A stretch of 64,000 bases of DNA, taken from IMG/VR virus record IMGVR_UViG_3300022750_000190; one strand, 5' to 3'. The translations under genes and the position numbers were made by a program. Each line of letters starts with the position of its first letter. The stretch's first letter is position 1. Below are positions 1-64,000 of this stretch, one piece after another. The notes below the pieces were generated by a model, which made no database searches, was not told the DNA's origin, and saw only the letters and a list, made by a program, of their open reading frames with translations. The stretch comes from a virus. Lineage: Duplodnaviria > Heunggongvirae > Uroviricota > Caudoviricetes.

Positions 1-258
1 GTTGGTGTTTCAAAAGAAGCTCATGAAGAACTTTCCAAACTGGGTAAAGGCTCTGAAACTATTGCCGAGTTAAGCATCTTTAAATTGGCTAATGGATTGC
101 ATGCTTTTGCTACTTTTGGTGGTCAGTATTGCCTTATTAACACAGAAGATGCAGATACTTGCCGAGATTTCGTTGTTCCTTCAATTGATAATTTTCAATT
201 AATTGATAATACTTCGCCAGAAGGTGCTGTCGAAGCTATTGATGATATGGATGAATAA
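1..258 (+). CDS. 3' end of a gene running off the window start (partial, no start codon in window)
   Basis: Frame 1 is open from nt 1 to a TAA at 256-258 (86 codons). It is not in the ORF track because it has no in-window start. It ends 1 nt before the next ATG. Confidence 0.4.
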   Translation, partial: VGVSKEAHEELSKLGKGSETIAELSIFKLANGLHAFATFGGQYCLINTEDADTCRDFVVPSIDNFQLIDNTSPEGAVEAIDDMDE

Positions 259-259
259 C

Positions 260-1285
260 ATGAGCGATTCACGGAAAGAGAAAACAGCTTTTTTCTTAAT
301 CAAGAAATTTGAAATGCTCTTTCCTGAATTTGAGCATGATCTGAACATTGATGATCTTGTTGATAAACTCGACAAAATAAAATATTGCCAGATATCGGGA
401 CGTATTTTTAGAAGCTCTAACAAGAGTGATATCTATATTGTCCCTATTCTTCCATTTAATCATAAAATGCTTGTTACAATTGAGCGTGTTGCATTCATAT
501 GCAAAGATGCAAAAAGATTTTATCGTAAGATTTTTGAATACATTATTGAAAACCCAAATTCAGAAAATACTGAACAATTTCGTGATATGAAACTTATTTT
601 TAATACTACGAGAAATGTTGCTATCGAAAAAAACAATAATAAAACAAAAAATGAACAATCTGATTTTACAGATGAACCACTTGATTATGAACAGTTAATC
701 GCAAAAGCAAGCATCAAAACCTCAAATGACCTTCGTAGACAAAATTTATCAATCATCAGAAAAGAAATCGAAGAACCTTTTAAATTATTCAACTCTAGGT
801 TTCGGAATATTGAAATAGATGTATTTCCTGAATCTGTTATCAGATTTAAAATCCGAAGATGCCAGCAACGCTCCTTGGACAAAGGACTTTCTTGCAACAT
901 GACGTTTGAAAACACAAAAGATATTTTCTCAGCAACTCATTGCGCATTAACAGGCATGTTATTAGACAAAGGTCCGAATAATTCCGAACCAAAGGTTAAT
1001 ACTTTTTCCATAGACCGAATTAACAGGTTTGAAGGTTACAACATCCATAATATTATGGTTTTGTGCCATGAGGCTAATAAAATAAAAGGCAACCTTGAAA
1101 AAAGAAATTATTCAGAAAGTATTGAACAGATTACCAATATACTTCAAAAAACAAAAAAACTTGTTATTGAGCAACATCAAAGAAATCCAAATTTACAATT
1201 TACTAAAAGTAAAAAAATAAATAAAATTATTTCTGATTATGAATCTAGAAAACAAGAAGACGATAGTTGTCGTTGTGCTTTTTAA
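260..1285 (+). CDS. HNH homing-endonuclease-like protein
   Basis: C-terminal ...NRFEGYNIHNIMVLCHEANKIKGN matches the HNH pattern H-N...LC..CN..KG. ATG at 260 follows the upstream stop; the track ORF begins at TTG 203. Confidence 0.65.
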   Translation: MSDSRKEKTAFFLIKKFEMLFPEFEHDLNIDDLVDKLDKIKYCQISGRIFRSSNKSDIYIVPILPFNHKMLVTIERVAFICKDAKRFYRKIFEYIIENPNSENTEQFRDMKLIFNTTRNVAIEKNNNKTKNEQSDFTDEPLDYEQLIAKASIKTSNDLRRQNLSIIRKEIEEPFKLFNSRFRNIEIDVFPESVIRFKIRRCQQRSLDKGLSCNMTFENTKDIFSATHCALTGMLLDKGPNNSEPKVNTFSIDRINRFEGYNIHNIMVLCHEANKIKGNLEKRNYSESIEQITNILQKTKKLVIEQHQRNPNLQFTKSKKINKIISDYESRKQEDDSCRCAF

Positions 1286-1347
1286 TACTGGACAAATAAT
1301 TGTTTTTTTGATAAAATACTAACACACACCACTAGATACCAAACTAC

Positions 1348-1707
1348 ATGAAAAAGCTAAAACTTTCAGCACTACCTATTGAAACTCAACTATACCTCAA
1401 TTCAGTTTTTAATAATAAAAGTTCTCTTGAAAATAAAGAAAGCTTTACATATTGCCTTCGCATGTTTTGGATTTGCCGATTTGATAAATTTCGTGCAGAA
1501 GAAAAGAAACATTTTAATATTATCTCTACTCACTTTGTAGATGATACTTTCAAATATAATTTTGATAATGCTCCTGCTGTTCTTATCGAATGCGACAATC
1601 ACATGCGCCTTTCCAATGAAATCTTCGATTATATCTATAATATCTATTTTCCAGTAGACAAAAAATCAACATCATTGTTTTCAAAAATCAAAAAAATATT
1701 CAAATAG
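1348..1707 (+). CDS. hypothetical protein
   Basis: 119-aa ORF immediately upstream of the first tRNA promoter. Confidence 0.45.
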   Translation: MKKLKLSALPIETQLYLNSVFNNKSSLENKESFTYCLRMFWICRFDKFRAEEKKHFNIISTHFVDDTFKYNFDNAPAVLIECDNHMRLSNEIFDYIYNIYFPVDKKSTSLFSKIKKIFK

Positions 1708-1788
1708 ATGGCTCTGTTCAATCAGAACTTGTTAATCTTTCACATTAAAAATAAACGCTAAGACATTGAAAAATATCAAAAATAGTTG

Positions 1789-1817
1789 TTGACAAGCTTT
1801 GCTTCTCTTAGTAGAAT
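1789..1817 (+). promoter_or_regulatory. sigma70-like promoter TTGACA-17-TAGAAT driving tRNA-Leu
   Basis: TTGACA at 1789-1794, 17-nt spacer, TAGAAT at 1812-1817. An AAAAATAGTTG element lies upstream and recurs at the other tRNA promoters. Confidence 0.6.
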
Positions 1818-1852
1818 AGTCCCACAAAGAGAGACAAAGCTTCAAACAATAT

Positions 1853-1937
1853 GCCCGGTTGGTGAAATTGGTAGACACATGAGACTTAAAATCTCCCGCC
1901 GAAGGGTGTGCCGGTTCGAGTCCGGCACCGGGCACCA
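1853..1937 (+). tRNA. tRNA-Leu(UAA), type II, CCA encoded (copy 1 of 3)
   Basis: Hand fold: acceptor GCCCGGU/ACCGGGC, Leu-type D-arm GGTGAAATTGGTAGAC, anticodon loop CUUAAAA, long variable arm, T-loop TTCGAGT, A73 and CCA. Confidence 0.85.
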
Positions 1938-1969
1938 AATATTAATTTATTATATGCAGGGTAATATTT

Positions 1970-2167
1970 ATGGCTGGTTATATTCATACTGACATTAAAG
2001 AAATTATGGATGACGCTGCTGATCCATCAACAGGAACAGATGATGTTAAATCATGTTTTCCTTCTACTGTTGGTTGGTCAGATGAACAGTTGAAAACGCT
2101 GAATGTGCTTCTTCAATATTCTTGGAATCGTGGCTATAAATCAGCTTGCCAAGACCTTGCAGAATAA
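1970..2167 (+). CDS. hypothetical small protein
   Basis: 65-aa ORF between tRNAs with upstream AGGGTAA. Confidence 0.4.
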   Translation: MAGYIHTDIKEIMDDAADPSTGTDDVKSCFPSTVGWSDEQLKTLNVLLQYSWNRGYKSACQDLAE

Positions 2168-2173
2168 AGCAAT

Positions 2174-2250
2174 GCCCCTTTAGCTCAGTTGGTTAGAGCG
2201 TCCGACTCATAATCGGCAGGTCGTAAGTTCAAGTCTTACAAGGGGCACCA
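2174..2250 (+). tRNA. tRNA with CAU anticodon (Met or lysidine-type Ile2), CCA encoded
   Basis: Acceptor GCCCCUU/AAGGGGC, D-arm GCTCAGTTGGTTAGAGC, anticodon loop CUCAUAA, T-arm GTAAGTTCAAGTCTTAC. The TTCAAGTCC T-arm and CTCATAATCG loop resemble bacterial tRNA-Ile2. Confidence 0.8.
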
Positions 2251-2275
2251 TTGATAAATATAGAGACTATCTAAA

Positions 2276-2599
2276 ATGGCAGAGCAAGAAAAAACTCGTT
2301 TTGAATTGTTTCATGCAAAAGCCAAATCGGATATATCGGCTTATAGAGACAATTTGAGAGGCGATGGTTCATTTGAATTTATTGCACAAGTACTTCAACT
2401 TGAAAGACTTTCTCATAAAATAAACCAAAACATGCTGAGTTATTTGTTTGGTGATATTTTGGGGCGTCATTTGGCTGTAAAATTTGCTACAGATTGTAAT
2501 CGAAACTTGTTATCTTTTTTGTCTAAATTGACTGAAGAATATAGAATTTTCATTTTGTATGAACTTAAAAATAATAAAAATTTGCTTGCTTATTGCTGA
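2276..2599 (+). CDS. hypothetical protein
   Basis: 107-aa ORF between tRNA genes. Confidence 0.45.
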   Translation: MAEQEKTRFELFHAKAKSDISAYRDNLRGDGSFEFIAQVLQLERLSHKINQNMLSYLFGDILGRHLAVKFATDCNRNLLSFLSKLTEEYRIFILYELKNNKNLLAYC

Positions 2600-2606
2600 C
2601 AAAAAT

Positions 2607-2683
2607 GGTCCCTTAGCTCAGTTGGTTAGAGCGTCCGACTCATAATCGGCAGGTCGTAGGTTCAAGTCCTACAGGGACCACCA
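2607..2683 (+). tRNA. tRNA with CAU anticodon (second species), CCA encoded
   Basis: Acceptor GGUCCCU/AGGGACC, same D-arm and anticodon-arm core as 2174-2250, T-arm GTAGGTTCAAGTCCTAC. Confidence 0.8.
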
Positions 2684-2705
2684 CTATACATATAAAGAGG
2701 TTTTA

Positions 2706-2990
2706 ATGCCGAATTTTCATGCTCACTCTCTGCCTCATAATGAGAACCTTATTGATAAGAAAGTAATTGTTTATACAAAAGACAAAATGACTATCGGTAT
2801 TCTTTGTAAAGTAGACCAAGTAGTTTATGGTGTAAAATCAACATACACAGTTATTGTTGATGAGCAACAGGTTAGAGTTCAAGGTATTTTGATTCCTTAC
2901 TCTTTAACTATTGAACATGACATCAAAGTTTCACCAGAATTAGCTACGGAAAATTTTATTTTTGCTCCATTCCGTCTAGAAGATTTTTAA
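2706..2990 (+). CDS. hypothetical protein
   Basis: 94-aa ORF with AAAGAGG about 8 nt upstream of the ATG. Confidence 0.45.
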   Translation: MPNFHAHSLPHNENLIDKKVIVYTKDKMTIGILCKVDQVVYGVKSTYTVIVDEQQVRVQGILIPYSLTIEHDIKVSPELATENFIFAPFRLEDF

Positions 2991-3053
2991 AAAATATTTT
3001 CTTAATGCTAAATTATAATGCTCCAAGTGTTTGAAAAATAAGTAAAAAAGTTG

Positions 3054-3082
3054 TTGACAAGAGTTTCGAAAGACGTTAAGAT
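3054..3082 (+). promoter_or_regulatory. sigma70-like promoter TTGACA-17-TAAGAT upstream of tRNA-Ser
   Basis: TTGACA at 3054-3059 and TAAGAT at 3077-3082. It shares the upstream element GAAAAATAAGTAAAA-AGTTGTTGACAAG with the promoter at 4521. Confidence 0.55.
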
Positions 3083-3113
3083 AGTTACACAAAGCAAGAA
3101 AATGTAATAATAT

Positions 3114-3201
3114 GGATGAATGGCCGAGTGGTTTAAGGCAGCAGTCTTGAAAACTGCCGGGTGTAACAGCCCCTAGAGTTCGAATCTCTATTCATCCGCC
3201 A
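3114..3201 (+). tRNA. tRNA-Ser(UGA), type II, CCA encoded
   Basis: Acceptor GGAUGAA/UUCAUCC, anticodon stem GCAGU/ACUGC with loop CUUGAAA, long variable arm, T-arm TAGAGTTCGAATCTCTA, G73, CCA. Confidence 0.85.
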
Positions 3202-3205
3202 ATTT

Positions 3206-3291
3206 GGGAAGTAGTTTAGCGGTTAAAACATCAAGACTCCTGCAGGCTGAGTTTTGAAGATGGGACAGTTCGAATCTGTCCTTTCCCACCA
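3206..3291 (+). tRNA. atypical tRNA-like gene (extended anticodon arm; anticodon not assignable)
   Basis: Acceptor GGGAAGU/CUUUCCC, D-arm GTTTAGCGGTTAAAAC, T-arm GACAGTTCGAATCTGTC, A73 and CCA are all tRNA-like. The anticodon region folds as a 9-bp stem UCAAGACUC/GAGUUUUGA with a 9-nt loop CUGCAGGCU. Confidence 0.35.
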
Positions 3292-3428
3292 GTTATGTGG
3301 CTTAGTCAGCGACACACCTAACCAAGAGGCTTAAGACTCTAATTAGTGGTGGTCAGGATTGTTTACGCTGGCAAACTCCTTTAGCGGGGAGATCTGAGGG
3401 TTCGAGACCCTATGGCTGCGTCGAAAAT
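3292..3428 (+). other. unassigned structured segment with an orphan T-arm-like motif (GGGTTCGAGACCC)
   Basis: T-arm-like hairpin at about 3396-3413. No complementary acceptor 5' strand was found by hand within 130 nt. Confidence 0.2.
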
Positions 3429-3505
3429 TGGTATACGGCTCTGGTGAAGAGTGTGAATCGGTCACTTAATCATGTATGTAGGTTCGAGTCCTACTATACC
3501 AGCCA
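3429..3505 (+). tRNA. tRNA-like gene, 77 nt, CCA encoded; anticodon arm could not be folded by hand
   Basis: Perfect acceptor UGGUAUA/UAUACCA, D-arm GCTC-TGGTGAA-GAGT, T-arm GTAGGTTCGAGTCCTAC, G73 and CCA. The 24-nt middle gives no canonical 5-bp stem with a 7-nt loop. Confidence 0.4.
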
Positions 3506-3604
3506 GTTTTAAATGAGATGGCGGTTCAATGCCGCTTCTGGCTCTTGCAAGTTCCGGCTGGGGTTGGTAGTATAATTTGGTAATTACGCATTTAAAACAT
3601 TTTT

Positions 3605-3681
3605 GCGTCCGTAGCTCAGTTGGATAGAGCATCCGCCTTCTAAGCGGATGGCCACTGGTTCGAGTCCAGTCGGACGCACCA
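3605..3681 (+). tRNA. tRNA-Arg(UCU), CCA encoded (copy 1 of 2)
   Basis: Acceptor GCGUCCG/CGGACGC, D-arm GCTCAGTTGGATAGAGC, anticodon stem UCCGC/GCGGA with loop CUUCUAA, T-arm ACTGGTTCGAGTCCAGT, A73, CCA. Confidence 0.85.
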
Positions 3682-3710
3682 AATCTAAAATGAAGCTTTC
3701 ATAGATTATT

Positions 3711-4243
3711 TTAGACGAGTCCTTCGGGACGCTGCATTATCGTCACAAGTGTTATCCAATATGGCAACTTCTATTGGATGAACGACGATATTGTAGGTTG
3801 GAAGTTGCAAAATTCAGGATTTAAAGAACGGTAAAACCAATGCTGATATAGGTTGGTTTTGGGCTAGTCCTTCGGGGCGCTGCATTATCGCCCAAGCGTC
3901 AATCAATATGGCAACTTCTATTGATTGAACGACGATAGTGCAGTTTTGAAGTTGTGATTTTTGTTCCAAAATACGATAGAACTATGTTTTATCCAATCCT
4001 TCGGGGTGCTTAAATATTGTCAAAGTGTCAAATAACATGGCAACTTCTGTTATATGAACGATGATATTTCGGTTTGGGAGTTGCAAGATTTGATGTTGTA
4101 AAGAACGGTAAAGGCAGTGCTGATATAGACTGACTTTGGGCTAGTCCTTCGGGGCGCTGTTACAATGCCGGTGTGTCAATCAGTATGGTGTCTTCTGTTG
4201 ATTGAATGACGTTGCTAACAGTTAGGGAAGACACATTTTTTTT
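3711..4243 (+). ncRNA. tandem array of four homologous structured RNA elements of about 140 nt, organised as a duplicated dimer, ending in an intrinsic terminator
   Basis: Units begin near 3717, 3867, 3996 and 4144, each with a UUCG-capped hairpin GUCC-UUCG-GGAC. They share a long-range helix (GCUGCAUUAUCG...CGACGAUAUUG) and an internal hairpin. The 19-mer CTAGTCCTTCGGGGCGCTG is identical at 3863 and 4141. Compensatory changes keep pairing (GCAACUUC/GAAGUUGC in units 1-3 versus GUGUCUUC/GAAGACAC in unit 4). U8 tract at 4236-4243. Confidence 0.5.
4187..4243 (+). terminator. intrinsic terminator closing the structured-RNA array
   Basis: Stem GTGTCTTC...GAAGACAC with a nested CTGTT/AACAG hairpin, followed by TTTTTTTT. 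Confidence 0.5.
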
Positions 4244-4275
4244 GTTACATTATTTTGTCACGAAGAGAGGTTATT

Positions 4276-4485
4276 ATGTCATTAGTTGAATTTGGTTTGA
4301 ATACAGGTTTTAATTATCGTCTTCAAAAAGATGCTGATGCTATTAATGATAAATACAATAACAAAATCAAAAACACTTCTTTTCGTGGTGAAATTGTAAA
4401 ACTTGATACACAAAGGCGTGATGAATTAAGCAAATTGCATACTTCACATGGCAAAAAATATCAAGGTAGGGGATTCATCGAATAA
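4276..4485 (+). CDS. hypothetical small protein
   Basis: ATG at 4276 preceded by AAGAGAGG 6 nt upstream. The track ORF starts at TTG 4255. Confidence 0.45.
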   Translation: MSLVEFGLNTGFNYRLQKDADAINDKYNNKIKNTSFRGEIVKLDTQRRDELSKLHTSHGKKYQGRGFIE

Positions 4486-4520
4486 TGCTTCAAACGATTG
4501 AAAAATAAGTAAAATAGTTG

Positions 4521-4549
4521 TTGACAAGGGTGTTGCAGGACGATAGAAT
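4521..4549 (+). promoter_or_regulatory. sigma70-like promoter TTGACA-17-TAGAAT for tRNA-Leu copy 2
   Basis: TTGACA at 4521-4526 and TAGAAT at 4544-4549. The leader TAGTCACACAAAG is shared with the copies at 1819 and 30500. Confidence 0.6.
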
Positions 4550-4580
4550 AGTCACACAAAGCGAGAAGATACAAAGCAAT

Positions 4581-4665
4581 GCCCGGTTGGTGAAATTGGT
4601 AGACACATGAGACTTAAAATCTCCCGCCGAAGGGTGTGCCGGTTCGAGTCCGGCACCGGGCACCA
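4581..4665 (+). tRNA. tRNA-Leu(UAA), copy 2 (identical to 1853-1937)
   Basis: Sequence identical to copy 1. Confidence 0.85.
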
Positions 4666-4678
4666 AATGTTGTAAAAT

Positions 4679-4762
4679 GCGTATGTGGTGGAATGGCATA
4701 CACGCTAGTCTAAGAAGCTAGTGCCGAAAGGCTTGTGGGTTCGAGTCCCATTGTACGCACCA
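4679..4762 (+). tRNA. type-II tRNA, Leu-like; anticodon reads AAG in the hand fold
   Basis: Acceptor GCGUAUG/UGUACGC (two GU pairs), anticodon stem CUAGU/GCUAG with loop CUAAGAA, 13-nt variable arm UGCCGAAAGGCUU, T-arm GTGGGTTCGAGTCCCAT, A73, CCA. A34 is unusual, so the assignment is tentative. Confidence 0.55.
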
Positions 4763-4770
4763 GAAAAAGA

Positions 4771-4799
4771 TTGACGTGATAGTTTGAATGTTGTATAAT
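4771..4799 (+). promoter_or_regulatory. sigma70-like promoter TTGACG-17-TATAAT upstream of tRNA-like RNA A
   Basis: TTGACG at 4771-4776 and TATAAT at 4794-4799. Confidence 0.6.
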
Positions 4800-4819
4800 T
4801 ATCACATATTACAGAATAT

Positions 4820-4989
4820 GGGTACTACCCAACTGGATCATTTGGCGTTGTCATACGTGCAGACAACAATATATGTGTAAGTGGGGGTTAAGCGAGATAT
4901 TAGTATTTATTGTTGGATGAGACCGCACGTACTCGGAAAGCTTTAAAGAAAGTAGTAGCTTGTTGGTTCGATTCCATCAGTATCCGCCA
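4820..4989 (+). ncRNA. tRNA-like structured RNA A, about 170 nt, with tRNA acceptor stem, T-arm and CCA (insert-containing tRNA or stable RNA)
   Basis: 5' GGGUACU pairs with 3' AGUAUCC, followed by G73 and CCA. T-arm GTTGGTTCGATTCCATC, D-arm-like CCAA-CTGGATCAT-TTGG, and a 6-bp hairpin GUUGUC-AUACGUGCA-GACAAC. Homologous to 10644-10808. Confidence 0.5.
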
Positions 4990-5001
4990 GACGTTTAAAA
5001 T

Positions 5002-5078
5002 GGGCCTTTAGCTCAGTTGGTCAGAGCACTCGACTCATAATCGATTGGTCGTAGGTTCAAGTCCTACAAGGCCCACCA
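5002..5078 (+). tRNA. tRNA with CAU anticodon (third species), CCA encoded
   Basis: Acceptor GGGCCUU/AAGGCCC, U8, D-arm GCTCAGTTGGTCAGAGC, anticodon loop CUCAUAA, T-arm GTAGGTTCAAGTCCTAC. Confidence 0.8.
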
Positions 5079-5151
5079 TTTTAAAGAATACGGGAATTGA
5101 ACTGTAAAGGTTCAAGATGATCTAGCGTAGGATAGGGGCGACGATCAAAAT

Positions 5152-5236
5152 GCAAGTGTAAAGGTGCGGTAGTGTAGCCTCTGGCAGCGACGGCATCAAG
5201 TTGGTTACGGTGGTTCGAATCCATCTTCTTGCACCA
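5152..5236 (+). tRNA. tRNA-like gene of about 85 nt with canonical T-arm and CCA; 5' half not resolvable by hand
   Basis: T-arm GGTGGTTCGAATCCATC, then UUCUUGC-A-CCA. The best 5' partner, GCAAGUG, pairs at 5-6 positions. The internal GGTAGTGTAGCC looks like a D-arm. Confidence 0.3.
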
Positions 5237-5290
5237 ATGTTGTGGCGGCTTATGCCCAAACCTACTGTAAAATGGCAAAATAAGCAATAT

Positions 5291-5379
5291 GGGGAGGTAG
5301 CTCAGTTGGTCAGAGCGAATAACATAGATTCTAGAGTCTCGTTATGATGTCGGTGGTTCGAATCCACCCCTCCCCACCA
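5291..5379 (+). tRNA. atypical tRNA-like gene, 89 nt, with a perfect tRNA frame but a 17-nt insertion in the anticodon arm
   Basis: Acceptor GGGGAGG/CCUCCCC, U8, D-arm GCTCAGTTGGTCAGAGC, T-arm GGTGGTTCGAATCCACC, A73, CCA. Anticodon stem AUAAC/GUUAU encloses AUAGAUUCUAGAGUCUC. Confidence 0.4.
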
Positions 5380-5394
5380 GCTTCATGAAACAAT

Positions 5395-5470
5395 TGGCGA
5401 ATAGCTCAGTTGGTAGAGCGACGGACTGTTAATCCGTTGGTCGTAGGTTCGAGTCCTACTCCGCCAGCCA
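5395..5470 (+). tRNA. tRNA-Asn(GUU), CCA encoded
   Basis: Acceptor UGGCGAA/UCCGCCA (one mismatch), D-arm GCTCAGTTGGTAGAGC, anticodon stem ACGGA/UCCGU with loop CUGUUAA, T-arm GTAGGTTCGAGTCCTAC, G73. Confidence 0.8.
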
Positions 5471-5527
5471 AACACGGCTCAACTTGTTTAGTTGTATAAA
5501 ACACTGTTGAGTTCTTTAAACCATACC

Positions 5528-5648
5528 TTTCACGCTTCTTTATAGCGCACCAGAAAGGTTATTGATTCATGGATATTTCACGCTTTTAAGCGCACCAGAA
5601 ATATCGAAAGAGAATACTTTTCACGCTTCTTGTAGGCGCACCAGAAAA
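5528..5648 (+). repeat. three tandem copies of a mini-hairpin motif TTTCACGC-loop-GCGCACCAGAAA
   Basis: Copies at about 5528-5556, 5577-5602 and 5619-5648, each a short CGC/GCG hairpin followed by CACCAGAAA. They resemble tRNA 3' acceptor-plus-CCA ends. Confidence 0.5.
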
Positions 5649-5655
5649 GTAGTTT

Positions 5656-5731
5656 GCCGATTTAGCTCAGTTGGTAGAGCAACCGCCTTGTAAGCGGTAG
5701 GTCGTGAGTTCGAGTCCCACAATCGGCACCA
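5656..5731 (+). tRNA. tRNA-Thr(UGU), CCA encoded
   Basis: Acceptor GCCGAUU/AAUCGGC, anticodon stem ACCGC/GCGGU with loop CUUGUAA, T-arm GTGAGTTCGAGTCCCAC, A73. Confidence 0.85.
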
Positions 5732-5830
5732 GTTTTTGTATCAGCGTTGCCACCCTAAGCAAGGTGCGGAAAAAGGCTATTGGAACATAGAGGTTCGAAT
5801 CCTCGGCAGCGTTGGTGCAGAAAGTATTAA
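5732..5830 (+). other. degenerate tRNA-like segment: T-arm GAGGTTCGAATCCTC without a matching acceptor stem
   Basis: T-arm motif at about 5789-5806. The flanks carry a direct repeat CAGCGTTG rather than complementary strands. Confidence 0.25.
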
Positions 5831-5950
5831 ATGCAGTGAAGGTCTTTGTTTTGATCTTCTTTTCCATAATCCGACCCCCTCCTAGGATTTTGGATTAGTG
5901 TCCCACTGCTAAAGACCTCTTCAGTTTATCGAAGGGGCACTATTAAAATG
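5831..5950 (+). other. structured spacer with a long-range helix GAAGGUCUUU / AAAGACCUC and a nested AAUCC/GGAUU hairpin
   Basis: 5838-5847 is complementary to 5911-5919. A possible leader for the downstream tRNA-like gene. Confidence 0.25.
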
Positions 5951-6019
5951 CTAGACGCTCAGTCGGGAGCCATCGCATGTTAGCGATACAGTTAGGGTTC
6001 AAATCCCTTTTCTAGACCA
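5951..6019 (+). tRNA. short (about 69 nt) tRNA-like gene with a reduced D-arm; anticodon loop AUGUUAG (GUU-like)
   Basis: Anticodon arm AUCGC-AUGUUAG-GCGAU, T-arm AGGGTTCAAATCCCT, 3' UUUCUAG-A-CCA, acceptor 5 bp. The D region is only about 14 nt. Confidence 0.3.
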
Positions 6020-6119
6020 TACGGAAGATGTTTATACAAAAAGGATAAAAGGAATTTAATTAGTTATTATTAAAATATCCAAACTCAAAAAGTCAATAAA
6101 CTTTTAAGAGGATAATAAA

Positions 6120-6326
6120 ATGAGAACTAAATTGAAGATTTACGCAATGGATTTGGGATGGAGAGGGAGCATCATTGTTGTAGCAGAAAACATGGATGAA
6201 GCAAGGAAATTAATGGAGAATGAAGCAAACTATAAGGAATACCATGAAGGAATGGATGAGAAGGAAGAAATAACGGAACACAAAATTGCAAAAGGATTTA
6301 AATGGACGGATCACGGAGATATGTAA
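6120..6326 (+). CDS. hypothetical small protein (paralog of 6529-6714)
   Basis: RBS AAGAGGA 7 nt upstream. Shares LKIYAMDLGWRGS...EEA with 6529-6714. Confidence 0.5.
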   Translation: MRTKLKIYAMDLGWRGSIIVVAENMDEARKLMENEANYKEYHEGMDEKEEITEHKIAKGFKWTDHGDM

Positions 6327-6337
6327 TAAAAATGGAA

Positions 6338-6388
6338 CTGGTTTAACCCTGAGAGTGTATAACTGATGGGCTAAACCAGTATTTTTTT
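6338..6388 (+). terminator. intrinsic terminator
   Basis: Stem CTGGTTTA/TAAACCAG followed by TATTTTTTT. Confidence 0.6.
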
Positions 6389-6407
6389 GCCTAATGAAAA
6401 ATAATCC

Positions 6408-6436
6408 TTGCTTAAAATAGACTTGCTTAGTATAAT
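6408..6436 (+). promoter_or_regulatory. sigma70-like promoter TTGCTT-17-TATAAT
   Basis: TTGCTT at 6408-6413 and TATAAT at 6431-6436. The 15-mer TGAGAGTGTATAACT at 6456-6470 is repeated from 6350-6364. Confidence 0.45.
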
Positions 6437-6528
6437 AACCACATCAAACAGAGCATGAGAGTGTATAACTAATTGCTTGATTGACAAACCAAATGAAGAT
6501 AAAGAATAATCTAATTTGGAGAAACAAA

Positions 6529-6714
6529 ATGTTAAAATTGTATGTTGCATGTATGGGTTGGGAAGGTTCTGCTGTTGCAATTGCTCACTCGAAAGAAGAA
6601 GCAATTCAGATGATTACGGAAAATCATTATCGTTTTGGAGAAGAGCATCATAAATATGTTGAAGAGTTTCCTTTTCAACAAGGTTATGTAAATGGAGATT
6701 CAGGAGACGCATAA
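6529..6714 (+). CDS. hypothetical small protein (paralog of 6120-6326)
   Basis: ATG at 6529 with GGAGAAAC upstream. The track ORF starts at 6481 in the same frame. The stop codon TAA lies in the loop of hairpin GAGACGC-ATAA-GCGTCTC. Confidence 0.5.
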   Translation: MLKLYVACMGWEGSAVAIAHSKEEAIQMITENHYRFGEEHHKYVEEFPFQQGYVNGDSGDA

Positions 6715-6793
6715 GCGTCTCAAACTACTTTTAAAGCAGCAAATCCTTTGTAGCAAGAGCTATGGTGCAAACTAACTATAGAGGATATACAAA

Positions 6794-7096
6794 ATGACTG
6801 ATGCATATATTTTAAAAGAAGTTGAAGCCGTTACTACAATCGCTAAAAATATTTTTGGTGACATTGTTCATAAAGTCTATTATGCAGAAGTGCATTATGA
6901 CCATAGAGAAGAATCTCAAACCATCAGTATGATTGATAGACAAATAACAAGTGCTTGCAACTCAGAAAAATCGATTGACCAAGATGCAAAAACAATTATT
7001 ATTGAGTTTACAAATGGTCGAAAAGTAGTATTCTCAAACTCCGAATGGGGTAGCATGGAGGCTTTTTCTGATGATGAGTATAAAAAGATTGTTTAA
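6794..7096 (+). CDS. hypothetical protein
   Basis: 100-aa ORF with RBS GAGGAT. Confidence 0.45.
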   Translation: MTDAYILKEVEAVTTIAKNIFGDIVHKVYYAEVHYDHREESQTISMIDRQITSACNSEKSIDQDAKTIIIEFTNGRKVVFSNSEWGSMEAFSDDEYKKIV

Positions 7097-7121
7097 TTGC
7101 ATCAAACAGTTAAATTAAATC

Positions 7122-7150
7122 TTGATAACCTTGTTTCATTGTTGTATGAT
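7122..7150 (+). promoter_or_regulatory. sigma70-like promoter TTGATA-17-TATGAT upstream of the tRNA at 7319
   Basis: TTGATA at 7122-7127 and TATGAT at 7145-7150. The leader contains UUCG-capped and other hairpins. Confidence 0.45.
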
Positions 7151-7318
7151 ATGTTTCTGAAAGAGTGATGTATGCACTACTGTTGATAATCCTGAGTTAT
7201 CAATGGAACGTGCCTTGCGATGACAACTTCGGTTGTTCTGACCGCATCAGTTAGACATTGAGGCTAGTTAATAACTCTCTCTTTGTGGCTGATGTGTCAG
7301 TAGATACAATGCTCCTTT

Positions 7319-7395
7319 GGGCCTTTAGCTCAGTTGGTCAGAGCACTCGACTCATAATCGATTGGTCGTAGGTTCAAGTCCTACAAGGCCCACCA
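7319..7395 (+). tRNA. tRNA with CAU anticodon (identical to 5002-5078)
   Basis: Identical 77-nt sequence. Confidence 0.8.
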
Positions 7396-7427
7396 TCTAT
7401 AAACTCACTTATTACATAGTGAAAATC

Positions 7428-7793
7428 ATGAACAAAAAAATCACGCTTGCAAAATATGTACGTAAAGTAACTACTATTACTGCGTCCGCAAAAAACAAGT
7501 GGCAGATTAATTTAGCTGATGATGGTTCAAAATTCTCTTTTCAAACAGGAGAATACTCAAAAAATTTGAAAGTAGGTGATAAAGCCTATATTGCAAAGTT
7601 AGTTCCAACTCTTGTTGGCAAGCCTTTCTTATGGGAAATCCATGAAATCCTTCTCCCAGTCAATAAGTTTTTCTTTGAACTTTATGAGAAAGAAACAGGG
7701 AAAAACAAGCGCATGAGAGAAAAGGATCTGCTAAATCATCCACAGACTTGGTTCGTTGGGAATACATTTATTGTTGAAAAGACAAAATCTTAA
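7428..7793 (+). CDS. hypothetical protein
   Basis: ATG at 7428 downstream of the tRNA. The track ORF at 7362 starts with TTG inside the tRNA gene. Confidence 0.45.
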   Translation: MNKKITLAKYVRKVTTITASAKNKWQINLADDGSKFSFQTGEYSKNLKVGDKAYIAKLVPTLVGKPFLWEIHEILLPVNKFFFELYEKETGKNKRMREKDLLNHPQTWFVGNTFIVEKTKS

Positions 7794-7823
7794 AATCAAA
7801 TTTTAAAAATATTAGGTTAAAAA

Positions 7824-8012
7824 ATGACAGACGTAAGATACGAAATTGTTAAAACGCCAAAAGAATTAAAAACCGCAACTGGTTATCTTGGCGAATGCGC
7901 CATTTATGATCACAAAAAAGAAGTCGTATATGCAGCATCACCAGCAAATATGGTTTGTTTTATGAACGGTGGTAGTCTCTATGGTATCGCTGTAAAATAT
8001 AAACCAACTTAA
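7824..8012 (+). CDS. hypothetical small protein
   Basis: 62-aa ORF with RBS AGGTTAAAAA. Confidence 0.4.
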   Translation: MTDVRYEIVKTPKELKTATGYLGECAIYDHKKEVVYAASPANMVCFMNGGSLYGIAVKYKPT

Positions 8013-8023
8013 AGGTGAAAAAC

Positions 8024-8464
8024 ATGAAAAACACTAAAATCCCTGTATCTGCTCTTATTTCTGAACTCTCAGAGAAACCTTCTCAAAATATCCAATTACT
8101 TATTGAGACTTTTAAAAAAGCACAAGAAAATGCTTCTAAAAAGCAAGCTTTGATTATTGAAATTGATTCTGATGATGATTTCTCTGTTAATGGAAAATCA
8201 CAGTTTCGTGGCGAATACATTATTGAAAAAAGTATTTCTGAAACGTTTAAAAACGCTATAGCCGGTATTAATTTTGGCTCTGATTATCTAAGTGGAAACA
8301 GTAAGTTCGATTATTTCATTGAAGGTGTTCGTAGCAAGTATGTATTGGATTCCATCAACAATGGTCACGTTTCTTTCGGTGGTAATCAAACTTTAGATGC
8401 TTACATTAAAGAACCGACTGACACATTATATCTTGGTGATTTAGAAATTGATCTCAAGAGTTAA
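8024..8464 (+). CDS. hypothetical protein
   Basis: ATG at 8024 with AAGGTGA upstream. The track begins at GTG 8015. Confidence 0.5.
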   Translation: MKNTKIPVSALISELSEKPSQNIQLLIETFKKAQENASKKQALIIEIDSDDDFSVNGKSQFRGEYIIEKSISETFKNAIAGINFGSDYLSGNSKFDYFIEGVRSKYVLDSINNGHVSFGGNQTLDAYIKEPTDTLYLGDLEIDLKS

Positions 8465-8480
8465 TTTAAAATAAAATAAA

Positions 8481-8508
8481 AAAACCACCATAAAGTGGTT
8501 TTTATTTA
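8481..8508. terminator. bidirectional intrinsic terminator
   Basis: AAAAAACCACCATAAAGTGGTTTTTATTT sits between convergent gene blocks. Confidence 0.6.
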
Positions 8509-8515
8509 ACTAAAT

Positions 8516-8887
8516 TTAAATAACAATTTTAATATCAAGTTCGTTACTTTTAGGAATGGTTTTTAGATATAAAAGACTATTATCAATGAGTATACTGCAT
8601 GTGCAGACTTTTTCTGGATTATAGGTAACACTTGACTGAATAGATAATACTTGAAACACTACAATTTTGAAATGTTCAAGCGAAAGGTCCATCAACTCTT
8701 CTTGAATATATTTATAAAAAACTTGATCCATTTCACCAAACCTTCTTAATAGAAAGTCACCTTCATTCGTTATCCTTACATAACTGCCTTCTGGTTTGTT
8801 GTGCAAAATTTCTTTAACTAAATTTAGCAACTTAATAGATACAATTTTTCTTGCTTCAATAGAATCTTTCTCTACTTCATTTTTCAT
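8516..8887 (-). CDS. hypothetical protein
   Basis: 123-aa ORF with a GGAAA RBS on the minus strand. Confidence 0.5.
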   Translation of the reverse strand: MKNEVEKDSIEARKIVSIKLLNLVKEILHNKPEGSYVRITNEGDFLLRRFGEMDQVFYKYIQEELMDLSLEHFKIVVFQVLSIQSSVTYNPEKVCTCSILIDNSLLYLKTIPKSNELDIKIVI

Positions 8888-8944
8888 TTTTTATTTTCCA
8901 AATGGTTTTCTATTTTTTATCATTTAAGACTTAAAAATGCAAAT

Positions 8945-8964
8945 AAAAAACCACCTTTCGGTGG
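8945..8964 (-). terminator. intrinsic terminator (minus strand)
   Basis: CCACC-TTTC-GGTGG hairpin with a U-tract on the minus strand. Confidence 0.5.
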
Positions 8965-8985
8965 CTTAGTATTCTTTCAATGTCA

Positions 8986-9207
8986 TTACATCTTCGATAG
9001 CAAATCTATAATATCTTGCTTCGATTTAGGAGAAAGTCTAGCAATTTCTTCATCTCTTTCCTTTCCTCTTTTTTCCGCTTCTGGATCTATATCAGCATTC
9101 ATTGTTTCACAATATGCCAACATCTCTTCTTGTGTACTACATCCATGTCCAAGAATAGGCATGTCACCCATGTAAATAGAGCCATTAACAATTTTAAAAA
9201 TACTCAT
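8986..9207 (-). CDS. hypothetical small protein
   Basis: 73-aa ORF with RBS AGGA. Tightly packed with 9210-9659. Confidence 0.45.
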   Translation of the reverse strand: MSIFKIVNGSIYMGDMPILGHGCSTQEEMLAYCETMNADIDPEAEKRGKERDEEIARLSPKSKQDIIDLLSKM

Positions 9208-9209
9208 AA

Positions 9210-9659
9210 TTAATCCTCAATAGTGACATAATGTTCAAGCCCATTCTCATTGAAATAGGAAATATGTTCCAATTTAATGCCTTGCAGAAAATGACCATCT
9301 TCTGTTGGCATACCGTCATCGTCATCAACAAATATGAAATGTTCTTTATCATCTTTAATGAACGATACACCTTCCCCCTGACGCCATTCAATTTTATCGT
9401 ATTTACCTTCTTCTACATATTTTTCAAAATCAATATATTCACCTTGATAGCCATAACCCGTTCGTGATTTATCAATTTCTGTTTTCACAATATCAAAACA
9501 TTCAAGATAGGCTTTAAGATCTTCTTCGTTTTTAACACTGTCAATTATAAGAGGTTCTGCATAACTCCAAGCATCACGTTCGTTAACATCAGTGTAGCAA
9601 GTGCTATAATTTAAAACGAATTCATTTTTCAAACATTCAACAGGGGTAAATTTCAACAT
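9210..9659 (-). CDS. hypothetical protein
   Basis: ATG at 9659 with GAGGT 6 nt upstream. The track ORF extends to 9767. Confidence 0.5.
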   Translation of the reverse strand: MLKFTPVECLKNEFVLNYSTCYTDVNERDAWSYAEPLIIDSVKNEEDLKAYLECFDIVKTEIDKSRTGYGYQGEYIDFEKYVEEGKYDKIEWRQGEGVSFIKDDKEHFIFVDDDDGMPTEDGHFLQGIKLEHISYFNENGLEHYVTIED

Positions 9660-9766
9660 GATAAACCTCATATTTTGGTTAGACATTATAACACAAAACC
9701 TTTTCGGAATCAATAATATTCTATAGAAAACAAAGAGCGCACAAGACATCAGTGATTTTGAAATCA

Positions 9767-9795
9767 TTGATTAATAATTGAACATGTGTTATAAT
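9767..9795 (+). promoter_or_regulatory. sigma70-like promoter TTGATT-17-TATAAT in a divergent intergenic region
   Basis: TTGATT at 9767-9772 and TATAAT at 9790-9795. An imperfect inverted repeat CAGTGATTT...AAATCATTG lies immediately upstream. Confidence 0.45.
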
Positions 9796-9826
9796 CCTAC
9801 CTCGAACCAATATTGCAGGAAAAAAC

Positions 9827-10567
9827 ATGACAAACACTAAACGTCATTCTTTCAAAAAATTTGATTTTAAAGAAACAGAAAATAAACATTTTGGTTTTTC
9901 GTTTGTTAAAAAACTTGATAGCCCTTTCATCATTGATAATAATTTGATTATTGGCTACAAAACTCAAAAAATCCGCTCCAATCGTACTGGTTGTACACTA
10001 TCCAACCATATTCACAACCTGCTTATCCGAAAAATTGATAAAAATGGCAAGATTAGTAACTGGTTGCATGAAATAGAATTGAATAACTTTGAGCAGGATT
10101 TTAAAACACGCTTCTGGCAAGTCTTTAAATCCAGTAGTGATTATTTTCTATATGACCAAATTCAACTTGCAGTTGCAAAAGATATTCTGGATCAATATGA
10201 TACTGATGCACCAGATTCTATCACCTACTACATGAATGACAATAAGTATTATTGGGATATGCGTTACATGTTAAAGGCTGGGCGCGAAAACAAACGCATC
10301 GAAGCTAGACAGAATATTTTGGCTATGCAAGAACAATGGTATAAGGATGAGAATCTTTCTGCTATTTTTGATGTAGCAATGAGTGCTTCGATTTCAAGAG
10401 AGTCCAAAAATAAAGACATTAAAAAAGAAATTAAAGAAAAAGAACGTGAAATTAGAAAGATTGATAAATATTTGTCAACAGCAGTATCAATTGAATCCAC
10501 TTGGATCGAAAAAGAAGACAAACTTAAACTTGAAAAAGAATTAAGAATTCTTTACAATCAAATTTAA
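9827..10567 (+). CDS. hypothetical protein
   Basis: 246-aa ORF with a Lys/Glu-rich C-terminus. Confidence 0.5.
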   Translation: MTNTKRHSFKKFDFKETENKHFGFSFVKKLDSPFIIDNNLIIGYKTQKIRSNRTGCTLSNHIHNLLIRKIDKNGKISNWLHEIELNNFEQDFKTRFWQVFKSSSDYFLYDQIQLAVAKDILDQYDTDAPDSITYYMNDNKYYWDMRYMLKAGRENKRIEARQNILAMQEQWYKDENLSAIFDVAMSASISRESKNKDIKKEIKEKEREIRKIDKYLSTAVSIESTWIEKEDKLKLEKELRILYNQI

Positions 10568-10591
10568 TAAATTTTAAAATATATAGAATAA

Positions 10592-10622
10592 GTGTTGACA
10601 GGGAGTCAACACTATAGTATCC
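10592..10622 (+). promoter_or_regulatory. TTGACA -35 box embedded in a perfect 8-bp inverted repeat, then TATAGTATCC
   Basis: GTGTTGAC at 10592-10599 and GTCAACAC at 10605-10612. AGTATCC at 10616-10622 recurs downstream of the inverted repeat at 23829-23869. Confidence 0.4.
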
Positions 10623-10643
10623 TCGCTTTATTGAAACATATAT

Positions 10644-10808
10644 GGGCACTGTCTAACTGCGCAACTGGATTTGGATTGTACAACCAAAAGAAAGTTGCAA
10701 TTGGCGACAAACAGCGATACGAGTACTCTGCTTGGAACGTGTAAGTACAACACGGGAAGGGGAGGTGAAACTATCAAGTTGCTGGTTCGACTCCAGCAGT
10801 GTCTACCA
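10644..10808 (+). ncRNA. tRNA-like structured RNA B, about 165 nt, homolog of RNA A
   Basis: 5' GGGCACU pairs with 3' AGUGUCU then A73-CCA. C4-G69 here versus U4-A69 in RNA A is a compensatory change. T-arm GCTGGTTCGACTCCAGC. Shared blocks ATATGGGYACT, AACTGGAT and CGTGTAAGT. Confidence 0.5.
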
Positions 10809-10828
10809 ACTTTTTAAATAGGTGAATT

Positions 10829-11014
10829 ATGCATCTTAACAAAGCAAAAGCAAAAGAATATTGCGAAACTCTTGGTTATCAAATTATCGCTTATTTTGTT
10901 AATCCTCGTAATCAAGGTCAAGTTAGTTCTGTACTTGTCAATTTTTCGGAAAGTGAAAACATGAAAATTGATAGCAGAACTCTAAAACAAAGAGCGGATG
11001 TTTTCGCTTCTTAA
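10829..11014 (+). CDS. hypothetical small protein
   Basis: 61-aa ORF with RBS AGGTGA. Confidence 0.4.
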   Translation: MHLNKAKAKEYCETLGYQIIAYFVNPRNQGQVSSVLVNFSESENMKIDSRTLKQRADVFAS

Positions 11015-11028
11015 CAAAGGTAATTGTT

Positions 11029-11241
11029 ATGTTAGACTGGCAACCAATGGAAACCGTTCCATACAATATTCCTATTCTTGTTCTTCTTGAAAAAAGCAAA
11101 AATCATAGTGAACATGACTGTCGTGTCCAACATGCACTTTTCCATGAAAACATCATTACGATTGGTGATAGTTTCGTATTTGACAAGCCTAAAGCCATTG
11201 CATGGACTTATCCACCTGAAATCCCTGAACATTTGAAGTAA
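11029..11241 (+). CDS. hypothetical small protein
   Basis: 70-aa ORF with RBS AAGGTAA. Confidence 0.4.
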   Translation: MLDWQPMETVPYNIPILVLLEKSKNHSEHDCRVQHALFHENIITIGDSFVFDKPKAIAWTYPPEIPEHLK

Positions 11242-11246
11242 AACAA

Positions 11247-11307
11247 AGCCAGATATTTTTTTGGCTTTTTTACACCCATAAAAAAAGACCTTTTCAGGTC
11301 TTTTTTT
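11247..11307. terminator. two consecutive intrinsic terminators (second is bidirectional)
   Basis: AGCCA...TGGCTTTTTT, then AAAAAAGACCTTTTCAGGTCTTTTTTT. Confidence 0.6.
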
Positions 11308-11740
11308 ATTGAATGTAACGCGGAATGCCCATAAAATCGCTTGGATTTACTTTCGTTTCCTTCCATGCTCTCACTGTAGCTGACTCAGAATAATAACCGT
11401 TTGACTCTCCTAAAAATCGTAATACCACCAATCCCTTTTGAGTTGCTATTCTGTAGAATGTCCATGTATGCGAATCGTAGTATTTTGCTTCTGTATCTAT
11501 TGGGTCATCCGCATTCGAAACTTCCTCTGCCATTATTACTGGTCCTACCAACAAATCATCTAAATCACCAATGATCTCTTCTAACCAGAACCCTTCGCAG
11601 CAATCTTGCTCATGATAAAACTCGAAAACCAAACCGCATTCCGTTTTTATAAAGAACTGATCATCCTGTTTTGCTCCTTTTGTTTCCACGATTGTTTTAC
11701 CAACCAATTGTTGCAAAAGTACATTATTTTCATTGTTCAT
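11306..11740 (-). CDS. hypothetical protein
   Basis: 144-aa ORF with RBS GGAGA on the minus strand. Confidence 0.55.
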   Translation of the reverse strand: MNNENNVLLQQLVGKTIVETKGAKQDDQFFIKTECGLVFEFYHEQDCCEGFWLEEIIGDLDDLLVGPVIMAEEVSNADDPIDTEAKYYDSHTWTFYRIATQKGLVVLRFLGESNGYYSESATVRAWKETKVNPSDFMGIPRYIQ

Positions 11741-11895
11741 TTTAATTCTCCAATTAAGTATATAGAAATACTTTTCTACTTGGATTCATTTAATGAACAC
11801 GAATACTATAACAACAATATTCATTATTGTCAATTAAAACTTGCAATTTTTTTAAAACGGTTATAACATAGAAAAATACACTTAAGGTACTCAAA

Positions 11896-12759
11896 ATGTC
11901 TATCAAAATTGGAAATATGCTTTTAGAAAATAACAACCTTCTGCACAAGAACAGTATAATTGAACTTAATCACTTAAGTGAATTTAATGATTTCTTGTCT
12001 TTCACACAAAACAAAATAGTAGAAGCTATTTCGGAATTGATTGAACCCATGAATCTAAGATTGATTCGATTCAATAATGAACTACAAATCATAAAAGTAA
12101 CTGATAATGAAAATGAATATTCAGCAACTCAACATTATCTAATGTTGAACAAATACTCTCTTGATGAAAATAGAGAGAATTTTGAATCTGACCTAAACTT
12201 TATTATTGGTTACAATTTGTTAATTTATATACTTTCCCAAAAGGAAGAAAACAAACATTTAGAGTTAGATGGTATTCAAATTACACAATATATTATGTCC
12301 AAAGCTTGGACTTCTGGATTTGTAACAGAAAAACAATTTGATGAATATTATATGAGTATTTACAAACATGAAAATCGAATTAATTTATTTTATAATACAA
12401 ATTATAAAACTAAACAACCATCACCTCATACTTTGGCAAAACCAATAACATTTAATTTTGGAAATTATGATTCAATTCTTACAACAGATTATATATTTAA
12501 ATATCCACATTCTGATATTGTAGTTTTTGATGATTATATTATTTTCAACCAATACGCTCATACTCTAAAAATTAAAAATAATTCCAGTTCTCTTTTTGAA
12601 CAAATTCCTGAAGGAACTTCTATGTTTAAATATATTAATAAGTTTAGAGTAGAGAAAACAAAAATAAGACCCAAGAATACAACAAGTACATTTTCTGAAA
12701 ACTATATGATTGTTTTAAGACATCAAAATCCATCAATACCAAGAATAAGTCTTTATTAA
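11896..12759 (+). CDS. hypothetical protein
   Basis: 287-aa ORF. Confidence 0.5.
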   Translation: MSIKIGNMLLENNNLLHKNSIIELNHLSEFNDFLSFTQNKIVEAISELIEPMNLRLIRFNNELQIIKVTDNENEYSATQHYLMLNKYSLDENRENFESDLNFIIGYNLLIYILSQKEENKHLELDGIQITQYIMSKAWTSGFVTEKQFDEYYMSIYKHENRINLFYNTNYKTKQPSPHTLAKPITFNFGNYDSILTTDYIFKYPHSDIVVFDDYIIFNQYAHTLKIKNNSSSLFEQIPEGTSMFKYINKFRVEKTKIRPKNTTSTFSENYMIVLRHQNPSIPRISLY

Positions 12760-12785
12760 GCCAGATTACTCTGGCTTATTTTCAT
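12757..12785. terminator. bidirectional terminator
   Basis: GCCAGATTACTCTGGC followed by TTATTTT. Confidence 0.5.
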
Positions 12786-12996
12786 TCAAAGAAATTAAGA
12801 AAGCTTTACCTTTATCAGTTATTTCGTAACAAATGCCATGAGCATCTTCTATTCTTTTAAAGAAATCCAAACCAACAAGTTTTTCTGTAACATCTTTTGC
12901 TTCTTTGTAGTTTTTCCAAATACCATCATTTCTGCAAATGTGATGACATTTGCTCGCCGCTGAAAGAGCTAATCTATCAATTTTTCTAAGTCTCAT
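12766..12996 (-). CDS. hypothetical small protein
   Basis: 76-aa ORF with RBS AGAGA on the minus strand. Confidence 0.45.
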   Translation of the reverse strand: MRLRKIDRLALSAASKCHHICRNDGIWKNYKEAKDVTEKLVGLDFFKRIEDAHGICYEITDKGKAFLISLNENKPE

Positions 12997-13129
12997 ATTC
13001 CAATTCTCTTTGCGAAATTATAACAAATTTGCATTATTATACTTCAAAACCTTACTTTATGGCAAGATATTTTGTTGCTTTAAAATTAAAAATAGAATAC
13101 ACTACCAAGCAAATTAAAGGTATGTATAT

Positions 13130-13424
13130 TATGGATAAAAAATTTGAAGATTTAACATATTCACAGCAACTTAATATTGCTCATGAGTGGATCAACGATG
13201 ACGATATAGTATCTATTTCCGAACTATTGCTTCAAACAGATGAAATCAATCAAGAAGTCATTACTCATCCTGACTACTTGATGGCTTTACCATTAGTTAA
13301 CAAAGATCCCAATTGGAAAGATTATATGGCAGAGGCTGAATTAGACGTATGTGCTAGATGGGCTTACAAAATATATCTGCACGTTAAAGGTATTGTAGAA
13401 AAAGAAGAACAAAACAAAGGTTGA
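13130..13424 (+). CDS. hypothetical protein
   Basis: ATG at 13130 with AAAGGT 9 nt upstream. The track ORF starts at 13029 in frame. Confidence 0.4.
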
Positions 13425-13473
13425 ATTAACTGCTATAACCATGTATAATCCATAAAACATATAGAGAACAACG

Positions 13474-13980
13474 ATGAATTACACCAAAGAAGAACACAGA
13501 GAATTTCTAAAAGAACTCGTACTTAAAGAATGCGAACTAGGCTTAACTCCGAAGCCTGATTTCTCGTGGGAAATGATCTTTAAATATGAAATATTTTTAA
13601 AAAATAATCTTTTCATTTCTTCGATGGTAAGTGAAGCATTGAGTCTAGAGAAAAAACCTGAAAATTTATTCGAAATTCAAAAATTTTCCATTTTGTCAGA
13701 ACAAGATAAAGCATTCATTGAAAAATTAAAAAAAGAGTTCTACAAAACCCATAATATTAAAGAAATGACTTATGCAAAAACTCTTCCACTTATTTCTGAA
13801 TTTTTCACGAAAAATCGTGGCATTGATTTTATGTCTTTAAGCGAAGAAGAACAAAATGAAAAGCTTCGGGACGAAGATAATAATGCATATGGTCAAGAAC
13901 TTTTTGATTATCTTGGATTAACTCATATTCAATTTAAATATTTATATCAAAAAAAATCCGTTTATAAACAAGTTATTTAA
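13474..13980 (+). CDS. hypothetical protein
   Basis: 168-aa ORF. Confidence 0.5.
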   Translation: MNYTKEEHREFLKELVLKECELGLTPKPDFSWEMIFKYEIFLKNNLFISSMVSEALSLEKKPENLFEIQKFSILSEQDKAFIEKLKKEFYKTHNIKEMTYAKTLPLISEFFTKNRGIDFMSLSEEEQNEKLRDEDNNAYGQELFDYLGLTHIQFKYLYQKKSVYKQVI

Positions 13981-13992
13981 GGCGAAAATAAA

Positions 13993-15027
13993 ATGCGAAT
14001 TCTAAAAGAATATGACCGTAACGACAACGATACATATGTCGAAATTCTATCCAAAAACATGGTTCTTGATGTAGAGTCCCATATGCATCGTGACGATAAA
14101 GGTCATGTAAGCTTTTCTGTCGAAAGCAGACTTCGCGCCGAAAATAATGTTTTGCATTTTCCAAAAGCTTCTGACACTTCTTTGATCAAAATCACAGATA
14201 AAAAAATGACAACGCTTGTTCCTATGAGCCTTGTTAGTCGTTATGAACTCAATGAAAGCCAATTAACTTTCACACAAAAAACACCAATTTTCTATGACAA
14301 TAAAATCAATAAATTTGTTGTGCTTTTTGATTATCGTTTTTTACGTGACATTAAACTCAATGAACTAAATTTGGAAACTAAACAATACAAAACATATCAC
14401 AACAAAAAACAAAACGATATTATGTATTTTGGCTTGACCTTTGATTCTATGTCTGACGTAGAAGAACAATGCTCAACCGGAACACCAAAAACCGGGGCTT
14501 TGTTTGATGTTATGGAAAGTTATAAATTCTATAAAATGTCACTACAAGGTGGTGAAAAAGTTATCCTTGTTAATTTCTTAACATCTGAGAACGAACAAAT
14601 AAAAATGTTTGATTTCAAATTAGCACAATATCTTGAAAACTGTATTACTGCTCGAAGTTTTGATATTGAATATGCTGTTGCTGTCCGTTTTGACAAGCGC
14701 TATTATTTTGTTGATAAAAATGGTGATATTATTCAATCGTCTGCATTCTCCCTCGATAAAGAGAAGCAGCAAATCAATGCCGATGTTAAGGATGAAATTA
14801 GAGGTATGGGATTTTTGGTTGGACGTAAAAAACATTCTGTTTTTGTGTGCCCTTACTCAGACGAGCAATTTGCTTTAATTGAAGCCCTTAGCAAGAAAAT
14901 GAATGATATTCACACAGAATTCTCAAATCTTTTCAAAGGAGCAGCAAGCAATACTGATAGATTAGATAGCCCTATTACTTCTCTTCCAGAGAATGGCTTT
15001 ATCAAACTGATTGGAAATAATTCTTGA
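13993..15027 (+). CDS. hypothetical protein
   Basis: 344-aa ORF with RBS AAGGCGAAAA. Confidence 0.55.
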   Translation: MRILKEYDRNDNDTYVEILSKNMVLDVESHMHRDDKGHVSFSVESRLRAENNVLHFPKASDTSLIKITDKKMTTLVPMSLVSRYELNESQLTFTQKTPIFYDNKINKFVVLFDYRFLRDIKLNELNLETKQYKTYHNKKQNDIMYFGLTFDSMSDVEEQCSTGTPKTGALFDVMESYKFYKMSLQGGEKVILVNFLTSENEQIKMFDFKLAQYLENCITARSFDIEYAVAVRFDKRYYFVDKNGDIIQSSAFSLDKEKQQINADVKDEIRGMGFLVGRKKHSVFVCPYSDEQFALIEALSKKMNDIHTEFSNLFKGAASNTDRLDSPITSLPENGFIKLIGNNS

Positions 15028-15088
15028 TTTGTACGCCATTATTCATTATAATGGCGTATCTCAAACAAACACTGCTTTAGGTTAAAGA

Positions 15089-15313
15089 ATGAAAACCGAA
15101 AAAGTAATTCCTCATATTCCTTATTACATGGCTAATGGTAATAAAGTTATTCGCACTTTTGAACAACCATTTTCAGACAGAAGTGGTAATGAAGCAACTA
15201 TCACTATTGTAGAATATACTGATAAGAAAGGAAAAATGCACGATGCAGTCATTCGTGTAAAATGGCACAGCATTGAAAAAATGTTTGCTTACGTTAACAA
15301 CCTTTATAAATAG
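15089..15313 (+). CDS. hypothetical small protein
   Basis: 74-aa ORF. Confidence 0.45.
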   Translation: MKTEKVIPHIPYYMANGNKVIRTFEQPFSDRSGNEATITIVEYTDKKGKMHDAVIRVKWHSIEKMFAYVNNLYK

Positions 15314-15321
15314 AGAAAAAC

Positions 15322-15576
15322 ATGTTTAGACGAGTTGCGGATACTGCCGATTTTATTAATGCTATTATCATTGCATTGATTTTGTTATTTGTTGCTTCTG
15401 TTTTTGGTGGTGCTTTGATTGGTTTCACCATAATTTCAGTATTCAGCATAACCAAAGATTACGAACAAGTCACTTTTGCATCTTCTGTTGTATTTACAGC
15501 AGTTGCAATTATTACTGCACTTCTGTATTCTATGCGAAAAGAATTTAAAGAAGACAAAAAACTAAATAAGGTTTAA
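15322..15576 (+). CDS. small membrane protein (two hydrophobic segments)
   Basis: 84 aa with IIIALILLFVASVFGGALIGFTIISVF. Confidence 0.45.
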   Translation: MFRRVADTADFINAIIIALILLFVASVFGGALIGFTIISVFSITKDYEQVTFASSVVFTAVAIITALLYSMRKEFKEDKKLNKV

Positions 15577-15578
15577 AA

Positions 15579-16232
15579 ATGAAAATTATCTCAAAAATCA
15601 AAGACTATTATGATTACGTTGGTAAAATCTATGGCGAGGATGAAAAAATCCCTTACAATCGCCTCGATTTGAATAAAGATGAATATCTTGACATCACTAT
15701 TCCCGCGCCTTTTAAAACACGCGATCAAAAATTACATAATATGCGCGGTTATATTCAAGGTAAACATATTCACCAATTGATTGTATGTGGGCATGTATTT
15801 ACAGTAGAAAAAGAAACGTATACAAACGAGCCTTACAAACTGATTTCTCAAGAAACAATTGATTTGCTTGCTACCGATGGAAATACTTATCGCTATTTCC
15901 GCCGCAATCATAAAGATCACTATTATAAAGGCGAATTCTTGGAAGAAGCGAAAACAATGTGCAAATTGGTTGGGCACCCTGTTATTGTGTATACAGGTCG
16001 TGACCATGCAGATAATTTGACATTCTGGCGTCGTATTCCAAACTTGGGTGAAGCTGGTGTTCCTGCGTTTTTCAAACCAGAAGAAATGTTCCAGATGATT
16101 CAACAATTCATCTCTAACGAAATTCGTGAAAACCCTGATACTAAACCACCTGTTGAAGTAGAAGATAAATACAAAATCATTGGTCACGGATTTGACCTCA
16201 AAACATCTTTCCGCCATCGAAAAGAAAGCTAA
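15579..16232 (+). CDS. hypothetical protein
   Basis: 217-aa ORF with RBS AAGGTTTAAAA. Confidence 0.55.
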   Translation: MKIISKIKDYYDYVGKIYGEDEKIPYNRLDLNKDEYLDITIPAPFKTRDQKLHNMRGYIQGKHIHQLIVCGHVFTVEKETYTNEPYKLISQETIDLLATDGNTYRYFRRNHKDHYYKGEFLEEAKTMCKLVGHPVIVYTGRDHADNLTFWRRIPNLGEAGVPAFFKPEEMFQMIQQFISNEIRENPDTKPPVEVEDKYKIIGHGFDLKTSFRHRKES

Positions 16233-16246
16233 AAATTTTCATCTAA

Positions 16247-16277
16247 AAGCCCATCATTAAACATGGGCTTTTTTTTG
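16247..16277 (+). terminator. intrinsic terminator
   Basis: AGCCCAT...ATGGGCT followed by TTTTTTTT. Confidence 0.6.
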
Positions 16278-16426
16278 ATTAAAAATAACTCTATCAATAA
16301 AAATATTAATAATAAAATCCTTGTTGAATTATAAGGTTTATGCATTTTATTTAAATATCCATTTTTTTAAAACCATATTAAAAATATTTGAATTAAGTTA
16401 AAATATATAAAAATAGCAATTTCAAA

Positions 16427-17959
16427 ATGGACAATTTCGAGAAACTAAATAAAGTTAATGGCAACTTTAAATCACAGTTAGAAAATAAAAACGATTATGA
16501 ATTAACAAAAGGAATACTTTCGAACTTTGGGGATTTCATAAATAAAAATAAAACAATGCTTTATGGCATGTTGGGAACAACTGTCATGAACTTTGCCTTA
16601 TCCAGTATGCAGCCTGTTATTGCCGCACAACAAGAGCCTTCACACATTTCGCAAACAGTTAAAATATCAAATCTTGATACATTTGAAAAACAATTTTTGG
16701 ATTACAACCAGAATATAAAAATGGGGAATTCACCAAGTAGTTTGAAAGCAATTTCTTCAAATTCTTCTGTTGTCGCTCTAAACTCTGACTCTATAAAAGC
16801 AATATCAAATTTAAAAGAAGATGAATTCATCACTGTTCAAAATCCTTTTTGGTCAAACAATGTTATTCAAATGAAAAAATCTTTTAATCAACATGTAATG
16901 AAACAGAATCAGAGCTATTTTGACGATTCGACAAACAAAGGTGTTTCTCATCAACTAACACATAATAATGCTTCTTTAATGGTAGACAGTAGTGAACAAC
17001 AAATGTTTATCAACTTTACAGAAGTAAATGGATTTCTTGATAATTTTGCAGAAGCTAAAACAGAAAACGAAAGAATGGATTTAACTAAATATGTTATTTA
17101 TCATGAAGCTGCACATGGCTCAACACGTCAATCTGTAACAATGGACCCTGCATCAGCTTCAAAAATGACAGAACTTGATATGGAGTTACATTCTGACTTA
17201 TCTGCCATTATGCTTATCGGTGTAGAAACAGGAAATTTAGCAAGATTCAATTATGTAGCAGATATGATTATTAATTCTAGAATGACAACAATTCAATACG
17301 ATTTTGAACACAGTACTTCATATGGTCTTATTGAACTTAAGAAAGCTGTCAATGAGCATCCAGAATTATTAAAAATGAAAAAAGGAGATATTTCAGAGTT
17401 TTCTTACAATATTGTTAAAAAATTATCAGACAAAGATTTCTCTGCTATTCCTGAATACAATGAAATCAAAGGAGACCTAAAAAGTGATAAACAATCAATA
17501 CTAGAAGATATGAAAAATGGGAAAAATACAGAGTCAATAAATTATTTCGCAGGAAAAGTATATAACAAAGGTGTTTTTGGCTTTGATTATAAAAATTTTG
17601 ATGAAGCAAGATGGTCAAAACTTGCAGTGCGAATATCCGAAAAAATGAAAAATTCAGTAGGTTATGACGATATTCCGGCAAGCATGTTAATCAGTGTTAA
17701 AAAAGAAGTTGACAAATTAAATGTTCAAGAAGATAAGTATGCCGATATTGTTATTGGTAAAATAGTAAGTAAAATCGAAAAACAAATTGATGAAAGTCCA
17801 GTAATTGATGGAAATATGATTGCAATCGCAAAAACAAAAATCAAAATGGACTCAATGTATGAATCTTCGACAATACAAGAAATCACAAAAACTTTTAATC
17901 AAAAAAATAATAATGATTCTATTGTAAAAAGCAGCGGATTCAAAAACAATTCAATTTAA
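16427..17959 (+). CDS. HExxH-motif protein, putative secreted zinc metalloprotease
   Basis: 510-aa ORF containing VIYHEAAHG. A hydrophobic signal-like segment sits near residue 45, so the true start may be internal. Confidence 0.45.
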   Translation: MDNFEKLNKVNGNFKSQLENKNDYELTKGILSNFGDFINKNKTMLYGMLGTTVMNFALSSMQPVIAAQQEPSHISQTVKISNLDTFEKQFLDYNQNIKMGNSPSSLKAISSNSSVVALNSDSIKAISNLKEDEFITVQNPFWSNNVIQMKKSFNQHVMKQNQSYFDDSTNKGVSHQLTHNNASLMVDSSEQQMFINFTEVNGFLDNFAEAKTENERMDLTKYVIYHEAAHGSTRQSVTMDPASASKMTELDMELHSDLSAIMLIGVETGNLARFNYVADMIINSRMTTIQYDFEHSTSYGLIELKKAVNEHPELLKMKKGDISEFSYNIVKKLSDKDFSAIPEYNEIKGDLKSDKQSILEDMKNGKNTESINYFAGKVYNKGVFGFDYKNFDEARWSKLAVRISEKMKNSVGYDDIPASMLISVKKEVDKLNVQEDKYADIVIGKIVSKIEKQIDESPVIDGNMIAIAKTKIKMDSMYESSTIQEITKTFNQKNNNDSIVKSSGFKNNSI

Positions 17960-18026
17960 ACAATAAATCTTGTTAATATTAAATAATTTCTATATAGTGT
18001 TACTATATTTTTAAAAAGGAAATACT

Positions 18027-18197
18027 ATGAGCGTAGAATTGTTATACGAAAAAGCAAGATTGACATTAGGTGCGACAGAAGAAGAACGTCTTAGAAAAGC
18101 AAGAGCAAGAACTTTTATTCTTACCAGAATACTTGCCAAGCAATTCAAAGCTCAGGAAGTAACGGAAGAATTGCTTAACAAAAAATGTACTCTATAA
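18027..18197 (+). CDS. small protein, member P1 of a three-member family ending ...NKKCTL (below ORF-track cutoff)
   Basis: 56-aa ORF with RBS AAAGGAAAT. Paralogous to 19320-19490 and 22339-22512. Confidence 0.45.
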   Translation: MSVELLYEKARLTLGATEEERLRKARARTFILTRILAKQFKAQEVTEELLNKKCTL

Positions 18198-18227
18198 TTT
18201 AATGCCAAGTTTCGACTTGGCTTTAAA

Positions 18228-18982
18228 TCAACCACAAGCCCAATTAAAAACATAAATATTTTCTTCTTTATCTAATTTCTCAGAATCTTCAAGCCATTCA
18301 AATTCTTCTATAAAAATATGCCCTGTACCATCACCAGCAAATAATTCTTTCGCATTAGCTGGGAATTTCTTTCCATCATAAAAGCATCCTGCATCAATTT
18401 GAAATATAAAAGTTCCTAAATTTTCCACACCTTGTGAATAAAAAGGCCATCCGCCTAACTTGTCGCCTTGTATACAATCATATTCTTCTGTGAGTTCTAT
18501 CAATTCATCAAGATCGTATTCTTCCCCATCCAAAATCTTCTCAACATCATCTCCTTCGTATACATCTTGCTGATGAGGATAATCTTTTGTAGCTTTCCAC
18601 TCTACAATTGTTTTCTCTTTATATTTGTCTATTCCACTTTCTAATGGTTGAGAAACAAAACTGCCATTCTCAAAATTAGTTATTTTTCTAACTAAGCTAT
18701 CACTTCCATATCTCCCACCATTATACTGATAAAAAAATTGCAAAAGACCTGAACCGCCTAATTTATTTTTATATTCATCGGGAAGTGTTGATATATTTAG
18801 TTGCAAAACGCACAAAGCTGGAATTTTTTCATCATCGTCTAAACAAGGCCATTTTTCATCTTTGTTCATCCATACAGTACCAAAATACTTAGATAACAAT
18901 TCTTCTTTTTGTTCAATCGCTGTTTTTGATAATATTGGCTTATACGCTGTCTTAACAAGCTTCTTAAAAATTTTAGAACTCA
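18228..18982 (-). CDS. hypothetical protein, possibly DUF1963/YwqG-like
   Basis: ATG at 18982 with AAGAGTGA upstream. Contains GDKLGGWPFYSQG...IFQID, reminiscent of YwqG-family proteins. The call is tentative. Confidence 0.45.
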
Positions 18983-19051
18983 TATTTTCACTCTTTAATA
19001 CGTTAGTTATTAATTGATATTTTCTCATTTTAAACTTAAAACACAAGTAGA

Positions 19052-19080
19052 TTGACAGTTTTTTATAATTTTGATATTAT
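19052..19080 (+). promoter_or_regulatory. sigma70-like promoter TTGACA-17-TATTAT
   Basis: TTGACA at 19052-19057 and TATTAT at 19075-19080. Confidence 0.5.
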
Positions 19081-19102
19081 AATGACAAGAAACTAATCAA
19101 TA

Positions 19103-19306
19103 TTGAGAATATCAAACATGCTTGCATCACTTAGCTATTTCTATAATTGGCTCTTGCTTCAAATTGGATTTCAAAATCACATTGGACTCTTAGGTCAGCT
19201 TTTTGATATTTTCTTGGCATTAATTTTTGCTATCATTGTAATTTCAGTTGTCATGGCTGGCATTCAAACCAATAAAGAATCAAAAAACAAAACATTTAAA
19301 CTATAA
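19103..19306 (+). CDS. small membrane protein
   Basis: 67 aa, hydrophobic. Confidence 0.4.
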   Translation: MRISNMLASLSYFYNWLLLQIGFQNHIGLLGQLFDIFLALIFAIIVISVVMAGIQTNKESKNKTFKL

Positions 19307-19319
19307 TTAGAGAACACAT

Positions 19320-19490
19320 ATGCACACAGAAAAACTTTTTGACAAAATACGTGAACGCCTAGGCAACACCGAAGAGGTTCGTACAGCCAGAGTAAAGGAA
19401 AGAATGGAAGCACTAAATATTAAACTACAAAGACAATTAGATTCGCAAAAAATGACAGAAGAAGTACTTAACAAGAGATGCACTCTTTAA
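19320..19490 (+). CDS. small protein, family member P2 (...NKRCTL), below ORF-track cutoff
   Basis: 56-aa ORF of the same length as P1. Shares LG.TEE...TEE(L/V)LNK(K/R)CTL. Confidence 0.45.
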   Translation: MHTEKLFDKIRERLGNTEEVRTARVKERMEALNIKLQRQLDSQKMTEEVLNKRCTL

Positions 19491-19546
19491 TATTGATTAA
19501 CACCTTAAAATAAGCTATTATATTAGCAAACAGTTTAGGGTGATTT

Positions 19547-19795
19547 ATGAAAGTATATCTATTGTGGAAAAAGCATCACGAAGACGAAATTACTCAAAGT
19601 GAATTTCATGACATTCTCATTGATGTCTATACGGACAAAGTAAAAGCTGAATCAGAAAGAGAAGAACAAGAAAAGACGCTTCATGATAAATATAACAAAG
19701 CCAATGAAGCTTCTAAAACAGTTAATGATATATTAGGAGTAGACGAATTCCCTATTTCTGAATATTTCGTGGTTGAAGAAAAAGAAACAAAATAA
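19547..19795 (+). CDS. hypothetical small protein
   Basis: 82-aa ORF whose stop abuts the denV start. Confidence 0.45.
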   Translation: MKVYLLWKKHHEDEITQSEFHDILIDVYTDKVKAESEREEQEKTLHDKYNKANEASKTVNDILGVDEFPISEYFVVEEKETK

Positions 19796-19796
19796 A

Positions 19797-20225
19797 ATGA
19801 CACGTATAAATGTCTTGGAGCCATCTGAATTATACGATCAGCATCTTTTAATTGAGTTAAGAGAGCTTCCAAGACTATTTACATACATAGAGCAGCATAT
19901 GCTCTTAAATCCTGTTTATCGTGGTCCTGAGACCTATACGCTTGGTAAAGGACATGTTAAGTTTTTCTCAAATAAAGCACTTTATCTCTACAAGCGCATG
20001 TTTGCCTTACATCATGAATCATTATTGAGAAATTTCAATTTTAAATTTGATTCTGACAATTGGAATTCTCGATATAATTCAATTCCTAGTATTTTAAAAC
20101 AAGATTATTTTCCGACTTTAAATGCAATAGACATTAACCGTGAAAGAATCTTTGAAAAAGTTATCTTGCGCCCTAATTTCTATCGCTATTGTGGAAAGCT
20201 AATTGACCAAAAGATTGACTTTTGA
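19797..20225 (+). CDS. denV: pyrimidine-dimer DNA glycosylase (T4 endonuclease V homolog)
   Basis: MTRINVLEPSELYDQHLLIELRELPRLF matches the T4 EndoV N-terminus [28 protein letters not shown]. 142 aa. Confidence 0.85.
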   Translation: MTRINVLEPSELYDQHLLIELRELPRLFTYIEQHMLLNPVYRGPETYTLGKGHVKFFSNKALYLYKRMFALHHESLLRNFNFKFDSDNWNSRYNSIPSILKQDYFPTLNAIDINRERIFEKVILRPNFYRYCGKLIDQKIDF

Positions 20226-20243
20226 GTCTGATTGAGATATTAT
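20215..20243 (+). promoter_or_regulatory. sigma70-like promoter TTGACT-17-TATTAT overlapping the denV 3' end
   Basis: TTGACT at 20215-20220 and TATTAT at 20238-20243. Confidence 0.4.
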
Positions 20244-20276
20244 AATACCAATCTCACAGCAAAGACATTTATTGAT

Positions 20277-20903
20277 ATGAAGACTCTTAAAGCACATCTT
20301 GACAGCATTCTTGAAGGAACATACATGCCTTTAATTAAAGGGGATTTTGTTGCACAAGAATCTGATGTTCTTGGTGACACTTTTCAGATTTGCATGAGCT
20401 ACGACGGCGACATGCACATCTTTTCAATCCTCGATTTCATGCAAGAGAAATATACAGTTAATGATTTTGGTCATGTTGTTAATGGTCACAAATCTCTTCA
20501 ATTCTCTTTGAACGAAAAATCTCATGCTTTCAACAAATCACTTTATGTGTTAGCAGAAGCTATTCGCAGAGATAATATCAGTCGTCTTCGATTTGAACAA
20601 AAGCAAGAACGCACATCAGAACAAATCACCATTGCTTTTGACTGGATGATTGCAAATGTACACAAATTTGAAACATTAACAGAATCAAGTTATAAACGTA
20701 TTCAAGACGACAATGATGGCGATCCTGATTCTGCCATTACACTTGTGCTTAATGATGACAAAATTGAATTCCATACAAATTGTGGTGATTCATTCAGATT
20801 TCGCACTTCATGCGGTGGTGGAAGAAGCCTGCGAGTAAGAAATGCATTGATTTATCTGGCTTATGTGTCTCAAAAGCTTGAATCTTCTTCAAAATTGAGT
20901 TAA
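20277..20903 (+). CDS. hypothetical protein
   Basis: ATG at 20277 (MKTLKAHL...). The track ORF starts at 20232 in frame. Confidence 0.45.
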   Translation: MKTLKAHLDSILEGTYMPLIKGDFVAQESDVLGDTFQICMSYDGDMHIFSILDFMQEKYTVNDFGHVVNGHKSLQFSLNEKSHAFNKSLYVLAEAIRRDNISRLRFEQKQERTSEQITIAFDWMIANVHKFETLTESSYKRIQDDNDGDPDSAITLVLNDDKIEFHTNCGDSFRFRTSCGGGRSLRVRNALIYLAYVSQKLESSSKLS

Positions 20904-20921
20904 AATTGACATCCAATATCG

Positions 20922-21155
20922 GTGAAGACCATGAATAAAACAGAAATCAAAAAAGCTTTTTCAAATAGAAACAAATTGAAAAAAGAAGTCAAAATGTTGG
21001 CTGCTAAACTTTGGAAAACTAATATTTCTTCACCACAATTTGATGCTACACAAGAACGCTTAAAAACAGCACAAAAAGAATTGGAAGAACAATATCCAAT
21101 TTTCCAAAAGGCTTTAGTGCTTACCCTTTGCCCCGGAACACAGGAACCAAAATGA
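20922..21155 (+). CDS. hypothetical small protein
   Basis: 77-aa ORF. Confidence 0.45.
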   Translation: MKTMNKTEIKKAFSNRNKLKKEVKMLAAKLWKTNISSPQFDATQERLKTAQKELEEQYPIFQKALVLTLCPGTQEPK

Positions 21156-21439
21156 AAGAAATTATTATTGTAGCGATTGTCTTATACTTTGTTTATAAAG
21201 TAATGGCACCAAGCAAAGGAATGAATAAAGCAGAAGTAGCCGATTTTGTAGGCTCAACTGCTTTATCCGTTCATGCCGAATTTCTGAAAGTTTTTGAAAA
21301 ATACGAAAAAGAGCGGCAAATTGCTCTTGAAGAAAAACAACCAAATCGTGAAACAGAAGCACTTTGGACTGTTAAAAATTATTTAAAAGAATTTCCAAAT
21401 GCCGTTAACTCGGAAATAAAAAAGGCTAAAGAGCAATAA
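21152..21439 (+). CDS. small protein with N-terminal transmembrane helix (paralog of 22004-22276)
   Basis: ATG at 21152 with CAGGAACC upstream. Shares F.EYEKQR..AL with its paralog. Confidence 0.45.
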   Translation: MKEIIIVAIVLYFVYKVMAPSKGMNKAEVADFVGSTALSVHAEFLKVFEKYEKERQIALEEKQPNRETEALWTVKNYLKEFPNAVNSEIKKAKEQ

Positions 21440-21453
21440 GCTGATGGAACAGC

Positions 21454-21738
21454 TTAGCTTTGATTACAACCTTCTGATAAAATTTCATACTTTATTCCTT
21501 TTATGTTTCCTTGACTATCTTCGTAAACCATTTTTGCTGGAACCACTTCGCAATTTCCTTTCTTCTCACTCATACTAATTACATTTTTAACATCAAGATT
21601 CATGCCATATTTATATTCTTGATATTTAACTTGTGATAAGTCAACTTTTTGATCAGCTTGTGCGCTTGAAACCCCAAAGATCCCCACAAAAGCTGCTAAC
21701 ACTATACCTGATACTTCTTTTTTAATTTTAATATTCAT
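21454..21738 (-). CDS. small secreted protein with signal peptide
   Basis: Signal-like N-terminus ending SSAQA-DQK and two Cys residues. RBS GAGGA. Confidence 0.5.
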   Translation of the reverse strand: MNIKIKKEVSGIVLAAFVGIFGVSSAQADQKVDLSQVKYQEYKYGMNLDVKNVISMSEKKGNCEVVPAKMVYEDSQGNIKGIKYEILSEGCNQS

Positions 21739-22003
21739 TATTTTATCCTCTACCTAATTATTAGGTTACTAATTGTTTGTACTTTCATTATATACCCCAA
21801 AACTATTCATAAAAGAGATAATATCATTGATAATAATGATTGAAACTATTCAAAAACCTGATAATAGCTGTTTTAAAGGCTTGCAGAGACATGTTCCATT
21901 AAATGCAACAATGATTATCTTTTTGTGCAACAATTAAGTGCTTTACAGTGACGGCATTTTATACTATAATACTGACCTACACACCTCATTGAGCCATACG
22001 AAA

Positions 22004-22276
22004 ATGAAAGAAGTTATTATTTGCCTAATTATTTGCGTAACCATCGTTAATCTTAATGGCGGCATGAACAAAAAAGAATCTTTGGCTTTTGTGTCCAATG
22101 TTGCTGCTATTACACAACAGACTGTACAGAAACAGTTTGACGAGTATGAAAAACAACGTAATGAAGCTTTAGCAAATAAAGACCCTGTAAAAGAGCAGGT
22201 TGCATTTGAAGTATTTAAAAAATCACTTACTAATGTTGCTAACGACATTAAGGCTGTTAACGACAAATCTAAATAA
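22004..22276 (+). CDS. small protein with N-terminal transmembrane helix (paralog of 21152-21439)
   Basis: ATG at 22004. The track ORF starts at GTG 21938. Confidence 0.45.
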   Translation: MKEVIICLIICVTIVNLNGGMNKKESLAFVSNVAAITQQTVQKQFDEYEKQRNEALANKDPVKEQVAFEVFKKSLTNVANDIKAVNDKSK

Positions 22277-22338
22277 TAGCAATTGATTTGCAAGAATCTA
22301 TATTGTATTATTAGAAGACATAATCAATAGGTATCTCT

Positions 22339-22512
22339 ATGTCATTGCAAGCATTAATCGAACTTTCAAAAATAACAACGCTTAGTGAAGAAAGCATAGC
22401 TCTCTTGCAAGCAGCCAGAAAAAGACATGCCGAATATGATGAAAAGATAGAAAAACAAGTTCGGAACAAACATGTTGGACATGAATTACTGATGAAAACA
22501 TGTAGCATTTGA
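22339..22512 (+). CDS. small protein, family member P3 (...LLMKTCSI), below ORF-track cutoff
   Basis: 57-aa ORF with RBS AGGTA. Its C-terminus matches P1 and P2. It is preferred over the overlapping minus-strand ORF 22311-22508. Confidence 0.4.
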   Translation: MSLQALIELSKITTLSEESIALLQAARKRHAEYDEKIEKQVRNKHVGHELLMKTCSI

Positions 22513-22716
22513 AAAAATTAAAACCATCCTAAAAAACGTTAACAATTGATATTTAAAAGATTTTTTTGCAACCGAATTCTAACTCACAAATGAATAATAA
22601 AAAACCTTAGAAACACCTTATTTTAAAGGACGAAAGGTCATTTTTTGGCTTGCTAAAGTAACTTGTTTTTTCTATAATAAGTGGACACAAACAATCTACA
22701 ATCAGGTATCAAAATC

Positions 22717-22878
22717 ATGACTCTTTCACTCACAGTAAGTGCAAAAGGAAACACAAATTCAGATATTGAAGAAGTATTGAAACGTGCATATCTTGAACTC
22801 GTTCAAGGTGGTGTTTCTGAGTCTTATAAAGATGAAGAAAAAGAATTCTTTTTTGAATTATCTGGCGAAGAAGATTAA
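22717..22878 (+). CDS. small protein, possibly dodecin-like
   Basis: 53 aa (MTLSLTVSAKGNTNSDIEEVLKRA...). The pattern resembles dodecins. The family call is tentative. Confidence 0.4.
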   Translation: MTLSLTVSAKGNTNSDIEEVLKRAYLELVQGGVSESYKDEEKEFFFELSGEED

Positions 22879-22908
22879 TATCCCTCTAAAAATTAAAAGG
22901 CTTATATA

Positions 22909-23085
22909 ATGTCTCTATCTTTTGAATTTTCTGCTGTTGGCGCTACTCAATCAGACATTGAAGAAGCATTTGAAATTGCAATTCGCCAAGTACGTGAAGG
23001 CTTTAAAAGCGGTCACGACCGTGGCGATGGTCGTTCATACAGCTATGAACTCCATGGTGAAGAACAAGCTTCCAAATCAGAATAA
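22909..23085 (+). CDS. small protein, tandem paralog of 22717-22878 (not in ORF track)
   Basis: 58 aa (MSLSFEFSAVGATQSDIEEAFEIAIRQVREG...). In a different frame from track ORF 22922-23119. RBS AAAAGG. Confidence 0.4.
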   Translation: MSLSFEFSAVGATQSDIEEAFEIAIRQVREGFKSGHDRGDGRSYSYELHGEEQASKSE

Positions 23086-23096
23086 AGGCATTTATC

Positions 23097-23414
23097 ATGA
23101 TCGATTTTATCAAAAATGAATTTTCTATTAACGCCGATTTTGTTGAACAACTGAAAAACGAAATGAAAGAATATCGTTGGTATTCTGAATTCGTAGATGT
23201 TGACTCAACTGGAAAAATCGTTATTTTCGATATTTCGCACGGTTGCACAAAAGATGCTATTCAACAAGTCATTGATTTGCTAGATGACAACGGTAAGTCA
23301 TCTGTAAAACTTGATATTATAGTATCTGACAATGATGAAACGTTGTCTTACACTTTTGACAGCGAAAACAAACAAATCATTGAAAAAGTAGCATCTGGCT
23401 ATATTTGGTCTTAA
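23097..23414 (+). CDS. hypothetical protein
   Basis: 105-aa ORF. Confidence 0.45.
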   Translation: MIDFIKNEFSINADFVEQLKNEMKEYRWYSEFVDVDSTGKIVIFDISHGCTKDAIQQVIDLLDDNGKSSVKLDIIVSDNDETLSYTFDSENKQIIEKVASGYIWS

Positions 23415-23432
23415 CCTTAACGAGAATTAAAA

Positions 23433-23819
23433 ATGAAAGAATTACTCGCTATTCAGAACAACAATTTTGAATATGATTATTTAAATAAAACCGAATTCCA
23501 TAAAGTAGCAAAGGCAGAACTTCGCAGACTAGTCAAACACCTTGGTATGACTCGTGGCACTTATGATATTCGTAGCAATCTTGGTGGAGATGCTGTTGCT
23601 GGTGAAGTCATTCTTCATACCGAAAAGGTTTACCTCCAAATTATTGCAAATGGTTTGGGAGAAAAAGGACTTCGTGTAATGTACCGCACTTGTGAAGGTC
23701 GAAAAGATTATACTGGTGGAAGAAATAACTCTATTACTCTTGAAGAATTTGGAACTTCTGAATTCCGTTATAAACTAAGTAATATGTTATTTGGTTCCCT
23801 TACTGAAAAAACAATTTAA
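23433..23819 (+). CDS. hypothetical protein
   Basis: 128-aa ORF. Confidence 0.5.
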   Translation: MKELLAIQNNNFEYDYLNKTEFHKVAKAELRRLVKHLGMTRGTYDIRSNLGGDAVAGEVILHTEKVYLQIIANGLGEKGLRVMYRTCEGRKDYTGGRNNSITLEEFGTSEFRYKLSNMLFGSLTEKTI

Positions 23820-23823
23820 AATC

Positions 23824-23869
23824 TTGACATGGTGATATTAATCTGCGATGATATCACCATTAAGTATCC
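23824..23869 (+). promoter_or_regulatory. TTGACA box followed by a 10-bp perfect inverted repeat (operator or attenuator-like) and AGTATCC
   Basis: TTGACA at 23824-23829. ATGGTGATAT at 23829-23838 pairs with ATATCACCAT at 23851-23860. AGTATCC at 23863-23869. Confidence 0.4.
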
Positions 23870-23947
23870 AAAGGACTTATCAGGATATAAATAAGACAAC
23901 CACAAGTCTTTAAAAAGAGGCACTTCATTAACTATTCGGAGTGTCAA

Positions 23948-24640
23948 ATGAACATCACTTATTACACTGCTTTTATTCGCAACAATACCTCTTATTTCTG
24001 TCTGGCATCATTATCTTCTCAAATAATTGATCATCAAGTCAAATTACTGCAAGAAATTCATTTGCATGACCAACTCTCTATCCTTAAAGAAACAATAACT
24101 ACTCAATCACGAAGACATAAATCTTTACATCAGTCAGTTAAAAATAATATCAGTCATCAAGAATTCCTAAAAATCGAACATGTCAGCAATAAAGAACAAT
24201 TAGACATCTGGTTTCTTATTCAATCTGACACCTATATCCCTACTAATAACTGGGACAAATTTCTACATGAGAATGATTTACTAAAATTATGGATTGGTGG
24301 CAAGCTTCAATGTCTTATTGGAACTTCATACAAGGAAAAATCTAAACATTTAGGATACAAACAAAGTTATAGTGAGCTTTTAATGGTCTTTAGTAACTAT
24401 AAAAATATTTGGGACTTCGAAAAGTATTTTTCGGGGATTTTTGTAGAAAGGTCAGGAGATTATTCAAAATTTCATTACACCCAAGAATCTCGAATTTTAA
24501 AAATATTCTTTTATAGACTCGATCTCGCAAAATATGGAAAAATTGTACAAACTTCTGATATTTCAATGAACGATGATTGGGCAAAAGAATTTAGAACGCC
24601 TGTATACAATCAACAATTCCAATTAGTAAAATATATTTAA
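23948..24640 (+). CDS. hypothetical protein
   Basis: 230-aa ORF. Confidence 0.5.
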   Translation: MNITYYTAFIRNNTSYFCLASLSSQIIDHQVKLLQEIHLHDQLSILKETITTQSRRHKSLHQSVKNNISHQEFLKIEHVSNKEQLDIWFLIQSDTYIPTNNWDKFLHENDLLKLWIGGKLQCLIGTSYKEKSKHLGYKQSYSELLMVFSNYKNIWDFEKYFSGIFVERSGDYSKFHYTQESRILKIFFYRLDLAKYGKIVQTSDISMNDDWAKEFRTPVYNQQFQLVKYI

Positions 24641-24688
24641 TAGAAAAATAAAAATTAATCACTGTTTATTTTCCGAGATAAAGTATGC

Positions 24689-24717
24689 TTGACAATAATA
24701 CCTGTCTATAGTATACT
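24689..24717 (+). promoter_or_regulatory. sigma70-like promoter TTGACA-17-TATACT for the tRNA-Arg copy
   Basis: TTGACA at 24689-24694 and TATACT at 24712-24717. Confidence 0.5.
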
Positions 24718-24736
24718 TTCATCATTAAATAGAAAT

Positions 24737-24813
24737 GTCCGTATAGCTCAGATGGATAGAGCAACAGCCTTCTAAGCTGTGGGTCGTAGGTTCGAATCCT
24801 ACTGCGGATACCA
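24737..24813 (+). tRNA. tRNA-Arg(UCU), CCA encoded (copy 2, a distinct sequence)
   Basis: Acceptor GUCCGUA/UGCGGAU, D-arm GCTCAGATGGATAGAGC, anticodon stem ACAGC/GCUGU with loop CUUCUAA, T-arm GTAGGTTCGAATCCTAC. Confidence 0.85.
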
Positions 24814-24848
24814 CAACATATCAAAACAATAAATTGGAAAAGTAACAC

Positions 24849-25049
24849 ATGAAAACTCGCATTCGCGAAGCAACAAACGAAGAAGGTAACACACGCTACA
24901 TCTGTGAATATTTGTTTCTTTTTTTCTTTTGGAAAAATTGCAACAACAAAAAAACCAACTTCCCAAAACCAGCCTACATTAATGGCTATGTTCATCGAAC
25001 ACAAGCCGAAGAGCGTATCAAACGCTTCCTCAATGGATTAAATCGCTGA
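24849..25049 (+). CDS. hypothetical small protein
   Basis: 66-aa ORF with RBS GGAAAAG. Confidence 0.4.
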   Translation: MKTRIREATNEEGNTRYICEYLFLFFFWKNCNNKKTNFPKPAYINGYVHRTQAEERIKRFLNGLNR

Positions 25050-25166
25050 TATAGCACTCAAAACTCATAGCTTTTTAAAAGTAACCGTTTTCTTAACTGT
25101 TGCTTTTTTGTGCGTATGCTGCTATAATGCATTAAATAAACCTCTACAACTATTTGGTCGAATATC

Positions 25167-25862
25167 ATGAACGAGCCAGTCCGTATTAAAAGTTGTGAAA
25201 CATTGAAAGTATTACTGTCTGAAATTCCAAACATGATTTTACCTAAAAGTCGTGAGATTACAAATCCTGAACAAGTAACAGAAATACTGAAAGCCCTTTC
25301 AGAAGACATTCTTTTCATGCGCAAAGATCGTGAAGTCGAAATTGAATTCTTTTTTAGTGTAAAAAGATTTCATGTGACTATTGACTATGGTTATGTTCAT
25401 TTACGTAAAAATTCCGAATTAGAATTCTATTACGAATATGATTATAATGTTTCTGAAAATATGAACCGTGTTCTTTCAGATGCCATCGATTATGCTATGG
25501 AAGACCAGCATGCTCATTTCACTGAAATTGATATTGAAAAATCACGTAAATATTTCAAGCATATTGATATTCTTGATCAGTCTCTAAATATGGGAGGTTC
25601 TTTAAGCACTTATGCCAGGACAACTGTTTACAGAAATAACGTTTATGAGCAAAAAGATGTATTTGGAGCATTTGAAGTTATCAAGGCATGTAACTCAGGT
25701 AGTGTTTCACTAACACTTAAACATGATAACTTTAAAGTTATTGCTTATTATGAAGAAATTATTTTCAACTACGATGGTGTTGAGTTGAAGTTCAGACCTT
25801 CTCAAATGAAAGAAGACTCTGTTGTTTTTACAATTAAAAAACTTATTGGAACTTTTCTTTGA
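25167..25862 (+). CDS. hypothetical protein
   Basis: 231-aa ORF. Confidence 0.5.
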   Translation: MNEPVRIKSCETLKVLLSEIPNMILPKSREITNPEQVTEILKALSEDILFMRKDREVEIEFFFSVKRFHVTIDYGYVHLRKNSELEFYYEYDYNVSENMNRVLSDAIDYAMEDQHAHFTEIDIEKSRKYFKHIDILDQSLNMGGSLSTYARTTVYRNNVYEQKDVFGAFEVIKACNSGSVSLTLKHDNFKVIAYYEEIIFNYDGVELKFRPSQMKEDSVVFTIKKLIGTFL

Positions 25863-26071
25863 ATAATAAATATCTAAATGTAGGAACAATAGGGCATATT
25901 GACCATCACAATTACAATGCTTTTGCTATTAGTCAATGTGGACACAGTAGGAAATTAATTTTCTATCCGTCCCTCAATACCCCAAATCATTCAACTGCAT
26001 TTTTTACAATTGTTAAATACGTTAACGAACATGGGTTAAACAACTCTTTTTGGCGCATTAATACAAAATAA
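25859..26071 (+). CDS. hypothetical small protein
   Basis: 70-aa ORF overlapping the previous stop by 4 nt. Confidence 0.35.
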   Translation: MNNKYLNVGTIGHIDHHNYNAFAISQCGHSRKLIFYPSLNTPNHSTAFFTIVKYVNEHGLNNSFWRINTK

Positions 26072-26140
26072 GCTTTGTTTTTCAAAGTTTTTATGATAAA
26101 ATCATCACCATCGAAAACATTCATTATCTAGGCTATTAAG

Positions 26141-26464
26141 ATGACTTCAACTACATCAGAATCGTCCACTCTGGAATCACTTTCTAATGATGAATACGAG
26201 CTTCTTGCAAAAGAGGTTGCAGACTTCATTGCAGAACATGATGTTTCAACATTGGATTATATGCATCACCAGCATCATCATAGTGGCGACATTTTTATTC
26301 GATTGGCTGGATACAGTAGAAAAAGAGCACATACTCTTGCATTCAATGTTCTAAACCATCATAAAAAAGAATGGGCACAAATGGTCACTGACGAACAGTT
26401 CTGTGATTATGTTTTATCCTTTTTGTGTGGCAATGGTATGGAAGTTGAGTGGGAGAATTCATAA
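26141..26464 (+). CDS. hypothetical protein
   Basis: 107-aa ORF containing a His-rich stretch HHQHHHSGD. Confidence 0.5.
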   Translation: MTSTTSESSTLESLSNDEYELLAKEVADFIAEHDVSTLDYMHHQHHHSGDIFIRLAGYSRKRAHTLAFNVLNHHKKEWAQMVTDEQFCDYVLSFLCGNGMEVEWENS

Positions 26465-26745
26465 TGAAAAAATTAATCAAATCACTTTTTCGAAAAGTAT
26501 TTCCTGAACCAACAGAAGAGCAACTTCTTGAAAAAACTTTTAAACTTTTGAACTCTCTTAAAAATCTAGAAAGTAAAGTAGATAACTATGAGCGTTACAA
26601 ACGCTTTTATAATGATGTTAAATCATGTGAAGATTTAATTGAGTCTGTCAAATCAATTCCACATGGAAAAAGAAGACCACTTCTTAATGTAACTATTGCA
26701 TTTATTAATCTTCATAAAAGTATTCACACATATTTTAGACGGTAA
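26464..26745 (+). CDS. hypothetical protein
   Basis: ATG at 26464 overlaps the upstream stop (ATGA). Confidence 0.45.
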   Translation: MKKLIKSLFRKVFPEPTEEQLLEKTFKLLNSLKNLESKVDNYERYKRFYNDVKSCEDLIESVKSIPHGKRRPLLNVTIAFINLHKSIHTYFRR

Positions 26746-26812
26746 TTTTTTCGTTTACTTTAATTGATAATTTGCTATATTGATAACATACAAATCATAA
26801 CAGGATTACAAT

Positions 26813-27139
26813 ATGCAAGCTATTCGTGATGTACAGTCTTTTGAACATGCAAGTATGACACTTTCACTATGCCTTCTCTATCTTCAACAAGAAAAATTAA
26901 ACATTGAAACAGCCGTCACAGAAGTCATCAACGTCATTAATATTTCAAGTGGCATTCTTGACTTAAGTCCTGATGACTCAATGCTTAGAAAAATCACTAA
27001 AAATTTAACAAAAGTTGGTAATCTTTACCTTTTCAACCCACAAGATAAACTACTTGAAACACCCGAAAATGATACTTTATATCAAATTCGTTATAATTTA
27101 AGAATTGCCATTGATTACATTACCAAAAACTATGTTTAA
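26813..27139 (+). CDS. hypothetical protein
   Basis: 108-aa ORF with RBS AGGAT. Confidence 0.45.
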   Translation: MQAIRDVQSFEHASMTLSLCLLYLQQEKLNIETAVTEVINVINISSGILDLSPDDSMLRKITKNLTKVGNLYLFNPQDKLLETPENDTLYQIRYNLRIAIDYITKNYV

Positions 27140-27240
27140 TGAACTCGATGGCTTTTGGCATATTTTGATTGAAAGAAATATTGCCTTTTAAACTTATGCT
27201 TGGTATAATATGGCTCTACAAATCCAGAAGATAATATATT

Positions 27241-27558
27241 ATGAGTCGTATCAAACATCCCTTTCCAGAAGCCTTGGTTAACGAATGCTCTGTTATTTAC
27301 ACTTCAAAAGAAACAAGAGCAAACAAGTTTACAATTTCGCCATCACAAAAAGAAATCAGAGTAAAACTCTCTTTACATAATACTGCCGAACAAAATGAAC
27401 TATACAAAAATGCAGTAGCAGCTTTTGTTTCTTCAAACTCTGATAGGAATATAATTTCCTCTCATCGGGGAAGGATTTTTATCAAAGATAATGCTGTCAA
27501 AATCCATGTTCAACCTCAATATTTTGCAAGTTGCATTAGCTTCACATACCACGAATAA
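27241..27558 (+). CDS. hypothetical protein
   Basis: 105-aa ORF. Confidence 0.45.
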   Translation: MSRIKHPFPEALVNECSVIYTSKETRANKFTISPSQKEIRVKLSLHNTAEQNELYKNAVAAFVSSNSDRNIISSHRGRIFIKDNAVKIHVQPQYFASCISFTYHE

Positions 27559-27632
27559 TGATTGACTGTATAGCCAAATTACACTATAATGTGTCAATGA
27601 AATCAATTACTTCACATTAAGTGGTGATAGAA

Positions 27633-28043
27633 ATGCCTTTTGAAATCTCAACAGATAAAAAACTAATCGCAGAAAGCGAACAATTCTATCGCAAAAATAT
27701 AAATTCAATTCGCCTTTTCTATCGCCCACTGAATGACCTCATTCCTTTTTTGTTCAAAAGCAAAATAGAAACCTTCTACGAAAAATCTGACCTTTTCTTT
27801 CAGATTCGTGATGAGAAAAGCAAGGCTTTGCATAATCGTATTTCTTATGCTTATGCGACAGAAGATTATGACACCAACGCCCTTTATCATTACCATTTTA
27901 AAATTGATGGTAAAATTCATGTTTACAGTATTGTTGAACTCGATATGTATGGCATAATCGACGCAGCTAATAAAATCAAAAAACAATTGCTAGAAAACAA
28001 AAAAGCCAATACAAAGAATAATGTTTTACAGTTCAAAAGATAA
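27633..28043 (+). CDS. hypothetical protein
   Basis: ATG at 27633 (MPFEIST). The track ORF starts at 27621. Confidence 0.45.
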   Translation: MPFEISTDKKLIAESEQFYRKNINSIRLFYRPLNDLIPFLFKSKIETFYEKSDLFFQIRDEKSKALHNRISYAYATEDYDTNALYHYHFKIDGKIHVYSIVELDMYGIIDAANKIKKQLLENKKANTKNNVLQFKR

Positions 28044-28107
28044 TTACATATTTACTTTCTGTATCCATGATGTTACAATTTAACCATCTATTTAAAAGAG
28101 AAAACAA

Positions 28108-28812
28108 ATGAAAAATTGGTTTAAAAATTTATTTTCGACAAGTGCCATTGTCATTAGTGGTAGTGTTGTGATGGGAGATGTTGTTGTTGGCAACTCTAAT
28201 GTTTCTGCCGGTTCTTTTAATTCTAATGATTTAAAAAATCTTGGTAGCGTTATTTCACAAACACGAGACGTAACAGCATTTAATAAAATCGATACAAGTG
28301 GTGTTATTGATGTTCAATTTATTCAAGGAGAAAAACTTTCCTTGGTTGTTGAAGCACAAGAAGGAGTCCTCAACAAAATCAAAACAAATGTTGAAAATGG
28401 AACTCTTGTTATCACTACTGAAAACAATTTCTTTTCAAACAAAAAATCTGTTATCAAAGTAACCTCACCTTCTCCATTGACTCACATTAAGAACAAAGGC
28501 GTGGGTGACTTTAAAGCTTCTGGTATTAAGACAACTAATTTAGAATTGGATTTTAGCGGTACTGGTGATTTAACCCTAGAAGGACAGGCAGAGTCAGCTT
28601 CTTTAACTATCAAGGGTGTTGGTGATGTAAATGCTAAAAAATTCAGCGTGAAAAACATGGAAATAAATTCAAATGGCACAGGTGATATATCCCTAAAAGT
28701 AACAGAAACTATCTCTGGTACTATTAAAGGTGTTGGTGATACAGATGTATATGGTAGCCCAAGAAATTCTGGACTAAAATCGAAAGGTGTTGGTGATCTT
28801 GAGTTTCATTGA
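28108..28812 (+). CDS. secreted beta-helix repeat protein, possibly DUF2807 / adhesin head-domain-like
   Basis: N-terminal signal-like segment and repeated KGVGD / GTGD units at roughly 20-aa intervals. The family call is tentative. Confidence 0.5.
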   Translation: MKNWFKNLFSTSAIVISGSVVMGDVVVGNSNVSAGSFNSNDLKNLGSVISQTRDVTAFNKIDTSGVIDVQFIQGEKLSLVVEAQEGVLNKIKTNVENGTLVITTENNFFSNKKSVIKVTSPSPLTHIKNKGVGDFKASGIKTTNLELDFSGTGDLTLEGQAESASLTIKGVGDVNAKKFSVKNMEINSNGTGDISLKVTETISGTIKGVGDTDVYGSPRNSGLKSKGVGDLEFH

Positions 28813-28846
28813 TTTCTAAAAATATTAAAATTCAATAGGTTTTTAA

Positions 28847-29176
28847 ATGACATTATCACTATCACAAAGCCAAACAATTACTCTTCTTAATATTATCAAG
28901 GGTAAAATTTCCATCATTCAGGATTACCCTGAAATCAAGGATCATATTAATTTAGAAACCTATTGTAACTTTATCTCCCTAGCGACAAATAATACAAATA
29001 ACTATACGCCTTCTGTTGTCATCAATAGTGATTTTATTGATAACTTCACTACCGATGAATTCAATGCCATTCTAGCTGAAATTGAAGACGAAATTAAAGA
29101 AACAATTGATGACTCTTATCTTTTGCATATTCAAACTATAAGAAATTATTGGCTTTCAATGTTTACCTATATGTAA
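28847..29176 (+). CDS. hypothetical protein
   Basis: 109-aa ORF. Confidence 0.45.
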   Translation: MTLSLSQSQTITLLNIIKGKISIIQDYPEIKDHINLETYCNFISLATNNTNNYTPSVVINSDFIDNFTTDEFNAILAEIEDEIKETIDDSYLLHIQTIRNYWLSMFTYM

Positions 29177-29244
29177 TTTTTTTGTATAATATTTATAGGT
29201 TAATTTTTTAATTAATATAACTTATCTCCAATGGAGTATCTGGA

Positions 29245-29520
29245 ATGAACATATATAAAGAAGGTTCTTTTTACACACTTTCAGTTGACTATTACCACAA
29301 AATCACTTTGCGGTGTACATACAGTCATGATGGTTTTTCATATTTTATTGATAATCAAGAAATTAATTATAAAGAAAATATCAAAACTAAAAAACTATAC
29401 AAATTTAATAGTCAATATCAAAGTTGGGATACTATTGAAAACACGATAAAACATTTGGCTGAAAACGAATCTTCTTTTCGCCAACCATTCAATATGCATA
29501 TGGAATTCAAAGGCGATTAA
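29245..29520 (+). CDS. hypothetical small protein
   Basis: 91-aa ORF. Confidence 0.4.
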   Translation: MNIYKEGSFYTLSVDYYHKITLRCTYSHDGFSYFIDNQEINYKENIKTKKLYKFNSQYQSWDTIENTIKHLAENESSFRQPFNMHMEFKGD

Positions 29521-29609
29521 ATAGCTGAAATCAAACAAAACAGTTGAGTTATGAAGCGAGTCTCTGTATAATTCAACATATACCCTATTTATTATCTATA
29601 GAGCGCCCC

Positions 29610-30464
29610 ATGTCTAGATTTCTCGTTATTGTTATTGGTGAACATCCAGAAATGCAGTTAACTCAATATTCCTCTTTCGAAAGTGTTGAATTTCGAAACA
29701 AGTATCTTAAGTTGACTGATGAAACCCAAAAAGCAAAATCTGAATATGACTTTAACATTCATAGTTCTTTAAATGAGCACATGCTTCATTACTGCAGTGA
29801 ACTTGGCGCACGCAAACTTGATAGTTTTGGTTCCCCTGACTTTGTTGGTCTCCACCGTAATGGCTATTACACATTAGACAGCAATGGTAACGTCAATCTT
29901 ATCATGAGTCGTTACAACCCCACTAGTGAATGTTGTCACTTTGAAATGGGTGGTGGTTGGGCTGGCTTTTATTATGTCAAACCTAATAAAAATGGGATTG
30001 AAGTTGGCAAAAACCGTGAAGGGACACCTCTTCCTAGACCTCGCACTGCTGATCGCTTGCTTAAAGGTTCTATTGACTTTGAAAAGATGAATAAAGAATC
30101 GGGTATTTCAGCAGAATATCGTTATGATACTTATGTTTCAATGAAAGAAAAACATGGTAATACAAATTCTAAAGAATTTAAAAATGATTTTTCCATGTTC
30201 CTTCATAATCAAAATTGCTTTCCAATTTTTAATATTGATGAATATGAAGTACCCAAAGAAACATTTATTCGTCATCGACAACTTCAAAATATCAGTGCAT
30301 TCGCCTTTATTAAAGATGGCGTATGGCATGAGCATGAGAAACCACAATGGATACCAGATGCCAAGATTCCGTTAACAGAATTGGAATGGCTAGAACAAAC
30401 TTGGTCAATCATTGATGCATTATCTGATAATACACAAATTTCTGTTTTTGAATGTCTTTGTTAA
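29610..30464 (+). CDS. hypothetical protein
   Basis: ATG at 29610 (MSRFLVIVIGEHPEMQ). The track ORF starts at 29544 in frame. Confidence 0.5.
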   Translation: MSRFLVIVIGEHPEMQLTQYSSFESVEFRNKYLKLTDETQKAKSEYDFNIHSSLNEHMLHYCSELGARKLDSFGSPDFVGLHRNGYYTLDSNGNVNLIMSRYNPTSECCHFEMGGGWAGFYYVKPNKNGIEVGKNREGTPLPRPRTADRLLKGSIDFEKMNKESGISAEYRYDTYVSMKEKHGNTNSKEFKNDFSMFLHNQNCFPIFNIDEYEVPKETFIRHRQLQNISAFAFIKDGVWHEHEKPQWIPDAKIPLTELEWLEQTWSIIDALSDNTQISVFECLC

Positions 30465-30470
30465 AAACCT

Positions 30471-30499
30471 TTGACTATATATCTTTTTCTAGTTATTAT
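30471..30499 (+). promoter_or_regulatory. sigma70-like promoter TTGACT-17-TATTAT for tRNA-Leu copy 3
   Basis: TTGACT at 30471-30476 and TATTAT at 30494-30499. Leader TAGTCACACAAA. Confidence 0.5.
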
Positions 30500-30510
30500 A
30501 GTCACACAAA

Positions 30511-30595
30511 GCCCGGTTGGTGAAATTGGTAGACACATGAGACTTAAAATCTCCCGCCGAAAGGTGTGCCGGTTCGAGTCCGGCACCGGGCACCA
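30511..30595 (+). tRNA. tRNA-Leu(UAA), copy 3 (one substitution in the variable arm)
   Basis: Identical to 1853-1937 except CCGAAAGG versus CCGAAGGG. Confidence 0.85.
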
Positions 30596-30621
30596 TCTTA
30601 AACAAACACAAAGGTTTCATC

Positions 30622-31047
30622 ATGGATAAAATCACTTCTGAACATTTGGCTCAACTTCGTGACCTCGAACGTTATTTCGATGACCATGTTACCAAAATGA
30701 ATTACAATATTCGAAATTATGCTCGTGACCATATTGGAGAGCGTAACAAAATGCTGGATGAAAATAGGGAAAATTTTCATAAATGCAAAGCAGCAATTAG
30801 AAAGTTTTCTTTGAACTTCGAAAACTTTTATGCTTTGCCACAAGTTCCTAGTGAACCACACACCAATGAAGAATCCGAAATCTTGCAATATGCATTTTCG
30901 ATTCGTATTAAACAACTTGAAGCTGATTTGCAATATCTTATGGGTATGACTAACGAAAAGAAGGTATTTGCAGTTTGCGAAAAAGATTTGACTGATATGA
31001 AAAATTTGGCAAAAGAATTCAAAGAATTCATGCACTCAAATAGCTGA
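30622..31047 (+). CDS. hypothetical protein
   Basis: 141-aa ORF with RBS AAAGG. The overlapping minus-strand ORFs are rejected. Confidence 0.5.
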   Translation: MDKITSEHLAQLRDLERYFDDHVTKMNYNIRNYARDHIGERNKMLDENRENFHKCKAAIRKFSLNFENFYALPQVPSEPHTNEESEILQYAFSIRIKQLEADLQYLMGMTNEKKVFAVCEKDLTDMKNLAKEFKEFMHSNS

Positions 31048-31125
31048 TTAGTGTGTACCACCAAATCCCTTTATTAAAAAGGGATTTTTTGTTTTAAAAT
31101 TAAATATATAAGAGGACAATAGAAA

Positions 31126-31377
31126 ATGAAATCAGAATTAATTGAGTTAGTTAACTCAAAATACAACAAATGCAAAAGCTTTCAGGATTCAAAACGCACT
31201 GATTACAATGTGTTTCCAAAAGATCTTGAAAAAGCCACTTTAATCATTGAAGAACTTAAACCATTTTTAGTAGATGAATCCATTACAACAATTAACATGT
31301 CCGTTAGATATGAAATTGATGATTACAAAATTCAAATACTTTTTAGCGTCCCGTTTGGATATAAAGAAATAAATTAA
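31126..31377 (+). CDS. hypothetical small protein
   Basis: 83-aa ORF with RBS AAGAGGA. Confidence 0.45.
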   Translation: MKSELIELVNSKYNKCKSFQDSKRTDYNVFPKDLEKATLIIEELKPFLVDESITTINMSVRYEIDDYKIQILFSVPFGYKEIN

Positions 31378-31390
31378 TATATAATTCAAA

Positions 31391-31420
31391 AAGCCCTGAC
31401 ATATGTTGGGGCTTTTTTTT
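31391..31420 (+). terminator. intrinsic terminator
   Basis: AGCCC...GGGGCT followed by TTTTTTTT. Confidence 0.55.
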
Positions 31421-31601
31421 GCCCATAATTTAACCCTCAATTTTAAAATTTAAATATGTGTACTATAATATTTTCCTTTCATTTTAAAAATATTCCTTGC
31501 ATTTAAAAACACATAAGAATACAATTCGCGAAATCTAAACCATTGGAAGACGGAAATACATGATAGACCTAAATAAAAATAACCCGGAGAGAGAAAAAAA
31601 T

Positions 31602-32465
31602 ATGAGTATAAAAAAAATTGCTGCACTTGTAATTGCTGCTATTATAAGCCTTTTGCTTTTAATTATAATTTTCGATAGTGCATACACTGTTGATGAGGGT
31701 GAAAGAGGCATTATTCTTCGAAATGGTAAAGCCATTGGTGTAGCAGAACCCGGCTTGAACTTTAAAGCCCCTATTGTTGACCGCATTAAAACTATCAGCG
31801 TTCGTAGCTATACTGCTAAATATGATAAATTGCAAGCATATAGTAAAGACCAGCAACCAGCAGACTTGCGTGTTTCTGTAACTTACCGTGTTCCACCTAC
31901 CGAAGTAGTTGATCTTTACAGCACTTACTCTACTGTTGAAGGTATCACTGACCGTAGCATAAACCGTCAAGTTCCAACACAAGTAGAAAACGTTTTCGGT
32001 CAATACACCGCTATATCCGCAGTACAAAATCGTGCAAAACTTGTTGCTGATTTGGGCGTAGCCGTTAAAAACTCAATTACTGGTCCTATCTTCATTGAAA
32101 GCATACAGATTGAAAACATTGATTTCTCTAAAGCCTACGAAAAGTCTGTTGAAGACCGTATGAAAGCCGAAGTAGATGTTCAAACTCAGAATCAAAACTG
32201 GGAAAAGGAAAAAGTTTCTGCTAACATTGAAGTAACAAAAGCAGAAGCTGCTGCAAAAGTTAAAATTGCTGGTGCAGAAGCAGATGCTAAATCCATCAAA
32301 CTTCGTGGTGAAGCAGAGGCAGAAGCCATTAAAGCAAGAGCAGCAGCATTGGCACAAAACGAAAACCTTGTTGAGTTGACCAAAGCTGAACGTTGGAATG
32401 GTGTTCTGCCAACAACTATGCTCCCTAACACTGCAATGCCTTATTTTGAAGTTAACAAAAAATAA
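31602..32465 (+). CDS. SPFH / band-7 (prohibitin, HflK/C-like) membrane protein
   Basis: N-terminal transmembrane helix, then DEGERGIILRNGKAIGVAEPGLNFKAPIVDRIKTISVRSY and an Ala/Glu/Lys-rich coiled C-terminus. RBS GGAGAGAG. Confidence 0.65.
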   Translation: MSIKKIAALVIAAIISLLLLIIIFDSAYTVDEGERGIILRNGKAIGVAEPGLNFKAPIVDRIKTISVRSYTAKYDKLQAYSKDQQPADLRVSVTYRVPPTEVVDLYSTYSTVEGITDRSINRQVPTQVENVFGQYTAISAVQNRAKLVADLGVAVKNSITGPIFIESIQIENIDFSKAYEKSVEDRMKAEVDVQTQNQNWEKEKVSANIEVTKAEAAAKVKIAGAEADAKSIKLRGEAEAEAIKARAAALAQNENLVELTKAERWNGVLPTTMLPNTAMPYFEVNKK

Positions 32466-32481
32466 GAATATTTAAACAATT

Positions 32482-32510
32482 AAGTCCTCCTTTGTTGGAG
32501 GATTTTTTTT
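32482..32510 (+). terminator. intrinsic terminator
   Basis: AAGTCCTCC-TTTGTT-GGAGGATT followed by TTTTTTT. Confidence 0.65.
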
Positions 32511-32589
32511 GCATAAAATTCTAGCATTCAATAGATTTATCTGTTATAATCGAGTAAATCAAAATAAACCTCATAAATAGGAATAAGTT

Positions 32590-33012
32590 ATGAATTACAA
32601 AGCACTAATAGTTTTAGCTTCTGCACTCTTACTAAATGCTTGTGGACCTACGCCACAGGATATTGTTAGTAATAACGCTGTATCAGAACGAAATTTGTCC
32701 AATCCTGAAACTATTGGCAAAACGCCTGATGGTCAAATTGTAAAACGTGCAATTGTTAAATATCAGTGTGATTCTTGTGGTAGTTCTACAAGTCATTTTG
32801 TGTATTTTGTTGGCAGCGTAAAAAGTGATAATTATCCTGTTCAATCTGGAAAAACATCTTATAATCATGTTGATGTTACACTTCCCGAGAACCCTACTGC
32901 CGAAGATATTTTGAAAAAGGCAAAAGAAATTCAAGATCAACAAAAGCAAAGAGACGAAGAAGAATTTAAACGTCTTTGTAAAGAACTAAATAAACCAACT
33001 TGTAACCTTTAA
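32590..33012 (+). CDS. lipoprotein (paralog of 33029-33670)
   Basis: Signal plus lipobox-like LLNAC. Shares DGQ.VKR...KY.C...HFVY(F/Y)VG with its neighbour. Confidence 0.5.
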   Translation: MNYKALIVLASALLLNACGPTPQDIVSNNAVSERNLSNPETIGKTPDGQIVKRAIVKYQCDSCGSSTSHFVYFVGSVKSDNYPVQSGKTSYNHVDVTLPENPTAEDILKKAKEIQDQQKQRDEEEFKRLCKELNKPTCNL

Positions 33013-33028
33013 TTAAAAAGGATTAATT

Positions 33029-33670
33029 ATGAAAAATAAAATTTTTAAAACTCCTGCTGTTTTGGTATTTGCCTTATGTGCTATTTTTATTCAAGGTTGC
33101 CAAAAAACACCAGAAGATATTCAGAAAGAAATTGATAAAGACAATCTTGTTACAGAACAGAATAAAGAAAGTATTAAACAACCTGTTGTTATGGGAACAA
33201 CTGTTGATGGGCAAGAAATAAAGAGAATTCATTTTAAATATAAGTGTAAAACTAGTGATAGTTGCTACAGCACTGTAGACCATTTTGTTTATTATGTAGG
33301 TAATTCGGTTAGTGATAATCGTGAAGTCCGAATAGCCAAAAGTGTATATAATAACGTTGAAGTTTCTCTTGGTACTAAGCCAACCCCTGAACAAGTGATT
33401 GCAGAAGGAGAAAGAATTAAAAAAGAAATTGAAGATTCTGAACGCAAAGAACTCAAAAGACTCAGCCATAAATATAATTACGATGAATGTGGTAAAAGTA
33501 TGCCTGAATTTGTTTTACCTGAAAATCCGACAATAGAACAGCAAACTTATTCTTTAGCTTATGAACAAGCTCAAAAAGCAAGAGAAGCATGTATTCATGA
33601 ACATGAAGAATATGAAAAAGCAAAAAAAGACTTGGAAGCCGAAAAAGCTAAATTAAAAAAGGAATCTTAA
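33029..33670 (+). CDS. lipoprotein (paralog of 32590-33012)
   Basis: Signal plus lipobox IQGC and a C-terminal Lys/Glu coiled region. Confidence 0.5.
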   Translation: MKNKIFKTPAVLVFALCAIFIQGCQKTPEDIQKEIDKDNLVTEQNKESIKQPVVMGTTVDGQEIKRIHFKYKCKTSDSCYSTVDHFVYYVGNSVSDNREVRIAKSVYNNVEVSLGTKPTPEQVIAEGERIKKEIEDSERKELKRLSHKYNYDECGKSMPEFVLPENPTIEQQTYSLAYEQAQKAREACIHEHEEYEKAKKDLEAEKAKLKKES

Positions 33671-33671
33671 C

Positions 33672-34667
33672 ATGGCAATAATTCTAACAGGCGATAGACC
33701 AACAGGTTCCCTTCATTTAGGGCATTATATCGGCTCGCTTCGAAATCGTGTGGCGTTGCAACACGAACACACTCAATATCTGTTAATTGCCGATAATCAA
33801 GCATTAACAGATAACATGGGAAATCCCATGAAAGTTCGTGATAATATCATTGAAGTTGCAAAAGACTACCTTGCTTCTGGCATTGAACCAACTAAAACAA
33901 CTATTGCTATTCAATCTTTGCTCCCTGCAATTGCTGAATTAACTCTTTTGTATATGAACTTTGTTACTGTTTCTCGTTTAGAACGAAACCCAACAATTCG
34001 TGATGAAATCAAGTCAAGAAACTTTGGTCGTGATATTCCAGCAGGGTTCCTTGCTTATCCTGTTGCACAAGCAGCCGATATAACAGCATTTAAAGCCTCT
34101 TTAGTGCCTGTTGGTGAAGATCAAGCTCCATTGATTGAACAAGCTAACGAAGTTGTTAAAAAGGTTAACAGACAAGCTGAAAAAGAAATTCTTCCCGAAA
34201 TTACTGCTTTGATTCCAACCATTGGTAGACTTCCAAGTCTTGATGGGAAATCAAAAATGAGTAAATCTTTAGGTAATACAATCAATCTTTATTCCAGTAA
34301 TGACGAAATTACCAAAGCTGTTCGAGCTATGTTTACTGACCCAACTCATATTAAAGTATCAGATCCGGGGAAAGTTGATGGCAACGTAGTATTTACTTAC
34401 TTAGACGCTTTTGATACGAATCTTGAAGAACTTAATGCTTTGAAAGAACATTATATTCGTGGTGGACTTGGCGATTCCGTTATCAAGAAAAGGCTAACAG
34501 AGATCTTAATTGAAACATTAACTCCTATTCGTGAAAAAAGACTTCAATTGAATAATGAACACGAATATGTTCTTAGTGTATTAAAACAAGGGACAGACAT
34601 TGCAAGAGAAGTAACTCAAACCAATTTAAATGAAATCAAAAGACATTTAAATATGTTTTCTTTTTGA
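33672..34667 (+). CDS. trpS: tryptophanyl-tRNA synthetase
   Basis: HIGH-type motif TGDRPTGSLHLGHY, VPVGEDQ, YPVAQAADI and KMSKS, collinear with bacterial TrpRS. 331 aa. Confidence 0.85.
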   Translation: MAIILTGDRPTGSLHLGHYIGSLRNRVALQHEHTQYLLIADNQALTDNMGNPMKVRDNIIEVAKDYLASGIEPTKTTIAIQSLLPAIAELTLLYMNFVTVSRLERNPTIRDEIKSRNFGRDIPAGFLAYPVAQAADITAFKASLVPVGEDQAPLIEQANEVVKKVNRQAEKEILPEITALIPTIGRLPSLDGKSKMSKSLGNTINLYSSNDEITKAVRAMFTDPTHIKVSDPGKVDGNVVFTYLDAFDTNLEELNALKEHYIRGGLGDSVIKKRLTEILIETLTPIREKRLQLNNEHEYVLSVLKQGTDIAREVTQTNLNEIKRHLNMFSF

Positions 34668-34693
34668 TTCAACCAACTTACAGGGAAAATATT

Positions 34694-35254
34694 ATGGGAT
34701 ATACAACTGATTTTTATGGCACTTTTAAAATCACACCAGCTTTAAAAGAAGAGCATAAAGAATATTTACTTGCATTTTCTGATAGCAGAAGAATGAAGCG
34801 TAATGCTCAAAAATGTGAATCACTTCATGATCCTATTAGATTGGCAGTTGAACTCCCTGTTGGCATAGAAGGTGAGTTCGTTGTATCACAAACTGGATAT
34901 GATGACAAATCAATTATTGAACGCAATAGTCCATCTTCAACTCAACCGGGGCTTTGGTGTCAATGGATTCCCAATGATGAAGGCACTGAACTAAAATGGA
35001 ATGGTGCTGAAAAATTCTATGCTTATATAGAATGGCTTGACTATCTTCATACGAAGTTATTTAAACCATGGGGCTACACTTTGGAAGGGATGGTTAAATG
35101 GCGAGGCGAAGATCATGATGATACTGGTAGAATTACTTTCAAAGATAATATATTAAGTCACCAAACTCAAAAGCAACGTGATGATTTACTGGATGAATTT
35201 CTTGAAAAACAAGAAACTGAAAAACCTTCTATTGACTTAAAGAAAAGAGACTAA
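34694..35254 (+). CDS. hypothetical protein, paralog family X (member 1 of 3)
   Basis: MGYTTDF.G.F.ITP.LKEEHK.YL...QPGLWCQW.P...G..L.W.GAEKFY.YIEWL.YL. ATG at 34694 with RBS AGGGAAAA. Confidence 0.5.
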   Translation: MGYTTDFYGTFKITPALKEEHKEYLLAFSDSRRMKRNAQKCESLHDPIRLAVELPVGIEGEFVVSQTGYDDKSIIERNSPSSTQPGLWCQWIPNDEGTELKWNGAEKFYAYIEWLDYLHTKLFKPWGYTLEGMVKWRGEDHDDTGRITFKDNILSHQTQKQRDDLLDEFLEKQETEKPSIDLKKRD

Positions 35255-35259
35255 ATATT

Positions 35260-36456
35260 ATGTTTTTTGAACACTTAAAATTAGAAAAAGAAGATTTCAA
35301 AGATTTCTTAGTATCTAAGAAATTGGAAGTTATTGAATTGACTATCAGAGAGGATTACTTTTCTTTTTCAAACACGAAACAAAATGGTCATTTTATTATC
35401 GCTAATGGCCCACTTGATAAATTACTAGGCTTCATTTTCTCTAATTTCACAAAGCCCCAATTTCGAGAAATGATGGTTAACATTGAACAGCTTCTATCAC
35501 TCGCTAATAACGAAGTTTCTTTTGATGGCTTATACAAAAAGACTACATTAACTTTTATATTTGAAGGTGATAAAATCAGTATGATGATAGACAAAGTTCT
35601 TCATATACTCATTGATAATACTGACACTGTTAATTTCTCATTATCTGGTATTGAATTTTCTTTTAAAAGAAACTCTAAATTTGGTGAGTTTTTAAATCTT
35701 ATACAACAAAAAACAAAAGAACTTTTTGAAAGTACTTACCATCTTGATTACACAATTGAAAATGCATCCAAGATAAAAGCGCTTATTAACACTCAATACA
35801 ACCTTAATGCCCCAAAATACAATTCAGCTATCGATCATAAATATGATCAAAATAAAGTAGCCCAATATATGAATGATAACTATGTTGGTGTTATGCTTTC
35901 TTCTGTCATAAATATGAATGAACCATTGAATTCATTAGTTACCAAACCAACGGTTGATATGTCAAGAAAAGTTAATCATAATGGTAAATTCTCAGGAACT
36001 GAACGCATTACATTTCCAGTAAATCACATTAATGAAACTGAAACACTATTAGACCATATTTTAATTAATGAATGGTCAAAGAAAACAGTTCAAATGATTA
36101 AGTCAATGACCGCATATCAAACTGCAATTAATGACCTAGATATTCGTCATGTTTCTTTTTTTATGCCTAAATTATTAGATGAAAAAAAAGATATTGAACG
36201 TTTTGAGCTATTCAGTATAGTTTCTGACTCAGTATCTTATGGCAATAATCAACAAAGTTTTAAAATTATTTTTGGTTTAAGTGTTCATATTCAAATTAAA
36301 GATGGCACTGCAATTGTTTATGATTCCAAATTTAAAACTTTAGATGAAGCTTATACTGACTTTATTGAATTTTTTAGAAAAAAAGTTACGAAAAAGTTGC
36401 CTAATAAGAAAATAGACACAGAAACTTTAAAATTATTAAACTTGAAAAGCATTTAA
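35260..36456 (+). CDS. hypothetical protein
   Basis: 398-aa ORF between TrpRS and the ThyA-family gene. Confidence 0.5.
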   Translation: MFFEHLKLEKEDFKDFLVSKKLEVIELTIREDYFSFSNTKQNGHFIIANGPLDKLLGFIFSNFTKPQFREMMVNIEQLLSLANNEVSFDGLYKKTTLTFIFEGDKISMMIDKVLHILIDNTDTVNFSLSGIEFSFKRNSKFGEFLNLIQQKTKELFESTYHLDYTIENASKIKALINTQYNLNAPKYNSAIDHKYDQNKVAQYMNDNYVGVMLSSVINMNEPLNSLVTKPTVDMSRKVNHNGKFSGTERITFPVNHINETETLLDHILINEWSKKTVQMIKSMTAYQTAINDLDIRHVSFFMPKLLDEKKDIERFELFSIVSDSVSYGNNQQSFKIIFGLSVHIQIKDGTAIVYDSKFKTLDEAYTDFIEFFRKKVTKKLPNKKIDTETLKLLNLKSI

Positions 36457-36466
36457 CAACTAACAC

Positions 36467-36507
36467 CAGCTTTTTAAAATTTACAGAGCTAAAAAGCTGT
36501 CTTTTAA
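36467..36507 (+). terminator. terminator-like inverted repeat
   Basis: CAGCTTTTTA...TAAAAAGCTG followed by TCTTTTAAT. Confidence 0.4.
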
Positions 36508-36734
36508 TAAACTGTTGGTGAACCTTTTTAAAAATAATAAAAATAATTTTTTTTAATCAAAAACATTCAAACAGGATGAATAAAAATGCATTGATATATT
36601 TTTATTTAATAATATATGATTGTTTAAAACCCCAAAACACTCAAAACAGAACTTTTTGCAGCAATCAAAAATATCTGCTTTTTTGAGGAAAATATATACA
36701 AAAACTTAATGTTATTATTTTTTATATAAATAAA

Positions 36735-37667
36735 ATGAATGATATGCAACCTTTTCACGAAACCTATAAACAATTATTAAAAGACTTACTAGAATCCGAT
36801 GTTGAAATGAACAATAGAACTGGCGTTAACATAAAAGTTAGTGATACTCCTATTTCTTTCAATGTTGACTTATCAGATGGAGTATTACCTACAATTGGAG
36901 TAAGAAAAACATTCCCAAAGAGTGCCGCAGCAGAAGTTGCTTGGTTTATTAGTGGAGAACAAGATGTTTCATTTATTAAAATGTATGCTCCAATGTGGGA
37001 TAAATTTTCTGAAACCATAAAAAAAGATGATGCTGAAATAGAAGGCGTTTTAGCTGCTTATGGATACAGATGGAGAAATCACTTTGGAAGAGATCAATTA
37101 ACTGATGCTGTTGAAGCATTGAAAAAAGATCCTAGTAATCGAAGAATTTATATCTCTGCTTGGGATGCTGCAACTGATGGCTTGCTTGAAGAGGGTCAAT
37201 CAAATGTTCCATGTCCAGTAGGATTCACTCTAAGCATTGTGAAAGGTAAACTTAATTCTGCTGTTATGCTTCGTTCTTCTGATGTCTTTGTAGGGCTACC
37301 ATATGATGTTATGGGGCATTCTTTATTGATGGATTCGATTGCTAAAACATTAAACGTTGATTTAGGAATCATGCACACTACATTAGCACACCCTCATCTA
37401 TATCAATTCCACTGGAAAATGGCTGAACAATGTTTAAATAATGATATTAAAATACCTGCATTACAAATGCCTCATTGGAGTTTAGAAGAAATAGAAAATA
37501 AACCTAATGAGTATGTAGAAAAAATAAGACAAGATTCACTAAAACACGAATGGCCTGAATACAATCCCAAACCTTTTGTTGTTGATAAAAAAGATGACGC
37601 TCAAAAAGAACAGTTAAATGAATTAATCAAAAAACCAGCTAAAAAACAAACGCCCAAATTTAGTTGA
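36735..37667 (+). CDS. ThyA-family enzyme (thymidylate synthase / dNMP hydroxymethylase or methylase family) with Asp at the ThyA Asn177-equivalent position
   Basis: NNRTGVN, VPCPVGF (catalytic Cys region) and LRSSDVFVGLPYDVMGH align to ThyA RSCDVFLGLPFN, with the final Asn replaced by Asp as in T4 dCMP hydroxymethylase (RSNDVVFGFRND). Confidence 0.7.
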   Translation: MNDMQPFHETYKQLLKDLLESDVEMNNRTGVNIKVSDTPISFNVDLSDGVLPTIGVRKTFPKSAAAEVAWFISGEQDVSFIKMYAPMWDKFSETIKKDDAEIEGVLAAYGYRWRNHFGRDQLTDAVEALKKDPSNRRIYISAWDAATDGLLEEGQSNVPCPVGFTLSIVKGKLNSAVMLRSSDVFVGLPYDVMGHSLLMDSIAKTLNVDLGIMHTTLAHPHLYQFHWKMAEQCLNNDIKIPALQMPHWSLEEIENKPNEYVEKIRQDSLKHEWPEYNPKPFVVDKKDDAQKEQLNELIKKPAKKQTPKFS

Positions 37668-37719
37668 CTATATATTGTTTTTTCGTGTATAATTCCCATT
37701 CATTTAATGGTATTAAAAT

Positions 37720-38229
37720 ATGGGATATACAACTGATTTTGAAGGTTCTTTTCAAATAACACCAACTTTGAAAGAAGAACACAAACAATATTTGATTACT
37801 TTTTCTAAAAAAAGAAGAATGAAACGTGACTCCATTAAATGTGAAGCATTTAATGACCCCATTCGTCAGGCAGTCGAACTTCCCATTGGCATTGAAGGTG
37901 AGTTTACTGTTTTTGGTGATGAAGATTTGTTTTCTAATGATTCATCGATTATTGACCATAATCTCCCATCCCCTACACAACCCGGTCTTTGGTGCCAATG
38001 GATTCCCATGGAAGATGGAAATGCTTTAGTATGGGATGGCGCTCAAAATTTTTACAATTACATTGAATGGCTTGAATATTTAAAGACAAGTTTCTTTGAA
38101 CCTTGGGGTTATACCTTGTCAGGCACAATGAAATGGAATGGACAAGGTTATAATGACACAGGAACCATCACTGTTGATAACAACATCATTACTACTAAAA
38201 AGGGCTGGAACTATGGGATACACAACTGA
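37720..38229 (+). CDS. hypothetical protein, paralog family X (member 2)
   Basis: Same motif set as 34694-35254. Confidence 0.5.
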   Translation: MGYTTDFEGSFQITPTLKEEHKQYLITFSKKRRMKRDSIKCEAFNDPIRQAVELPIGIEGEFTVFGDEDLFSNDSSIIDHNLPSPTQPGLWCQWIPMEDGNALVWDGAQNFYNYIEWLEYLKTSFFEPWGYTLSGTMKWNGQGYNDTGTITVDNNIITTKKGWNYGIHN

Positions 38230-38749
38230 TTTCGAAGGTTCTTTTAAAATAACACCTACTTTAAAAGAAGAGCATAAATTATATTTAAATACATTCTCTG
38301 AAACACGTAGAATGCAACGTGATTCTACAATATGTGAGACTTTTCCAGATCCCATTCGTTTAGCAGTGGCTTTACCTATTGGCGTTGAGGGAGAGTTTAC
38401 AGTCTTTGGTGCTGGTTTTTATGGTCAAGATGACGACAAGTCGATCTTAAACCATAACAAACCACCTGAAACACAACCGGGGCTTTGGTGTAAATGGGTT
38501 CCAAATGAGGATGGAACTCATTTAGAATGGAATGGTGCTGAGAAATTCTATGACTATATTGAGTGGCTAGATTATCTTCACTCTAATTTCTTTAAACCTT
38601 GGGGTTATTCTTTATCAGGTAGTGTGTCATGGAATGGCGAAGACACTAATGATACTGGTGTAATCACCTTTAATGAAAACGTTTTAAGTAGCATGAGCGA
38701 TAAAGAACTTCGTAAACTTTCAAATGTCAACTTGACGAAAAAGGATTAA
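38213..38749 (+). CDS. hypothetical protein, paralog family X (member 3)
   Basis: ATG at 38213 overlaps the 3' end of member 2 by 17 nt in another frame. The track ORF starts at 38138. Confidence 0.5.
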   Translation: MGYTTDFEGSFKITPTLKEEHKLYLNTFSETRRMQRDSTICETFPDPIRLAVALPIGVEGEFTVFGAGFYGQDDDKSILNHNKPPETQPGLWCKWVPNEDGTHLEWNGAEKFYDYIEWLDYLHSNFFKPWGYSLSGSVSWNGEDTNDTGVITFNENVLSSMSDKELRKLSNVNLTKKD

Positions 38750-38754
38750 TTCTA

Positions 38755-39000
38755 ATGAAAATATCTTGGACAAAAGATGAACAAAATCTTATTAATTTAA
38801 GTATATTCTATGCACTTAAAAATCCAGTCAATGAAAAAACATCTGTTGATTTTTTAGGCGCAAATAGACCTAATATCGACATTAAAGAACTACCAAATGG
38901 AACAATCATTCTGACTGTTCTTGATAATCCAAAAGATGATACTGTTGCTATTTCAGAGAACAAGGATAGTCCTACTAAACCAACTACCTCAAAAGGTTAA
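38755..39000 (+). CDS. hypothetical small protein
   Basis: 81-aa ORF. Confidence 0.4.
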   Translation: MKISWTKDEQNLINLSIFYALKNPVNEKTSVDFLGANRPNIDIKELPNGTIILTVLDNPKDDTVAISENKDSPTKPTTSKG

Positions 39001-39005
39001 AAATA

Positions 39006-39797
39006 ATGGAAAATATTAATAAAGTTATCCAACATTATAAAATGAATGAAAGAGAAAACTTTGAAAAAACTGTTGTTGACCATTTGAATAATAAGGCATC
39101 CTTGATTAAGCTTTTAAATAATAAATGCGTTAGGTTTTTTGAAATTGCTGATGAGCTTAAAAATGATCGAGAGTTATCTCTTTTGGCAGTCAAGAAAGAT
39201 GGAACCAATTTTAAATATATTAATTCAGAATTTCAAAAAGATAGAGAAATCATTGTCGCAGCTATAAAATATCGACATGCAGACTTTGACTATATCCATA
39301 AACATATTCCAAGCGAAATCCTTAATGAACGCGAAATTGCTGAATATATTTTAAAGCATGGTTTCGACACTCTTAAATATTTAGATCCAAATTATGCTGA
39401 TGATAAAGATCTACTTCTTAAACTGAAAGTCGTAGCATTAGAATCAATGTCCGAACGATTGAAAAAAGATCGAGAAATTGTTTTGTATTGTGTTTCTGAG
39501 TTAGGAAATAAATTACAATTTGCAAGTACTGACTTGCAAGATGATTACGATGTTGTATTAACAGCCGTCAAAAATGAAGGGAATGCTTTGAAATACGCTT
39601 CTGAGCGATTAAGAACAGACCCTAAAATTGTAAAAGCAGCTATTCGTAATGAATGGGATGCAGCTAGTCATATGTCAGATGAAGCCCGCTCCAATAAAGA
39701 CATTATATTATATGCCATAAAAAAGGATTTTAATAATCTAGAATATGCAAGCCCGGAACTTCAAGAATATTACACAAAGAATCCTATCAACTGGTAG
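39006..39797 (+). CDS. DUF4116-type repeat protein
   Basis: Repeated units DRE(L/I)...A(V/I)K..G.(A/N)(L/F)KY(A/I).(S).(E)L(Q/R).D.(E/K)(I/V)V..A(V/I). Confidence 0.5.
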   Translation: MENINKVIQHYKMNERENFEKTVVDHLNNKASLIKLLNNKCVRFFEIADELKNDRELSLLAVKKDGTNFKYINSEFQKDREIIVAAIKYRHADFDYIHKHIPSEILNEREIAEYILKHGFDTLKYLDPNYADDKDLLLKLKVVALESMSERLKKDREIVLYCVSELGNKLQFASTDLQDDYDVVLTAVKNEGNALKYASERLRTDPKIVKAAIRNEWDAASHMSDEARSNKDIILYAIKKDFNNLEYASPELQEYYTKNPINW

Positions 39798-39815
39798 GAT
39801 TCTTTGCTAGTAATA

Positions 39816-40565
39816 TTAATCGTCCAAGCAATCTGTTGCAGCAAACAACTGGAACAGATGACGATTAACTCTACACAACATTGGATAGTTTTCCAATGCA
39901 TTTTCACAAGACCAATCTTCACCATCATATTTGTCTTGTTTAACACTCAGGAGATAGCCATCATCCCTAGCGTCTTTGTATCGGAAATGAGCATTTGAAT
40001 TGACATTCTCAATGTCTGAAAGCCAATTCCAGCTTCTAATCGACTTCATTTTCGCTGGTTGCATTTTTGTATCAACCAGATAACGGATATGAACTTCATG
40101 TGTTGTCAAATCAAGTGTATCAAAACCACCTTCTTCTTTTTCGAAAAACCTTTTGCGATTATTAATGTCGATTTTAATTACATAGGTAAAATACTCAGTA
40201 GCGCTCAAAAGAACAATACATTCGGGCGTATTTACCATGATAGCAGTGTATTCTTCATCGTAGTATTCATCGAATGGATTCTTTTTATCATGCTCATTTT
40301 TAATAAGCCAATCACACAGTTTCAAAATCTGAGGTGTCAACGCTTTGACTTCGTGAGCCGCATATTGCGCCATCATCCAGTTAATGCCGTTATTCAAAAA
40401 GCCATCTGTTCGACTAGAAAAATTCTCATGAGCAATTTCACCCATAATTTGTGGAAGCAGATGAACACTTTCAATGCCAGTGTCAGCAATGGCTTTGCGA
40501 ATTGCTGCTTTACCATCAACAAGTTTACGCTCTTGTTCTTTCATTTGCTTTTCAAGATCGGACAT
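39816..40565 (-). CDS. hypothetical protein (paralog of 40706-41467)
   Basis: Shares LP(Q/K)I(M/L)G..., CDWL..N.HDK.NP..., (Y/G)(T/S)AIM(V/I)N with its neighbour. RBS GAGAA. Confidence 0.5.
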   Translation of the reverse strand: MSDLEKQMKEQERKLVDGKAAIRKAIADTGIESVHLLPQIMGEIAHENFSSRTDGFLNNGINWMMAQYAAHEVKALTPQILKLCDWLIKNEHDKKNPFDEYYDEEYTAIMVNTPECIVLLSATEYFTYVIKIDINNRKRFFEKEEGGFDTLDLTTHEVHIRYLVDTKMQPAKMKSIRSWNWLSDIENVNSNAHFRYKDARDDGYLLSVKQDKYDGEDWSCENALENYPMLCRVNRHLFQLFAATDCLDD

Positions 40566-40705
40566 GATTATTTCTCAGTTTGGAAATCGGATTGAATGTT
40601 AGTAGGTAATACTATTTAATTGAAGAGATTATACACTATAATAATGCCTTTGACAAGAAAAAAAGCCCATCATCAGATAGGCTTCAATTTTCAAATATAT
40701 CGATT

Positions 40706-41467
40706 TTACTGATTTTCTTGTTCGTAAATTTTGTTCAATAAATCAACATTAACATGTCGAAGCATGTTCAAATTTTTATAAGCAGAGGAAGTTTTCCAGA
40801 GATCTTCTGATACTGGTTGCTGAACTGTACTTACAACATATCCTTCGTCCCTAAAATCATTAGATTTAAATAATTTAGCTTTGATTTCTTTTTTGTCTGA
40901 CAACCATTCCAAAGATTCGAAAGGAATCATTTCATAATCTTCTTTTTCCACTTCAATAGGGCATTCTATTGTGCGAACATGAATACCATAACAAGTAAAA
41001 TCAGTTGGATCTTTATCATCTCCAATATAGAATTTATGCTGGCTTTTATCAATTTTCACAATGTAACTGAAATCATCAGTTCCATTTAGCAAAACGGTCA
41101 TATCTGAATCGTTAATCATGATAGCCGAATAACCAGAGTTATGAAAATCAGTGTAAGGATTGGTTTTATCATGACCATTACTGGAAAGCCAATCGCAATA
41201 ACCAATAATTTTAGGAAGCAACTTTTTCATTTCCAAGGTGACGACTTCATCAATCACCCATTCAAAAGTATTACTCAGCAAACAACTTTCGCCTTTGTAA
41301 TGATTTTGAATAACACCACCTAAAATTTTAGGTAGGATCAAAGCACTCGAAGCGTCATTATCAGAAATAAATTTTTCAAATCCTTTAATACTATTTTCAA
41401 TCATTTCTTCATCAGAGATATAGTCCACGATTTTACCTTTTATTTTGGATACCAGAATGAGATTCAC
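40706..41467 (-). CDS. hypothetical protein (paralog of 39816-40565)
   Basis: Track start is GTG at 41467. An internal ATG (MIENS...) is an alternative start. Confidence 0.45.
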   Translation of the reverse strand: MNLILVSKIKGKIVDYISDEEMIENSIKGFEKFISDNDASSALILPKILGGVIQNHYKGESCLLSNTFEWVIDEVVTLEMKKLLPKIIGYCDWLSSNGHDKTNPYTDFHNSGYSAIMINDSDMTVLLNGTDDFSYIVKIDKSQHKFYIGDDKDPTDFTCYGIHVRTIECPIEVEKEDYEMIPFESLEWLSDKKEIKAKLFKSNDFRDEGYVVSTVQQPVSEDLWKTSSAYKNLNMLRHVNVDLLNKIYEQENQ

Positions 41468-41579
41468 ATTATACGATAATTGCTCTCAAAAAGTCAATCT
41501 GAACCACATGAAATTCTAATAGACAGACCTTCTCACTTGGTATACAATAATGTCTTCTCATAAACTAGGAATATAAAAA

Positions 41580-41867
41580 ATGTTAATTATCGGTTTGATT
41601 TTGTTTTTTGCATTATTAACAATCTATAGTTGTTATAAAATTTACAAAATTATTAAAACTATAGAACTTACTCATTCTGATTATAATAAAGGAATCATTT
41701 ATATGCTCCTGAGTTCTATTGCATTATTCATTCCATTAATGTTACATTTCCATGGTAATATTCCAGCATATGTTGTAGCAATTTGTGTGGCAAACAATTG
41801 GGCTTGCATTCTTCTTGCAGCAATTCTTGCTATTAAATATGATTCGTCTAAAAACTTTGCGAAATAA
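41580..41867 (+). CDS. small membrane protein
   Basis: 95 aa with three hydrophobic segments. Confidence 0.4.
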   Translation: MLIIGLILFFALLTIYSCYKIYKIIKTIELTHSDYNKGIIYMLLSSIALFIPLMLHFHGNIPAYVVAICVANNWACILLAAILAIKYDSSKNFAK

Positions 41868-41873
41868 AAGCAA

Positions 41874-41900
41874 TAAAGCACTCCTAGGAGTGCTTTAAAT
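41874..41900. terminator. bidirectional terminator hairpin
   Basis: AAAGCACT-CCTAGG-AGTGCTTT flanked by A- and T-rich runs between convergent genes. Confidence 0.5.
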
Positions 41901-41905
41901 TGGTT

Positions 41906-42385
41906 TCAATCTCTTTCTATAGAATAGTCGTCAAGGTTAAAATCATCTTCATCTAAACCAGCTTCTATTCTCCTGCGCTCATTTTCTTCCAAAAATTCTG
42001 TAAATGTATCACAACGCATACCGATTTCAGTTTCGTCTGACCATATAATAAAAAATCCTAAACCATTTTCTCTTGCATCATAAATCAAATAAGAATCATT
42101 TTCTGCAAACAATGGAATCCATTTACGTAATGGAAGGTTTCTTTTTATATCAAGCTCCCAATATCCAAGAATATCATCAACATGCTCATTCCAGTTTTCA
42201 ATAAGCTCGAAGTTAGGAATATCATATTCTTCGGCTGACATTAACTCAGACACCGGAAACCATGTTGCTCCATTTTTAGATAGAAACTCTTTATCCTCAC
42301 CAAGATACTCTAAATAATCTTGTGGCAACTTTATATCTAATTCCTTCTCTTTTTGTTTTACTATTTTCTTGAATTCTGCGTTCAT
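41906..42385 (-). CDS. hypothetical acidic protein
   Basis: 159 aa with RBS GGGAA on the minus strand. Confidence 0.5.
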   Translation of the reverse strand: MNAEFKKIVKQKEKELDIKLPQDYLEYLGEDKEFLSKNGATWFPVSELMSAEEYDIPNFELIENWNEHVDDILGYWELDIKRNLPLRKWIPLFAENDSYLIYDARENGLGFFIIWSDETEIGMRCDTFTEFLEENERRRIEAGLDEDDFNLDDYSIERD

Positions 42386-42598
42386 TTTTTCCCTTCTAAT
42401 TTTTAAAAATTGTACATAATTAAATACAAGAATTTGCTATTAATAAAAATATTTTAAATAAATACACTTACAAACCATAAAAAACTTAAAATAATCGATT
42501 AATTGTACCAATAATTAGTGCTCAAAGCAAATATTTCAATTGATTTTGAAAACCAATCAAGTATAATCTAACACACAACATTATAAGGAGTTTACATC

Positions 42599-42952
42599 AT
42601 GGCTATAGATCAAAATCCACTCTACAAAGTAGGTGATAAAATTGAATACATATTTAATGCTCCCTTGAAAGAAGGGCTTAGCTATAGGCACAATGTCTGG
42701 TATCCCGGTGAAATTACTGCCCATTCTACTGATTCTTCAACATCCGTTAAATTCATTGATGACAATGGCGATGAGAAAGAATCAACAACTTATTATAATG
42801 ATTTCATGGGCGGCTATGAATCAATCAAATTGATTATCACACCAGAAGAACTTGAAAAAAGACGCTTGGAATGGCTTGCTGAGCATATTGCTATTGCAAA
42901 AGAAGCCTATGAAGACCGTGTAGAATTCTTGAATTCAATCAAATTTTCTTAA
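42599..42952 (+). CDS. hypothetical protein
   Basis: 117-aa ORF with RBS AAGGAG. Confidence 0.5.
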   Translation: MAIDQNPLYKVGDKIEYIFNAPLKEGLSYRHNVWYPGEITAHSTDSSTSVKFIDDNGDEKESTTYYNDFMGGYESIKLIITPEELEKRRLEWLAEHIAIAKEAYEDRVEFLNSIKFS

Positions 42953-43017
42953 TACAACGATTAATAGCTTGCGAAAAAACTATATTTCAGATATAATCAT
43001 CGCATATTAAATCATTA

Positions 43018-43665
43018 GTGATAGTCTTCATGAAATTACATATTATTTCAAAAACGATAGCTAAATCATTGGGTATGAAATTTTATTTCACAGGTGTCGC
43101 TTGCATTAATGGTGGTATAGGGCTTCGAGCAGTAAACAGTAGCCGCTGCAGATGTTCTATATGCTTATTAAAACATAGTGAAATTGAAAGACAACACAAC
43201 AAAACCAATAAAAGAATTTTAACTGTTGAACAAAAAGAAAGAAAAAGTGCCACAAACAAAATTTATCGCGAAAAAAACATTGATATTATAAAAGAAAAAA
43301 AACGCACATGGAAAATTGAAAACCCCGAGAAAATCAAACAACAAAGGTTTGATTACCATAAACGTAATCCTCATCTGGCAAGAGCAAAACGCGCACTACG
43401 CCGTGCCACTTTAAAAAATAGAACTCCACTCTGGTTTGGTGAGTTTGATAAATTTGTGATAAATGAAGCTGCCCATCTTTGTGAAATCCGTAAAGTTGCA
43501 ACAGGTTTTGATTGGCAAGTAGATCACATGTTTCCTTTGCAAGCAAAAAAGGTTAGCGGACTTCATTGTGGTATCAATATGCAAGTTATTCCACGGGTTT
43601 TGAACACTTCCAAATCTAATCGAATGATTTTCACAGAACCCTTTGAATGGCTCAAATCCTTTTAA
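43018..43665 (+). CDS. HNH endonuclease-like protein
   Basis: C-terminal WQVDHMFPLQAKKVSGLHCGINMQVIPRVLNTSKSN fits the H-N-H/N pattern, with an N-terminal Cys cluster. The true start may be an internal ATG. Confidence 0.55.
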   Translation: MIVFMKLHIISKTIAKSLGMKFYFTGVACINGGIGLRAVNSSRCRCSICLLKHSEIERQHNKTNKRILTVEQKERKSATNKIYREKNIDIIKEKKRTWKIENPEKIKQQRFDYHKRNPHLARAKRALRRATLKNRTPLWFGEFDKFVINEAAHLCEIRKVATGFDWQVDHMFPLQAKKVSGLHCGINMQVIPRVLNTSKSNRMIFTEPFEWLKSF

Positions 43666-43732
43666 AAAAACACTTGATAATATTTTTGCGATTCAGTATA
43701 ATGAGTTAGCCCACTAAAAAGAGAGGCTAAAA

Positions 43733-44029
43733 ATGAAACCAATCTCCAAAGCTGATGTTGAAAATGCTCTTGACGAACGTGAATTCCCTGACTTTGTTAT
43801 CCAAGCGTTTAACGAATGTATCATGGAAGCCCGCATTAAAAACTCTAAAGACGTCATGCAAGACGATGTTGTTAAACGCATCGAAAAACTTGGCAATGTA
43901 TCTCGCAACTCCATCTTTGAAAATCACTGGCTTGATGTAGAGCGTCATTATCGCAATGCTGGTTGGAAAGTGAGTCACCACAAACCTGACTATAACGAAT
44001 CTGGAAAATCATATTTCCATTTCAGTTAA
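43733..44029 (+). CDS. hypothetical protein
   Basis: 98-aa ORF with RBS AGAGAGG. Confidence 0.45.
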   Translation: MKPISKADVENALDEREFPDFVIQAFNECIMEARIKNSKDVMQDDVVKRIEKLGNVSRNSIFENHWLDVERHYRNAGWKVSHHKPDYNESGKSYFHFS

Positions 44030-44046
44030 TTCTTTGAAACAATAAA

Positions 44047-44082
44047 AACAACCCCAATCTTTCTAGACTGAGGTTGTTTTTT
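44047..44082. terminator. intrinsic terminator between convergent genes
   Basis: CAACC...GGTTG followed by TTTTTT. Confidence 0.5.
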
Positions 44083-44086
44083 GATT

Positions 44087-44410
44087 TTAATTTGTAAAAG
44101 GCAGTCGTGCCAAAATGCAACGAGTATTTTCAGGATAACGGCGATTCTCAATTTTGTTAATGAACACTTGATCGTGGTAGCAAATGCCAACAGAGTCATT
44201 ATGCCAATGCACTGTGTAATTACGACCTTCCAACATAGCAGGAGTCAAGCCTCTAAAACTACCACATAGATTCCCACCGCCAAGTGTAGCAAAACTTTCT
44301 TGCCAAACATGGATGCTGTGATATGCTTTCATATCATCATGGTTTTCGAACAACCATTCAAGGCATTCTTTTGCAGAATTCCATTCGTAATGTTTTACAT
44401 GTATGCTCAT
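44087..44410 (-). CDS. hypothetical protein
   Basis: 107 aa with RBS AGAGAA on the minus strand. Confidence 0.45.
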   Translation of the reverse strand: MSIHVKHYEWNSAKECLEWLFENHDDMKAYHSIHVWQESFATLGGGNLCGSFRGLTPAMLEGRNYTVHWHNDSVGICYHDQVFINKIENRRYPENTRCILARLPFTN

Positions 44411-44545
44411 GACGTTCTCTTTTGAGAGGTGTTTAAGATGAGTAATCTTATCACAATGGAGTTAAATGGTCAACAAAAAACCTATTGCATCATCCATTTA
44501 ATGCTGTTATTATAGTGTGATATATCATTTCATGGGAATATTTTA

Positions 44546-45151
44546 ATGACCACAAATACTTCAAAAATCATTTCTTTACTTGTTAAGGAAAAATGCTTTA
44601 CAGAAAGAAAGGATGATCTTGGTTATATTGATTCTGGTTCTAATCACTATTTTGAAATGATGCTTAACAAATTAAAGGATTCTGATTATTTTAATAGTTC
44701 AAAGCGTCAATTAACTGAATTAAAACCCTATTTTAATTCAAGTGAAGAACTTTTGGAATATTATGAATTTTTAATGAACTCAATTCACATGGATGAAATC
44801 AAAAGAATAGTAACTTCTATTTTTTCGCATTGTGATTTAATTCATGATGAGATGCATGTTGTATTGATTAAGGCCAAGTATCACCCCAATGAAGCAACAG
44901 GAAGACAAACTTTTATTAAAGATGTTAATAATAAAATTGAACGAATCAGATTGATAATTTCAGGATATAACACGCTCCAAAATCCTGAACATATTCATTT
45001 TGAAATAAAAGGTCTTAAAAGTATTTTTAAAGCAAATAACTTTTTTAACATTGTAATTGATAGATTAGCAGATTCTATATACGAAGACACAAAAACTTTG
45101 TTTAGTCACAAAAAATCAATGTTAAATCATAACGAAGAAAAAGCCTCGTAA
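44546..45151 (+). CDS. hypothetical protein
   Basis: 201 aa. The stop codon TAA sits in the GTAA loop of hairpin AAGCCTC-GTAA-GAGGCTT. Confidence 0.5.
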   Translation: MTTNTSKIISLLVKEKCFTERKDDLGYIDSGSNHYFEMMLNKLKDSDYFNSSKRQLTELKPYFNSSEELLEYYEFLMNSIHMDEIKRIVTSIFSHCDLIHDEMHVVLIKAKYHPNEATGRQTFIKDVNNKIERIRLIISGYNTLQNPEHIHFEIKGLKSIFKANNFFNIVIDRLADSIYEDTKTLFSHKKSMLNHNEEKAS

Positions 45152-45165
45152 GAGGCTTTATATTT
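45141..45165. terminator. bidirectional terminator hairpin containing the stop codon of 44546-45151 in its loop
   Basis: AAGCCTC GTAA GAGGCTT followed by TATATTTT. Confidence 0.5.
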
Positions 45166-45538
45166 TAAATTCAATCGTTATATTATCTTTAGAACTATCA
45201 TCACATTTTGTTACTATTTCAACAACTTTCATACTTTCAAGTTCTTTAGAATTAACAACTATTTTTGACCAATTTTTATCTTTTTGATAACGAATTATAT
45301 TTGCACATCTTTCTTTTGTATCAACAGTTACTGTTACAATTTTATTATCACCATCTTTAAAAGATTCATGTTTTTGATTAATTTCATTGGTCAAAGATTT
45401 AGTTTCTTTAGATTCTATATAGCTATTAGAAATAGCAACGATTGTTGCCACAATCATAACGAACCCCATTAAAAATATTGCTGGTTCTAAAGGATTCAAA
45501 CAAAACTCCCCTTTTATTTTTTTTGAAAATATTTTCAT
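45158..45538 (-). CDS. secreted or membrane-anchored small protein
   Basis: 126 aa with a hydrophobic N-terminus. RBS GAGGT on the minus strand. Confidence 0.45.
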   Translation of the reverse strand: MKIFSKKIKGEFCLNPLEPAIFLMGFVMIVATIVAISNSYIESKETKSLTNEINQKHESFKDGDNKIVTVTVDTKERCANIIRYQKDKNWSKIVVNSKELESMKVVEIVTKCDDSSKDNITIEFKI

Positions 45539-45727
45539 TTTTTAAAACCTCAATTTAATTCAAAATAGCATTTCAATCCAAAAATACAATAATATTACTA
45601 GACAAAATTAAACTAATATAGTATAGTGCTACTCATATATCAAAGGATAAAAAAAATGTATTTCAAATATAAACAAAAGGTAATCATTGACAAATATTAA
45701 GCCGTCTAACTTAATAGGAGTCAATAC

Positions 45728-46381
45728 ATGAAAAATAATAAACTTCACCTTGTTGCAAAAGGTGGGCTTGTTGAAAGTTTTAAAAATAAAGAAGAAGCCT
45801 TCGAGATGTTGGGTTCTGATTTTATTAAAAAGTACGTTGGTTTTGAGCTTCGTGTTCTTAATTACGATTCTTACAATACCAGAAGGTTCTTGCAGGAAAC
45901 ATCATCTTACATCAATAATAAATGGATGAATGATGGTAAAAAACGATATGGCGAAGTTTTTAAAGATCTTTTCCCTTATTACGAACATTTGAGTTATTAT
46001 GGCTCTTATATGTTGATTAATGATTTCAATCAGAAATTTTGTATCGTTGATTTCAAGGATCTTCTTATTCACGAAAGAAGGACACAAAAAAGTAATAGCT
46101 ATTCTGACCGAAAGAAGAAATTTTGGAACGGTAATGGCTCTGTTCCGGGAACTGGTGTCCGTAACTCTAAAGCCGGATGGTCCAATACTGTTTACAAACG
46201 TCCTAAAACAATATCTGGATTGAGAAGTTCTTTTGATGTTTTTGACGATGAATATGACATCCAAGAACCTTCGGTTAGAAATAAGATGAAATTGGTTATT
46301 CGAGATGTTTGGGACGAAATTCCTAGAACTGATTGTAAAATCAATAACTGGAAAAGATACCGCAAGCAACAATACAAATAA
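45728..46381 (+). CDS. hypothetical protein
   Basis: 217-aa ORF with RBS TAGGAG. Confidence 0.5.
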   Translation: MKNNKLHLVAKGGLVESFKNKEEAFEMLGSDFIKKYVGFELRVLNYDSYNTRRFLQETSSYINNKWMNDGKKRYGEVFKDLFPYYEHLSYYGSYMLINDFNQKFCIVDFKDLLIHERRTQKSNSYSDRKKKFWNGNGSVPGTGVRNSKAGWSNTVYKRPKTISGLRSSFDVFDDEYDIQEPSVRNKMKLVIRDVWDEIPRTDCKINNWKRYRKQQYK

Positions 46382-46405
46382 GGCTCTTCGGAGCCTTTTT
46401 CTATT
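46381..46405 (+). terminator. intrinsic terminator
   Basis: GGCTCTTCGGAGCC followed by TTTTT. Confidence 0.55.
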
Positions 46406-46470
46406 ACTTGTTGACTTTTATTGGGTATCAACGTAAAATCAAATATTAATAAATCAGAACGATAAAAAAA

Positions 46471-47022
46471 ATGAACCAAACTTCAAACATCGTAAAAACA
46501 AAACGCCAACACAACAAACCTGTTGTGAGCCGTGGTGTTTCCCTCACTCGATGGGGAGGTTTGAATATCGTTAAGCAAAAAGGTAACTTTGGTAACGACA
46601 CATTCCATTCTGCACCAGAACGCTATGGTTTCTATGCATTCGTGTTCCCTTATATTGATCTCTTTTTGATTGGTAGCACCAAAATCAAAGAATTCAAAGA
46701 ACACACCAAAAAAGATTTCCATGCTGTTGATGGTTATATCTGGACTCATTTAAAGCCAAGAAACGTAAGCGATATTGTCGAAGTTCGTAACAGTTGGTAC
46801 AAGATACATGTTTCCACTTTAAACAAAGTGCTTCAAAAGGCTTTTGCAGATGATTGCGCTCATTGCCAAACTAGTTATTTCTTTGAAGACAATGAAACTC
46901 GAACTCCGTATAAAGGTCGAGAAGGTATTGAACCTAAAGTGGTACGATTGAATCCATACAGTATTGTTAGCATTGACCACTTGGAAGTCTTTGTTTGTCG
47001 AGACACTGTAATTTCCTCTTAA
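46471..47022 (+). CDS. hypothetical protein
   Basis: 183-aa ORF. Confidence 0.5.
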   Translation: MNQTSNIVKTKRQHNKPVVSRGVSLTRWGGLNIVKQKGNFGNDTFHSAPERYGFYAFVFPYIDLFLIGSTKIKEFKEHTKKDFHAVDGYIWTHLKPRNVSDIVEVRNSWYKIHVSTLNKVLQKAFADDCAHCQTSYFFEDNETRTPYKGREGIEPKVVRLNPYSIVSIDHLEVFVCRDTVISS

Positions 47023-47042
47023 TTTAAAATAAGGTATTAAAA

Positions 47043-47231
47043 ATGACGCTATATTTTGGTGATGGTATTGGTGATGATCCACCAGTTGTAAATCGTGATA
47101 AAACCTTTACAGATGATGGTTATATGGTTGTTGGTGGACAACTCATTGACCTGAACAAAGATACAAAACCTAAAAGCAAAGAAAATGCTTCAACTCATCA
47201 TTTCACTGATGACGATTGGCGTTACTCTTAA
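47043..47231 (+). CDS. hypothetical small protein
   Basis: 62-aa ORF with RBS AAGGT. Confidence 0.35.
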   Translation: MTLYFGDGIGDDPPVVNRDKTFTDDGYMVVGGQLIDLNKDTKPKSKENASTHHFTDDDWRYS

Positions 47232-47308
47232 AAAATCGCCTTCATCTTTATTGACCATTACGCCTGTTTGCTGTTATAATTAGTCTCTTATCTAATTGGA
47301 GCTTCACC

Positions 47309-47803
47309 ATGAACCAACTTACATCCTTGTTTAAAACCTTGGAATCCATGAAGCTTCATGTTCGCTCTGAAATTCCCTCTATTAATGATATTAAGCTGCT
47401 GATTGCTACGGATCATAAAAGTCTTGCGGCTCATCATATTCGCAAACATATTCACTATCATATGACTTTTAATAAAATTCCTGAATCAAGCCATCAAATT
47501 CAGATCTTGAATTTGATTCACAATATTGTCATTGATGAAGCTATTGAGCATGAAAAAGAATATTTCGATAGTCTTTTCGAACTCATTCGTGAGAATAAAG
47601 ATCTTTCGCCTATCCTTAAATATCATGAATTCAAAGAACATGGTTATAAATTAGATGACCCTGATCATTATGACAAATTTGTCAAAATGGGAAAAACTCT
47701 TAACAATAAAGATTTCAAAAACAAAGAACTTTTCATTTTCTTTTGTGCTAAAATTCTTGAAACCCATGACAACATCAAAAAGCTTAAATCTCAATATATC
47801 TAA
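47309..47803 (+). CDS. hypothetical protein
   Basis: 164-aa ORF with RBS GGAG. Confidence 0.5.
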   Translation: MNQLTSLFKTLESMKLHVRSEIPSINDIKLLIATDHKSLAAHHIRKHIHYHMTFNKIPESSHQIQILNLIHNIVIDEAIEHEKEYFDSLFELIRENKDLSPILKYHEFKEHGYKLDDPDHYDKFVKMGKTLNNKDFKNKELFIFFCAKILETHDNIKKLKSQYI

Positions 47804-47818
47804 AGTTTAAGTTTAATA

Positions 47819-47850
47819 AAAAAGCCACTTGATAGTGGCTTTTTTTTATT
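47819..47850. terminator. bidirectional intrinsic terminator
   Basis: AAAAAGCCACTTGATAGTGGCTTTTTTTT. Confidence 0.6.
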
Positions 47851-48568
47851 TCTTAATATTATATCTCTCATCATATCCTAATAGACCAAGTTCATAAAAA
47901 GAATAACCAAAAAATACATTTAAGTTTGCATTGTTATTGCCATTTATTGACTCTAATTCCTCTAGTTTTTCTTTTGGCAAATTAAGAAACTCGTAATTAA
48001 AATTAGGTAACGATTTTTTAATAAATTCCAAAATTAATTTTGCGAACATTTCGATACTTTCGAATTCTTCGTTGTCATTAACATATTCTAAAACATTTAT
48101 ACCAAATGCAGAAAATAAATCTTTATGATTTTGCTCTAAAGTTGTTTCATTAAAATCAGAGAAAAAAGGGATTTTGTCTTTTTCATTTTTTTCAACACGA
48201 TCAAAATATATACCAGATGTTAAACATGATTTTTTATATGCTTCTTGAATTTCAAATAATAACTTATTTGTATTTACTGCTATATTCATGCAATATCCAT
48301 GACCATCATAATCATCTTCATCCCAATCACCGATATTTAATATATACGTATTTTCATACAACTTATTAATATCGCTATTTTTCTCAGCATTCAAGGCTTG
48401 ATCAATACATTCATGATAATTATCTCCTTGAAAAAGTTTTTCTTTATTTGTAATCTTACATGAATATTGTAGACAATACATTTTGTTTCTTTCATTTTTG
48501 AGTTCAAAACTAAATTTTGGGCTATTATCAAAAACCCAAGCTAAACGTTCTCTATCTGTATAAATCAT
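47846..48568 (-). CDS. hypothetical protein
   Basis: 240 aa with RBS GAGAA on the minus strand. Confidence 0.5.
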   Translation of the reverse strand: MIYTDRERLAWVFDNSPKFSFELKNERNKMYCLQYSCKITNKEKLFQGDNYHECIDQALNAEKNSDINKLYENTYILNIGDWDEDDYDGHGYCMNIAVNTNKLLFEIQEAYKKSCLTSGIYFDRVEKNEKDKIPFFSDFNETTLEQNHKDLFSAFGINVLEYVNDNEEFESIEMFAKLILEFIKKSLPNFNYEFLNLPKEKLEELESINGNNNANLNVFFGYSFYELGLLGYDERYNIKK

Positions 48569-48732
48569 TATTTATTCTCTTTTAAATGGTTATAGAAATT
48601 GCATTCTAACAAGAATACGCCTAACTAATATTTAATACAAGTATTTTTTCGCCTGAAAAACATAAAAAGCTTGCAAGAAACCAGTTTTTACTGTATAATC
48701 CTATCTTAATTCAAACAGAATGGTGTCAAAAA

Positions 48733-49347
48733 ATGACTAATCCAACTCTCAAACTGACCTACAAAGAAGTCGAAAACCTCATCAATAATCGTTTTGATGA
48801 TGAACGCTTTGAAGTCACTTTCGATGACATTCCTATGTACCATAAAGATCACGTTATTGCGAAAGGTGAGACTCATAGGGACTACACCGAAGATGATGGG
48901 CGTGAATTCCGTTGGTTCATTTTCATTGATAAAGTAACTGGTCTTGAACATCATATCAACTACACTTATCACAAAGATTGGCCAAATGATATTTTTGATA
49001 TTCCAGATTCTATTGAAGTTGTAGAAAAGAAAGAAGAATCTGACATTTATGTGGCACCAAAACCAGTTGTTGAGCCAGAAATTATTCTTTCGCCAGAAGC
49101 ACAAGCTGATAAAGACTTGTGGAATCGCTACCTTGCTGTTGAAGCAGAATGCATTGCAGTTGCTCCAAAAGAAAAGTTGAAAGTTCCTTCTGCAACTATT
49201 AAGGAAATTCTCGCTTTTTTGAAAACTCAGAAATTTAATGGATATCAACTTCGTGCTGTTATTATTCCTGTATGCATTGAGTACAAACTAGAACATGCTT
49301 CTTTCTGGAAGTGGATTCAAGTTAAACGTAAAGTATGGGTGGCATAA
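48733..49347 (+). CDS. hypothetical protein
   Basis: 204-aa ORF. Confidence 0.5.
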   Translation: MTNPTLKLTYKEVENLINNRFDDERFEVTFDDIPMYHKDHVIAKGETHRDYTEDDGREFRWFIFIDKVTGLEHHINYTYHKDWPNDIFDIPDSIEVVEKKEESDIYVAPKPVVEPEIILSPEAQADKDLWNRYLAVEAECIAVAPKEKLKVPSATIKEILAFLKTQKFNGYQLRAVIIPVCIEYKLEHASFWKWIQVKRKVWVA

Positions 49348-49348
49348 T

Positions 49349-49903
49349 ATGATACATAATATTAAAAATATTCACTTTACAGGCGACCTTTATTTCAGAG
49401 ATAAAATCCTTGCTGTTCAAAGGGGTTTTGAAAATGTAAAAGATATGGAAATTGAAATCATTCGTAAGTGGAACGAGAAAGTCAAACCTGATGATACTGT
49501 TTATATTATGGGTGGGTTTTGTTCTATTATTAAAGGTGCAACTCAATCATATATTAATTTGATTGGCGAATTAAATGGAAAGAAACATTTTATCCTTAGT
49601 TCAAGGGATGCAATTCCTACCTTTGAAAAAATTATGGAGAATTCCACTCTTAATATTAAAAGTGTTTCCCAATACAAAGAAATAATGATTGGAAAGCAAA
49701 ATTTTGTAATGATGCATTATCCTTTAATGGATTGGAGAGGCAAAAAAACTGATAAAACCATTAGAGGTTCTATTCATCTTCATGTTGGACCAATTGATGA
49801 AAATCAAGAAGAATACCGCTTCAATGTTTCTTATCACAAAAACAATAAGATTTTAAGCGCAGAAGACATTTGGAAGAAATGCAATAATAGCAATCAAAAA
49901 TAG
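49349..49903 (+). CDS. hypothetical protein, possibly a metallophosphoesterase-like fold
   Basis: ATG at 49349, 1 nt after the upstream stop. Weak GDL...GG...HLH pattern. Low confidence in function. Confidence 0.45.
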   Translation: MIHNIKNIHFTGDLYFRDKILAVQRGFENVKDMEIEIIRKWNEKVKPDDTVYIMGGFCSIIKGATQSYINLIGELNGKKHFILSSRDAIPTFEKIMENSTLNIKSVSQYKEIMIGKQNFVMMHYPLMDWRGKKTDKTIRGSIHLHVGPIDENQEEYRFNVSYHKNNKILSAEDIWKKCNNSNQK

Positions 49904-49972
49904 TGGCTCCTTGCCACTTATCTGTAATTTAATTTAATAATTGCAAGTATCTTTTAATAGTGTCAAAGTGAT

Positions 49973-50665
49973 ATGACGTATCACGGAGACACTATCATGT
50001 TTAGCTTTTTCAAAACCATCATTAAACTACTTTCTTTATCTTCTTTACTAATATTAAGTGCATGCAATGGCATTGTAAATATTGGTGATCCAAAAGAAGC
50101 TGTTGGATATGAGCCTGTATATTCAGGGTTTCCACTTCCTTACCTGTTTACAGCGTCTCTGGTTCAATGGAACGAAGATTATGCAGTATCTGCTCAACAT
50201 ACTCCTTTCTTGGACAACGTTGAATATAGATGCAGCACAGGCTGTGATTTAGTATTCATTAAACACAAAGCAACAGGAGTTATTCCAAAATGGAGATATT
50301 CTATTATCAATGAAAAAATATCTGCTTATGGAAACACTTCATTTTATGTGACAGCAAAAACTGATGGTGTAGTTTTAAAAACACGATTCATACAAGAATC
50401 TTCAAACAATAATAAAACAATAAAAGAATATTACAAAATAACCAGTAACTCTACTGCAAAAGGCATGTCTGGTGGTCCCGTATATGCTAGTGATGGTCAA
50501 GTTGTTGGTATAACATTAGGCTTTGTAAATAAAACACTTATGAGTGATTCCCAAATGAATTGGGCACCAGAAATAAAACAATATCCACAACTATCTTATA
50601 TGTTGCAAACTGAAATTATAGACAGAGAATGGAAAAAATTTCAAAAGAATAAAAATAAAATTTAA
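49973..50665 (+). CDS. lipoprotein trypsin-like (S1) serine protease
   Basis: Signal plus lipobox LILSAC, SAQHT (TAAHC-like) and GMSGGPV (GDSGGP-like) motifs. An alternative start is ATG 49997. Confidence 0.55.
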   Translation: MTYHGDTIMFSFFKTIIKLLSLSSLLILSACNGIVNIGDPKEAVGYEPVYSGFPLPYLFTASLVQWNEDYAVSAQHTPFLDNVEYRCSTGCDLVFIKHKATGVIPKWRYSIINEKISAYGNTSFYVTAKTDGVVLKTRFIQESSNNNKTIKEYYKITSNSTAKGMSGGPVYASDGQVVGITLGFVNKTLMSDSQMNWAPEIKQYPQLSYMLQTEIIDREWKKFQKNKNKI

Positions 50666-50725
50666 TTAAAGACTTGCAAACAAGATTTATTTAAAATATA
50701 ATCGTCACTTTATAAGAGGCTTTTT

Positions 50726-51439
50726 ATGAGTGATGCATTTTTTGATGACGATGAAAACGAACAGGATATTGTTGAGATAAAACTTGTAATGCCAGCAGCA
50801 TTAATTAGTGAATTCACAACAGTATATAAAGTTGGGGGAGAACAAGATTTTGAATTGAGAAATAAGATACCTTCTTATTCAAAAGTAAAAGGTGTATCCG
50901 TTTCAGTTAAAAACGAATTCAACGAGCCTGTAAAATTCCTTATATCCAGAACAATAGATATTGTCCCTTATCATACTCCATTACGTATTGATTACGAAAA
51001 TTGGGTTGATGGAATATATGACATATTGGAACGATTCGAAGACATTGCAGAACAACTTGAATCTATTCAAGAATCTGGTGATGAAGAAAAAATCAAAACA
51101 TTCTCTGAATACAAAATATCTCTTATTGTCCCACTGTGTTACATAGATAGTGGTAAGTCTGTTTGCCTTGAAAGAGGAACAAGAATATATACAGTATATA
51201 AAGGAACACCTAATAAAAAGAGACCATACGAACTCAATAAAATAAAAGCCGAAATCAATCTTGATGAAACAGGTTTGAAAAAGTTTGAAATACCAGCCGA
51301 TAGCGTTTTCTTAGTTAGCGATACAAATGTCCACATGAAAAGAAATGAAGACTTTGTGAAAATTGAAAAAACAGTAAGTGAAATTGATGATTTGATTTCA
51401 ATTGCACAGAATTTTATTGATCATAACGAATCTAAATAA
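50726..51439 (+). CDS. hypothetical protein
   Basis: 237-aa ORF. Confidence 0.5.
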   Translation: MSDAFFDDDENEQDIVEIKLVMPAALISEFTTVYKVGGEQDFELRNKIPSYSKVKGVSVSVKNEFNEPVKFLISRTIDIVPYHTPLRIDYENWVDGIYDILERFEDIAEQLESIQESGDEEKIKTFSEYKISLIVPLCYIDSGKSVCLERGTRIYTVYKGTPNKKRPYELNKIKAEINLDETGLKKFEIPADSVFLVSDTNVHMKRNEDFVKIEKTVSEIDDLISIAQNFIDHNESK

Positions 51440-51467
51440 TATAATTTAATTTAAAGGGGGAAAAGAA

Positions 51468-51623
51468 ATGAATAACGATACGCTTAAAAATAACAATCAC
51501 AGTGAATCAGTAGCTCTCGTAGCACTTCTGACAATAGGTTCTATGGAAGCCGCACAAGGCAAGTATTGCACTTCACAAGAGTTGAAAGAACGCTTGAAAC
51601 AACGGTTTAATTCACAAAGATAA
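51468..51623 (+). CDS. small protein (51 aa, below ORF-track cutoff)
   Basis: Strong RBS AAAGGGGGAAAAGAA immediately upstream of the ATG. Confidence 0.4.
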   Translation: MNNDTLKNNNHSESVALVALLTIGSMEAAQGKYCTSQELKERLKQRFNSQR

Positions 51624-51688
51624 TAGTTTACAACCTATTCTATTTTCAGTACAATAGGTTCTATACTTCAAAACTTAGGAACAAAATC

Positions 51689-51835
51689 ATGACATTCGAT
51701 ATTAAAGGTATTCTTGAAAATATCAAATCAAAACAAATCGATTCAAAAGCTCATTATGTTATGATACTTCCTGATAATTCAGGCAAATTGACACTTAATG
51801 ATATTAATAATTTCGTAAACGCTTTGCAAAAATGA
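51689..51835 (+). CDS. small protein (48 aa, below ORF-track cutoff)
   Basis: RBS AGGAACAAAATC. Preceded by an 8-bp inverted repeat AACCTATT...AATAGGTT. Confidence 0.35.
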   Translation: MTFDIKGILENIKSKQIDSKAHYVMILPDNSGKLTLNDINNFVNALQK

Positions 51836-51861
51836 ATAATTTAATATAACGGTTTAATATT

Positions 51862-52323
51862 ATGCATAAAATTGATAGTGTCACAGATAAAGCTGTTAAA
51901 GGTATGAGAGTTATCTATACAGGTATTAATGGCACATCAAGAGATAGAGCTAAATTCTCACAAGCAGAAGATATTACAATATTCGATATTCTTACTATTT
52001 ATGATGTTTATCGTTTTGAAAATGAAACCCTTCTTCATTGCCTTGAAACAACACAGATGCACAATGCTAATTTGTTTGTAGAAGCTACTGCATTTTTCAA
52101 TAAATCTTTCACTGTTGGTCAATCGGTTGTTTACCATGGTAAAACTAAATTCGATAGCCAGAAAAGGGCAATTGAAGATCTTGGGGTAGTCCGTGGTGAT
52201 ACATTGGTTGTTTCACGAGTTGTCGCAAACCCTACTTCTGTAAGTTTGGAATTTGAAGGCATCATGGATCTTCATAATGGTCTCATGTTCTGCGACTATA
52301 GCTTGTGGTTTACACCAAATTAA
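51862..52323 (+). CDS. hypothetical protein
   Basis: 153-aa ORF. Confidence 0.5.
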   Translation: MHKIDSVTDKAVKGMRVIYTGINGTSRDRAKFSQAEDITIFDILTIYDVYRFENETLLHCLETTQMHNANLFVEATAFFNKSFTVGQSVVYHGKTKFDSQKRAIEDLGVVRGDTLVVSRVVANPTSVSLEFEGIMDLHNGLMFCDYSLWFTPN

Positions 52324-52355
52324 AAACTATAAAAGAATACTTTAATTACATTAAT

Positions 52356-52760
52356 ATGAGTTTAAAAAAAATGAAACTAAAAACGAGCATTATTAATGAT
52401 TTCTCTGACGCTATCACCGTAAAAATTGAAAAATTAGAAAATCAAAAAGAATCAGTCTTGAAAATTGCAAGTAGCGCATCTAATCCCGCTGTCATCGATA
52501 ACTATGATCATAAAATCTTATTACTTCTGCGTTTTAAAGATATTATAGAAAGTGCAGAAAACAATATTAATTTGATTAAAAATATCAATAAAGAAGAATA
52601 TGATTCTGGCATTAATGCAATTGAAGAATTCATTGAAGACATTAGAAAAGAATCTTTCGCTCAACAAATTAAGAACCCAGCCCTATCAAAAGAAATCAAT
52701 CTTGTTTATTTTGATGTTAAAAAATCTCTTGAAAGATTTGTTGACTACTATTCAAAATAA
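52356..52760 (+). CDS. hypothetical protein
   Basis: Internal ATG (MSLKKMKLK). The track ORF at 52305 overlaps the upstream gene. Confidence 0.4.
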   Translation: MSLKKMKLKTSIINDFSDAITVKIEKLENQKESVLKIASSASNPAVIDNYDHKILLLLRFKDIIESAENNINLIKNINKEEYDSGINAIEEFIEDIRKESFAQQIKNPALSKEINLVYFDVKKSLERFVDYYSK

Positions 52761-52784
52761 CCTTATATATTAAAAGAGTACAAA

Positions 52785-52967
52785 ATGACGGATAATATTA
52801 AGTGGAAAAAAGTTGAAACAGAAAACAATGATTTTCTTTGTAAAAAATGCAAATCAAACGATTTGAAATACCACGAAGAAGAAAGCTTTTGTGGTAGCTG
52901 GGATTTTTTTGTATACCATTGTAACTCTTGTGGCTATTCTTGGAAAAGTGAAGGAATAGATTCTTAA
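52785..52967 (+). CDS. zinc-ribbon small protein
   Basis: CKKC...CNSC Cys pairs. Confidence 0.5.
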   Translation: MTDNIKWKKVETENNDFLCKKCKSNDLKYHEEESFCGSWDFFVYHCNSCGYSWKSEGIDS

Positions 52968-53371
52968 CTCACTGTGTTAAAAATCATTTTCTCAGTTTTT
53001 GTTGATGAGACTCTTTCTAGAGTTAACTCTTTTTCTTTTGTGTCAACTATATTCCAACCAAAAAACAATAATTTGGCTAAAGTGTCCTTTTGTTCTTCGT
53101 TGAAAACAATATTAGAATAATTTGAATTTAAGTATTCTTTTGCATCTTCATTGTTTTTGAATTTCCATTTCTTTTGGATTTTTGATAGTGATTCTTTTCT
53201 GCTGAAAGTTCCATTTAAAATCATTATTATTAATATAAAAATCGCAGGAGCAATTAGACCTAAAAAAGTCATCGTTGAAAAAGTCTGATTTCTAACGCTT
53301 CCATATAGTGAAAATGCAAATGCTATTACGCTAGTAATAGACGCGAAATAAAAAAGTAAGCCAATAAACAT
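52964..53371 (-). CDS. membrane protein
   Basis: 135 aa with two N-terminal hydrophobic segments. Confidence 0.45.
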   Translation of the reverse strand: MFIGLLFYFASITSVIAFAFSLYGSVRNQTFSTMTFLGLIAPAIFILIIMILNGTFSRKESLSKIQKKWKFKNNEDAKEYLNSNYSNIVFNEEQKDTLAKLLFFGWNIVDTKEKELTLERVSSTKTEKMIFNTVS

Positions 53372-53495
53372 TTTAATTTTCCATTTTTGATAACTTCAGT
53401 GTAATCTATTTTTCTGAACATTAAAATATTTGTTGCGTCTTTTCCTTGTTTCTTGTATAATAAGGCATCTTCCATAGACACAGGGTTTAAAAAAC

Positions 53496-53993
53496 ATGGG
53501 TACTTTCTTCAATAACGCTGTTAAAAGCTATCAAGAAATGGCTAATTACATTATTAAAGATGCTTCTCAAAAGATTGTTGCAAAAGCGTTGGTTGGTCGC
53601 GAATTCTATGTGGCTTATGAATTCGTTGACAAAGAAGAAAAAACGCAGACCGGCATTTGTCTTTTCCTGATGACTTGCATAAAAGGCGAGTATGGCTATA
53701 AACCAATTGGTGAAGAATCCCATCCTTACTACTATTCTTGCCCTGAGCGCATTTTGAAACTTAGTACTCAGACTTGCGAAAGCAGCACTTTGTGGCGTGC
53801 AAAATGCCGCGAAAACATTCGTCGCAAAGCTGGATGGTCTGATTTTGTTGCTTCTTTGACTCCCGGTCAAGTTATGCAGAAGATTGAAGGTGGTGAACTC
53901 AACTTCTTGTTCGCTATCGACAAACGAAATATCGCCTGCAAAACTCCAGAAGGTAAAACCTTCCGCTATAATTTCAAAGATTTTGCCTATTAA
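53496..53993 (+). CDS. hypothetical protein
   Basis: 165 aa. The overlapping minus ORF 53487-53870 is rejected. Confidence 0.5.
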   Translation: MGTFFNNAVKSYQEMANYIIKDASQKIVAKALVGREFYVAYEFVDKEEKTQTGICLFLMTCIKGEYGYKPIGEESHPYYYSCPERILKLSTQTCESSTLWRAKCRENIRRKAGWSDFVASLTPGQVMQKIEGGELNFLFAIDKRNIACKTPEGKTFRYNFKDFAY

Positions 53994-54109
53994 TTAATAT
54001 TAAAGGATATAATCATATATCCTTTTTTTATAAAAAAATACTTGACATCAACTATTAATTTAATATAAGCTATCCTGTTAAATCAAATTTACTAATTTAA
54101 GGTATAAAA

Positions 54110-54757
54110 ATGAAAACCGTTGAACAAATTAAAGAATCCATTCTCAAGCACGAAGCAGTATTGGCTTATCTGCAATCTCAACGGATGCCTTTTGTTAAAA
54201 ATTTAACGATTGAGCACGAATATCGTGAAGAGCTTTCTTACAATGTAGTTGAAATCTTTAAAGACTTGACTCCGACAGAATTAGGTCAAGAAGAGATGCT
54301 TCTTCGTGATGAGATTGTGCAACGTATTGAAATTTTGAATGCTGCAATAGAAAAGAAGATCACTACTTCTTGCCTTCACAATCGTGATTTGGATAACAAA
54401 ATTAATAAGCTTAAACAAGCTTTCAAAGAAGAATTGTCAGATGTTTCTGAAATCGCTCTTTCTTCTAGAATGGATATCACAATGAAAAACATTGAAAAGG
54501 TTGACAGAGAGCATTTCATCAATGCTTATCTGGCTCTTGGTATCACTCATTACAATTTCACCAATGACAAACATTCTCTGTATTACAATCCTGAAAAATT
54601 TCACTTCAACACATTGAAAGAAGATATTTTCAAATCTGTGCCACTCGCTATCCAAAAGAAATACCCATCTTTTGTTGCTAAAATCCAAAATCAGAAACTA
54701 AATACCAGACCAACATCAAATACTCAACTTTTTGAAGTTGTTTTTGCGCGAAAATAA
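54110..54757 (+). CDS. hypothetical protein
   Basis: 215 aa with RBS AAGGTA. Confidence 0.5.
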   Translation: MKTVEQIKESILKHEAVLAYLQSQRMPFVKNLTIEHEYREELSYNVVEIFKDLTPTELGQEEMLLRDEIVQRIEILNAAIEKKITTSCLHNRDLDNKINKLKQAFKEELSDVSEIALSSRMDITMKNIEKVDREHFINAYLALGITHYNFTNDKHSLYYNPEKFHFNTLKEDIFKSVPLAIQKKYPSFVAKIQNQKLNTRPTSNTQLFEVVFARK

Positions 54758-54769
54758 TAATTAAGGTAC

Positions 54770-54797
54770 AAAAAAAGGAGCCGAGGCTCCTTTTTAA
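54770..54797. terminator. bidirectional intrinsic terminator
   Basis: AAAAAAGGAGCCGAGGCTCCTTTTT. Confidence 0.65.
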
Positions 54798-54808
54798 TAT
54801 TTTCGTTA

Positions 54809-55168
54809 TTACAAATAGGCAATAACACTTCTATCAGATTTCATTTCTACAACATTCGCCTTAAAAACAGCTTGGTCTGTGTTTTCTTTGTTTACAAATG
54901 AACTGTATTTATATGGATTGTAGGTTACTTTAATATTTTCTGAGACAGGAAAAGCTGCATCTTTTCTTAAAAATCCAACTACACCAGCATGAACAACTTT
55001 ACGCTTGTTTTTAATAACAAACTGACGCTGTTTCTCAGAAACCTTAAATTCACAACTTTCTAAAACTACATGCGTGGCATGAGCCATAATAAGACCACGT
55101 TTCGGACCTTGCAAAGCCTTAACAGACCAGACGCCTTTCGTTAGATTCCAATATACGAAAACTTTCAT
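54809..55168 (-). CDS. hypothetical protein
   Basis: 119 aa with RBS GAGAA on the minus strand. Confidence 0.5.
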   Translation of the reverse strand: MKVFVYWNLTKGVWSVKALQGPKRGLIMAHATHVVLESCEFKVSEKQRQFVIKNKRKVVHAGVVGFLRKDAAFPVSENIKVTYNPYKYSSFVNKENTDQAVFKANVVEMKSDRSVIAYL

Positions 55169-55320
55169 TTTTCGTTCTCATTTGTATTCAATTGGCTTGA
55201 TTATACTTTAATACTGATATTTTGTCTATCAATAGTTTTTTGTATCTTAAACAATAGCTTGCGAAAAATTAAAATGAAGTCTATAATAACAACACAGTAT
55301 ATAGACAGAAGGAATAAAAA

Positions 55321-55743
55321 ATGACCACAAGAGAAGAACAAAAAACACAACGTCGATTGGATGCAGCCAATGACTTCATGAAAGAACTAAACGATATTGG
55401 TGGATATTTTAACTTTGCAGAAGTTTCTAAATATCTTGAAATGTCTTATGATGAAGTTAATAGCCTTGTCAGTAAAAGAGTAATTCTTGCCTTCACTTTG
55501 AACGATGAACATATTTTCCCAAAATTTCAATTCCAAGCTAATCAGGTTATTGAAAAATACGGCACTTTGCTTCCTCTCTTCAATGTTAGCAATCTAACTG
55601 CTACATCATTCATGATGACTGGCTACATTAAACGCAAAGATAAAGATGTTGTTTACTATGAAGCCATGAAAGACATCAATGATGAAGAATTTGAATTCAT
55701 TAAACGTGATGCAAGTCTTTTCGGCATTCACATTGCTAACTAA
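55321..55743 (+). CDS. hypothetical protein
   Basis: 140 aa with RBS AAGGAA. Confidence 0.5.
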   Translation: MTTREEQKTQRRLDAANDFMKELNDIGGYFNFAEVSKYLEMSYDEVNSLVSKRVILAFTLNDEHIFPKFQFQANQVIEKYGTLLPLFNVSNLTATSFMMTGYIKRKDKDVVYYEAMKDINDEEFEFIKRDASLFGIHIAN

Positions 55744-55777
55744 TTAACTTAAAATCACACTATAGGAAATAAAAAAC

Positions 55778-56281
55778 ATGAACAACATTAACATTTCTAC
55801 AACAGTAAAAGCTTTTAAAGAATTGCTTGTTATTGATAACGATCTTAATCTATTGGATAAACTCCAACATTTGGATGATATCCAAGCACATTTCGAACTA
55901 AATGATTTTAAAACAGCACTTGAACTTGAAAAAAGCCTAAGTTTCAGCTTCTATAAAAGCGAAGATAAAGCAGAAAAAGAATTCAAGTATATTCTTAAAA
56001 ACCAGATTCTGAATGCTCATATTCGTTATCTGGAAAAAGAAATCATTGAATTTAATGTTATGGCTCTTTCATTATTGCCAACTAATGTTAGAACACAAGG
56101 TATTTTCACAGAAGACAAACTCATTAAAGATCTTGATTATTTAAGTCTTGTTATAACACGAATCAGTAATGACCATTTTGCACTTAAAGATGCGATCATC
56201 CACTTGTTCGATTTGTCTATTAAACGAACCAAAGAAATCAAGAGTCTCAAAAAAGACTTGGCAGAAGTTCAGCACGATTAA
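55778..56281 (+). CDS. hypothetical protein
   Basis: 167 aa with RBS AGGAAATAAAAA. Confidence 0.5.
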   Translation: MNNINISTTVKAFKELLVIDNDLNLLDKLQHLDDIQAHFELNDFKTALELEKSLSFSFYKSEDKAEKEFKYILKNQILNAHIRYLEKEIIEFNVMALSLLPTNVRTQGIFTEDKLIKDLDYLSLVITRISNDHFALKDAIIHLFDLSIKRTKEIKSLKKDLAEVQHD

Positions 56282-56368
56282 TCTTTCGCAGAATAAAGGT
56301 AGACATGCTCTACCTTTATTGGTATAATTACCTCATATTGATACCACACAACTATTAGGTAATACATC

Positions 56369-56569
56369 ATGTTGAAAGATATTTTTGATTGTGAAACCAA
56401 GCCAAAACCTATGCAAGAAAACTGGCTGCGTGTTATGGCTCTTATGCCTGAACTCAAAGGCCAGTTAGGTGGCGAAGTAAACGAACATGATGTTCAACTT
56501 TCTGCTGATGCAAAAGAAGTTATGTCCGAGCATCACATTCAATTGCATACTCATCAACGTTCAATTTAA
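56369..56569 (+). CDS. hypothetical small protein
   Basis: 66-aa ORF. Confidence 0.4.
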   Translation: MLKDIFDCETKPKPMQENWLRVMALMPELKGQLGGEVNEHDVQLSADAKEVMSEHHIQLHTHQRSI

Positions 56570-56584
56570 TAAGGAGCGTATTTA

Positions 56585-57007
56585 ATGACTATTCATGAAG
56601 ATGATCGTTTGAACTATTTGGAAGAAGAACACAACAAAAAAGAATTACAAAAAAATCTTGAACAAGAAAATCTGAAAAAAGCGCTATTGATTACGAAAAA
56701 AATCAATGTGTCAACAGAAATTGCTATGGTTCATCATGAACTTAGTGGTAGCATCGAAGGTGCTATCGAATACCTTCAGAAAAAACTTCAAGAAGCAAAT
56801 GAAAAAGGTGTAAAATACAAACTTGATTATCGTAAAGAATATGGATATTATAATGACCATTATGATGTAATTGGACTTGTTGAAGTTCGTGAAGAAACGG
56901 ATGAAGAATTTAAATTTAGAGTTCAAAAAGATCTCGAACAAAAAGCTACCGCAGTAGAACAACGTCGTTTACAATTTGAACAACTCAGCAAAGAATTTGG
57001 CAATTAA
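56585..57007 (+). CDS. hypothetical protein
   Basis: 140 aa with RBS AAGGAG. Confidence 0.5.
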   Translation: MTIHEDDRLNYLEEEHNKKELQKNLEQENLKKALLITKKINVSTEIAMVHHELSGSIEGAIEYLQKKLQEANEKGVKYKLDYRKEYGYYNDHYDVIGLVEVREETDEEFKFRVQKDLEQKATAVEQRRLQFEQLSKEFGN

Positions 57008-57022
57008 TAAAAAGGTGTAAAT

Positions 57023-57301
57023 ATGTCATATACTGACTATACGAAAGAAGAATTGGAAAGCATGAGTACTGTCATGCTCATGAGTCTTCTAAATTCGGCA
57101 AGAGCACAAATTTCAATCGGAACAAGAAATCTTGAACCTGATTGTGAAGTCTCGAAAGTTATTTCTGAGGTGTGTGTCGAACCCTTCAAAAAATTCGCCA
57201 CTCAACTTAAAGAAGTGCTAAGTACAAGAGAACACATCCCAAACAAAGAAGAACGTCGAGCTATTCGGCAACAGAAACAAAAAGAAAAACAAAGCCGCTA
57301 G
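57023..57301 (+). CDS. hypothetical protein
   Basis: 92 aa with RBS AAGGTG. The stop codon TAG lies in the loop of terminator AGCCGC-TAGTCAA-GCGGCT. Confidence 0.45.
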   Translation: MSYTDYTKEELESMSTVMLMSLLNSARAQISIGTRNLEPDCEVSKVISEVCVEPFKKFATQLKEVLSTREHIPNKEERRAIRQQKQKEKQSR

Positions 57302-57316
57302 TCAAGCGGCTTTTTC
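57293..57316. terminator. bidirectional terminator with a stop codon in the loop
   Basis: AGCCGC TAGTCAA GCGGCT followed by TTTTT. Confidence 0.55.
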
Positions 57317-57565
57317 TTATTTTAAAAAATTATAACCAGAAATATCTCTCATTTCAGGAGCTATTTCTTTTAATCTTTTAACACTTGAAAAATCTTTTAT
57401 CTTTTTATCAAAAAGAGGTTTATTTTCCTTAGTCAAAAGCAATTCTTTAAGATCCATGCTATTTATGAAATAAAGATTTCCATATTGCTCAAAAAAACGT
57501 CCTTTAATATTGTCTTCTGAATCCACAAATCTTCTTACTGTAACAATGTTGTCATTCATACCCAA
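57317..57565 (-). CDS. hypothetical small protein
   Basis: 82 aa with RBS GAGGT on the minus strand. Confidence 0.45.
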   Translation of the reverse strand: MGMNDNIVTVRRFVDSEDNIKGRFFEQYGNLYFINSMDLKELLLTKENKPLFDKKIKDFSSVKRLKEIAPEMRDISGYNFLK

Positions 57566-57665
57566 ACCTCAACTTATTAATTCAATTATACCACTGAGTA
57601 TATAGACATTCTAGTTACAGTCTAGTATAATCGAATACCTTTAATCCGATTATAGAGAATCTTCC

Positions 57666-58667
57666 ATGTCTGAAAATAATTACGCATCTTTTTTTGAATT
57701 CTTTTTGCAAAATATTGACAAAATAAAGAAAATTCCAGAAGATTTTCAAATGAAACTTACTATTTTTGAACCAGACTTTGATAATACAAATTATCCAATT
57801 GTCCAAGAAGCGTGTAAACGTCTTGACCTTATCTCATCAGCTATTCTTAATGAGTACAAAAAACTTATTACTGATATGATCATTGATGACTCACATAATT
57901 CTGGCATTGACAATGGCAATAAAGTTGGCTCACGCTACAACCATGACATTGAAGGCAGAATTCCTGATTTTCTTAATCAATTGATTTCTAAAAATCCAGA
58001 CATCAGTGCTGAAAAGCTTGCAGAGAAATTTACGCTTCAATTCTATTTCTGGACTGATTGTTATTGCTGTGCGAAACGATATCCAATGCATGTCAACTTG
58101 TTAAAAAACACTATCTCTTCTCTTGTTATTGATGATCTAGATAAATGTGAATATCCACAAGGCATTAAAGACCAAAAATATTCATTTACTGTGAAAAGTG
58201 GAAAATTAATTATCGCAAATGATTTTCGTGAGCTTTTTGGTAAAGATAATTTCAAACAATGGGCACATAATAAAACAGGTCAACGCCAAACTGTCAATAC
58301 TGGTTATGGTTCAACCCTCTACACTCAATATTACATGGAAAAGGGGCTTATCTATATTCGTACAGGTGACAGTTCCCCATCATTGCAGATAAGCAGTGAC
58401 AAAAACTCTTTAGCTATTGCTTGTGGAAAGCTGAAAGGTTATGAAAAAGTGAACAGTGTTTGTACTGACTTATGGGCAGTTCAGGCTCTGGACTATGATC
58501 ACTTTGTCGAATTATGTGGAGATTCAGATATTGATGAAATGATTAAAGAGTTTAATGCTTTTATTGTTGATGTTAAAAATGGTCAGTATGAGATTATTGA
58601 CCACAATAAATATCCAGCCAAAAAAGAGTATTATCATTTTGCAACGTTTAATTTAATTTCTAAATAA
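57666..58667 (+). CDS. hypothetical protein
   Basis: 333-aa ORF. Confidence 0.5.
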   Translation: MSENNYASFFEFFLQNIDKIKKIPEDFQMKLTIFEPDFDNTNYPIVQEACKRLDLISSAILNEYKKLITDMIIDDSHNSGIDNGNKVGSRYNHDIEGRIPDFLNQLISKNPDISAEKLAEKFTLQFYFWTDCYCCAKRYPMHVNLLKNTISSLVIDDLDKCEYPQGIKDQKYSFTVKSGKLIIANDFRELFGKDNFKQWAHNKTGQRQTVNTGYGSTLYTQYYMEKGLIYIRTGDSSPSLQISSDKNSLAIACGKLKGYEKVNSVCTDLWAVQALDYDHFVELCGDSDIDEMIKEFNAFIVDVKNGQYEIIDHNKYPAKKEYYHFATFNLISK

Positions 58668-58680
58668 GCTCAAAACATTG

Positions 58681-58709
58681 TTGACAAAAATGAGGTTTCG
58701 TACTATAAT
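58681..58709 (+). promoter_or_regulatory. sigma70 consensus promoter TTGACA-17-TATAAT upstream of the ArfA-like ORF
   Basis: TTGACA at 58681-58686 and TATAAT at 58704-58709. Confidence 0.6.
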
Positions 58710-58744
58710 AACAACATCAAATCAACGAAGATAGGGTTGCAATC

Positions 58745-58876
58745 ATGGCACACGCAAATCGCAGTAAGGTTCTCCAAGTGGTTCGTGAAGACCGTCTTTT
58801 CAGTCACAAGGTTGAGAAACCAAAGGCTGGCAAAGGCTCTTACAGCCGTAAAGGGCGTCAAGAAAAGCACTGGTAA
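58745..58876 (+). CDS. arfA: ArfA-like alternative ribosome-rescue factor, 43 aa (not in ORF track)
   Basis: MAHANRSKVLQVVREDRLFSHKVEKPKAGKGSYSRKGRQEKHW matches, as best I recall it, E. coli ArfA (...[28 protein letters not shown]...). Weak SD AGGG. Confidence 0.55.
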   Translation: MAHANRSKVLQVVREDRLFSHKVEKPKAGKGSYSRKGRQEKHW

Positions 58877-58887
58877 CAGTGCTTTTT
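58865..58887 (+). terminator. intrinsic terminator whose GTAA loop contains the arfA-like stop codon
   Basis: AAGCACTG GTAA CAGTGCTT followed by TTTT. TAA is at 58874-58876. Confidence 0.6.
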
Positions 58888-58903
58888 CGTCTTGAGGTTA
58901 AAA

Positions 58904-59194
58904 ATGACAATAAGAGAAAACCTTACCCTTACACACAAAACTTATATCAGTCTCCCTAAAAGCTATTGGGATAAATTTTCAACTGCAGATGTTGATTCTC
59001 TTTTAGAAAAGCTTTTTGAGTCCGAAACGTTTCTCAAAAAGAACATCACAAAACAAAACTGCAATGATTATATTGAGCATGTCCAAATTGTTGCAAAAAT
59101 ACTAAAGGAAAAAGTCAATATGCTTAGTCTCGCTGACCATATTGAAAGCTATGGTGTTGTCGTTGGCACTACATGCCTTAAAATCTTACGTTGA
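58904..59194 (+). CDS. hypothetical protein
   Basis: ATG at 58904 with GAGGT upstream. The track ORF begins at TTG 58892. Confidence 0.45.
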   Translation: MTIRENLTLTHKTYISLPKSYWDKFSTADVDSLLEKLFESETFLKKNITKQNCNDYIEHVQIVAKILKEKVNMLSLADHIESYGVVVGTTCLKILR

Positions 59195-59203
59195 GATCCC
59201 CAC

Positions 59204-59599
59204 ATGCATCCTAAAGACCTTATTCTTTGTCAAGCACATGGTTCAGAAGAACCTGAGTACGAACGCTGGCAACCAGAATATGGCATCGACAACTTCGTAA
59301 AAACAGAATTTACTTGTGGTGCTTGCCACTATCTTGCCTATGCACTTCACAAACATACAGGATGGGCTATCTACTCTGTTGGTGAAGAACACTATTATGT
59401 CATCAATAATGATGGTAAGGCTGTTGACATATATGGCGTAAGACCGACTCAATATGCACCCACTAAATATGATATTGATCAAAAACAATCAACTCAGCCT
59501 TCAATAGTTGAAAGTATCGAAGATGTTTCTGATAATGATTACTATCTATGGGCTGAAAAAATAATCAAAAACTTTCCAAATTATTTTGGCATTAAATAG
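59204..59599 (+). CDS. hypothetical protein
   Basis: 131-aa ORF. Confidence 0.5.
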   Translation: MHPKDLILCQAHGSEEPEYERWQPEYGIDNFVKTEFTCGACHYLAYALHKHTGWAIYSVGEEHYYVINNDGKAVDIYGVRPTQYAPTKYDIDQKQSTQPSIVESIEDVSDNDYYLWAEKIIKNFPNYFGIK

Positions 59600-59659
59600 T
59601 TGTAATTCTATTTGTCTGATGATATAATCCAATGACATGTATCTATTGGATTATATCTT

Positions 59660-60064
59660 ATGAATATCGCAAAACAAAAATCTGATGTTCTTTTTTACCT
59701 CACAAAAGAACTTAACAATGTTCACACTTTTGCAAAAGAACATGAAAATGTAATTGCACAATATCACGTTATCGATTTTTGGGAAAAGTGGGACGGCGCA
59801 TTCAAAAAAGAAAACAATGGTAATTTCTACGAATTTGCCTTGGAACTCTTTGACCTTGCAAATGCAAGGGCTTCTGATACTATCAAACTTTATTTTGATC
59901 ATAAAGATTTCCCATTGGATTATGATGAGAAAGATTCAAGTCATGCTTTGTATATCTTGGCAAAAGGTGAATTTAATGGTCAAGAATATTTCGTAAAAGC
60001 TACATCTGAACACAAATACCACAATGACAATTATGTCTTTGATAAAACAATGCATAGAGAATAA
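59660..60064 (+). CDS. hypothetical protein
   Basis: 134 aa. The overlapping minus ORF is rejected. Confidence 0.5.
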   Translation: MNIAKQKSDVLFYLTKELNNVHTFAKEHENVIAQYHVIDFWEKWDGAFKKENNGNFYEFALELFDLANARASDTIKLYFDHKDFPLDYDEKDSSHALYILAKGEFNGQEYFVKATSEHKYHNDNYVFDKTMHRE

Positions 60065-60066
60065 TT

Positions 60067-60483
60067 ATGAGCAGAAAAGACCGTAGTAAGTTTAAAGGTG
60101 ATTTAAAGAACCCTATTCAACCTCTTTATCAAGATGAAAATGGCACTTTACGATTTAAGTCAAATGCTATTGTAGAATATCTACTTGATAATGGCAAAAT
60201 CGATCTAAATCAAATCGCAGCAATGGATTTCACCCAAAATGATAGAGAACAATTTAGTCAACTGCATGGTTATAGTTTAGGTGGCTTTGGAGAACTAAGC
60301 TCAACAAGTAATGAAACTTATTATGCTGCTGTAAAAATGCATGAAAATCCTGAAATGAACGAATTGCAAGCTCGTTATGATTCGCTGCTAGAACAATTCG
60401 AGAGCCTTAAAAATGCACTTCAAGAACCCATGAGACTTTTGGCAGAAGTTGCTAATGATCATGAACTTGACATTGAAGAGTAA
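60067..60483 (+). CDS. hypothetical protein
   Basis: 138-aa ORF. Confidence 0.5.
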   Translation: MSRKDRSKFKGDLKNPIQPLYQDENGTLRFKSNAIVEYLLDNGKIDLNQIAAMDFTQNDREQFSQLHGYSLGGFGELSSTSNETYYAAVKMHENPEMNELQARYDSLLEQFESLKNALQEPMRLLAEVANDHELDIEE

Positions 60484-60489
60484 TTCATA

Positions 60490-61221
60490 ATGAATATCAA
60501 ACCTGAAAATATTCAACATAATAAGGATTATGTTGGACACCAATTAAAAGATAATATATATCGTTTTAGAAATGAATATATTTTGAAATCTAAATTACGT
60601 TTGTTATTGTCCAATTATGAACCTAAATTTCATACCACTCATATAAATTCAATAGATAATCTTGAAAGTTATAAAAAACATTTGTATATGCAAGAATCTG
60701 TAATGTGGACTATTACGTTACTTAATAATAATCAAAAAAATCATGTTACTAGATTAAAATCACTTATTAGTCGCATAAGTGATGCGCCTTCATCTGAGAG
60801 AAAAGATACAAGAGAAAATGTTAAAAATGAAACAATGCATGATTTTTGTGATTTTATTCAAATGAATCTTTTCTTTTTCCAAAATATATTAATGCTAGAG
60901 AAAGATAAATCAATTATTTCTGAATATCTAGATAATTTAGATAACATATTGATATTTAACACCTCTTTTATTGAAGATATTGAAAAAACACAAAACGAAC
61001 TTCACACTATTTTCATTCCAATGTTAAATGATATGAATGTGTTAAAAAATGTTTCAGATTCTAAATTATATTTTGAATTTATAGGAAACATGTTTACAAA
61101 ACATTCTGCATTTATTCAAACTCTGCATGATCAGTATTTTGAAAAAATCAGAAATAATATTCAACAAATAGTGAAAGCAATCGAACCCAAAAAATCGTTG
61201 CCGAAGTCTGTTTATAATTAA
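60490..61221 (+). CDS. hypothetical protein
   Basis: 243-aa ORF. Confidence 0.5.
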   Translation: MNIKPENIQHNKDYVGHQLKDNIYRFRNEYILKSKLRLLLSNYEPKFHTTHINSIDNLESYKKHLYMQESVMWTITLLNNNQKNHVTRLKSLISRISDAPSSERKDTRENVKNETMHDFCDFIQMNLFFFQNILMLEKDKSIISEYLDNLDNILIFNTSFIEDIEKTQNELHTIFIPMLNDMNVLKNVSDSKLYFEFIGNMFTKHSAFIQTLHDQYFEKIRNNIQQIVKAIEPKKSLPKSVYN

Positions 61222-61576
61222 TTTAATAATCAAAATTTATTAAATTCATAAAAATTCCTTACTGTATAAGGGATTCTTCTTATATACAGACCAGTGGCGC
61301 TACTCAAAAATAGCCATTAAGTATAATATAACTATAAACACCAATCTTTTAATAGGTTACACATGAAAGTTGAACAGAAAAAAAGTTCTAGCAGTCAATC
61401 TCAAATAGCTATAAACCCTTTAACTAAATGGCTTAGTCCCAATGAATGTTATGCACTCAAAGGAAGCAAAAAAGAAGAAACAAAACACTGATTAATATTT
61501 TACTTTTTGTTAATTAATTGACTAATTTTAAATAACTATATACAATAGAAATTCTATTTAAAAGGTATTAATTAAT

Positions 61577-62107
61577 ATGGCTAGTATTCAATATTTCCCA
61601 CCCATTTCAAAATCAGAATTCGATTCATTAGGTACAGAAGAAAACAGCGTTAAAGAACAAAAACGCATTCTAAAACTTATTGATGACCGCCTTAGCTATG
61701 TTTACCCCTATTTATGCTCGCTTACTGGCAATGAACTTGACTGGTTTGATTTTGATAATGCCCCTGAATGTCATAATGGTGATCCAGAAAGAGGCGAATT
61801 TGATTATGAATTGTATTCAGAAAATATCACTTTAATCAGAAGTGTTAAAAATTTCATGTATAAAGGTCAATCTCTTAATATATATAATTATTCTGTCCCA
61901 TCAAAATTTATGTATGAAGAAATTAATGAAGATGAAGTAAAACAATTGATTCAAGACGAAAAAGACAGCATTGATAAAAAACATCAAGAAGAACATGATA
62001 AAAAATTAGCAATCAAAGTTAATAGAGAAAAGCTTATAGCTTCGATTGAATCAAAACTAACAAAAGAAGAACTTGGTATTATCGAATTCAAGAAGGTTAA
62101 ACCATGA
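61577..62107 (+). CDS. hypothetical protein
   Basis: 176 aa. Preceded by about 350 nt of ORF-poor AT-rich sequence. Confidence 0.5.
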   Translation: MASIQYFPPISKSEFDSLGTEENSVKEQKRILKLIDDRLSYVYPYLCSLTGNELDWFDFDNAPECHNGDPERGEFDYELYSENITLIRSVKNFMYKGQSLNIYNYSVPSKFMYEEINEDEVKQLIQDEKDSIDKKHQEEHDKKLAIKVNREKLIASIESKLTKEELGIIEFKKVKP

Positions 62108-62757
62108 GTAAAGTATACCCAGTAATTCATTACAAAGACGATGAAACCACAATATCAGAAGCTATTAAAGCAAGTGATGCTGGTGCTGATGGCGTTTTTC
62201 TTATTTCACATATCGGTCATAATGAACGTCTTATTCCATTGGCAGTAGAAATAAAAGAAAAGCTGAAAATTGAAGTAGGTCTTAACTTTTTAGGTGAAAA
62301 TGTTTTATATACAGCACAAATAGTTCGCGAAAATAATCTTGATATGGTTTGGGCAGATTATTGCGGAGTTTCATCAGAAGGTCTTGAATATGAAGGGCAT
62401 GATCTTGCTGATTGGTCTTGCTTGAATGAACATATTAAAGTATTCGCCTCTGTTGCATTCAAATATCAAGGCTTTGAGCCTAGTCCGAGTTTAGCTGCAT
62501 CAGAAGCTCTTAAAGCTGGTTTTATACCTACTACAAGCGGTTCTGGAACAGGTTCTGCTCCATCGATTGATAAGATACGTGATATGTCTGTTGCTGCACA
62601 AGGAACCCTTGCTGTTGCCAGTGGCATGACATGTGACAACATAAACGAATTTAAACCTTATTTATCTCACATCCTTGTTGCAACTGGTGTATCTGATGAT
62701 GAATATCATTTTAATATCGAAAAATTGAGAACTTTTATTGCATTAGCGCATTCTTAA
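62104..62757 (+). CDS. TIM-barrel-like protein, possibly BtpA/SgcQ-family or related phosphate-binding barrel
   Basis: PVIHYKDDETT...GADGVFLISHIG and a C-terminal Gly-rich phosphate-binding-like stretch TTSGSGTGSAP...LAVASGMT. The call is tentative. Confidence 0.4.
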   Translation: MSKVYPVIHYKDDETTISEAIKASDAGADGVFLISHIGHNERLIPLAVEIKEKLKIEVGLNFLGENVLYTAQIVRENNLDMVWADYCGVSSEGLEYEGHDLADWSCLNEHIKVFASVAFKYQGFEPSPSLAASEALKAGFIPTTSGSGTGSAPSIDKIRDMSVAAQGTLAVASGMTCDNINEFKPYLSHILVATGVSDDEYHFNIEKLRTFIALAHS

Positions 62758-62825
62758 AATTTTGTTTACATCTACTTGATCTCATGATATAATCAACACC
62801 ACTTTTAAACAAAGGCGTATAAAGT

Positions 62826-63131
62826 ATGTCTCGGCAAATAGAAATCTCAATCAAATTTATCGAAATTAAAGAAAGAAATTCAGAAGAAAGCTCATGCTAT
62901 GTCGAAGTTATTGATGATACAGGTGACGGAACTTATGTCTACTATCCTTTAGCTGACACTTGGGAGCAAGTAAAAAAAGAATACCCTACATTCAATGATG
63001 TCCTAACAAGTGTTGGTCAGGTTTATGAGTTCGACTGCGAACCAAAAGACTTTATTGTAAAGGCTTGCAGTGGTCATGAAGGATTGTATGATGTAGTTGT
63101 CAAAGCAAAAAAATCGAGAAAGAAAAAATGA
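62826..63131 (+). CDS. hypothetical protein
   Basis: 101-aa ORF. Confidence 0.45.
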   Translation: MSRQIEISIKFIEIKERNSEESSCYVEVIDDTGDGTYVYYPLADTWEQVKKEYPTFNDVLTSVGQVYEFDCEPKDFIVKACSGHEGLYDVVVKAKKSRKKK

Positions 63132-63364
63132 ATAAAATTATTTTAGTTACAAATGAAGATGGAGATTACGAAGCTTTGTACCTTAATGGCAACATTATTG
63201 TTCAAGGTTCTTCTGTTCCTCGTTTTGAGTTGACAGACACAATGTCTAAAAATCAACCATATGAATACGAGACACATGAAGTAACAGCAGACTGGATTGA
63301 AGACTTCGGTGGAAACTACCCTGATAGCCTTCTGGATATTCCACAAGACGCATACACAGACTAA
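63128..63364 (+). CDS. hypothetical small protein
   Basis: 78 aa overlapping the upstream stop (ATGA). Confidence 0.45.
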   Translation: MNKIILVTNEDGDYEALYLNGNIIVQGSSVPRFELTDTMSKNQPYEYETHEVTADWIEDFGGNYPDSLLDIPQDAYTD

Positions 63365-63378
63365 CCTAGGAATTAAAA

Positions 63379-63993
63379 ATGACATCGCATCCATTACCAG
63401 CAAAAGGCAAAGGCAGCAAAAATATCAACATGGCTCGCAATGTGGGTATTGCTATTGCTAAAAGTTATTTTGAAGATATGCTCGATCCTGAAATGCAAGG
63501 ATTCATGTTTAGCTGGGATGACGAACGTATCCCAATGGTTGAGTCTAATCTTTTTATGTATTACAGGGCTATTCCCAAAAACCTTGATGAACTCAAAATC
63601 ATTGCTCATGATGCAGCGAAAATCGAATTCAACAATTTGAAAGAAGAATACTTAAAAACCCATGAAAAATTACCACTTAATGTTTTTTCAGACGAAGAGT
63701 CTATTTCTCGTTTTGTTTCACTTTTAACTCGAAATCATATTAATCTTTCCCAATCAAAATTTTATGCAGAAAAAGAGAAAGCAGGAATCAAGATTACACA
63801 AGAAAATTGGAAAACATTTTATCTTGATGAAGTCACAGTTGAAACCTTGCGGGAATCTGCTATTCAACGTTCAGAAAAGGTATTCAACCAAAAGAATACA
63901 TCCGATATTGTTAAAGATGAAGTCATGAAACAAGTCAATATTTATTATGACAACATTACTGATTTGGAATCTATGCTTTATACTTCAAAATAG
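63379..63993 (+). CDS. hypothetical protein
   Basis: 204-aa ORF with RBS AGGAAT. Confidence 0.5.
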   Translation: MTSHPLPAKGKGSKNINMARNVGIAIAKSYFEDMLDPEMQGFMFSWDDERIPMVESNLFMYYRAIPKNLDELKIIAHDAAKIEFNNLKEEYLKTHEKLPLNVFSDEESISRFVSLLTRNHINLSQSKFYAEKEKAGIKITQENWKTFYLDEVTVETLRESAIQRSEKVFNQKNTSDIVKDEVMKQVNIYYDNITDLESMLYTSK

Positions 63994-64000
63994 AAATAAT

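Follow-up and report, generated by a model that had tools for sequence, protein, structure and literature searches.

The 89-base plus-strand gene at positions 5291 through 5379 of the window (the whole analyzed stretch of 64,000 nt, part of a 604-kb megaphage contig) encodes a full tRNA body in which a closed, elongated hairpin stands in place of the anticodon loop. It is not an ordinary tRNA. The closed hairpin, together with conservation in distant megaphages, suggests a working look-alike; we consider the gene product to be probably a conserved, functional, non-decoding tRNA-like RNA (a tRNA mimic). Read directly, the 5′ half is GGGGAGG-UA-GCUC-AGUUGGUCA-GAGC-G-A-AUAAC-AUAGAUUCUAGAGUCUC-GUUAU, and the 3′ half after GUUAU is G-AUGUC-GGUGG-UUCGAAU-CCACC-CCUCCCC-A-CCA. 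The gene and its leader comprise the following features:

5237 to 5290, plus strand: 54-nt leader between the tRNA-like gene at 5152 to 5236 and this gene, lying within 60 nt that are 88.5% identical in the ortholog
5291 to 5297, plus strand: 5′ strand of the acceptor stem, GGGGAGG, with 7/7 Watson-Crick pairs to 5369 to 5375
5298 to 5299, plus strand: connector of U8 and A9, at tRNA model positions 8 and 9 in the alignment
5300 to 5316, plus strand: D arm, GCUC / AGUUGGUCA / GAGC, with A14, G15, G18, G19 and A21
5317, plus strand: position 26 (G), from the Rfam alignment
5318 to 5323, plus strand: 5′ strand of the anticodon stem, A-AUAAC, in which A29 to C33 pairs with G51 to U55
5324 to 5340, plus strand: 17-nt segment AUAGAUUCUAGAGUCUC replacing the 7-nt anticodon loop
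5330 to 5335, plus strand: apical palindrome UCUAGA, invariant, reading U-CUA-G-A and anticodon-loop-like
5341 to 5346, plus strand: 3′ strand of the anticodon stem, GUUAU-G
5347 to 5351, plus strand: 5-nt variable loop AUGUC (G46, C48), from the Rfam alignment
5352 to 5368, plus strand: T arm, GGUGG / UUCGAAU / CCACC
5369 to 5375, plus strand: 3′ strand of the acceptor stem, CCUCCCC
5376 to 5379, plus strand: discriminator A73 and genome-encoded CCA, from the sequence

An earlier note on this DNA had described a perfect outer frame with U8 and regular D and T arms, and that description holds: the acceptor pairs are all Watson-Crick, A73 and an encoded CCA follow, U8 is in place, and a 4-bp D stem is accompanied by a 5-bp T stem with a UUCGAAU loop. 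The bases that form tertiary contacts (A14, G15, G18, G19, A21 and U54-U55-C56) are all there, as are G26, G46 and C48, the last being the Levitt partner of G15. The Rfam tRNA model (RF00005) scores the element at 54.8 bits against a gathering score of 29 (E = 1.7e-10); this match to the tRNA frame is far beyond chance. The unconstrained MFE structure of the 89-mer is exactly the cloverleaf drawn in the earlier note (−30.9 kcal/mol, z = −2.4). The element thus shares with a canonical type I tRNA (RF00005) the acceptor, A73-CCA, U8, D and T arms, 5-nt variable loop and 5-bp anticodon stem, and likewise lies in a tRNA operon; unlike a canonical tRNA, it lacks both a 7-nt loop and, in the standard register, U33, and no anticodon can be assigned to it.

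The departure lies in the anticodon arm. AUAAC (5319 through 5323) pairs with GUUAU (5341 through 5345) and encloses exactly 5324 through 5340, so the 17 nt reported earlier are correct; their placement inside the anticodon stem can be refined. In the Rfam register the standard 5-bp stem is A28-A32/U52-G56 and C33-G51 is an extra pair closing the 17 nt, which means that the insert replaces the anticodon loop and leaves the stem uninterrupted. The same register has 19 nt enclosed by the stem, with an 18-nt insertion at the anticodon-loop positions; a 7-nt loop with U33 and a purine at 37 on a 5-bp stem is absent, 17 to 19 nt being enclosed instead. Standard position 27:43 (28:56 in element numbering) is A.G in the window copy and G.U in the orthologs. 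Within the insert, an inner helix (AGAUU/AGUCU) carries a CUAG loop and is thermodynamically weak (arm alone, −4.2 kcal/mol, z = −1.3); the RNAalifold consensus sets UCUAGA within an 8-nt loop closed by AGA/UCU. Just two diverged sequence types could be retrieved, and between them the inner helix shows no covariation: its sole variable pair goes from U.G to an unpaired G.A, and the two clades are predicted to fold differently in this inner part.

Full-length orthologs are found in a second megaphage clade represented by six assemblies (L021 through L026), with identities of 94.4%, 93.3% and 90.9%. Between the window copy and the ortholog, the body outside the anticodon arm is identical at 59 of 60 positions and the arm at 25 of 29; in the second clade the insert carries just two changes, U to G at 5329 and G to A at 5336. 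Of the five substitutions, four are in the arm and one is in the adjoining variable loop. Across orthologs the acceptor strand GGGGAGG is unchanged (L021 through L024 and L026), and variation in the D arm is confined to D-loop positions 20 and 21. In the same clade comparison the flanking protein has 60% amino-acid identity, coding DNA is 68 to 76% identical, and third positions of identical codons agree at only 49 to 65%; synonymous sites between the two clades are near saturation. Bona fide tRNAs of the array are 90 to 100% identical. Homology stops exactly at the CCA, 3′ of which the sequences are nonhomologous (43 to 50%), and the 60 nt upstream (5231 through 5290) are 88.5% identical to L021:4473-4532. 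The earlier note had allowed that homologs might prove to be decaying pseudogenes with no conservation of the insertion; with the element kept at 91 to 94% and the insert at 15/17 beside a protein at 60%, they give no such picture.

A tRNA pseudogene, perhaps Tyr-related, that arose by insertion or palindromic duplication in the anticodon loop and lies in a recent or recently exchanged segment is nevertheless an alternative to be weighed. The gene offers no coherent anticodon, its weak inner helix lacks structural conservation, and decayed tRNA-like copies are present in these arrays; the L025 copy, which sits at a contig end, has a damaged acceptor stem with two mismatches. At 88%, conservation of the insert does not exceed that of the upstream leader (88.5%), which takes weight from insert conservation and could indicate recent transfer; with the changes lying mostly in the arm, the operon segment may have been exchanged recently between the clades, or the role may depend on the tRNA body alone. 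Against decay, the body is near-invariant between clades with ~60% protein identity and saturated synonymous sites, the element is intact in six assemblies, the 28:56 change from A.G to G.U improves pairing, and homology ends exactly at the 3′ end of the gene. A control for decay adjoins the ortholog: a copy of the tRNA-like element D (5152 through 5236 in the window) at L021:4414-4478 is heavily diverged and has lost its T arm, whole arms having gone over the same history. A near-invariant body between deeply diverged clades, with this decayed copy alongside, argues that the gene is not dead, and the relaxed constraint of a pseudogene is not seen between the two diverged lineages compared. 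We regard a pseudogene as rather improbable.

The gene sits within a tRNA operon bounded by promoter-like and terminator-like sites and dense in tRNA-like genes of varied architecture, some with an acceptor and T arm alone; a tRNA-Asn gene with its own processing signals lies 15 nt downstream. The earlier note had proposed that a class of tRNA-like genes with altered anticodon arms stands here beside normal tRNAs, and several conserved members are indeed found in the array:

4771 to 4799, plus strand: sigma-70-like promoter TTGACG-17-TATAAT heading the operon, matching the consensus at 11/12 positions
5838 to 5867, plus strand: terminator-like hairpin and T-run closing the operon
3205 to 3291, plus strand: class member B, tRNA-framed, with a 9-bp anticodon stem and the 9-nt loop CUGCAGGCU; Rfam 37.3 bits
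3429 to 3505, plus strand: class member C, a tRNA frame with an aberrant 19-nt anticodon arm; Rfam 30.5 bits
5152 to 5236, plus strand: class member D, with acceptor and T arm and one long hairpin replacing the D and anticodon arms
4820 to 4990, plus strand: class member E, a 171-nt RNA whose acceptor, T arm and CCA are tRNA-type and which contains a large internal insert

The extended arm attributed to member B (there numbered 3206 through 3291) is borne out by its 9-bp stem and 9-nt loop. Its ortholog (L021:1341-1426) keeps 9/9 stem pairs through three one-sided changes with an invariant loop, and the comparison yields four compensatory T-stem pairs. Members C and D had been said to resist a canonical anticodon fold, and both do: the arm of C is aberrant, and in D separate D and anticodon arms are gone altogether. 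The ortholog of D (L021:6411-6495) has 87% identity, and one of its acceptor pairs changed in a compensatory way; no full-length ortholog of C was found in the fetched loci. Orthologs and paralogs of E lie at L021:3934-4103 and 4119-4291, and a further tRNA-like element, F, at 10644 through 10808 also has an ortholog. Architectures vary between class members, and other megaphage loci contain anticodon-less tRNA frames capped by tetraloops or short hairpins.

This setting raises the alternative that the tRNA-shaped body does no more than direct processing: as an RNase P / RNase Z site it would divide up the operon transcript, for instance to free the 54-nt leader or neighboring RNAs, and the arm would be filler disabled against decoding. 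The clustering of substitutions in the anticodon arm around a body identical at 59/60 positions fits such a role, as do the conservation of the leader between two tRNA-likes at 88.5% and the density of varied tRNA-likes in the operon, including those reduced to acceptor and T arm. For minimal RNase P/Z substrates, acceptor and T arms suffice. Yet conservation here also takes in the whole D arm, G26, G46, C48 and the first six pairs of the anticodon stem, 15/17 insert positions are kept despite saturated synonymous sites, and the tRNA-Asn 15 nt downstream already brings processing signals of its own. A processing signal alone is, in our estimate, unlikely.

Annotation software gives no consistent account of the gene. 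ARAGORN labels the window copy tRNA-Met(cat), only via an implausible fold: its D stem has three positions and is mostly nonstandard, its loop is AACAUAG with A33, and its variable region leaves ~20 nt unpaired; this fold is worse than the MFE by 2.5 kcal/mol in the window copy and by 7.7 kcal/mol in the ortholog. On the orthologs ARAGORN returns “tRNA-???(at)” in L021 (94% identical) and L024 and no call in L025, and in intron mode it reads the window copy as “tRNA-Asp(atc) i(37,10)”; the labels are mutually inconsistent, and no stable anticodon or isotype extends over the orthologs. The prospect raised in the earlier note that software would fold the element as an ordinary tRNA is therefore not realized, the Met call being an implausible fold and Rfam and the MFE both giving the cloverleaf with the enlarged arm. 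A type II fold with a long variable arm was also rejected; its energy is less favorable, and the ortholog disrupts it.

An ordinary 89-nt tRNA-Met(CAU) with a long variable region accords with the ARAGORN call and with a length equal to that of type II tRNA-Tyr genes having the same acceptor and T arms. Its degenerate D stem, A33, ~20-nt unpaired region and energy 2.5 to 7.7 kcal/mol above the MFE stand against it, and in the ortholog, where the call becomes “tRNA-???(at)”, one of its stem pairs is gone. A version of the same idea makes the gene a functional amber suppressor acting through the apical U-CUA-G-A loop: UCUAGA forms that loop, the AGA/UCU pairs beneath it also top the Tyr anticodon stem, and a canonical tRNA(CUA) is encoded on a related megaphage contig. 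The ribosome uses a fixed anticodon-to-CCA distance, an established feature of tRNA geometry, so a CUA triplet placed ~12 nt farther out than a real anticodon is incompatible with decoding. TAG ends only 4 of 54 long plus-strand ORFs, read-through of TAG adds just 4% ORF coverage, and no sign of TAG recoding was seen within the 64-kb window. On arm geometry and the absence of TAG recoding in the window we put the amber-suppressor reading aside, and we judge an ordinary or suppressor tRNA to be highly improbable.

The extended arm also resembles the anticodon-intron helix of pre-tRNAs, from which 10 to 12 nt might be excised by a phage or host endonuclease and ligase, in the manner of archaeal and eukaryotic tRNA splicing, to give a decoding tRNA. 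ARAGORN in intron mode proposes introns both here and in member B, Arg(cct) i(40,8); both variable insert positions fall inside the putative intron of its Asp(atc) i(37,10) call, and the MFE of the ortholog arm has a 3-nt bulge beside a 3-bp helix, which is bulge-helix-loop-like. We enumerated by hand all single excisions leaving 7 nt in the window copy and the ortholog, and none gives a canonical loop: every product has A33, or a pyrimidine or variable base at 37, and the anticodon never fits A73 and the body. Position 33 in the standard register is A. At the exon-intron junctions, a bulge-helix-bulge has a 4-bp helix flanked by a 3-nt bulge on either side; this motif is missing in the window copy, where the internal loop is 2x1, and the ARAGORN labels disagree. 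Group I introns are self-splicing RNAs of at least about 200 nt with helices P1 through P9. The 17-nt insert is far too short for one, Rfam gave no intron hits, and no splicing enzyme was found among the 40 ORFs scanned in the 64-kb window of the 604-kb genome and beside the orthologs. We rejected the intron as the main reading on the ARAGORN intron-mode calls, the excision products and inspection for a bulge-helix-bulge; it is very unlikely, and a bacterial virus with a pro-suppressor tRNA activated by protein splicing or in some other way would be hardly more than a remote prospect.

At the DNA level, the insert contains a near-perfect 14-bp palindrome centered on TCTAGA that might be a protein-binding or nuclease site inside a tRNA gene. 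TCTAGA is invariant, member B has CCTGCAGG (once in the window against 0.1 to 0.2 expected), and many GC-rich palindromes are otherwise avoided by the phage genome. Conservation, however, spans the entire tRNA-shaped gene with exact RNA boundaries, well beyond the palindrome, and the 14 copies of TCTAGA in the window are close to the number expected; we attach almost no probability to a DNA-level site. TCTAGA is not depleted in the window, and the restriction-site idea was discarded. An antisense target of the 17-mer was likewise dismissed, its complement occurring in the window or loci no more than by chance. We speculate that the self-complementary UCUAGA and CCUGCAGG loops might form kissing-loop dimers; a UCUAGA duplex would be weak.

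Among known RNAs, the same design is seen in the engineered tRNA scaffold (Ponchon and Dardel; PMC3753655), which keeps the acceptor, D and T arms and uses the anticodon stem-loop as the site of hairpin insertion. Scaffold RNAs are recognized, processed and stabilized by the bacterial tRNA machinery (PMC3753655); they are artificial and carry large cargo, whereas the “cargo” here is only 17 nt, natural and conserved. The phage T4 RNAC and RNAD (species 1 and 2 stable RNAs), whose function is still unknown (PMC9697503), are small RNAs directly beside phage tRNA genes, and RNAC combines a T arm of tRNA type with a helix resembling an acceptor. Unlike the window element they are 119 to 139 nt long, lack a cloverleaf and fail the tRNA model (best 17.5 bits, to tRNA-Sec); no sequence similarity between them and the element was found. 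Archaeal and eukaryotic intron-containing pre-tRNAs also have an anticodon arm elongated by extra nucleotides that pair with loop nucleotides, but the element belongs to a bacterial virus and has neither a bulge-helix-bulge nor an excision product with a canonical loop. tmRNA and YrlA (a bacterial Y RNA) are non-decoding acceptor/T-arm mimics that, unlike the element, lack a full cloverleaf with free acceptor ends and a normal D arm; a tmRNA joins its tRNA-like domain to an mRNA-like one that encodes a tag, and in YrlA the 5′ and 3′ ends form a Ro-binding helix. At 5291 through 5379 neither ARAGORN nor Rfam reports a tmRNA, and the YrlA model (RF02553) reaches 19.6 bits against a gathering score of 69, through the T arm only.

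Searches for further homologs returned little. GenBank phages gave no nucleotide homologs beyond generic T-arm/tRNA matches; exact and gapped DNA patterns of the element gave zero hits in IMG/VR and zero in GTDB genomes, and in JGI metagenomes only unrelated odd tRNA-likes. Protein-anchored IMG/VR searches with array-adjacent ORFs retrieved only distant relatives or relatives without the element. The sequence of one close relative (L009) ends just before the array. Homologs of window positions 6794 through 7096 are carried by megaphage contigs in ENA and Logan (34 clusters). Covariance model R1 of the element was applied to 26 sources (~0.48 Mb) and detected members only in the window and the L021 through L026 clade.

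The acceptor and T arms of the molecule are those of phage tRNA-Tyr genes. Positions 5355 through 5379 match tRNA-Tyr(GUA) exactly over 25 nt in 8/8 IMG/VR hits (L057 through L064), which also have the GGGGAGG 5′ strand in common, and 5350 through 5379 are 100% identical over 30 nt to a phage tRNA-Tyr (Phage C48C1, OQ984149.1), the best GenBank phage hit, which has that 5′ strand too. The acceptor stem and A73 are thus of the Tyr type: the element and these genes share GGGGAGG/CCUCCCC, A73-CCA and a T arm identical throughout, the lengths are comparable (85 to 89 nt), and the inner helix and the Tyr anticodon stem both end at the top in AGA/UCU. The likeness is limited to the acceptor and T arms. 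Unlike tRNA-Tyr(GUA), the element has a type I D arm, a variable loop of 5 nt instead of the long type II arm, and no GUA anticodon, its anticodon-like loop reading CUA on an additional helix; 90 to 94% near matches include tRNA-Phe and tRNA-Ser.

Septu and retron PtuAB nucleases cut the variable arm of tRNA-Tyr. An RNA with Tyr acceptor and T arms that lacks the Tyr variable arm could be a tRNA-Tyr-shaped decoy that these nucleases cannot cleave; we hold this idea with low confidence. More broadly, and just as tentatively, megaphages of 0.6 to 0.8 Mb might keep a family of anticodon-less decoys that titrate tRNA-directed immune nucleases or toxins, of which this would be the Tyr-bodied member. 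With its anticodon arm sealed, such a decoy would bind nucleases or toxins while neither being destroyed nor entering translation. A Pfam scan for tRNA-related partner proteins in 40 ORFs, from the window and beside the orthologs, found TrpRS only and no such partner near the gene.

For the non-decoding mimic that we favor, the transcript would be cut out by RNase P and 3′ processing, as its tRNA neighbors are, and would adopt the L-shaped fold. With an anticodon arm ~12 nt longer and no canonical loop, it should be unable to reach or read a codon on the ribosome. The intact upper body could then compete for, or decoy, a protein that recognizes tRNA bodies; the closed, elongated arm would bar the RNA from translation and might also supply a specific contact. 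Engineered tRNA scaffold RNAs in which a hairpin is inserted for the anticodon stem-loop are processed and stable in E. coli (PMC3753655).

For annotation, the gene is a trap: the “tRNA-Met” label given by ARAGORN would inflate and distort the tRNA inventories of huge phages. Phage tRNAs are usually explained by compensation of codon usage or, lately, by the replacement of host tRNAs that immune nucleases have destroyed. Conserved tRNA bodies without decoding fit neither explanation and point to a third viral use of the tRNA shape, for which a decoy, a scaffold and a processing module are candidates. If the Tyr-bodied decoy proved true, the element would be a natural counterpart of the engineered tRNA scaffold and would link the tRNA arrays of megaphages to the tRNA-Tyr arms race of Septu and retron systems.

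The 89-nt tRNA-like gene at 5291-5379 reads GGGGAGG UA GCUC AGUUGGUCA GAGC G A AUAAC AUAGAUUCUAGAGUCUC in its 5′ half and, after the insert AUAGAUUCUAGAGUCUC, GUUAU G AUGUC GGUGG UUCGAAU CCACC CCUCCCC A CCA in its 3′ half; every feature named in an earlier note was found in place on reading the sequence. The gene scores 54.8 bits (E about 1e-10) against the Rfam tRNA covariance model, which has a gathering score of 29, and all tRNA parts fit the alignment except the anticodon loop, where 18 extra bases are inserted. The L-shape nucleotides are complete (U8, A14, G15:C48, G18, G19, G26, G46, and the UUCGAAU T loop). The unconstrained minimum free energy (MFE) fold of the 89-mer is the cloverleaf proposed in that note (−30.9 kcal/mol, z = −2.4), with an anticodon arm made of AUAAC/GUUAU, a small internal loop, and then AGAUU-CUAG-AGUCU. 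A 17-nt insertion had been placed inside the anticodon stem. The extra sequence is present, but placing the 5-bp stem in standard tRNA register puts it at A28-A32/U52-G56 (89-mer positions), which leaves C33-G51 as an additional pair; the extra sequence therefore replaces the anticodon loop and does not split the stem. The element works like a tRNA and passes the score threshold, yet is not filed as one because the defining anticodon-loop feature fails.

ARAGORN labels the element tRNA-Met(cat), 89 nt, using a 3-position D stem with one standard pair only, a 4-bp anticodon stem, an AACAUAG loop that has A33, and an unpaired variable region of about 20 nt. Folds constrained to this stem are worse than the MFE by 2.5 kcal/mol in the window and 7.7 kcal/mol in an ortholog. 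The 94%-identical ortholog is called “tRNA-???(at)”, a third copy receives no call, and intron mode returns “tRNA-Asp(atc) i(37,10)” for the element. With a degenerate, energetically worse fold and labels that shift between copies and modes, we regard the isotype as an artefact and reject an ordinary tRNA-Met; the software thus does not fold the element as a credible ordinary tRNA.

The intron-mode call would make the element a spliced tRNA precursor, but such calls are arbitrary and the window copy lacks a bulge-helix-bulge motif. When excision products were enumerated by hand for the window and ortholog sequences, no single excision yielded a 7-nt loop that has U33 and purine 37 and whose anticodon would fit A73 and the body, and we consider splicing highly improbable. 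A group I intron would need a far longer segment, and ARAGORN and Rfam reject a tmRNA or YrlA. A working suppressor is rejected as the apical U-CUA-G-A lies about 12 nt past the required anticodon position and TAG serves as a stop, ORF coverage gaining only 4% when TAG is ignored. A depleted restriction site is rejected too, since the window holds 14 copies of TCTAGA, and a search of the window and the fetched loci turned up no antisense target for the 17-mer. Splicing apart, these readings together carry at best a very slight probability. Separately, many GC-containing 6-bp palindromes are absent from the 64-kb window (e.g., GGATCC, GTCGAC, CTCGAG, CAGCTG, and CACGTG; 0 observed vs. about 5 expected) and CTAG is under-represented (74 observed vs. 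192 expected), which suggests restriction avoidance.

The window is part of a megaphage, since a protein encoded in its tRNA array is also found on a 604,209-bp ENA metagenome contig and its ORFs include TrpRS and thymidylate synthase among many ORFans. No nucleotide homologs of the element were found in GenBank phages, IMG/VR, JGI metagenomes, or GTDB genomes; relatives were reached via the 100-aa protein at 6794-7096, which has 34 homolog clusters, several on 0.4-1.85 Mb contigs. The full element occurs in a second megaphage clade represented by six different assemblies (L021-L026; 94.4%, 93.3%, and 90.9% identity), where the anchor protein is 60% identical. Scans of neighbouring proteins in the window and ortholog neighbourhoods gave nothing informative. 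The window TrpRS (33672-34667) shares 65% identity with a gene of CAKLQH020000002.1, “Acinetobacter phage MD-2021a”; this record appears to be mislabelled as phage, because the surroundings (sucABCD, sdhABCD, gltA, and rpoD) are those of a bacterial chromosome, and the match hints at a gammaproteobacterial, Moraxellaceae-like gene source.

Conservation between the window and L021, a locus of the second clade
Target element, tRNA body without anticodon arm: 59/60 identical
Target element, anticodon arm: 25/29 identical
Target element, 17-nt insert: 15/17 identical
Bona fide tRNAs of the array: 90-100% identity
Protein-coding DNA: 68-76% identity
Third positions of identical codons, two flanking genes: 49-65%, near saturation
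Sequence 3′ of the element's CCA: not homologous

The insert differs in the ortholog by U39 to G and G46 to A, on either side of an invariant UCUAGA. Position 27:43 (tRNA numbering) changes from A.G in the window to a pairing G.U in the ortholog; the sole variable inner pair changes from U.G to G.A, losing its pairing, and the predicted inner fold of the arm is not the same in both clades. With just two diverged sequence types compared, the element shows no covariation. In the RNAalifold consensus, the arm runs from a 6-bp stem through a 2x1 internal loop and 3 further base pairs to an 8-nt loop, K-UCUAGA-R; firmly kept are the tRNA body, the first six arm pairs, the AGA/UCU pairs, and the UCUAGA centre.

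A 54-nt leader (5237-5290, equivalent to L021:4479-4532) separates the gene from tRNA-like element D and is roughly as conserved as the insert; identity over the 60 nt preceding the gene, leader included, is 88.5% between clades at saturated synonymous divergence. Insert conservation may reflect selection on the insert, or selection on or recent exchange of the leader-plus-gene block. The leader would come free as a discrete small RNA if both flanking elements were processed.

The array also supplies a decay control. The D copy preceding the ortholog (L021:4414-4478; also in L024) is barely alignable, lacking a T arm and having a diverged 3′ half; the window has an intact D at the equivalent position and L021 has another elsewhere (6411-6495), which suggests duplication and then decay inside the array. 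The target element, having no decoding loop, could likewise be a tRNA pseudogene, as the earlier note had allowed. Its body and insert are conserved against a saturated background, however, in contrast to the truly decayed D copy, and we judge this origin distinctly unlikely. The main weakness of the case is the shallow comparative depth for this one element, with function inferred.

The array spans about 1850-7400 in operons with strong sigma-70-like promoters, and holds 13 ARAGORN tRNAs plus at least 8 more tRNA-shaped elements identified by T-arm and acceptor scanning; tRNA-Asn begins 15 nt downstream of the target. The suggestion that the array carries a class of anticodon-arm-altered tRNA-like genes is supported by elements B, D, E, and F and by variants in other megaphage loci, although the class is architecturally heterogeneous.

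Operon signals and other tRNA-like elements
4771-4799: sigma-70-like promoter TTGACG-17-TATAAT, upstream of the target
5838-5867: terminator-like hairpin, downstream of the target
3205-3291: element B, Rfam 37 bits; 9-bp anticodon stem, 9-nt loop CUGCAGGCU
5152-5236: element D, acceptor and T arm only, around one long hairpin; compensatory acceptor pair
4820-4990 and 10644-10808: elements E and F, each an RNA of ~170 nt; tRNA-type ends (acceptor stem, T arm, CCA) and a large internal insert; conserved between clades
L035:6926-7009: 5-bp stem, 3x3 internal loop, GGC-AAU-GCC
L015:11265-11340 and L035:8591-8665: different megaphages; short anticodon stem, same AGAA tetraloop cap
L037:5796-5874: 7-bp stem, 3-nt loop

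In the element B ortholog, three one-sided changes leave 9/9 anticodon-stem pairs intact, compensatory double changes affect four T-stem pairs, and the loop is unchanged. RNAs of ~140-170 nt with tRNA-type acceptor stem, T arm, CCA, and large inserts also occur at L015:7790-7928 and L035:7010-7147, with a common insert motif, GAUGGGGAAACGCCCCG; like E and F, they are conserved between clades, and all four are reminiscent of T4 RNAC. A metagenome scan returned another odd tRNA-like, GUAGCUCAGUUGGUUAGAGCACUACCGCUCUCUAUGACCCACGCCAAAAUCGGUGG..., unrelated to the target (L028:1769-1961, L030:5171-5255, L032, and L033); it lacks a normal anticodon arm, is sometimes tandem, and is also present on a 1.3-Mb contig.

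Several repeats mark the array, which appears from its sequence to have been built by segmental duplication. Leu-UAA tRNAs (1853-1937, 4581-4665, and 30511-30595) and at least four Met-CAU tRNAs in the window (including 5002-5078 and 7319-7395) are identical or near-identical, promoter modules recur at 3037-3110 and 4503-4575, and short-read assemblies of relatives break at array repeats. Right after tRNA-Arg, 3690-4240 holds four tandem copies of a structured-looking unit of ~96-150 nt (UCCUUCGGGGCGCUGCAUUAUCG...AUGGCAACUUCU...) spaced about 129-148 nt apart, 77-82% identical to copies at L021:1620-2130 and matching no Rfam family. Between tRNA-Asn and tRNA-Thr (5523-5650) lie three short repeats, all with an ending, ...GCGCACCAGAAA, that resembles the 3′ acceptor strand of a tRNA followed by ACCA; 37-nt hairpin-forming units (ACCUUUC...GAAAGGU) enclose two of the three. 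A related megaphage contig binned as Flavobacteriaceae (MAG contig DJWL01000096.1, L040) carries, directly after tRNA-Asn, a canonical amber-suppressor tRNA(CUA) (12452-12527; “tRNA-Pyl” in ARAGORN) and, just downstream, a class I aminoacyl-tRNA-synthetase-like gene (12595-13770).

Exact matches to the 3′ 25 nt of the target (T arm, acceptor strand, and ACCA) occur in eight IMG/VR phage genes, each a tRNA-Tyr(GUA) with the GGGGAGG 5′ strand; the best GenBank phage match is also tRNA-Tyr, and the 90-94% matches include Phe and Ser. The target shares its acceptor and T arms with phage tRNA-Tyr but has a type I D arm and lacks the Tyr variable arm and GUA. Septu and retron-Eco7 PtuAB nucleases are reported to cut tRNA-Tyr in the variable arm, and T5 tRNA-Tyr to resist cutting owing to a different variable loop. 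A Tyr-bodied, uncleavable, non-decoding decoy is therefore a concrete but unproven hypothesis.

Given the operon context, the intact conserved tRNA body, the missing decoding loop, and the conserved apical motif, the target probably functions in trans as a non-decoding tRNA-like RNA. It would be excised and matured like the neighbouring tRNAs, fold into an L shape unable to decode, and use its tRNA body to mimic a tRNA or serve as a decoy, or at the least function as a processing module; that it matters through a processing-signal role only seems unlikely. In E. coli, engineered “tRNA scaffolds” that share this architecture are stable and undergo processing (PMC3753655). Among natural phage RNAs, T4 RNAC and RNAD are the closest precedent; these two stable RNAs are likewise encoded beside phage tRNA genes and still without known function (PMC9697503). 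Despite its T arm, RNAC fails the tRNA model that the target passes. Conserved tRNA mimics that lack an anticodon were not described for the tRNA arrays of huge phages in the literature searched. The element belongs among the viral tRNA-like RNAs.

Follow-up and report, generated by a model that had tools for sequence, protein, structure and literature searches.

A type II tryptophanyl-tRNA synthetase gene on a giant low-GC element, a possible megaphage or megaplasmid

The window, by which we mean the whole 64,000-nucleotide stretch of DNA analysed here, encodes a complete and strongly conserved bacterial-type tryptophanyl-tRNA synthetase (TrpRS, EC 6.1.1.2) and is itself part of a 604,209-bp contig. 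The enzyme is of type II and was probably captured once by the ancestor of a group of giant elements and inherited vertically since, which would give these elements Trp-tRNATrp independently of the host. The enzyme is ordinary. Its carrier is an interesting giant element that may be a megaphage or a megaplasmid resembling the pMEGA elements, two possibilities of equal weight, neither of which we would call probable. Both settings have precedents, namely aminoacyl-tRNA synthetase genes reported from huge phages in 2020 and a type II TrpRS reported from pMEGA megaplasmids in 2025.

Results and discussion

Identity and integrity of the TrpRS gene

The open reading frame list, profile searches, a phylogenetic tree and a structural model agree on the following gene, whose extent is exactly that given in the first-pass annotation for a full-length TrpRS:

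33,672 to 34,667, + strand: TrpRS coding sequence, type II lineage, ATG start, 331 amino acids plus stop

The product passed the trpS model TIGR00233, a check proposed earlier, with 221.6 bits (E = 1.6e-65; curated cut-off 176.75) and matched Pfam PF00579 with E = 1.5e-52. Solved TrpRS II structures (2a4m and 1yi8) matched over the full length (residues 4 to 330, E = 8e-105), far better than Bacillus-type (E = 1e-38) or E. coli-type structures (about 1e-28). TyrRS models scored 58.8 and 40.2 bits, neither reaching its own cut-off (220 and 113.8), and reading the protein as TyrRS-like or as a pseudo-synthetase therefore fails. An AF2 model (pLDDT 85, pTM 0.84) superposed on 1yi8 with a TM-score of 0.94 and an rmsd of 1.9 Å at 50% identity, and on other TrpRS structures with TM-scores of 0.83 to 0.91. 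In this superposition both the Rossmann-fold catalytic domain and the helical anticodon-binding domain are complete.

The two solved structures are of Deinococcus radiodurans TrpRS II, which has in common with the window enzyme the HLGH motif, proline at the positions of E. coli Gln152 and Ser227, glutamine at the position of Bacillus His43 and a complete absence of tryptophan residues. The window enzyme lacks the N-terminal extension of about 20 residues and aligns from residue 25 of 1yi8. Further, the D. radiodurans enzyme is a stress-induced second copy whereas the window gene lies on an extrachromosomal element, and no nitric-oxide synthase family that could point to a partner was present among the window reading frames scanned. 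The idea that the tryptophan-free composition is an adaptation specific to the element was rejected, as this trait spans the whole type II lineage.

Catalytic and tRNA-reading residues

Alignment with characterized enzymes placed the motifs as follows:

33,714 to 33,725, + strand: HIGH-type motif HLGH, residues 15 to 18
34,068 to 34,082, + strand: specificity helix QAADI, residues 133 to 137, with D136 aligned to the aspartate that binds the indole nitrogen
34,113 to 34,124, + strand: GEDQ motif, residues 148 to 151
34,137 to 34,139, + strand: E156, equivalent of E. coli Glu155, which reads discriminator G73 of bacterial tRNATrp
34,254 to 34,268, + strand: KMSKS loop, residues 195 to 199, of low pLDDT as expected of a mobile loop
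34,335 to 34,340, + strand: T222 and D223, equivalents of E. coli Thr225 and Asp226 (recognition of anticodon C35 and A36)
34,485 to 34,487, + strand: K272, equivalent of E. coli Lys274 (C35 and A36)

All three signatures named in the first-pass annotation (HLGHY at residues 15 to 19, GEDQ and KMSKS) are thus in place. HLGH and KMSKS do not vary across the clade of 331-residue enzymes to which the window TrpRS belongs, and D136 lines up with the aspartate of the AADI motif in the E. coli and Bacillus enzymes. The residues reading tRNATrp are likewise kept (E156, T222, D223, K272 and G267, the equivalent of E. coli Gly271, which reads C34), the sole departures being Q152P and S227P in E. coli numbering, both common to all cellular type II enzymes. 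Among 37 columns that are invariant in 22 cellular TrpRS sequences, 32 are unchanged and only one carries a fixed clade-specific change (G189S). Column 110, lysine throughout the cellular enzymes and arginine or serine in the clade, counts against our preferred explanation. Judged by these residues, the enzyme is predicted to be catalytically competent and to charge bacterial-type tRNATrp with G73 and a CCA anticodon, which would amount to a supply of Trp-tRNATrp not needing the host enzyme.

The active site also bears on another explanation, by which the gene is valuable for its insensitivity and stands in for a host TrpRS blocked by the natural inhibitors indolmycin and chuangxinmycin or inactivated by HipT-type toxin kinases. 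Second TrpRS copies resistant to indolmycin are documented, large plasmids of Proteobacteria often carry TrpRS of this type, and the Bacillus His43 position, an indolmycin contact, is glutamine throughout the aligned type II enzymes, that of the window included. The same residues are found, however, in the only, housekeeping enzyme of Acinetobacter, and the glutamine is thus a trait of the lineage and not evidence for resistance. The KMSKS loop, in which TrpS is phosphorylated by HipT, is kept here including Ser197, and neither antibiotic biosynthesis nor toxin genes were seen nearby. We consider insensitivity an unlikely source of the gene's value.

Phylogeny and selection

An alignment used as query recovered relatives from the viral and genome collections. 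In the phylogenetic tree, the type II enzymes are split with 100% bootstrap support from Salmonella STM3481 and the housekeeping TrpS of E. faecalis. The 331-residue clade is monophyletic (100% bootstrap) and, in the phylogeny of the donor lineage that had been suggested at the outset, sister to the enzymes of Acinetobacter and Burkholderiales (92% bootstrap). These are also the closest cellular sequences (Acinetobacter, and Cupriavidus and Pararobbsia of the Burkholderiales) at 65 to 67% identity. They differ from the clade by an N-terminal extension of 6 to 12 residues, by glycine in place of the clade's Ser189, by lysine in place of arginine or serine at position 110, and by a location among core genes such as sucABCD. 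Whole A. baumannii chromosomes hold one TrpRS locus each, of type II, whereas Salmonella and Proteus have two with the type II copy being auxiliary; since A. baumannii has this type as its sole TrpRS, type II need not mean auxiliary, and the lineage is fully capable of the housekeeping role.

All members of the 331-residue clade come from giant contigs of low GC content (437 kb to 1.92 Mb in length) that are composed almost entirely of ORFans and have further ORFan families in common; no member labelled as E. coli or Salmonella appeared. The window's own contig is k141_1005676 of ENA ERZ27228643, and among the relatives are k141_173081 of ERZ27268025 (662,595 bp), Ga0370506_000001 of JGI 3300034157 (1,917,244 bp) and scaffold_1 of ERZ28645558 SUKU23-1 (1,691,479 bp). 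Against a 90%-identical relative on a 662-kb contig, dN/dS of the TrpRS gene is about 0.065, while 41 syntenic neighbours in that relative show 30 to 82% identity. Purifying selection on the gene is thus strong, its conservation exceeds that of its surroundings, and with a GC3 of 22% it is compositionally ameliorated. The monophyly of the clade and the ORFan families in common indicate a single capture from a beta- or gammaproteobacterium by the ancestor of these elements, after which the gene has probably been passed on vertically under purifying selection.

Gene neighbourhood and expression signals

TrpRS lies in the middle of a tightly spaced run of genes:

32,482 to 32,505, + strand: terminator-like hairpin with T-run after an SPFH/HflKC-like gene, setting the 5' limit of the unit
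32,590 to 36,456, + strand: probable five-gene transcription unit including TrpRS (tight spacing, overlap, conserved order)
32,590 to 33,012, + strand: first lipoprotein paralogue, recognized by its lipobox
33,029 to 33,670, + strand: second lipoprotein paralogue, recognized by its lipobox
33,659 to 33,663, + strand: Shine-Dalgarno-like AAGGA, 8 nt 5' of the TrpRS ATG
34,694 to 35,254, + strand: paralogue of PHROG family phrog_38666
35,260 to 36,456, + strand: ORFan of 398 amino acids

The stop codon of the preceding gene ends 1 nt ahead of the TrpRS start codon, no convincing + strand terminator was found between 32,590 and 36,456, and the gene order of the unit is kept in the 662-kb relative, so that the five genes probably form one transcript. 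Matches resembling sigma-70 promoters near TrpRS numbered 42 against 34.6 expected; since they are not enriched, no promoter is claimed. Across the window, genes fit standard code 11, and of 78 gaps between genes on the same strand, 30 do not exceed 20 nt. G rises to 41 to 46% at positions -12 to -9, and a Shine-Dalgarno 4-mer precedes 40% of the genes compared with 9% in the background. TrpRS would accordingly be translated off a polycistronic message from a bacterial ribosome-binding site. The strong Shine-Dalgarno signal, together with gene overlaps, lipobox signal peptides, tRNA genes with encoded CCA, the bacterial-type TrpRS and ArfA, led us to reject a eukaryotic giant virus as the source.

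Translation-related genes

Two further features of the window concern translation, both of which had been noted as accompanying the synthetase and both of which are real:

1,853 to 7,395, + strand: tRNA array with 12 of the 14 tRNAs predicted by ARAGORN and an aberrant tRNA-like gene, all encoding CCA, none for Trp
58,745 to 58,876, + strand: homologue of the ribosome-rescue factor ArfA, 43 amino acids, Pfam PF03889

ARAGORN predicted 14 tRNAs in the window (Leu, Met/CAU, Ser, Arg, Asn and Thr), and Rfam returned the same tRNAs along with the aberrant gene, which is not a tRNATrp, and no other RNA. The earlier remark that the window holds no tRNATrp thus stands, and since none was seen and the 84 kb read are part of 604 kb, the cognate tRNA may be supplied by the host. 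The encoded tRNAs fit the preferred codons UUA, CUU, AGA, UCA and ACA. In the 1.92-Mb and 773-kb relatives, a gene for ribosome recycling factor (frr) that passes TIGR00496 is found about 5 kb from TrpRS. The synthetase would thereby be one part of a scattered set of translation-support genes made up of tRNAs for A/U-ending codons, ArfA and, in relatives, RRF. That such a set buffers translation against host shut-off or tRNA-targeting defences, as proposed in the first-pass annotation, is plausible. Tryptophan codons make up an unremarkable 1.02% of window codons and give no hint why tryptophan in particular might have been chosen.

In the Jade phages (Borges et al., bioRxiv 10.1101/2021.08.26.457843) TrpRS likewise resides on a mobile element beside translation genes, and in two of their genomes TrpRS is encoded, along with RF1 and a suppressor tRNA, ahead of lysis genes recoded at TGA. 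By analogy, the window TrpRS could belong to a code-change module and charge a UGA-suppressor tRNA with tryptophan. ARAGORN and Rfam, however, detected no suppressor tRNA in the window, no release factor or TGA recoding was found there, and the anticodon-reading residues are the same as in cellular enzymes. TGA terminates 18 of 115 predicted window genes, and treating it as sense raises reading frame coverage only slightly (0.748 to 0.820), much as TAG does (0.802). An alternative genetic code was rejected on these grounds, and participation in such a module appears highly improbable.

Nature of the carrier element

The label phage-encoded, under which the gene was first described, could not be established. 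Expression signals on the 604,209-bp contig are bacterial, and a search of 84 kb of it, reached by extending the window at both ends, and of about a dozen neighbourhoods of some 20 kb from related contigs brought up no capsid, portal, terminase or tail gene. Nor was a relaxase (MOBF), type IV secretion, Rep or Par (ParF) gene seen in these stretches. Another 10 kb read within the IMG/VR sub-region of one relative revealed neither structural nor conjugation genes but only a cation-efflux transporter. About 95% of the genes in every neighbourhood examined are without a Pfam family (according to the tool description, roughly 73% of ordinary genes have one).

A megaphage is one candidate for the carrier, in line with the first-pass annotation; TrpRS would then be an auxiliary gene of lytic infection that keeps tRNATrp charged after host shut-off or during attack on the translation components of the host. 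Several window reading frames belong to phage families (an HNH endonuclease, phrog_10079, phrog_31839, phrog_38666 in three copies, and phrog_586/L5 gp82), homologues of the reading frame at 29,544 occur only in phages of Proteobacteria, relatives carry a gene resembling T4 Y00F, and many genes are small and on the same strand. A further point in favour lies 2 kb downstream of TrpRS:

36,735 to 37,667, + strand: thymidylate-synthase homologue with Asp at position 177, dCMP predicted as substrate, XP12-phage type

The closest relatives of this protein are phage Xp12-type enzymes, and its Asn177Asp exchange predicts that it modifies dCMP, a trait known from viruses; this gene keeps the phage reading alive. 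Contigs of the window's own sub-lineage (604 to 678 kb) fit the megaphage range, and synthetase genes are known from huge phages, with as many as 15 in a single genome (PMC7162821). Those phages (Al-Shayeb et al. 2020) were classed as such by structural genes, whereas none was seen in the parts read of the window carrier. The main text of that study does not mention tryptophan or TrpRS, and TrpRS matches in the huge-phage records LR756501-3 were only partial, at 27 to 31% identity. Other related contigs reach 1.54 to 1.92 Mb, more than double the 735 kb of the largest phage described. For two larger relatives, moreover, the "viral genome" in IMG/VR is a sub-region excised from a bigger contig, in the way geNomad treats the non-viral pMEGAs.

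Among 50,697 phage records there was no close DNA relative of the window, and no relation to moraphages or phage G was found. The earlier statement on the rarity of aminoacyl-tRNA synthetases in phages is right for ordinary phages, as few of the 40 TrpRS-like matches in these records are convincingly phage-borne, but not for huge phages. Every match inspected closely proved bacterial or unverified. The top phage protein match, Acinetobacter phage MD-2021a, is a contig from a bacterial chromosome on which sucABCD flanks the gene; the Salmonella matches are annotated bacterial whole-genome contigs; and the Enterococcus matches are bacterial-looking, unannotated records flagged UNVERIFIED_ORG. 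The Listeria and "Bacteriophage sp." records are probably bacterial too.

A pMEGA-like conjugative megaplasmid, on which TrpRS would act as a long-term "host-function variant" gene and help an AT-rich replicon to be translated in different hosts, is an equally serious candidate for the carrier. The pMEGA megaplasmids lack phage structural genes and encode a "Tryptophanyl-tRNA synthetase II" (Guitor et al., bioRxiv 10.1101/2025.09.30.679422). On pMEGA4 this is gene 752 (pMEGA4_752), a type II enzyme with 2a4m as best PDB match, which occurs with ProRS and HisRS on a giant, low-GC, tRNA-rich proteobacterial element that geNomad partly calls "provirus", a pattern repeated in the relatives studied here. 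GC contents are comparable (25.7 to 29.6% in pMEGAs, 25 to 33% here), about 80% of pMEGA proteins are hypothetical, and pMEGA tRNA blocks (104 to 208 tRNAs) contain variants of Leu, Lys and Met tRNAs with the same anticodon. Multi-copy TnpB, tandem paralogue arrays, immunity-type proteins, HflK/C homologues and megabase size are held in common, and the cation-efflux transporter of one relative also fits a plasmid. In the parts seen, the window carrier is accordingly pMEGA-like (GC of 32.6%, few reading frames with a family match, tRNA variants, TrpRS II, no rRNA). On the other side stands the lack of conjugation and replication genes in the stretches read. The two groups were compared by annotation; sample accessions do not overlap with those of the pMEGAs, and NCBI-sourced members of the TrpRS clade gave no link to them either. 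The pMEGA hosts are Enterobacteriaceae. Complete E. coli genomes gave no blastn match, and the TrpRS clade has no member bearing an E. coli or Salmonella label. Moreover, pMEGA4 has a canonical ThyA strongly matching E. coli thymidylate synthase, in contrast to the XP12-type Asp177 protein of the window, and its annotation table lists neither ArfA nor RRF.

A bacterial chromosome with TrpRS as a plain housekeeping trpS would account for the cell-like size of the 1.5 to 1.9-Mb contigs, for the occurrence of frr in relatives and for the enzyme type, which serves Acinetobacter as housekeeping TrpRS. This is hardly credible given the scarcity of Pfam families, the absence of rRNA, ribosomal protein and core metabolic genes from the stretches examined, the frequency of families known only from PHROG, and the order of genes around TrpRS, which is rearranged from one sub-lineage to the next.

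Implications

More speculatively, the 331-residue TrpRS may mark the core of a so far undescribed group of giant bacterial elements, with contigs of 0.44 to 1.92 Mb, which would combine a virus-type enzyme for DNA modification at the nucleotide level (the XP12-like thymidylate-synthase homologue predicted to act on dCMP) with a distributed translation kit of TrpRS, RRF, ArfA and tRNA variants. If these elements are viruses, their genomes would far exceed in size those of all other phages; if plasmid-like, they would take the pMEGA type past Enterobacteriaceae and show it able to carry hypermodified DNA. Because TrpRS is the best-conserved gene of its neighbourhood and forms a clean monophyletic clade, it can serve as a handle with which to find, count and bin giant elements mislabelled as partial "proviruses" in IMG/VR, and its sister relationship to the Acinetobacter and Burkholderiales enzymes may aid host-range inference. 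If active, this compact tryptophan-free TrpRS would be a candidate both for studying how giant elements secure host translation and for engineering TrpRS/tRNA pairs. As a separate observation on size, the top contig of the lineage (1.92 Mb) exceeds not only the 735-kb phage but also the largest pMEGA (1.58 Mb).

Identity and lineage of the TrpRS

The first-pass annotation had described a complete tryptophanyl-tRNA synthetase (TrpRS) with intact HLGHY, GEDQ and KMSKS motifs, and this was borne out. The ORF at 33672-34667 (+ strand) starts with ATG and encodes 331 residues, with HLGH(Y) located at residues 15-19, GEDQ at 148-151 and KMSKS at 195-199. The protein matched Pfam PF00579 (1.5e-52) and, in the HMM check that had been proposed, the curated trpS equivalog TIGR00233 with 221.6 bits (cut-off 176.75). 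With TyrRS models reaching 40-59 bits, far below their own cut-offs, the alternative of a TyrRS-like or truncated pseudo-enzyme fails.

The best solved-structure match was D. radiodurans TrpRS II (2a4m/1yi8; E 8e-105, residues 4-330), followed at a distance by Bacillus-type (~1e-38) and E. coli-type (~1e-28) enzymes. An AlphaFold model (pLDDT 85) superimposed on 1yi8 with a TM of 0.94 and an rmsd of 1.9 A, with low confidence confined to the mobile KMSKS loop and residues 227-236. The phylogeny suggested at first pass was rooted by paralogue pairs (Salmonella STM4508 'TrpRS II' vs trpS STM3481; the two E. faecalis enzymes). It placed the window protein within the type II lineage, i.e. that of the D. 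radiodurans enzyme (100% bootstrap), in a monophyletic 331-aa group (100%) whose sister is Acinetobacter plus Burkholderiales (92%). A large protein search returned ca. 45 proteins at 68-100% identity; almost all are exactly 331 residues long and have a short N-terminus. The next-best matches were cellular enzymes at 65-67% (Cupriavidus, Pararobbsia, Acinetobacter), each carrying 6-12 additional N-terminal residues. The type II label does not make the enzyme auxiliary, since whole A. baumannii chromosomes possess a single TrpRS locus, of type II; Proteus has two loci. Tryptophan itself is nearly absent across type II enzymes (zero residues in 76/78 cellular relatives and 37/38 clade members), while housekeeping-type TrpRSs contain 1-2 each.

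Several database records were found to be mis-filed. The A. baumannii and Proteus chromosomes (3.7-4.1 Mb) sit in PLSDB, and bacterial sequence is held in both the plasmid collection (NZ_CP104448.1 and others) and the phage collection (CAKLQH020000002.1, AFYI01000007.1, OR846592.1 and others). 'Acinetobacter phage MD-2021a' was rejected as a phage, being a chromosome contig with sucABCD. Salmonella entries in the phage collection are whole-genome contigs, not phage. The contigs of 'Enterococcus phage Efs 1-1-1', which lack annotation and carry the flag UNVERIFIED_ORG, look bacterial as well.

Integrity was assessed using 37 alignment columns invariant among 22 cellular TrpRSs, housekeeping enzymes included. 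In the clade formed by the window TrpRS and its close relatives, 32 of these are kept and the remaining changes are conservative or peripheral (e.g. K110 to R/S); G189S is the only fixed difference from cellular type II enzymes. In a 2025 EcTrpRS-tRNA co-crystal structure, Glu155 reads the discriminator G73 while Thr225, Asp226, Lys274 and Gly271 read the anticodon (PMC12135181). By alignment, these residues are kept in the window protein as E156 and as T222, D223, K272 and G267, respectively. The two departures among tRNA-reading residues, Q152P and S227P, are common to all cellular type II enzymes. Because these residues are kept, the enzyme should recognise ordinary bacterial tRNA-Trp, its predicted substrate.

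Giant carrier contigs

The exact window protein was found on a 604,209-bp ENA contig (ERZ27228643, k141_1005676), of which the window represents positions 43,915-107,914. Relatives of the TrpRS are encoded on further giant contigs:

662,595-bp contig, 90% identity
1,691,479-bp contig, 76% identity
437,043-, 773,483-, 834,842- and 1,917,244-bp contigs, 72% identity

Across 42 ORFs, the gene order of the 662-kb relative follows that of the window, and further ORFan families are common to the window and the 437-kb and 1.69-Mb contigs. The carriers are thus related elements and not independent recipients of one transferred gene. The 1.69- and 1.92-Mb sizes come from independent assemblies. TrpRS dN/dS was 0.065 against the 90% relative (dS ~1) and 0.064-0.075 against more distant relatives, the latter being less reliable because dS is saturated; these values indicate strong purifying constraint. 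Syntenic neighbours are 30-82% identical compared with 90% for TrpRS. Its GC3 (22%) matches that of the element, marking an old acquisition.

Genomic context of the TrpRS

The following features, all on the + strand, surround the gene:

31560-32465, SPFH/Band-7 protein, best matches HflC/HflK (sub-threshold)
32482-32505, strong terminator-like hairpin closing the SPFH/HflKC-like gene that precedes the TrpRS unit
32590-33012 and 33029-33670, two tandem paralogous putative lipoproteins directly upstream of TrpRS
34694-35254, 37720-38229 and 38138-38749, three paralogues of phrog_38666, a phage-only family without assigned function
36735-37667, 'thymidylate synthase' homologue 2 kb downstream of TrpRS

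TrpRS starts 2 nt past the upstream stop, with AAGGA 8 nt ahead of its ATG, and appears to be co-transcribed with the two lipoprotein genes and, on its downstream side, with a 398-aa ORFan and one phrog_38666 paralogue. The locus has neither leader nor T-box nor attenuator. The first lipoprotein carries a lipobox (LLNAC, by scan); in the second, IQGC resembles a lipobox by eye. The 662-kb relative has the same pair. The phrog_38666 copies flank both TrpRS and the thymidylate-synthase homologue. In relatives, TrpRS is adjoined by tandem arrays of 3-7 genes (ca. 250-260 aa each, no known family) that are probably paralogous to one another, and TnpB/Cas12f-like genes recur nearby:

L010 4030-6355 and 12116-14404, L038 (1.92-Mb contig) 15959-20996, L041 (773-kb contig) 16298-20996, tandem arrays
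L004 4497-6197, L010 16612-17970, L008 12439-13983, TnpB/Cas12f-like genes

The thymidylate-synthase homologue scores under the ThyA equivalog cut-off, and its closest homologues (50-56% identity) come from Xanthomonas phage Xp12 and related phages of Xanthomonas, Pseudomonas and Stenotrophomonas. Alignment to solved enzymes showed that Cys146 is kept, while His147 is replaced by Pro and Asn177 by Asp. Replacement of Asn177 by Asp changes the substrate from dUMP to dCMP and is a mark of viral contigs with modified cytosine, and XP12 DNA contains 5-methylcytosine throughout (PMC8670742). The homologue is thus a predicted dCMP C5-methylase or hydroxymethylase; if so, the element's DNA would contain modified cytosine. 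Homologues at 57-62% occur on giant contigs of 604,313, 677,834 and 1,539,155 bp, and the gene is missing at the corresponding syntenic position of the 662-kb relative.

Nature of the carrier element

Upstream of start codons, G rises from ca. 6% to 41-46% at positions -12 to -9, a Shine-Dalgarno 4-mer precedes 40% of genes (9% background) and 30/78 same-strand gaps are ≤20 nt. Together with lipobox signal peptides, encoded CCA ends and a fit to code 11, these signals indicate expression in a bacterium and exclude a eukaryotic giant virus. Pfam families are nearly absent among the genes in the stretches covered, which argues against a chromosome.

The first-pass label 'phage-encoded' names one of two candidate readings. 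A number of accessory genes fall into phage-only families, and the Xp12-type enzyme predicts nucleotide-level cytosine modification, a viral trait. However, neither capsid, portal, terminase or tail genes, expected of a megaphage, nor relaxase, T4SS, Rep or Par genes, expected of a megaplasmid, were seen in 84 kb of the carrier contig, about a dozen related ~20-kb neighbourhoods and one extended walk into a relative. In view of the viral-type thymidylate-synthase homologue, a megaphage and a megaplasmid are judged about equally likely. The 'viral' label in IMG/VR carries little weight: a 192,830-bp UViG (sample 3300034157) is 100% identical to the 1,917,244-bp contig across the 21 kb aligned and by its coordinates a piece of it, a 161,697-bp UViG likewise matches a 249-kb/773-kb contig (100% over 21 kb), and the 437-kb contig alone was taken up in full. 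The largest phage genome is still 735 kb according to a June 2026 jumbo-phage review.

The closest described analogues are the pMEGA megaplasmids of proteobacteria (1.31-1.58 Mb, GC 25.7-29.6%, ca. 80% hypothetical proteins). They encode 104-208 tRNAs, including Leu/Lys/Met variants, along with TnpB in multiple copies, immunity proteins, HflK/C homologues and paralogues in tandem arrays. Phage structural genes are lacking, and 'geNomad ... predicts proviruses within the genome' (bioRxiv 10.1101/2025.09.30.679422). The 162-193-kb sub-regions of two larger contigs held by IMG/VR as 'viral genomes' resemble these provirus calls. The window shares an HflC/HflK-like SPFH protein (sub-threshold), and the pMEGA4 annotation lists gene 752 as 'Tryptophanyl-tRNA synthetase II' with 2a4m as best PDB hit (same preprint), as for the window TrpRS, a likeness in annotation. 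In contrast to the window homologue, pMEGA4 ThyA is canonical. A search for indirect pMEGA links yielded no common sample accessions and no match in complete E. coli genomes. The proposed rarity of aminoacyl-tRNA synthetases in phages does not extend to huge phages, where up to 15 such genes were reported in 2020 (PMC7162821). With these genes and the pMEGA4 enzyme, aminoacyl-tRNA synthetases on giant elements are already on record, and the giant element is the more interesting object.

Translation genes and function

The tRNA array and ArfA-like factor noted at first pass are present; they are listed here with further translation-related genes and a neighbour of the array:

203-1285 (+), HNH endonuclease-like ORF (phrog_3118) immediately upstream of the tRNA array
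1853-7395, 24737-24813 and 30511-30595, tRNA set, all with encoded CCA
3205-3291 and 5291-5379 (+), two aberrant tRNA-like genes
58745-58876 (+), 43-aa ArfA homologue (PF03889), ...KAGKGSYSRKGRQEKHW
L038 14906-15460 and L041 15255-15809, ribosome recycling factor gene (frr) on the 1.92-Mb and 773-kb contigs

ARAGORN identified 14 tRNAs in the window; Rfam recovered all of them and added a single aberrant tRNA-like gene. As first noted, none is tRNA-Trp. Three Leu-UAA copies are 99-100% identical and the CAU tRNAs at 5002 and 7319 are identical, while same-anticodon variants include three CAU tRNAs at 83-90% and two Arg-UCU at 78%. The set matches the favoured codons UUA, CUU, AGA, UCA and ACA. 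The frr genes are bona fide (TIGR00496 184.9 bits, cut-off 149.1) and lie ca. 5 kb downstream of TrpRS.

The original observation is thereby confirmed and its interpretation partly supported. The best-supported role is that of a predicted working TrpRS that would supply Trp-tRNA-Trp independently of the host enzyme, as a component of a dispersed set of translation genes that comprises codon-matched tRNAs, ArfA and, in relatives, frr. Trp codons make up an ordinary 1.02% of all codons. Insensitivity to an inhibitor or toxin is a lead only: the indolmycin-contacting His43 position is Gln in the window TrpRS, but the same Gln occurs in the Acinetobacter housekeeping enzyme. A code-change role, as for TrpRS in Jade phages (bioRxiv 10.1101/2021.08.26.457843), is not supported here by tRNA, Rfam, genetic-code and codon-usage analyses of the window.

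ArfA, here a ribosome-rescue factor on a mobile element, is in E. coli made from truncated non-stop mRNA, unlike the window ORF, which terminates in an ordinary stop codon. In both aberrant tRNA-like genes the acceptor, D and T arms are normal and CCA is encoded, but the anticodon arm is enlarged. In that at 3205-3291, which ARAGORN missed, the stem measures 9 bp and the loop 9 nt (CUGCAGGCU); that at 5291-5379 (89 nt) was called 'Met'. They could be pseudo-tRNAs, mini-insertion carriers or decoys.

Follow-up and report, generated by a model that had tools for sequence, protein, structure and literature searches.

Does a phage gene that looks like thymidylate synthase (TS) make thymidylate, or does it modify cytosine? 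The question arises from an open reading frame within 64,000 nucleotides of phage DNA, the whole of which we call the window. An earlier note, made by reading the sequence, had drawn attention to a single Asn-to-Asp change in the encoded protein and taken it to predict cytosine modification. Our answer, which comes from sequence comparison and a predicted fold, is that the gene quite likely encodes a folate-dependent deoxycytidylate C5-methyltransferase (EC 2.1.1.54) of the type found in Xanthomonas phage Xp12. The ~600-kb phage that carries it would then probably have 5-methylcytosine, not hydroxymethylcytosine, in its DNA.

The reading frame runs for 310 codons from an ATG to a TGA (Table 1). 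An alternative genetic code with read-through of TGA was considered and rejected; the standard code holds and the stop is genuine. The protein belongs to the ThyA superfamily. It matches PF00303 (Thymidylat_synt) with E=1e-41 and 143 bits against a cut-off of 24.3, and PHROG 160, named 'thymidylate synthase', at 2e-61. All three hallmarks listed by the earlier note (RTG, VPCPV and R-S-S-D-V-F) are present. Among solved structures, pairwise HMM alignment ranks thymidylate synthases of bacteria and of T4 highest, with E down to 5e-27. The AlphaFold (AF2) model has the TS fold (pLDDT 89.4, pTM 0.89), and Foldseek superimposes it on full-length canonical TS over ~290 aligned columns with TM up to 0.83. 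Among the best 50 PDB matches of the model, all are TS chains except one designed hydrolase, and T4 gp42, the dCMP hydroxymethylase, does not feature. With each of the eight NCBIfam ThyA equivalogs, the protein nevertheless stays under the curated cut-off (for example, 115 bits vs 327), the least short being TIGR03284 at 100.4 against 108.35. Purifying selection on the gene is strong: omega is ~0.09 in comparison with a relative of 80% identity and ~0.2 with one of 62%.

Table 1. Features of the gene and its surroundings, in window coordinates.
Feature	Position	Strand	Basis or remark
ThyA-family gene, predicted Xp12-type dCMP C5-methyltransferase	36735..37667	+	ORF, PF00303, identity, clade, fold, dN/dS
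R28-T29-G30, phosphate-binding Arg (E. coli R21)	36816..36824	+	invariant in 120/120 homologs
N157-V-P-C160-P161: catalytic Cys (E. coli C146), Asn at E. coli L143, Pro at E. coli H147	37203..37217	+	
R180-S-S-D183-V-F-V-G-L-P-Y-D191: E. coli R166, S167, D169, N177	37272..37307	+	alignments
TS-type C-terminal segment, aa ~247-284, ending WPEYNPKPFVV	37473..37586	+	alignment A2, Foldseek
Lys-rich 26-aa tail (DKKDDAQKEQLNELIKKPAKKQTPKFS region)	37587..37664	+	predicted helix aa 288-299, then disordered basic end
AT-rich intergenic spacer, 278 nt	36457..36734	+	20.9% GC
Perfect 10-bp AT-rich hairpin (CAGCTTTTTA...TAAAAAGCTG), then TCTTTT	36467..36499	+	RNA fold
Sigma-70-like promoter match, TTGACT-18-TATAAT, 11/12	37664..37693	+	consensus match only

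The residue on which the question turns is the one equivalent to Asn177 of Escherichia coli ThyA. Asn at this position picks uracil and Asp picks cytosine, and positions 177 and 147 are the ones that best tell modified phage contigs from unmodified ones (eLife, PMC8670742). That paper cites Hardy and Nalivaika (1992) and Liu and Santi (1992) for the shift in TS preference from dUMP to dCMP brought about by N177D. T4 gp42 is specific for cytosine because it has Asp here. In our protein, LPYD lies opposite LPFN in pairwise HMM alignments with E. coli ThyA, T4 Td and other solved TS, and three independent multiple alignments place D191 in the same column as E. coli N177 and T4 gp42 D179. Asp is present at this position in all 120 of the nearest homologs. 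The central observation of the earlier note, an Asp at the Asn177 position as in T4 gp42, is therefore confirmed by both kinds of alignment. Its reading of the switch as the mark of a dCMP-modifying enzyme, not a TS, is supported too, since the 120 homologs with Asp include the Xp12 enzyme, which makes 5-methyldeoxycytidine (5mdC), and that of Pseudomonas phage PaMx74, whose cytosine is reportedly all 5mC.

The rest of the active site tells a consistent story. C160, R28, R136, R137 and R180, the catalytic and phosphate-binding set, are each invariant in the homolog set, and the equivalents of E. coli D169 and of D177 are invariant across the Xp12-type clade. NVPCP, around the catalytic Cys, is found in 118 of the 120 homologs as well as in Xp12 and Pseudomonas phage PaMx74; the residue three before the Cys is D in T4 gp42 and L in E. 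coli. We derived NVPCP as a clade signature in this analysis from the 120 homologs, which include the validated Xp12 enzyme. The clade-invariant signature, NVPCP...RSSDVFVGLPYD (the second part being the motif from R180 to D191), is present in our protein.

Five positions in E. coli numbering, 143/146/147/169/177, serve as a code. It reads N-C-P-D-D in our protein, in Xp12 and PaMx74, in 120/120 of the nearest homologs and in 31 of 32 clade loci from IMG/VR. E. coli ThyA reads L-C-H-D-N and T4 gp42 D-C-T-D-D, while 38 distant viral homologs, predicted dUMP hydroxymethylases, read D-C-N-D-N. Position 143 was taken as catalytic Cys minus 3; a loop insertion shifts that column between multiple alignments, and our reading reproduces the published assignment for gp42 (Asp145; PMC13326640). 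Within 6 Å of C5, a shell of 12 residues that we took from the same Nucleic Acids Research (NAR) paper (PMC13326640), our protein equals the Xp12 enzyme at 11 positions, the exception being the variable position 142. The aligned folate and phosphate contacts are also those of Xp12 apart from variable position 79 (Met vs Leu). The sole fixed difference between the subclade of our protein and the rest of the clade, P39 (E. coli G31), lies outside the active site. Because the active site matches that of the Xp12 enzyme, 5mC rather than 5hmC is predicted in the phage DNA.

There is one wrinkle. Position 143 is bulky in TS and acidic in the hydroxymethylases T4 gp42 and MilA (NAR 2026, PMC13326640). 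Residue 143 of our protein is Asn, which does not literally satisfy the published rule that a bulky hydrophobic residue means methyl, and so the methyl call is based on the homology with the Xp12 enzyme, whose residue 143 is likewise Asn.

Who, then, are the relatives? Searched by tblastn, 50,697 phage records yielded a coherent set of siphoviruses at 50-57% identity over ~90% of the protein, among them Xp12, Pseudomonas phages PaMx28, PaMx74 and AAT-1, and Stenotrophomonas phages AXL1 and DLP4. A nucleotide search with window positions 30000-45000 against INPHARED gave no match. NVPCP and RSSDVFVGLPYD are identical between our protein and those of Xp12 (QNN97214.1), PaMx74, PaMx28, AXL1, DLP4 and related Bradleyvirinae, to which it is 53-57% identical across ~280 aa. 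In alignment A2, identity is 56% to Xp12, 55% to PaMx74, 27% to E. coli ThyA and 22% to T4 gp42. The next-nearest viral homologs stand at 25-38% identity, and a block of them (loci L040-L080) shows the D...N pattern at 143/177. A neighbor-joining tree places our protein inside the N-C-P-D-D clade with Xp12 and PaMx74 in 97/100 bootstraps, a placement that excludes TS, gp42 and the dUMP hydroxymethylases. The subclade to which our protein belongs has 100% support; branching order within the clade has only 21%.

Some of the chemistry of this clade has been worked out. Cytosine is reportedly replaced entirely by 5mC in Xp12 and PaMx74, and co-expression of the Xp12 ThyA homolog with T4 gp1 in E. 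coli yielded 5mdC (bioRxiv 10.1101/2024.12.05.627091). Of seven metagenomic Asp177 homologs in the same study, five made 5mdCMP, and the other two, also predicted methylases, were unconfirmed. DNA of AXL1, a member of the clade, withstands restriction enzymes with G/C in their sites (PMC9206674).

The C terminus of the protein was singled out by the earlier note as an extension of roughly 60 residues relative to T4 gp42. The length is right (310 vs 246 aa, a difference of 64), and the novelty largely dissolves, as most of the extension is a TS-type C terminus that gp42 has lost and only ~26 residues are new. The segment at aa ~247-284 is conserved throughout the Xp12 clade (WPxYNPKPxV, ending NPKPxVV in our protein and the Xp12-type enzymes alike), aligns to the C terminus of E. 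coli ThyA and is absent from T4 gp42. The paper on the MilA structure (PMC5175136) notes that 27 C-terminal residues of E. coli TS are missing from the T4 enzyme. These residues partly cap the TS active site upon folate binding, so the site of the T4 enzyme is more open (PMC5175136). Retention of the segment fits TS-like reductive chemistry.

The added residues are the last ~26 amino acids (KKDDAQKEQLNELIKKPAKKQTPKFS), for which the AF2 model gives a helix with pLDDT ~70 followed by residues below 50. Among 119 homologs with the NPKP motif, 101 stop within a few residues of it. The remaining 18 have tails of 24-48 aa (~25% Lys/Arg), all of them within the 32 nearest to our protein by E-value, and the 13 that were placed in the tree all fall in a subclade from AT-rich large contigs. 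These tails have a loose pattern in common, a short amphipathic helix and then a basic end. The basic tail may anchor the enzyme on DNA or on the machinery of replication or dNTP synthesis. It also makes the C terminus of the subclade differ from that of the validated enzymes, which counts against the methylase call.

The company the gene keeps is unusual. An identical protein is encoded on a metagenomic contig of 604,209 bp (ENA ERZ27228643), of which the window is positions 43,915-107,914, and a contig from a second dataset has 100% identity to the window across 17.1 kb. The contigs that carry homologs at 57-62% identity measure 604 kb, 678 kb and 1.54 Mb. The window itself has 32.6% GC, is ~82% coding and is filled with many small genes of unknown function. 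Since the 0.68-Mb and 1.54-Mb contigs that carry relatives gave almost no Pfam hits, we considered whether we were looking at a giant eukaryotic virus. For the window this was ruled out by a bacterial-type TrpRS, 14 bacterial-type tRNAs and 22 PHROG family hits, and the motif enriched upstream of its genes, TGTATAAT, an extended -10 element, also speaks against it. The window has no conserved neighbor genes with the large-contig relatives L081, L082 and L084; L089 has many genes in common with it, in a different order.

In Xp12 and PaMx74 the ThyA homolog is the second member of a cassette, HAD/pyrophosphohydrolase - ThyA homolog - dCMP-deaminase-family gene - DHFR. The same partners are directly adjacent by tblastn in most clade loci of IMG/VR (HAD/pyrophosphohydrolase in 30/32, the deaminase-family gene in 28/32, DHFR in 29/32). 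We looked for them across 82.6 kb, the window and 10 kb to either side of it, using Pfam and PHROG on 74 ORFs, tblastn with Xp12, PaMx74 and T4 proteins as queries, and five custom HMMs. None was found. Neither a dNMP kinase, a MazG/dCTPase nor a glycosyltransferase was found in the same stretch, and the cassette partners were likewise undetected by tblastn and profile HMM near the homologs L081, L082 and L084. D191, D183, C160, the NVPCP signature and the clade placement are all those of an Xp12-type enzyme, and the gene cassette is absent from the 82.6 kb. The missing cassette is a trait of the context, not of the enzyme.

With the partners absent locally, there is no local evidence for dCTP removal, for recycling of dihydrofolate or for a route from 5mdCTP to dTTP. 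A linked DHFR is what a methylase producing dihydrofolate would need. The earlier note had spoken of a dCMP 5-modification pathway; its enzyme stands and its partners (dCTPase/MazG, dNMP kinase, deaminase, DHFR, glycosyltransferase) are absent from the 82.6 kb, so that the pathway is inferred from a single enzyme. The Xp12-type systems otherwise reside in GC-rich siphoviruses of 55-65 kb, as opposed to a phage of 604 kb and 32.6% GC. Next to them, our system lacks the pyrophosphohydrolase/HAD, deaminase and DHFR genes at its flanks and has a 26-aa Lys-rich tail in addition.

The DNA immediately upstream had also caught the eye of the earlier note, and the AT-rich, ORF-free region it described is there. 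Its GC content compares with an intergenic mean of 29.9 +/- 7.5%, and it is the eighth longest of the 117 gaps in the window. We considered a regulatory RNA or other special element and ruled it out: an Rfam search of the spacer gave no match, promoter-like sites in it are at shuffle expectation, and the nearest relative, L089, does not conserve it, having a gap of ~60 nt there with similarity that starts only ~28 nt before the ATG. A hairpin directly 3' of the upstream stop codon (-9.3 kcal/mol, z = -2.27 vs shuffles) is probably the terminator of the upstream gene. At the other end, the sigma-70-like match overlaps the stop codon of the ThyA-family gene and probably serves the downstream gene at 37720.

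What we infer for the product, its incorporation into DNA and the extent to which it replaces cytosine would run as follows. C160 would attack C6 of dCMP, a mechanism modelled on that of thymidylate synthase. D191, in the place of Asn177, would hydrogen bond to N3 and the 4-amino group, so that cytosine would be preferred to uracil. 5,10-Methylene-tetrahydrofolate would pass its one-carbon unit to C5, where hydride from the folate would reduce it, leaving 5-methyl-dCMP and dihydrofolate as products. The kept TS-type C-terminal segment, together with a residue 143 that is not acidic, would favor reduction to methyl over hydration to hydroxymethyl. 5-Methyl-dCMP would then be phosphorylated to 5-methyl-dCTP and built in by the phage replicase, so that 5-methylcytosine would replace cytosine in part or throughout, presumably as a guard against restriction.

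How do the other enzymes of the superfamily fare as explanations? An ordinary thymidylate synthase, turning dUMP into dTMP (EC 2.1.1.45), is what GenBank takes the homologs to be and what PHROG 160 is named for. The fold and all catalytic residues except 177 and 147 are TS-like, and no other ThyA or ThyX is seen in the window. Our protein and E. coli ThyA (PDB 1BID, 2TSC and others) have in common R21, E58, W80, Y94, R126/R127, C146, R166, D169, H207 and Y209 as well as the C-terminal segment, and presumably also the chemistry of reductive methyl transfer. They differ by N177D, H147P, L143N, Q165L and C168S, however, and the first of these is the very change that moves TS from dUMP to dCMP; with the shortfall against every NCBIfam equivalog and the 5mdC made by the Xp12 homolog, we consider a TS highly improbable. 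A hydroxymethylase like T4 gp42 (PDB 1B5D/1B5E) comes into view through the same Asp, and it too has the ThyA fold and the catalytic Cys. In such an enzyme water would add to the exocyclic methylene, and 5-hydroxymethyl-dCMP, perhaps destined for glycosylation, would be released along with tetrahydrofolate; the enzyme would require no DHFR, and there is none nearby. Residue 143, being a polar Asn, is also unlike the bulky Leu of TS. Yet gp42, at 22% identity, carries Asp and Thr at positions 143 and 147 and is without the TS C-terminal segment. Our protein has Asn157 where T4-like enzymes and MilA have Asp or Glu (the rule of PMC13326640), keeps the segment and with it lacks the open folate site of gp42, and lies in a clade (97% support) from which the tested enzymes make 5mdC, and no glycosyltransferase was found in the window. 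We judge a hydroxymethylase improbable. Of the 'dCMP hydroxymethylase or methylase' in the earlier note, the methylase is strongly favored, the hydroxymethylase is disfavored, and gp42 is not the closest model. Asp177 is common also to the ThyA homologs RB69 gp48 and DLP3 gp80, which act on dCMP as 5-hydroxy-dCMP synthases, and to the CMP hydroxymethylase MilA. D169N is the mark of the flavin-dependent synthases (NAR 2026, PMC13326640); gp48 and gp80 carry it with L143E and use flavin and O2, whereas our protein has N143 and a clade-invariant Asp (D183) at 169. With residue 143 not acidic and the five-helix C-terminal domain of MilA missing, we give enzymes of either sort next to no chance. 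The dUMP hydroxymethylases of the SPO1 gp29 type, of which loci L040-L080 are predicted examples, are in the same superfamily; their code of D143/N147/N177 implies a uracil substrate and a hydroxymethyl product, while our protein has N157 at 143 and D191 at 177.

A methylase of the Xp12 type could still be put to more than one use. 5-Methyl-dCMP might chiefly feed the supply of thymidylate, by way of deaminated 5-methyl-dC nucleotides, or replacement might be partial, and the cytosine of the virion would then be mostly canonical. Deamination of 5mdCTP has been proposed as a source of dTTP in Xp12-type phages (bioRxiv 10.1101/2024.12.05.627091), and no dCTP-degrading enzyme was detected within the 82.6 kb. 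The deaminase that the route requires is missing locally too, though, and the absence of partners applies to those 82.6 kb of a ~600-kb genome; we think this use of the enzyme rather unlikely. At the other extreme, a very large, AT-rich phage lineage (the 604-kb genome together with the relatives on large contigs, up to the one of 1.54 Mb) would replace all of its C by 5mC, through an enzyme of the tail-bearing subclade and with no linked dCTPase, deaminase or DHFR. That is a tentative idea, which we entertain as a possibility and do not expect.

Returning to the Xp12-type dCMP methylase itself, the enzyme class is already known and has been validated experimentally. This type of enzyme was not previously reported in phages of ~600 kb, and what is modestly new here is the huge-phage lineage, the separation from the canonical cassette and the basic tail specific to the subclade. 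The signature of N143, P147, D169 and D177 with a TS-type C terminus offers a simple rule for telling makers of 5mC from those of 5hmC, 5hoC and 5hmU. If the gene is what we take it to be, its homologs, now labelled 'thymidylate synthase', would need another name in the databases. Metagenomic DNA of this huge-phage lineage would have 5mC at all or many cytosines, with effects on bisulfite or enzymatic-conversion sequencing, some restriction-based library preparations and nanopore base-calling. It would bear as well on how these phages evade or trigger host restriction (type II vs type IV systems). The enzyme could occur apart from its usual gene cassette, and base replacement known from siphoviruses of ~60 kb would extend to genomes ten times larger. 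Were replacement complete, these would be by far the largest known genomes with a fully substituted base.

Is separation from the usual neighboring genes a peculiarity of the huge-phage subclade of the predicted Xp12-type dCMP C5-methyltransferases? The answer came from a 21.6-kb viral contig of 41.8% GC (IMGVR_UViG_3300033068_001444), whose ThyA homolog (50% identity) carries the clade code N-C-P-D-D at the residues equivalent to Escherichia coli ThyA 143/146/147/169/177. No HAD/deaminase/DHFR cassette was found in the 10 kb downstream of this gene. Separation of the gene from the cassette is therefore not confined to the huge-phage subclade.

The more distant viral ThyA homologs that we retrieved from IMG/VR (loci L040-L080) have Asp143 together with Asn177 in 38 of 38 cases. 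Their code, D-C-N-D-N, is the signature that would be expected of dUMP hydroxymethylases, judging by these residues, and several of the loci hold a deaminase-family gene within a few kilobases of the ThyA homolog. Homologs bearing the Lys-rich C-terminal tail, each at 57% identity, lie on two very large contigs, L082 (JGI 3300031088; 677,834 bp) and L084 (JGI 3300024308; 1,539,155 bp). Both are 28-31% GC with almost no Pfam matches, and both have TnpB/OrfB_IS605 genes near the methylase homolog and, about 6 kb upstream of it, a 185-aa AAA_18/AAA_33 kinase (weak Cytidylate_kin2). To our knowledge, the 1.54-Mb contig is larger than every known phage genome; it may be a phage, a giant virus or a misassembly.

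Closer to home, uncharacterized phrog_38666 paralogs flank the ThyA-like gene on both sides. The two to its right overlap by 17 nt and share the N terminus MGYTTDFEGSF. In the nearest relative, L089, the ThyA homolog is followed, 2.2 kb downstream, by a phrog_38666 homolog. This loose linkage between family and methylase may be coincidental.

Features of the window and its right flank
Feature	Position	Strand	Remarks
tRNA array, 12 genes	1853-7395		left end; Met(CAT) ×5, others Leu, Ser, Arg, Asn, Thr
Isolated tRNA gene	24737-24813		
Isolated tRNA gene	30511-30595		
Tryptophanyl-tRNA synthetase (TrpRS)	33672-34667	+	bacterial-type, phage-encoded
phrog_38666 paralog	34694-35254	+	E about 1e-15
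phrog_38666 paralog	37720-38229	+	E about 1e-15
phrog_38666 paralog	38213-38749	+	E about 1e-15
ORF-free gap	49348-49972		625 nt
Putative ArfA (alternative ribosome-rescue factor A)	~58745-58876 (L087 5367-5498)	+	43 aa; precomputed Pfam match
ORF-free gap	61222-61576		355 nt
Class I SAM-dependent methyltransferase	L087 10824-11828 (contig 108,116-109,120)		334 aa; just right of window

The window encodes 14 tRNAs, none of them predicted in the two long ORF-free gaps, and a TrpRS whose top solved-structure relative is Deinococcus radiodurans TrpRS II (E=8e-105) rather than a TrpRS of the housekeeping type. The putative ArfA gene is unusual phage cargo. Just beyond the window, the 334-aa methyltransferase matches Methyltransf_11/12/23/25/31. 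Window-wide, the only 8-mers enriched upstream of genes were TGTATAAT and GTATAATC (extended -10). Shine-Dalgarno-like motifs precede just 14 of the 84 genes, a hint that Shine-Dalgarno usage is weak in the host.
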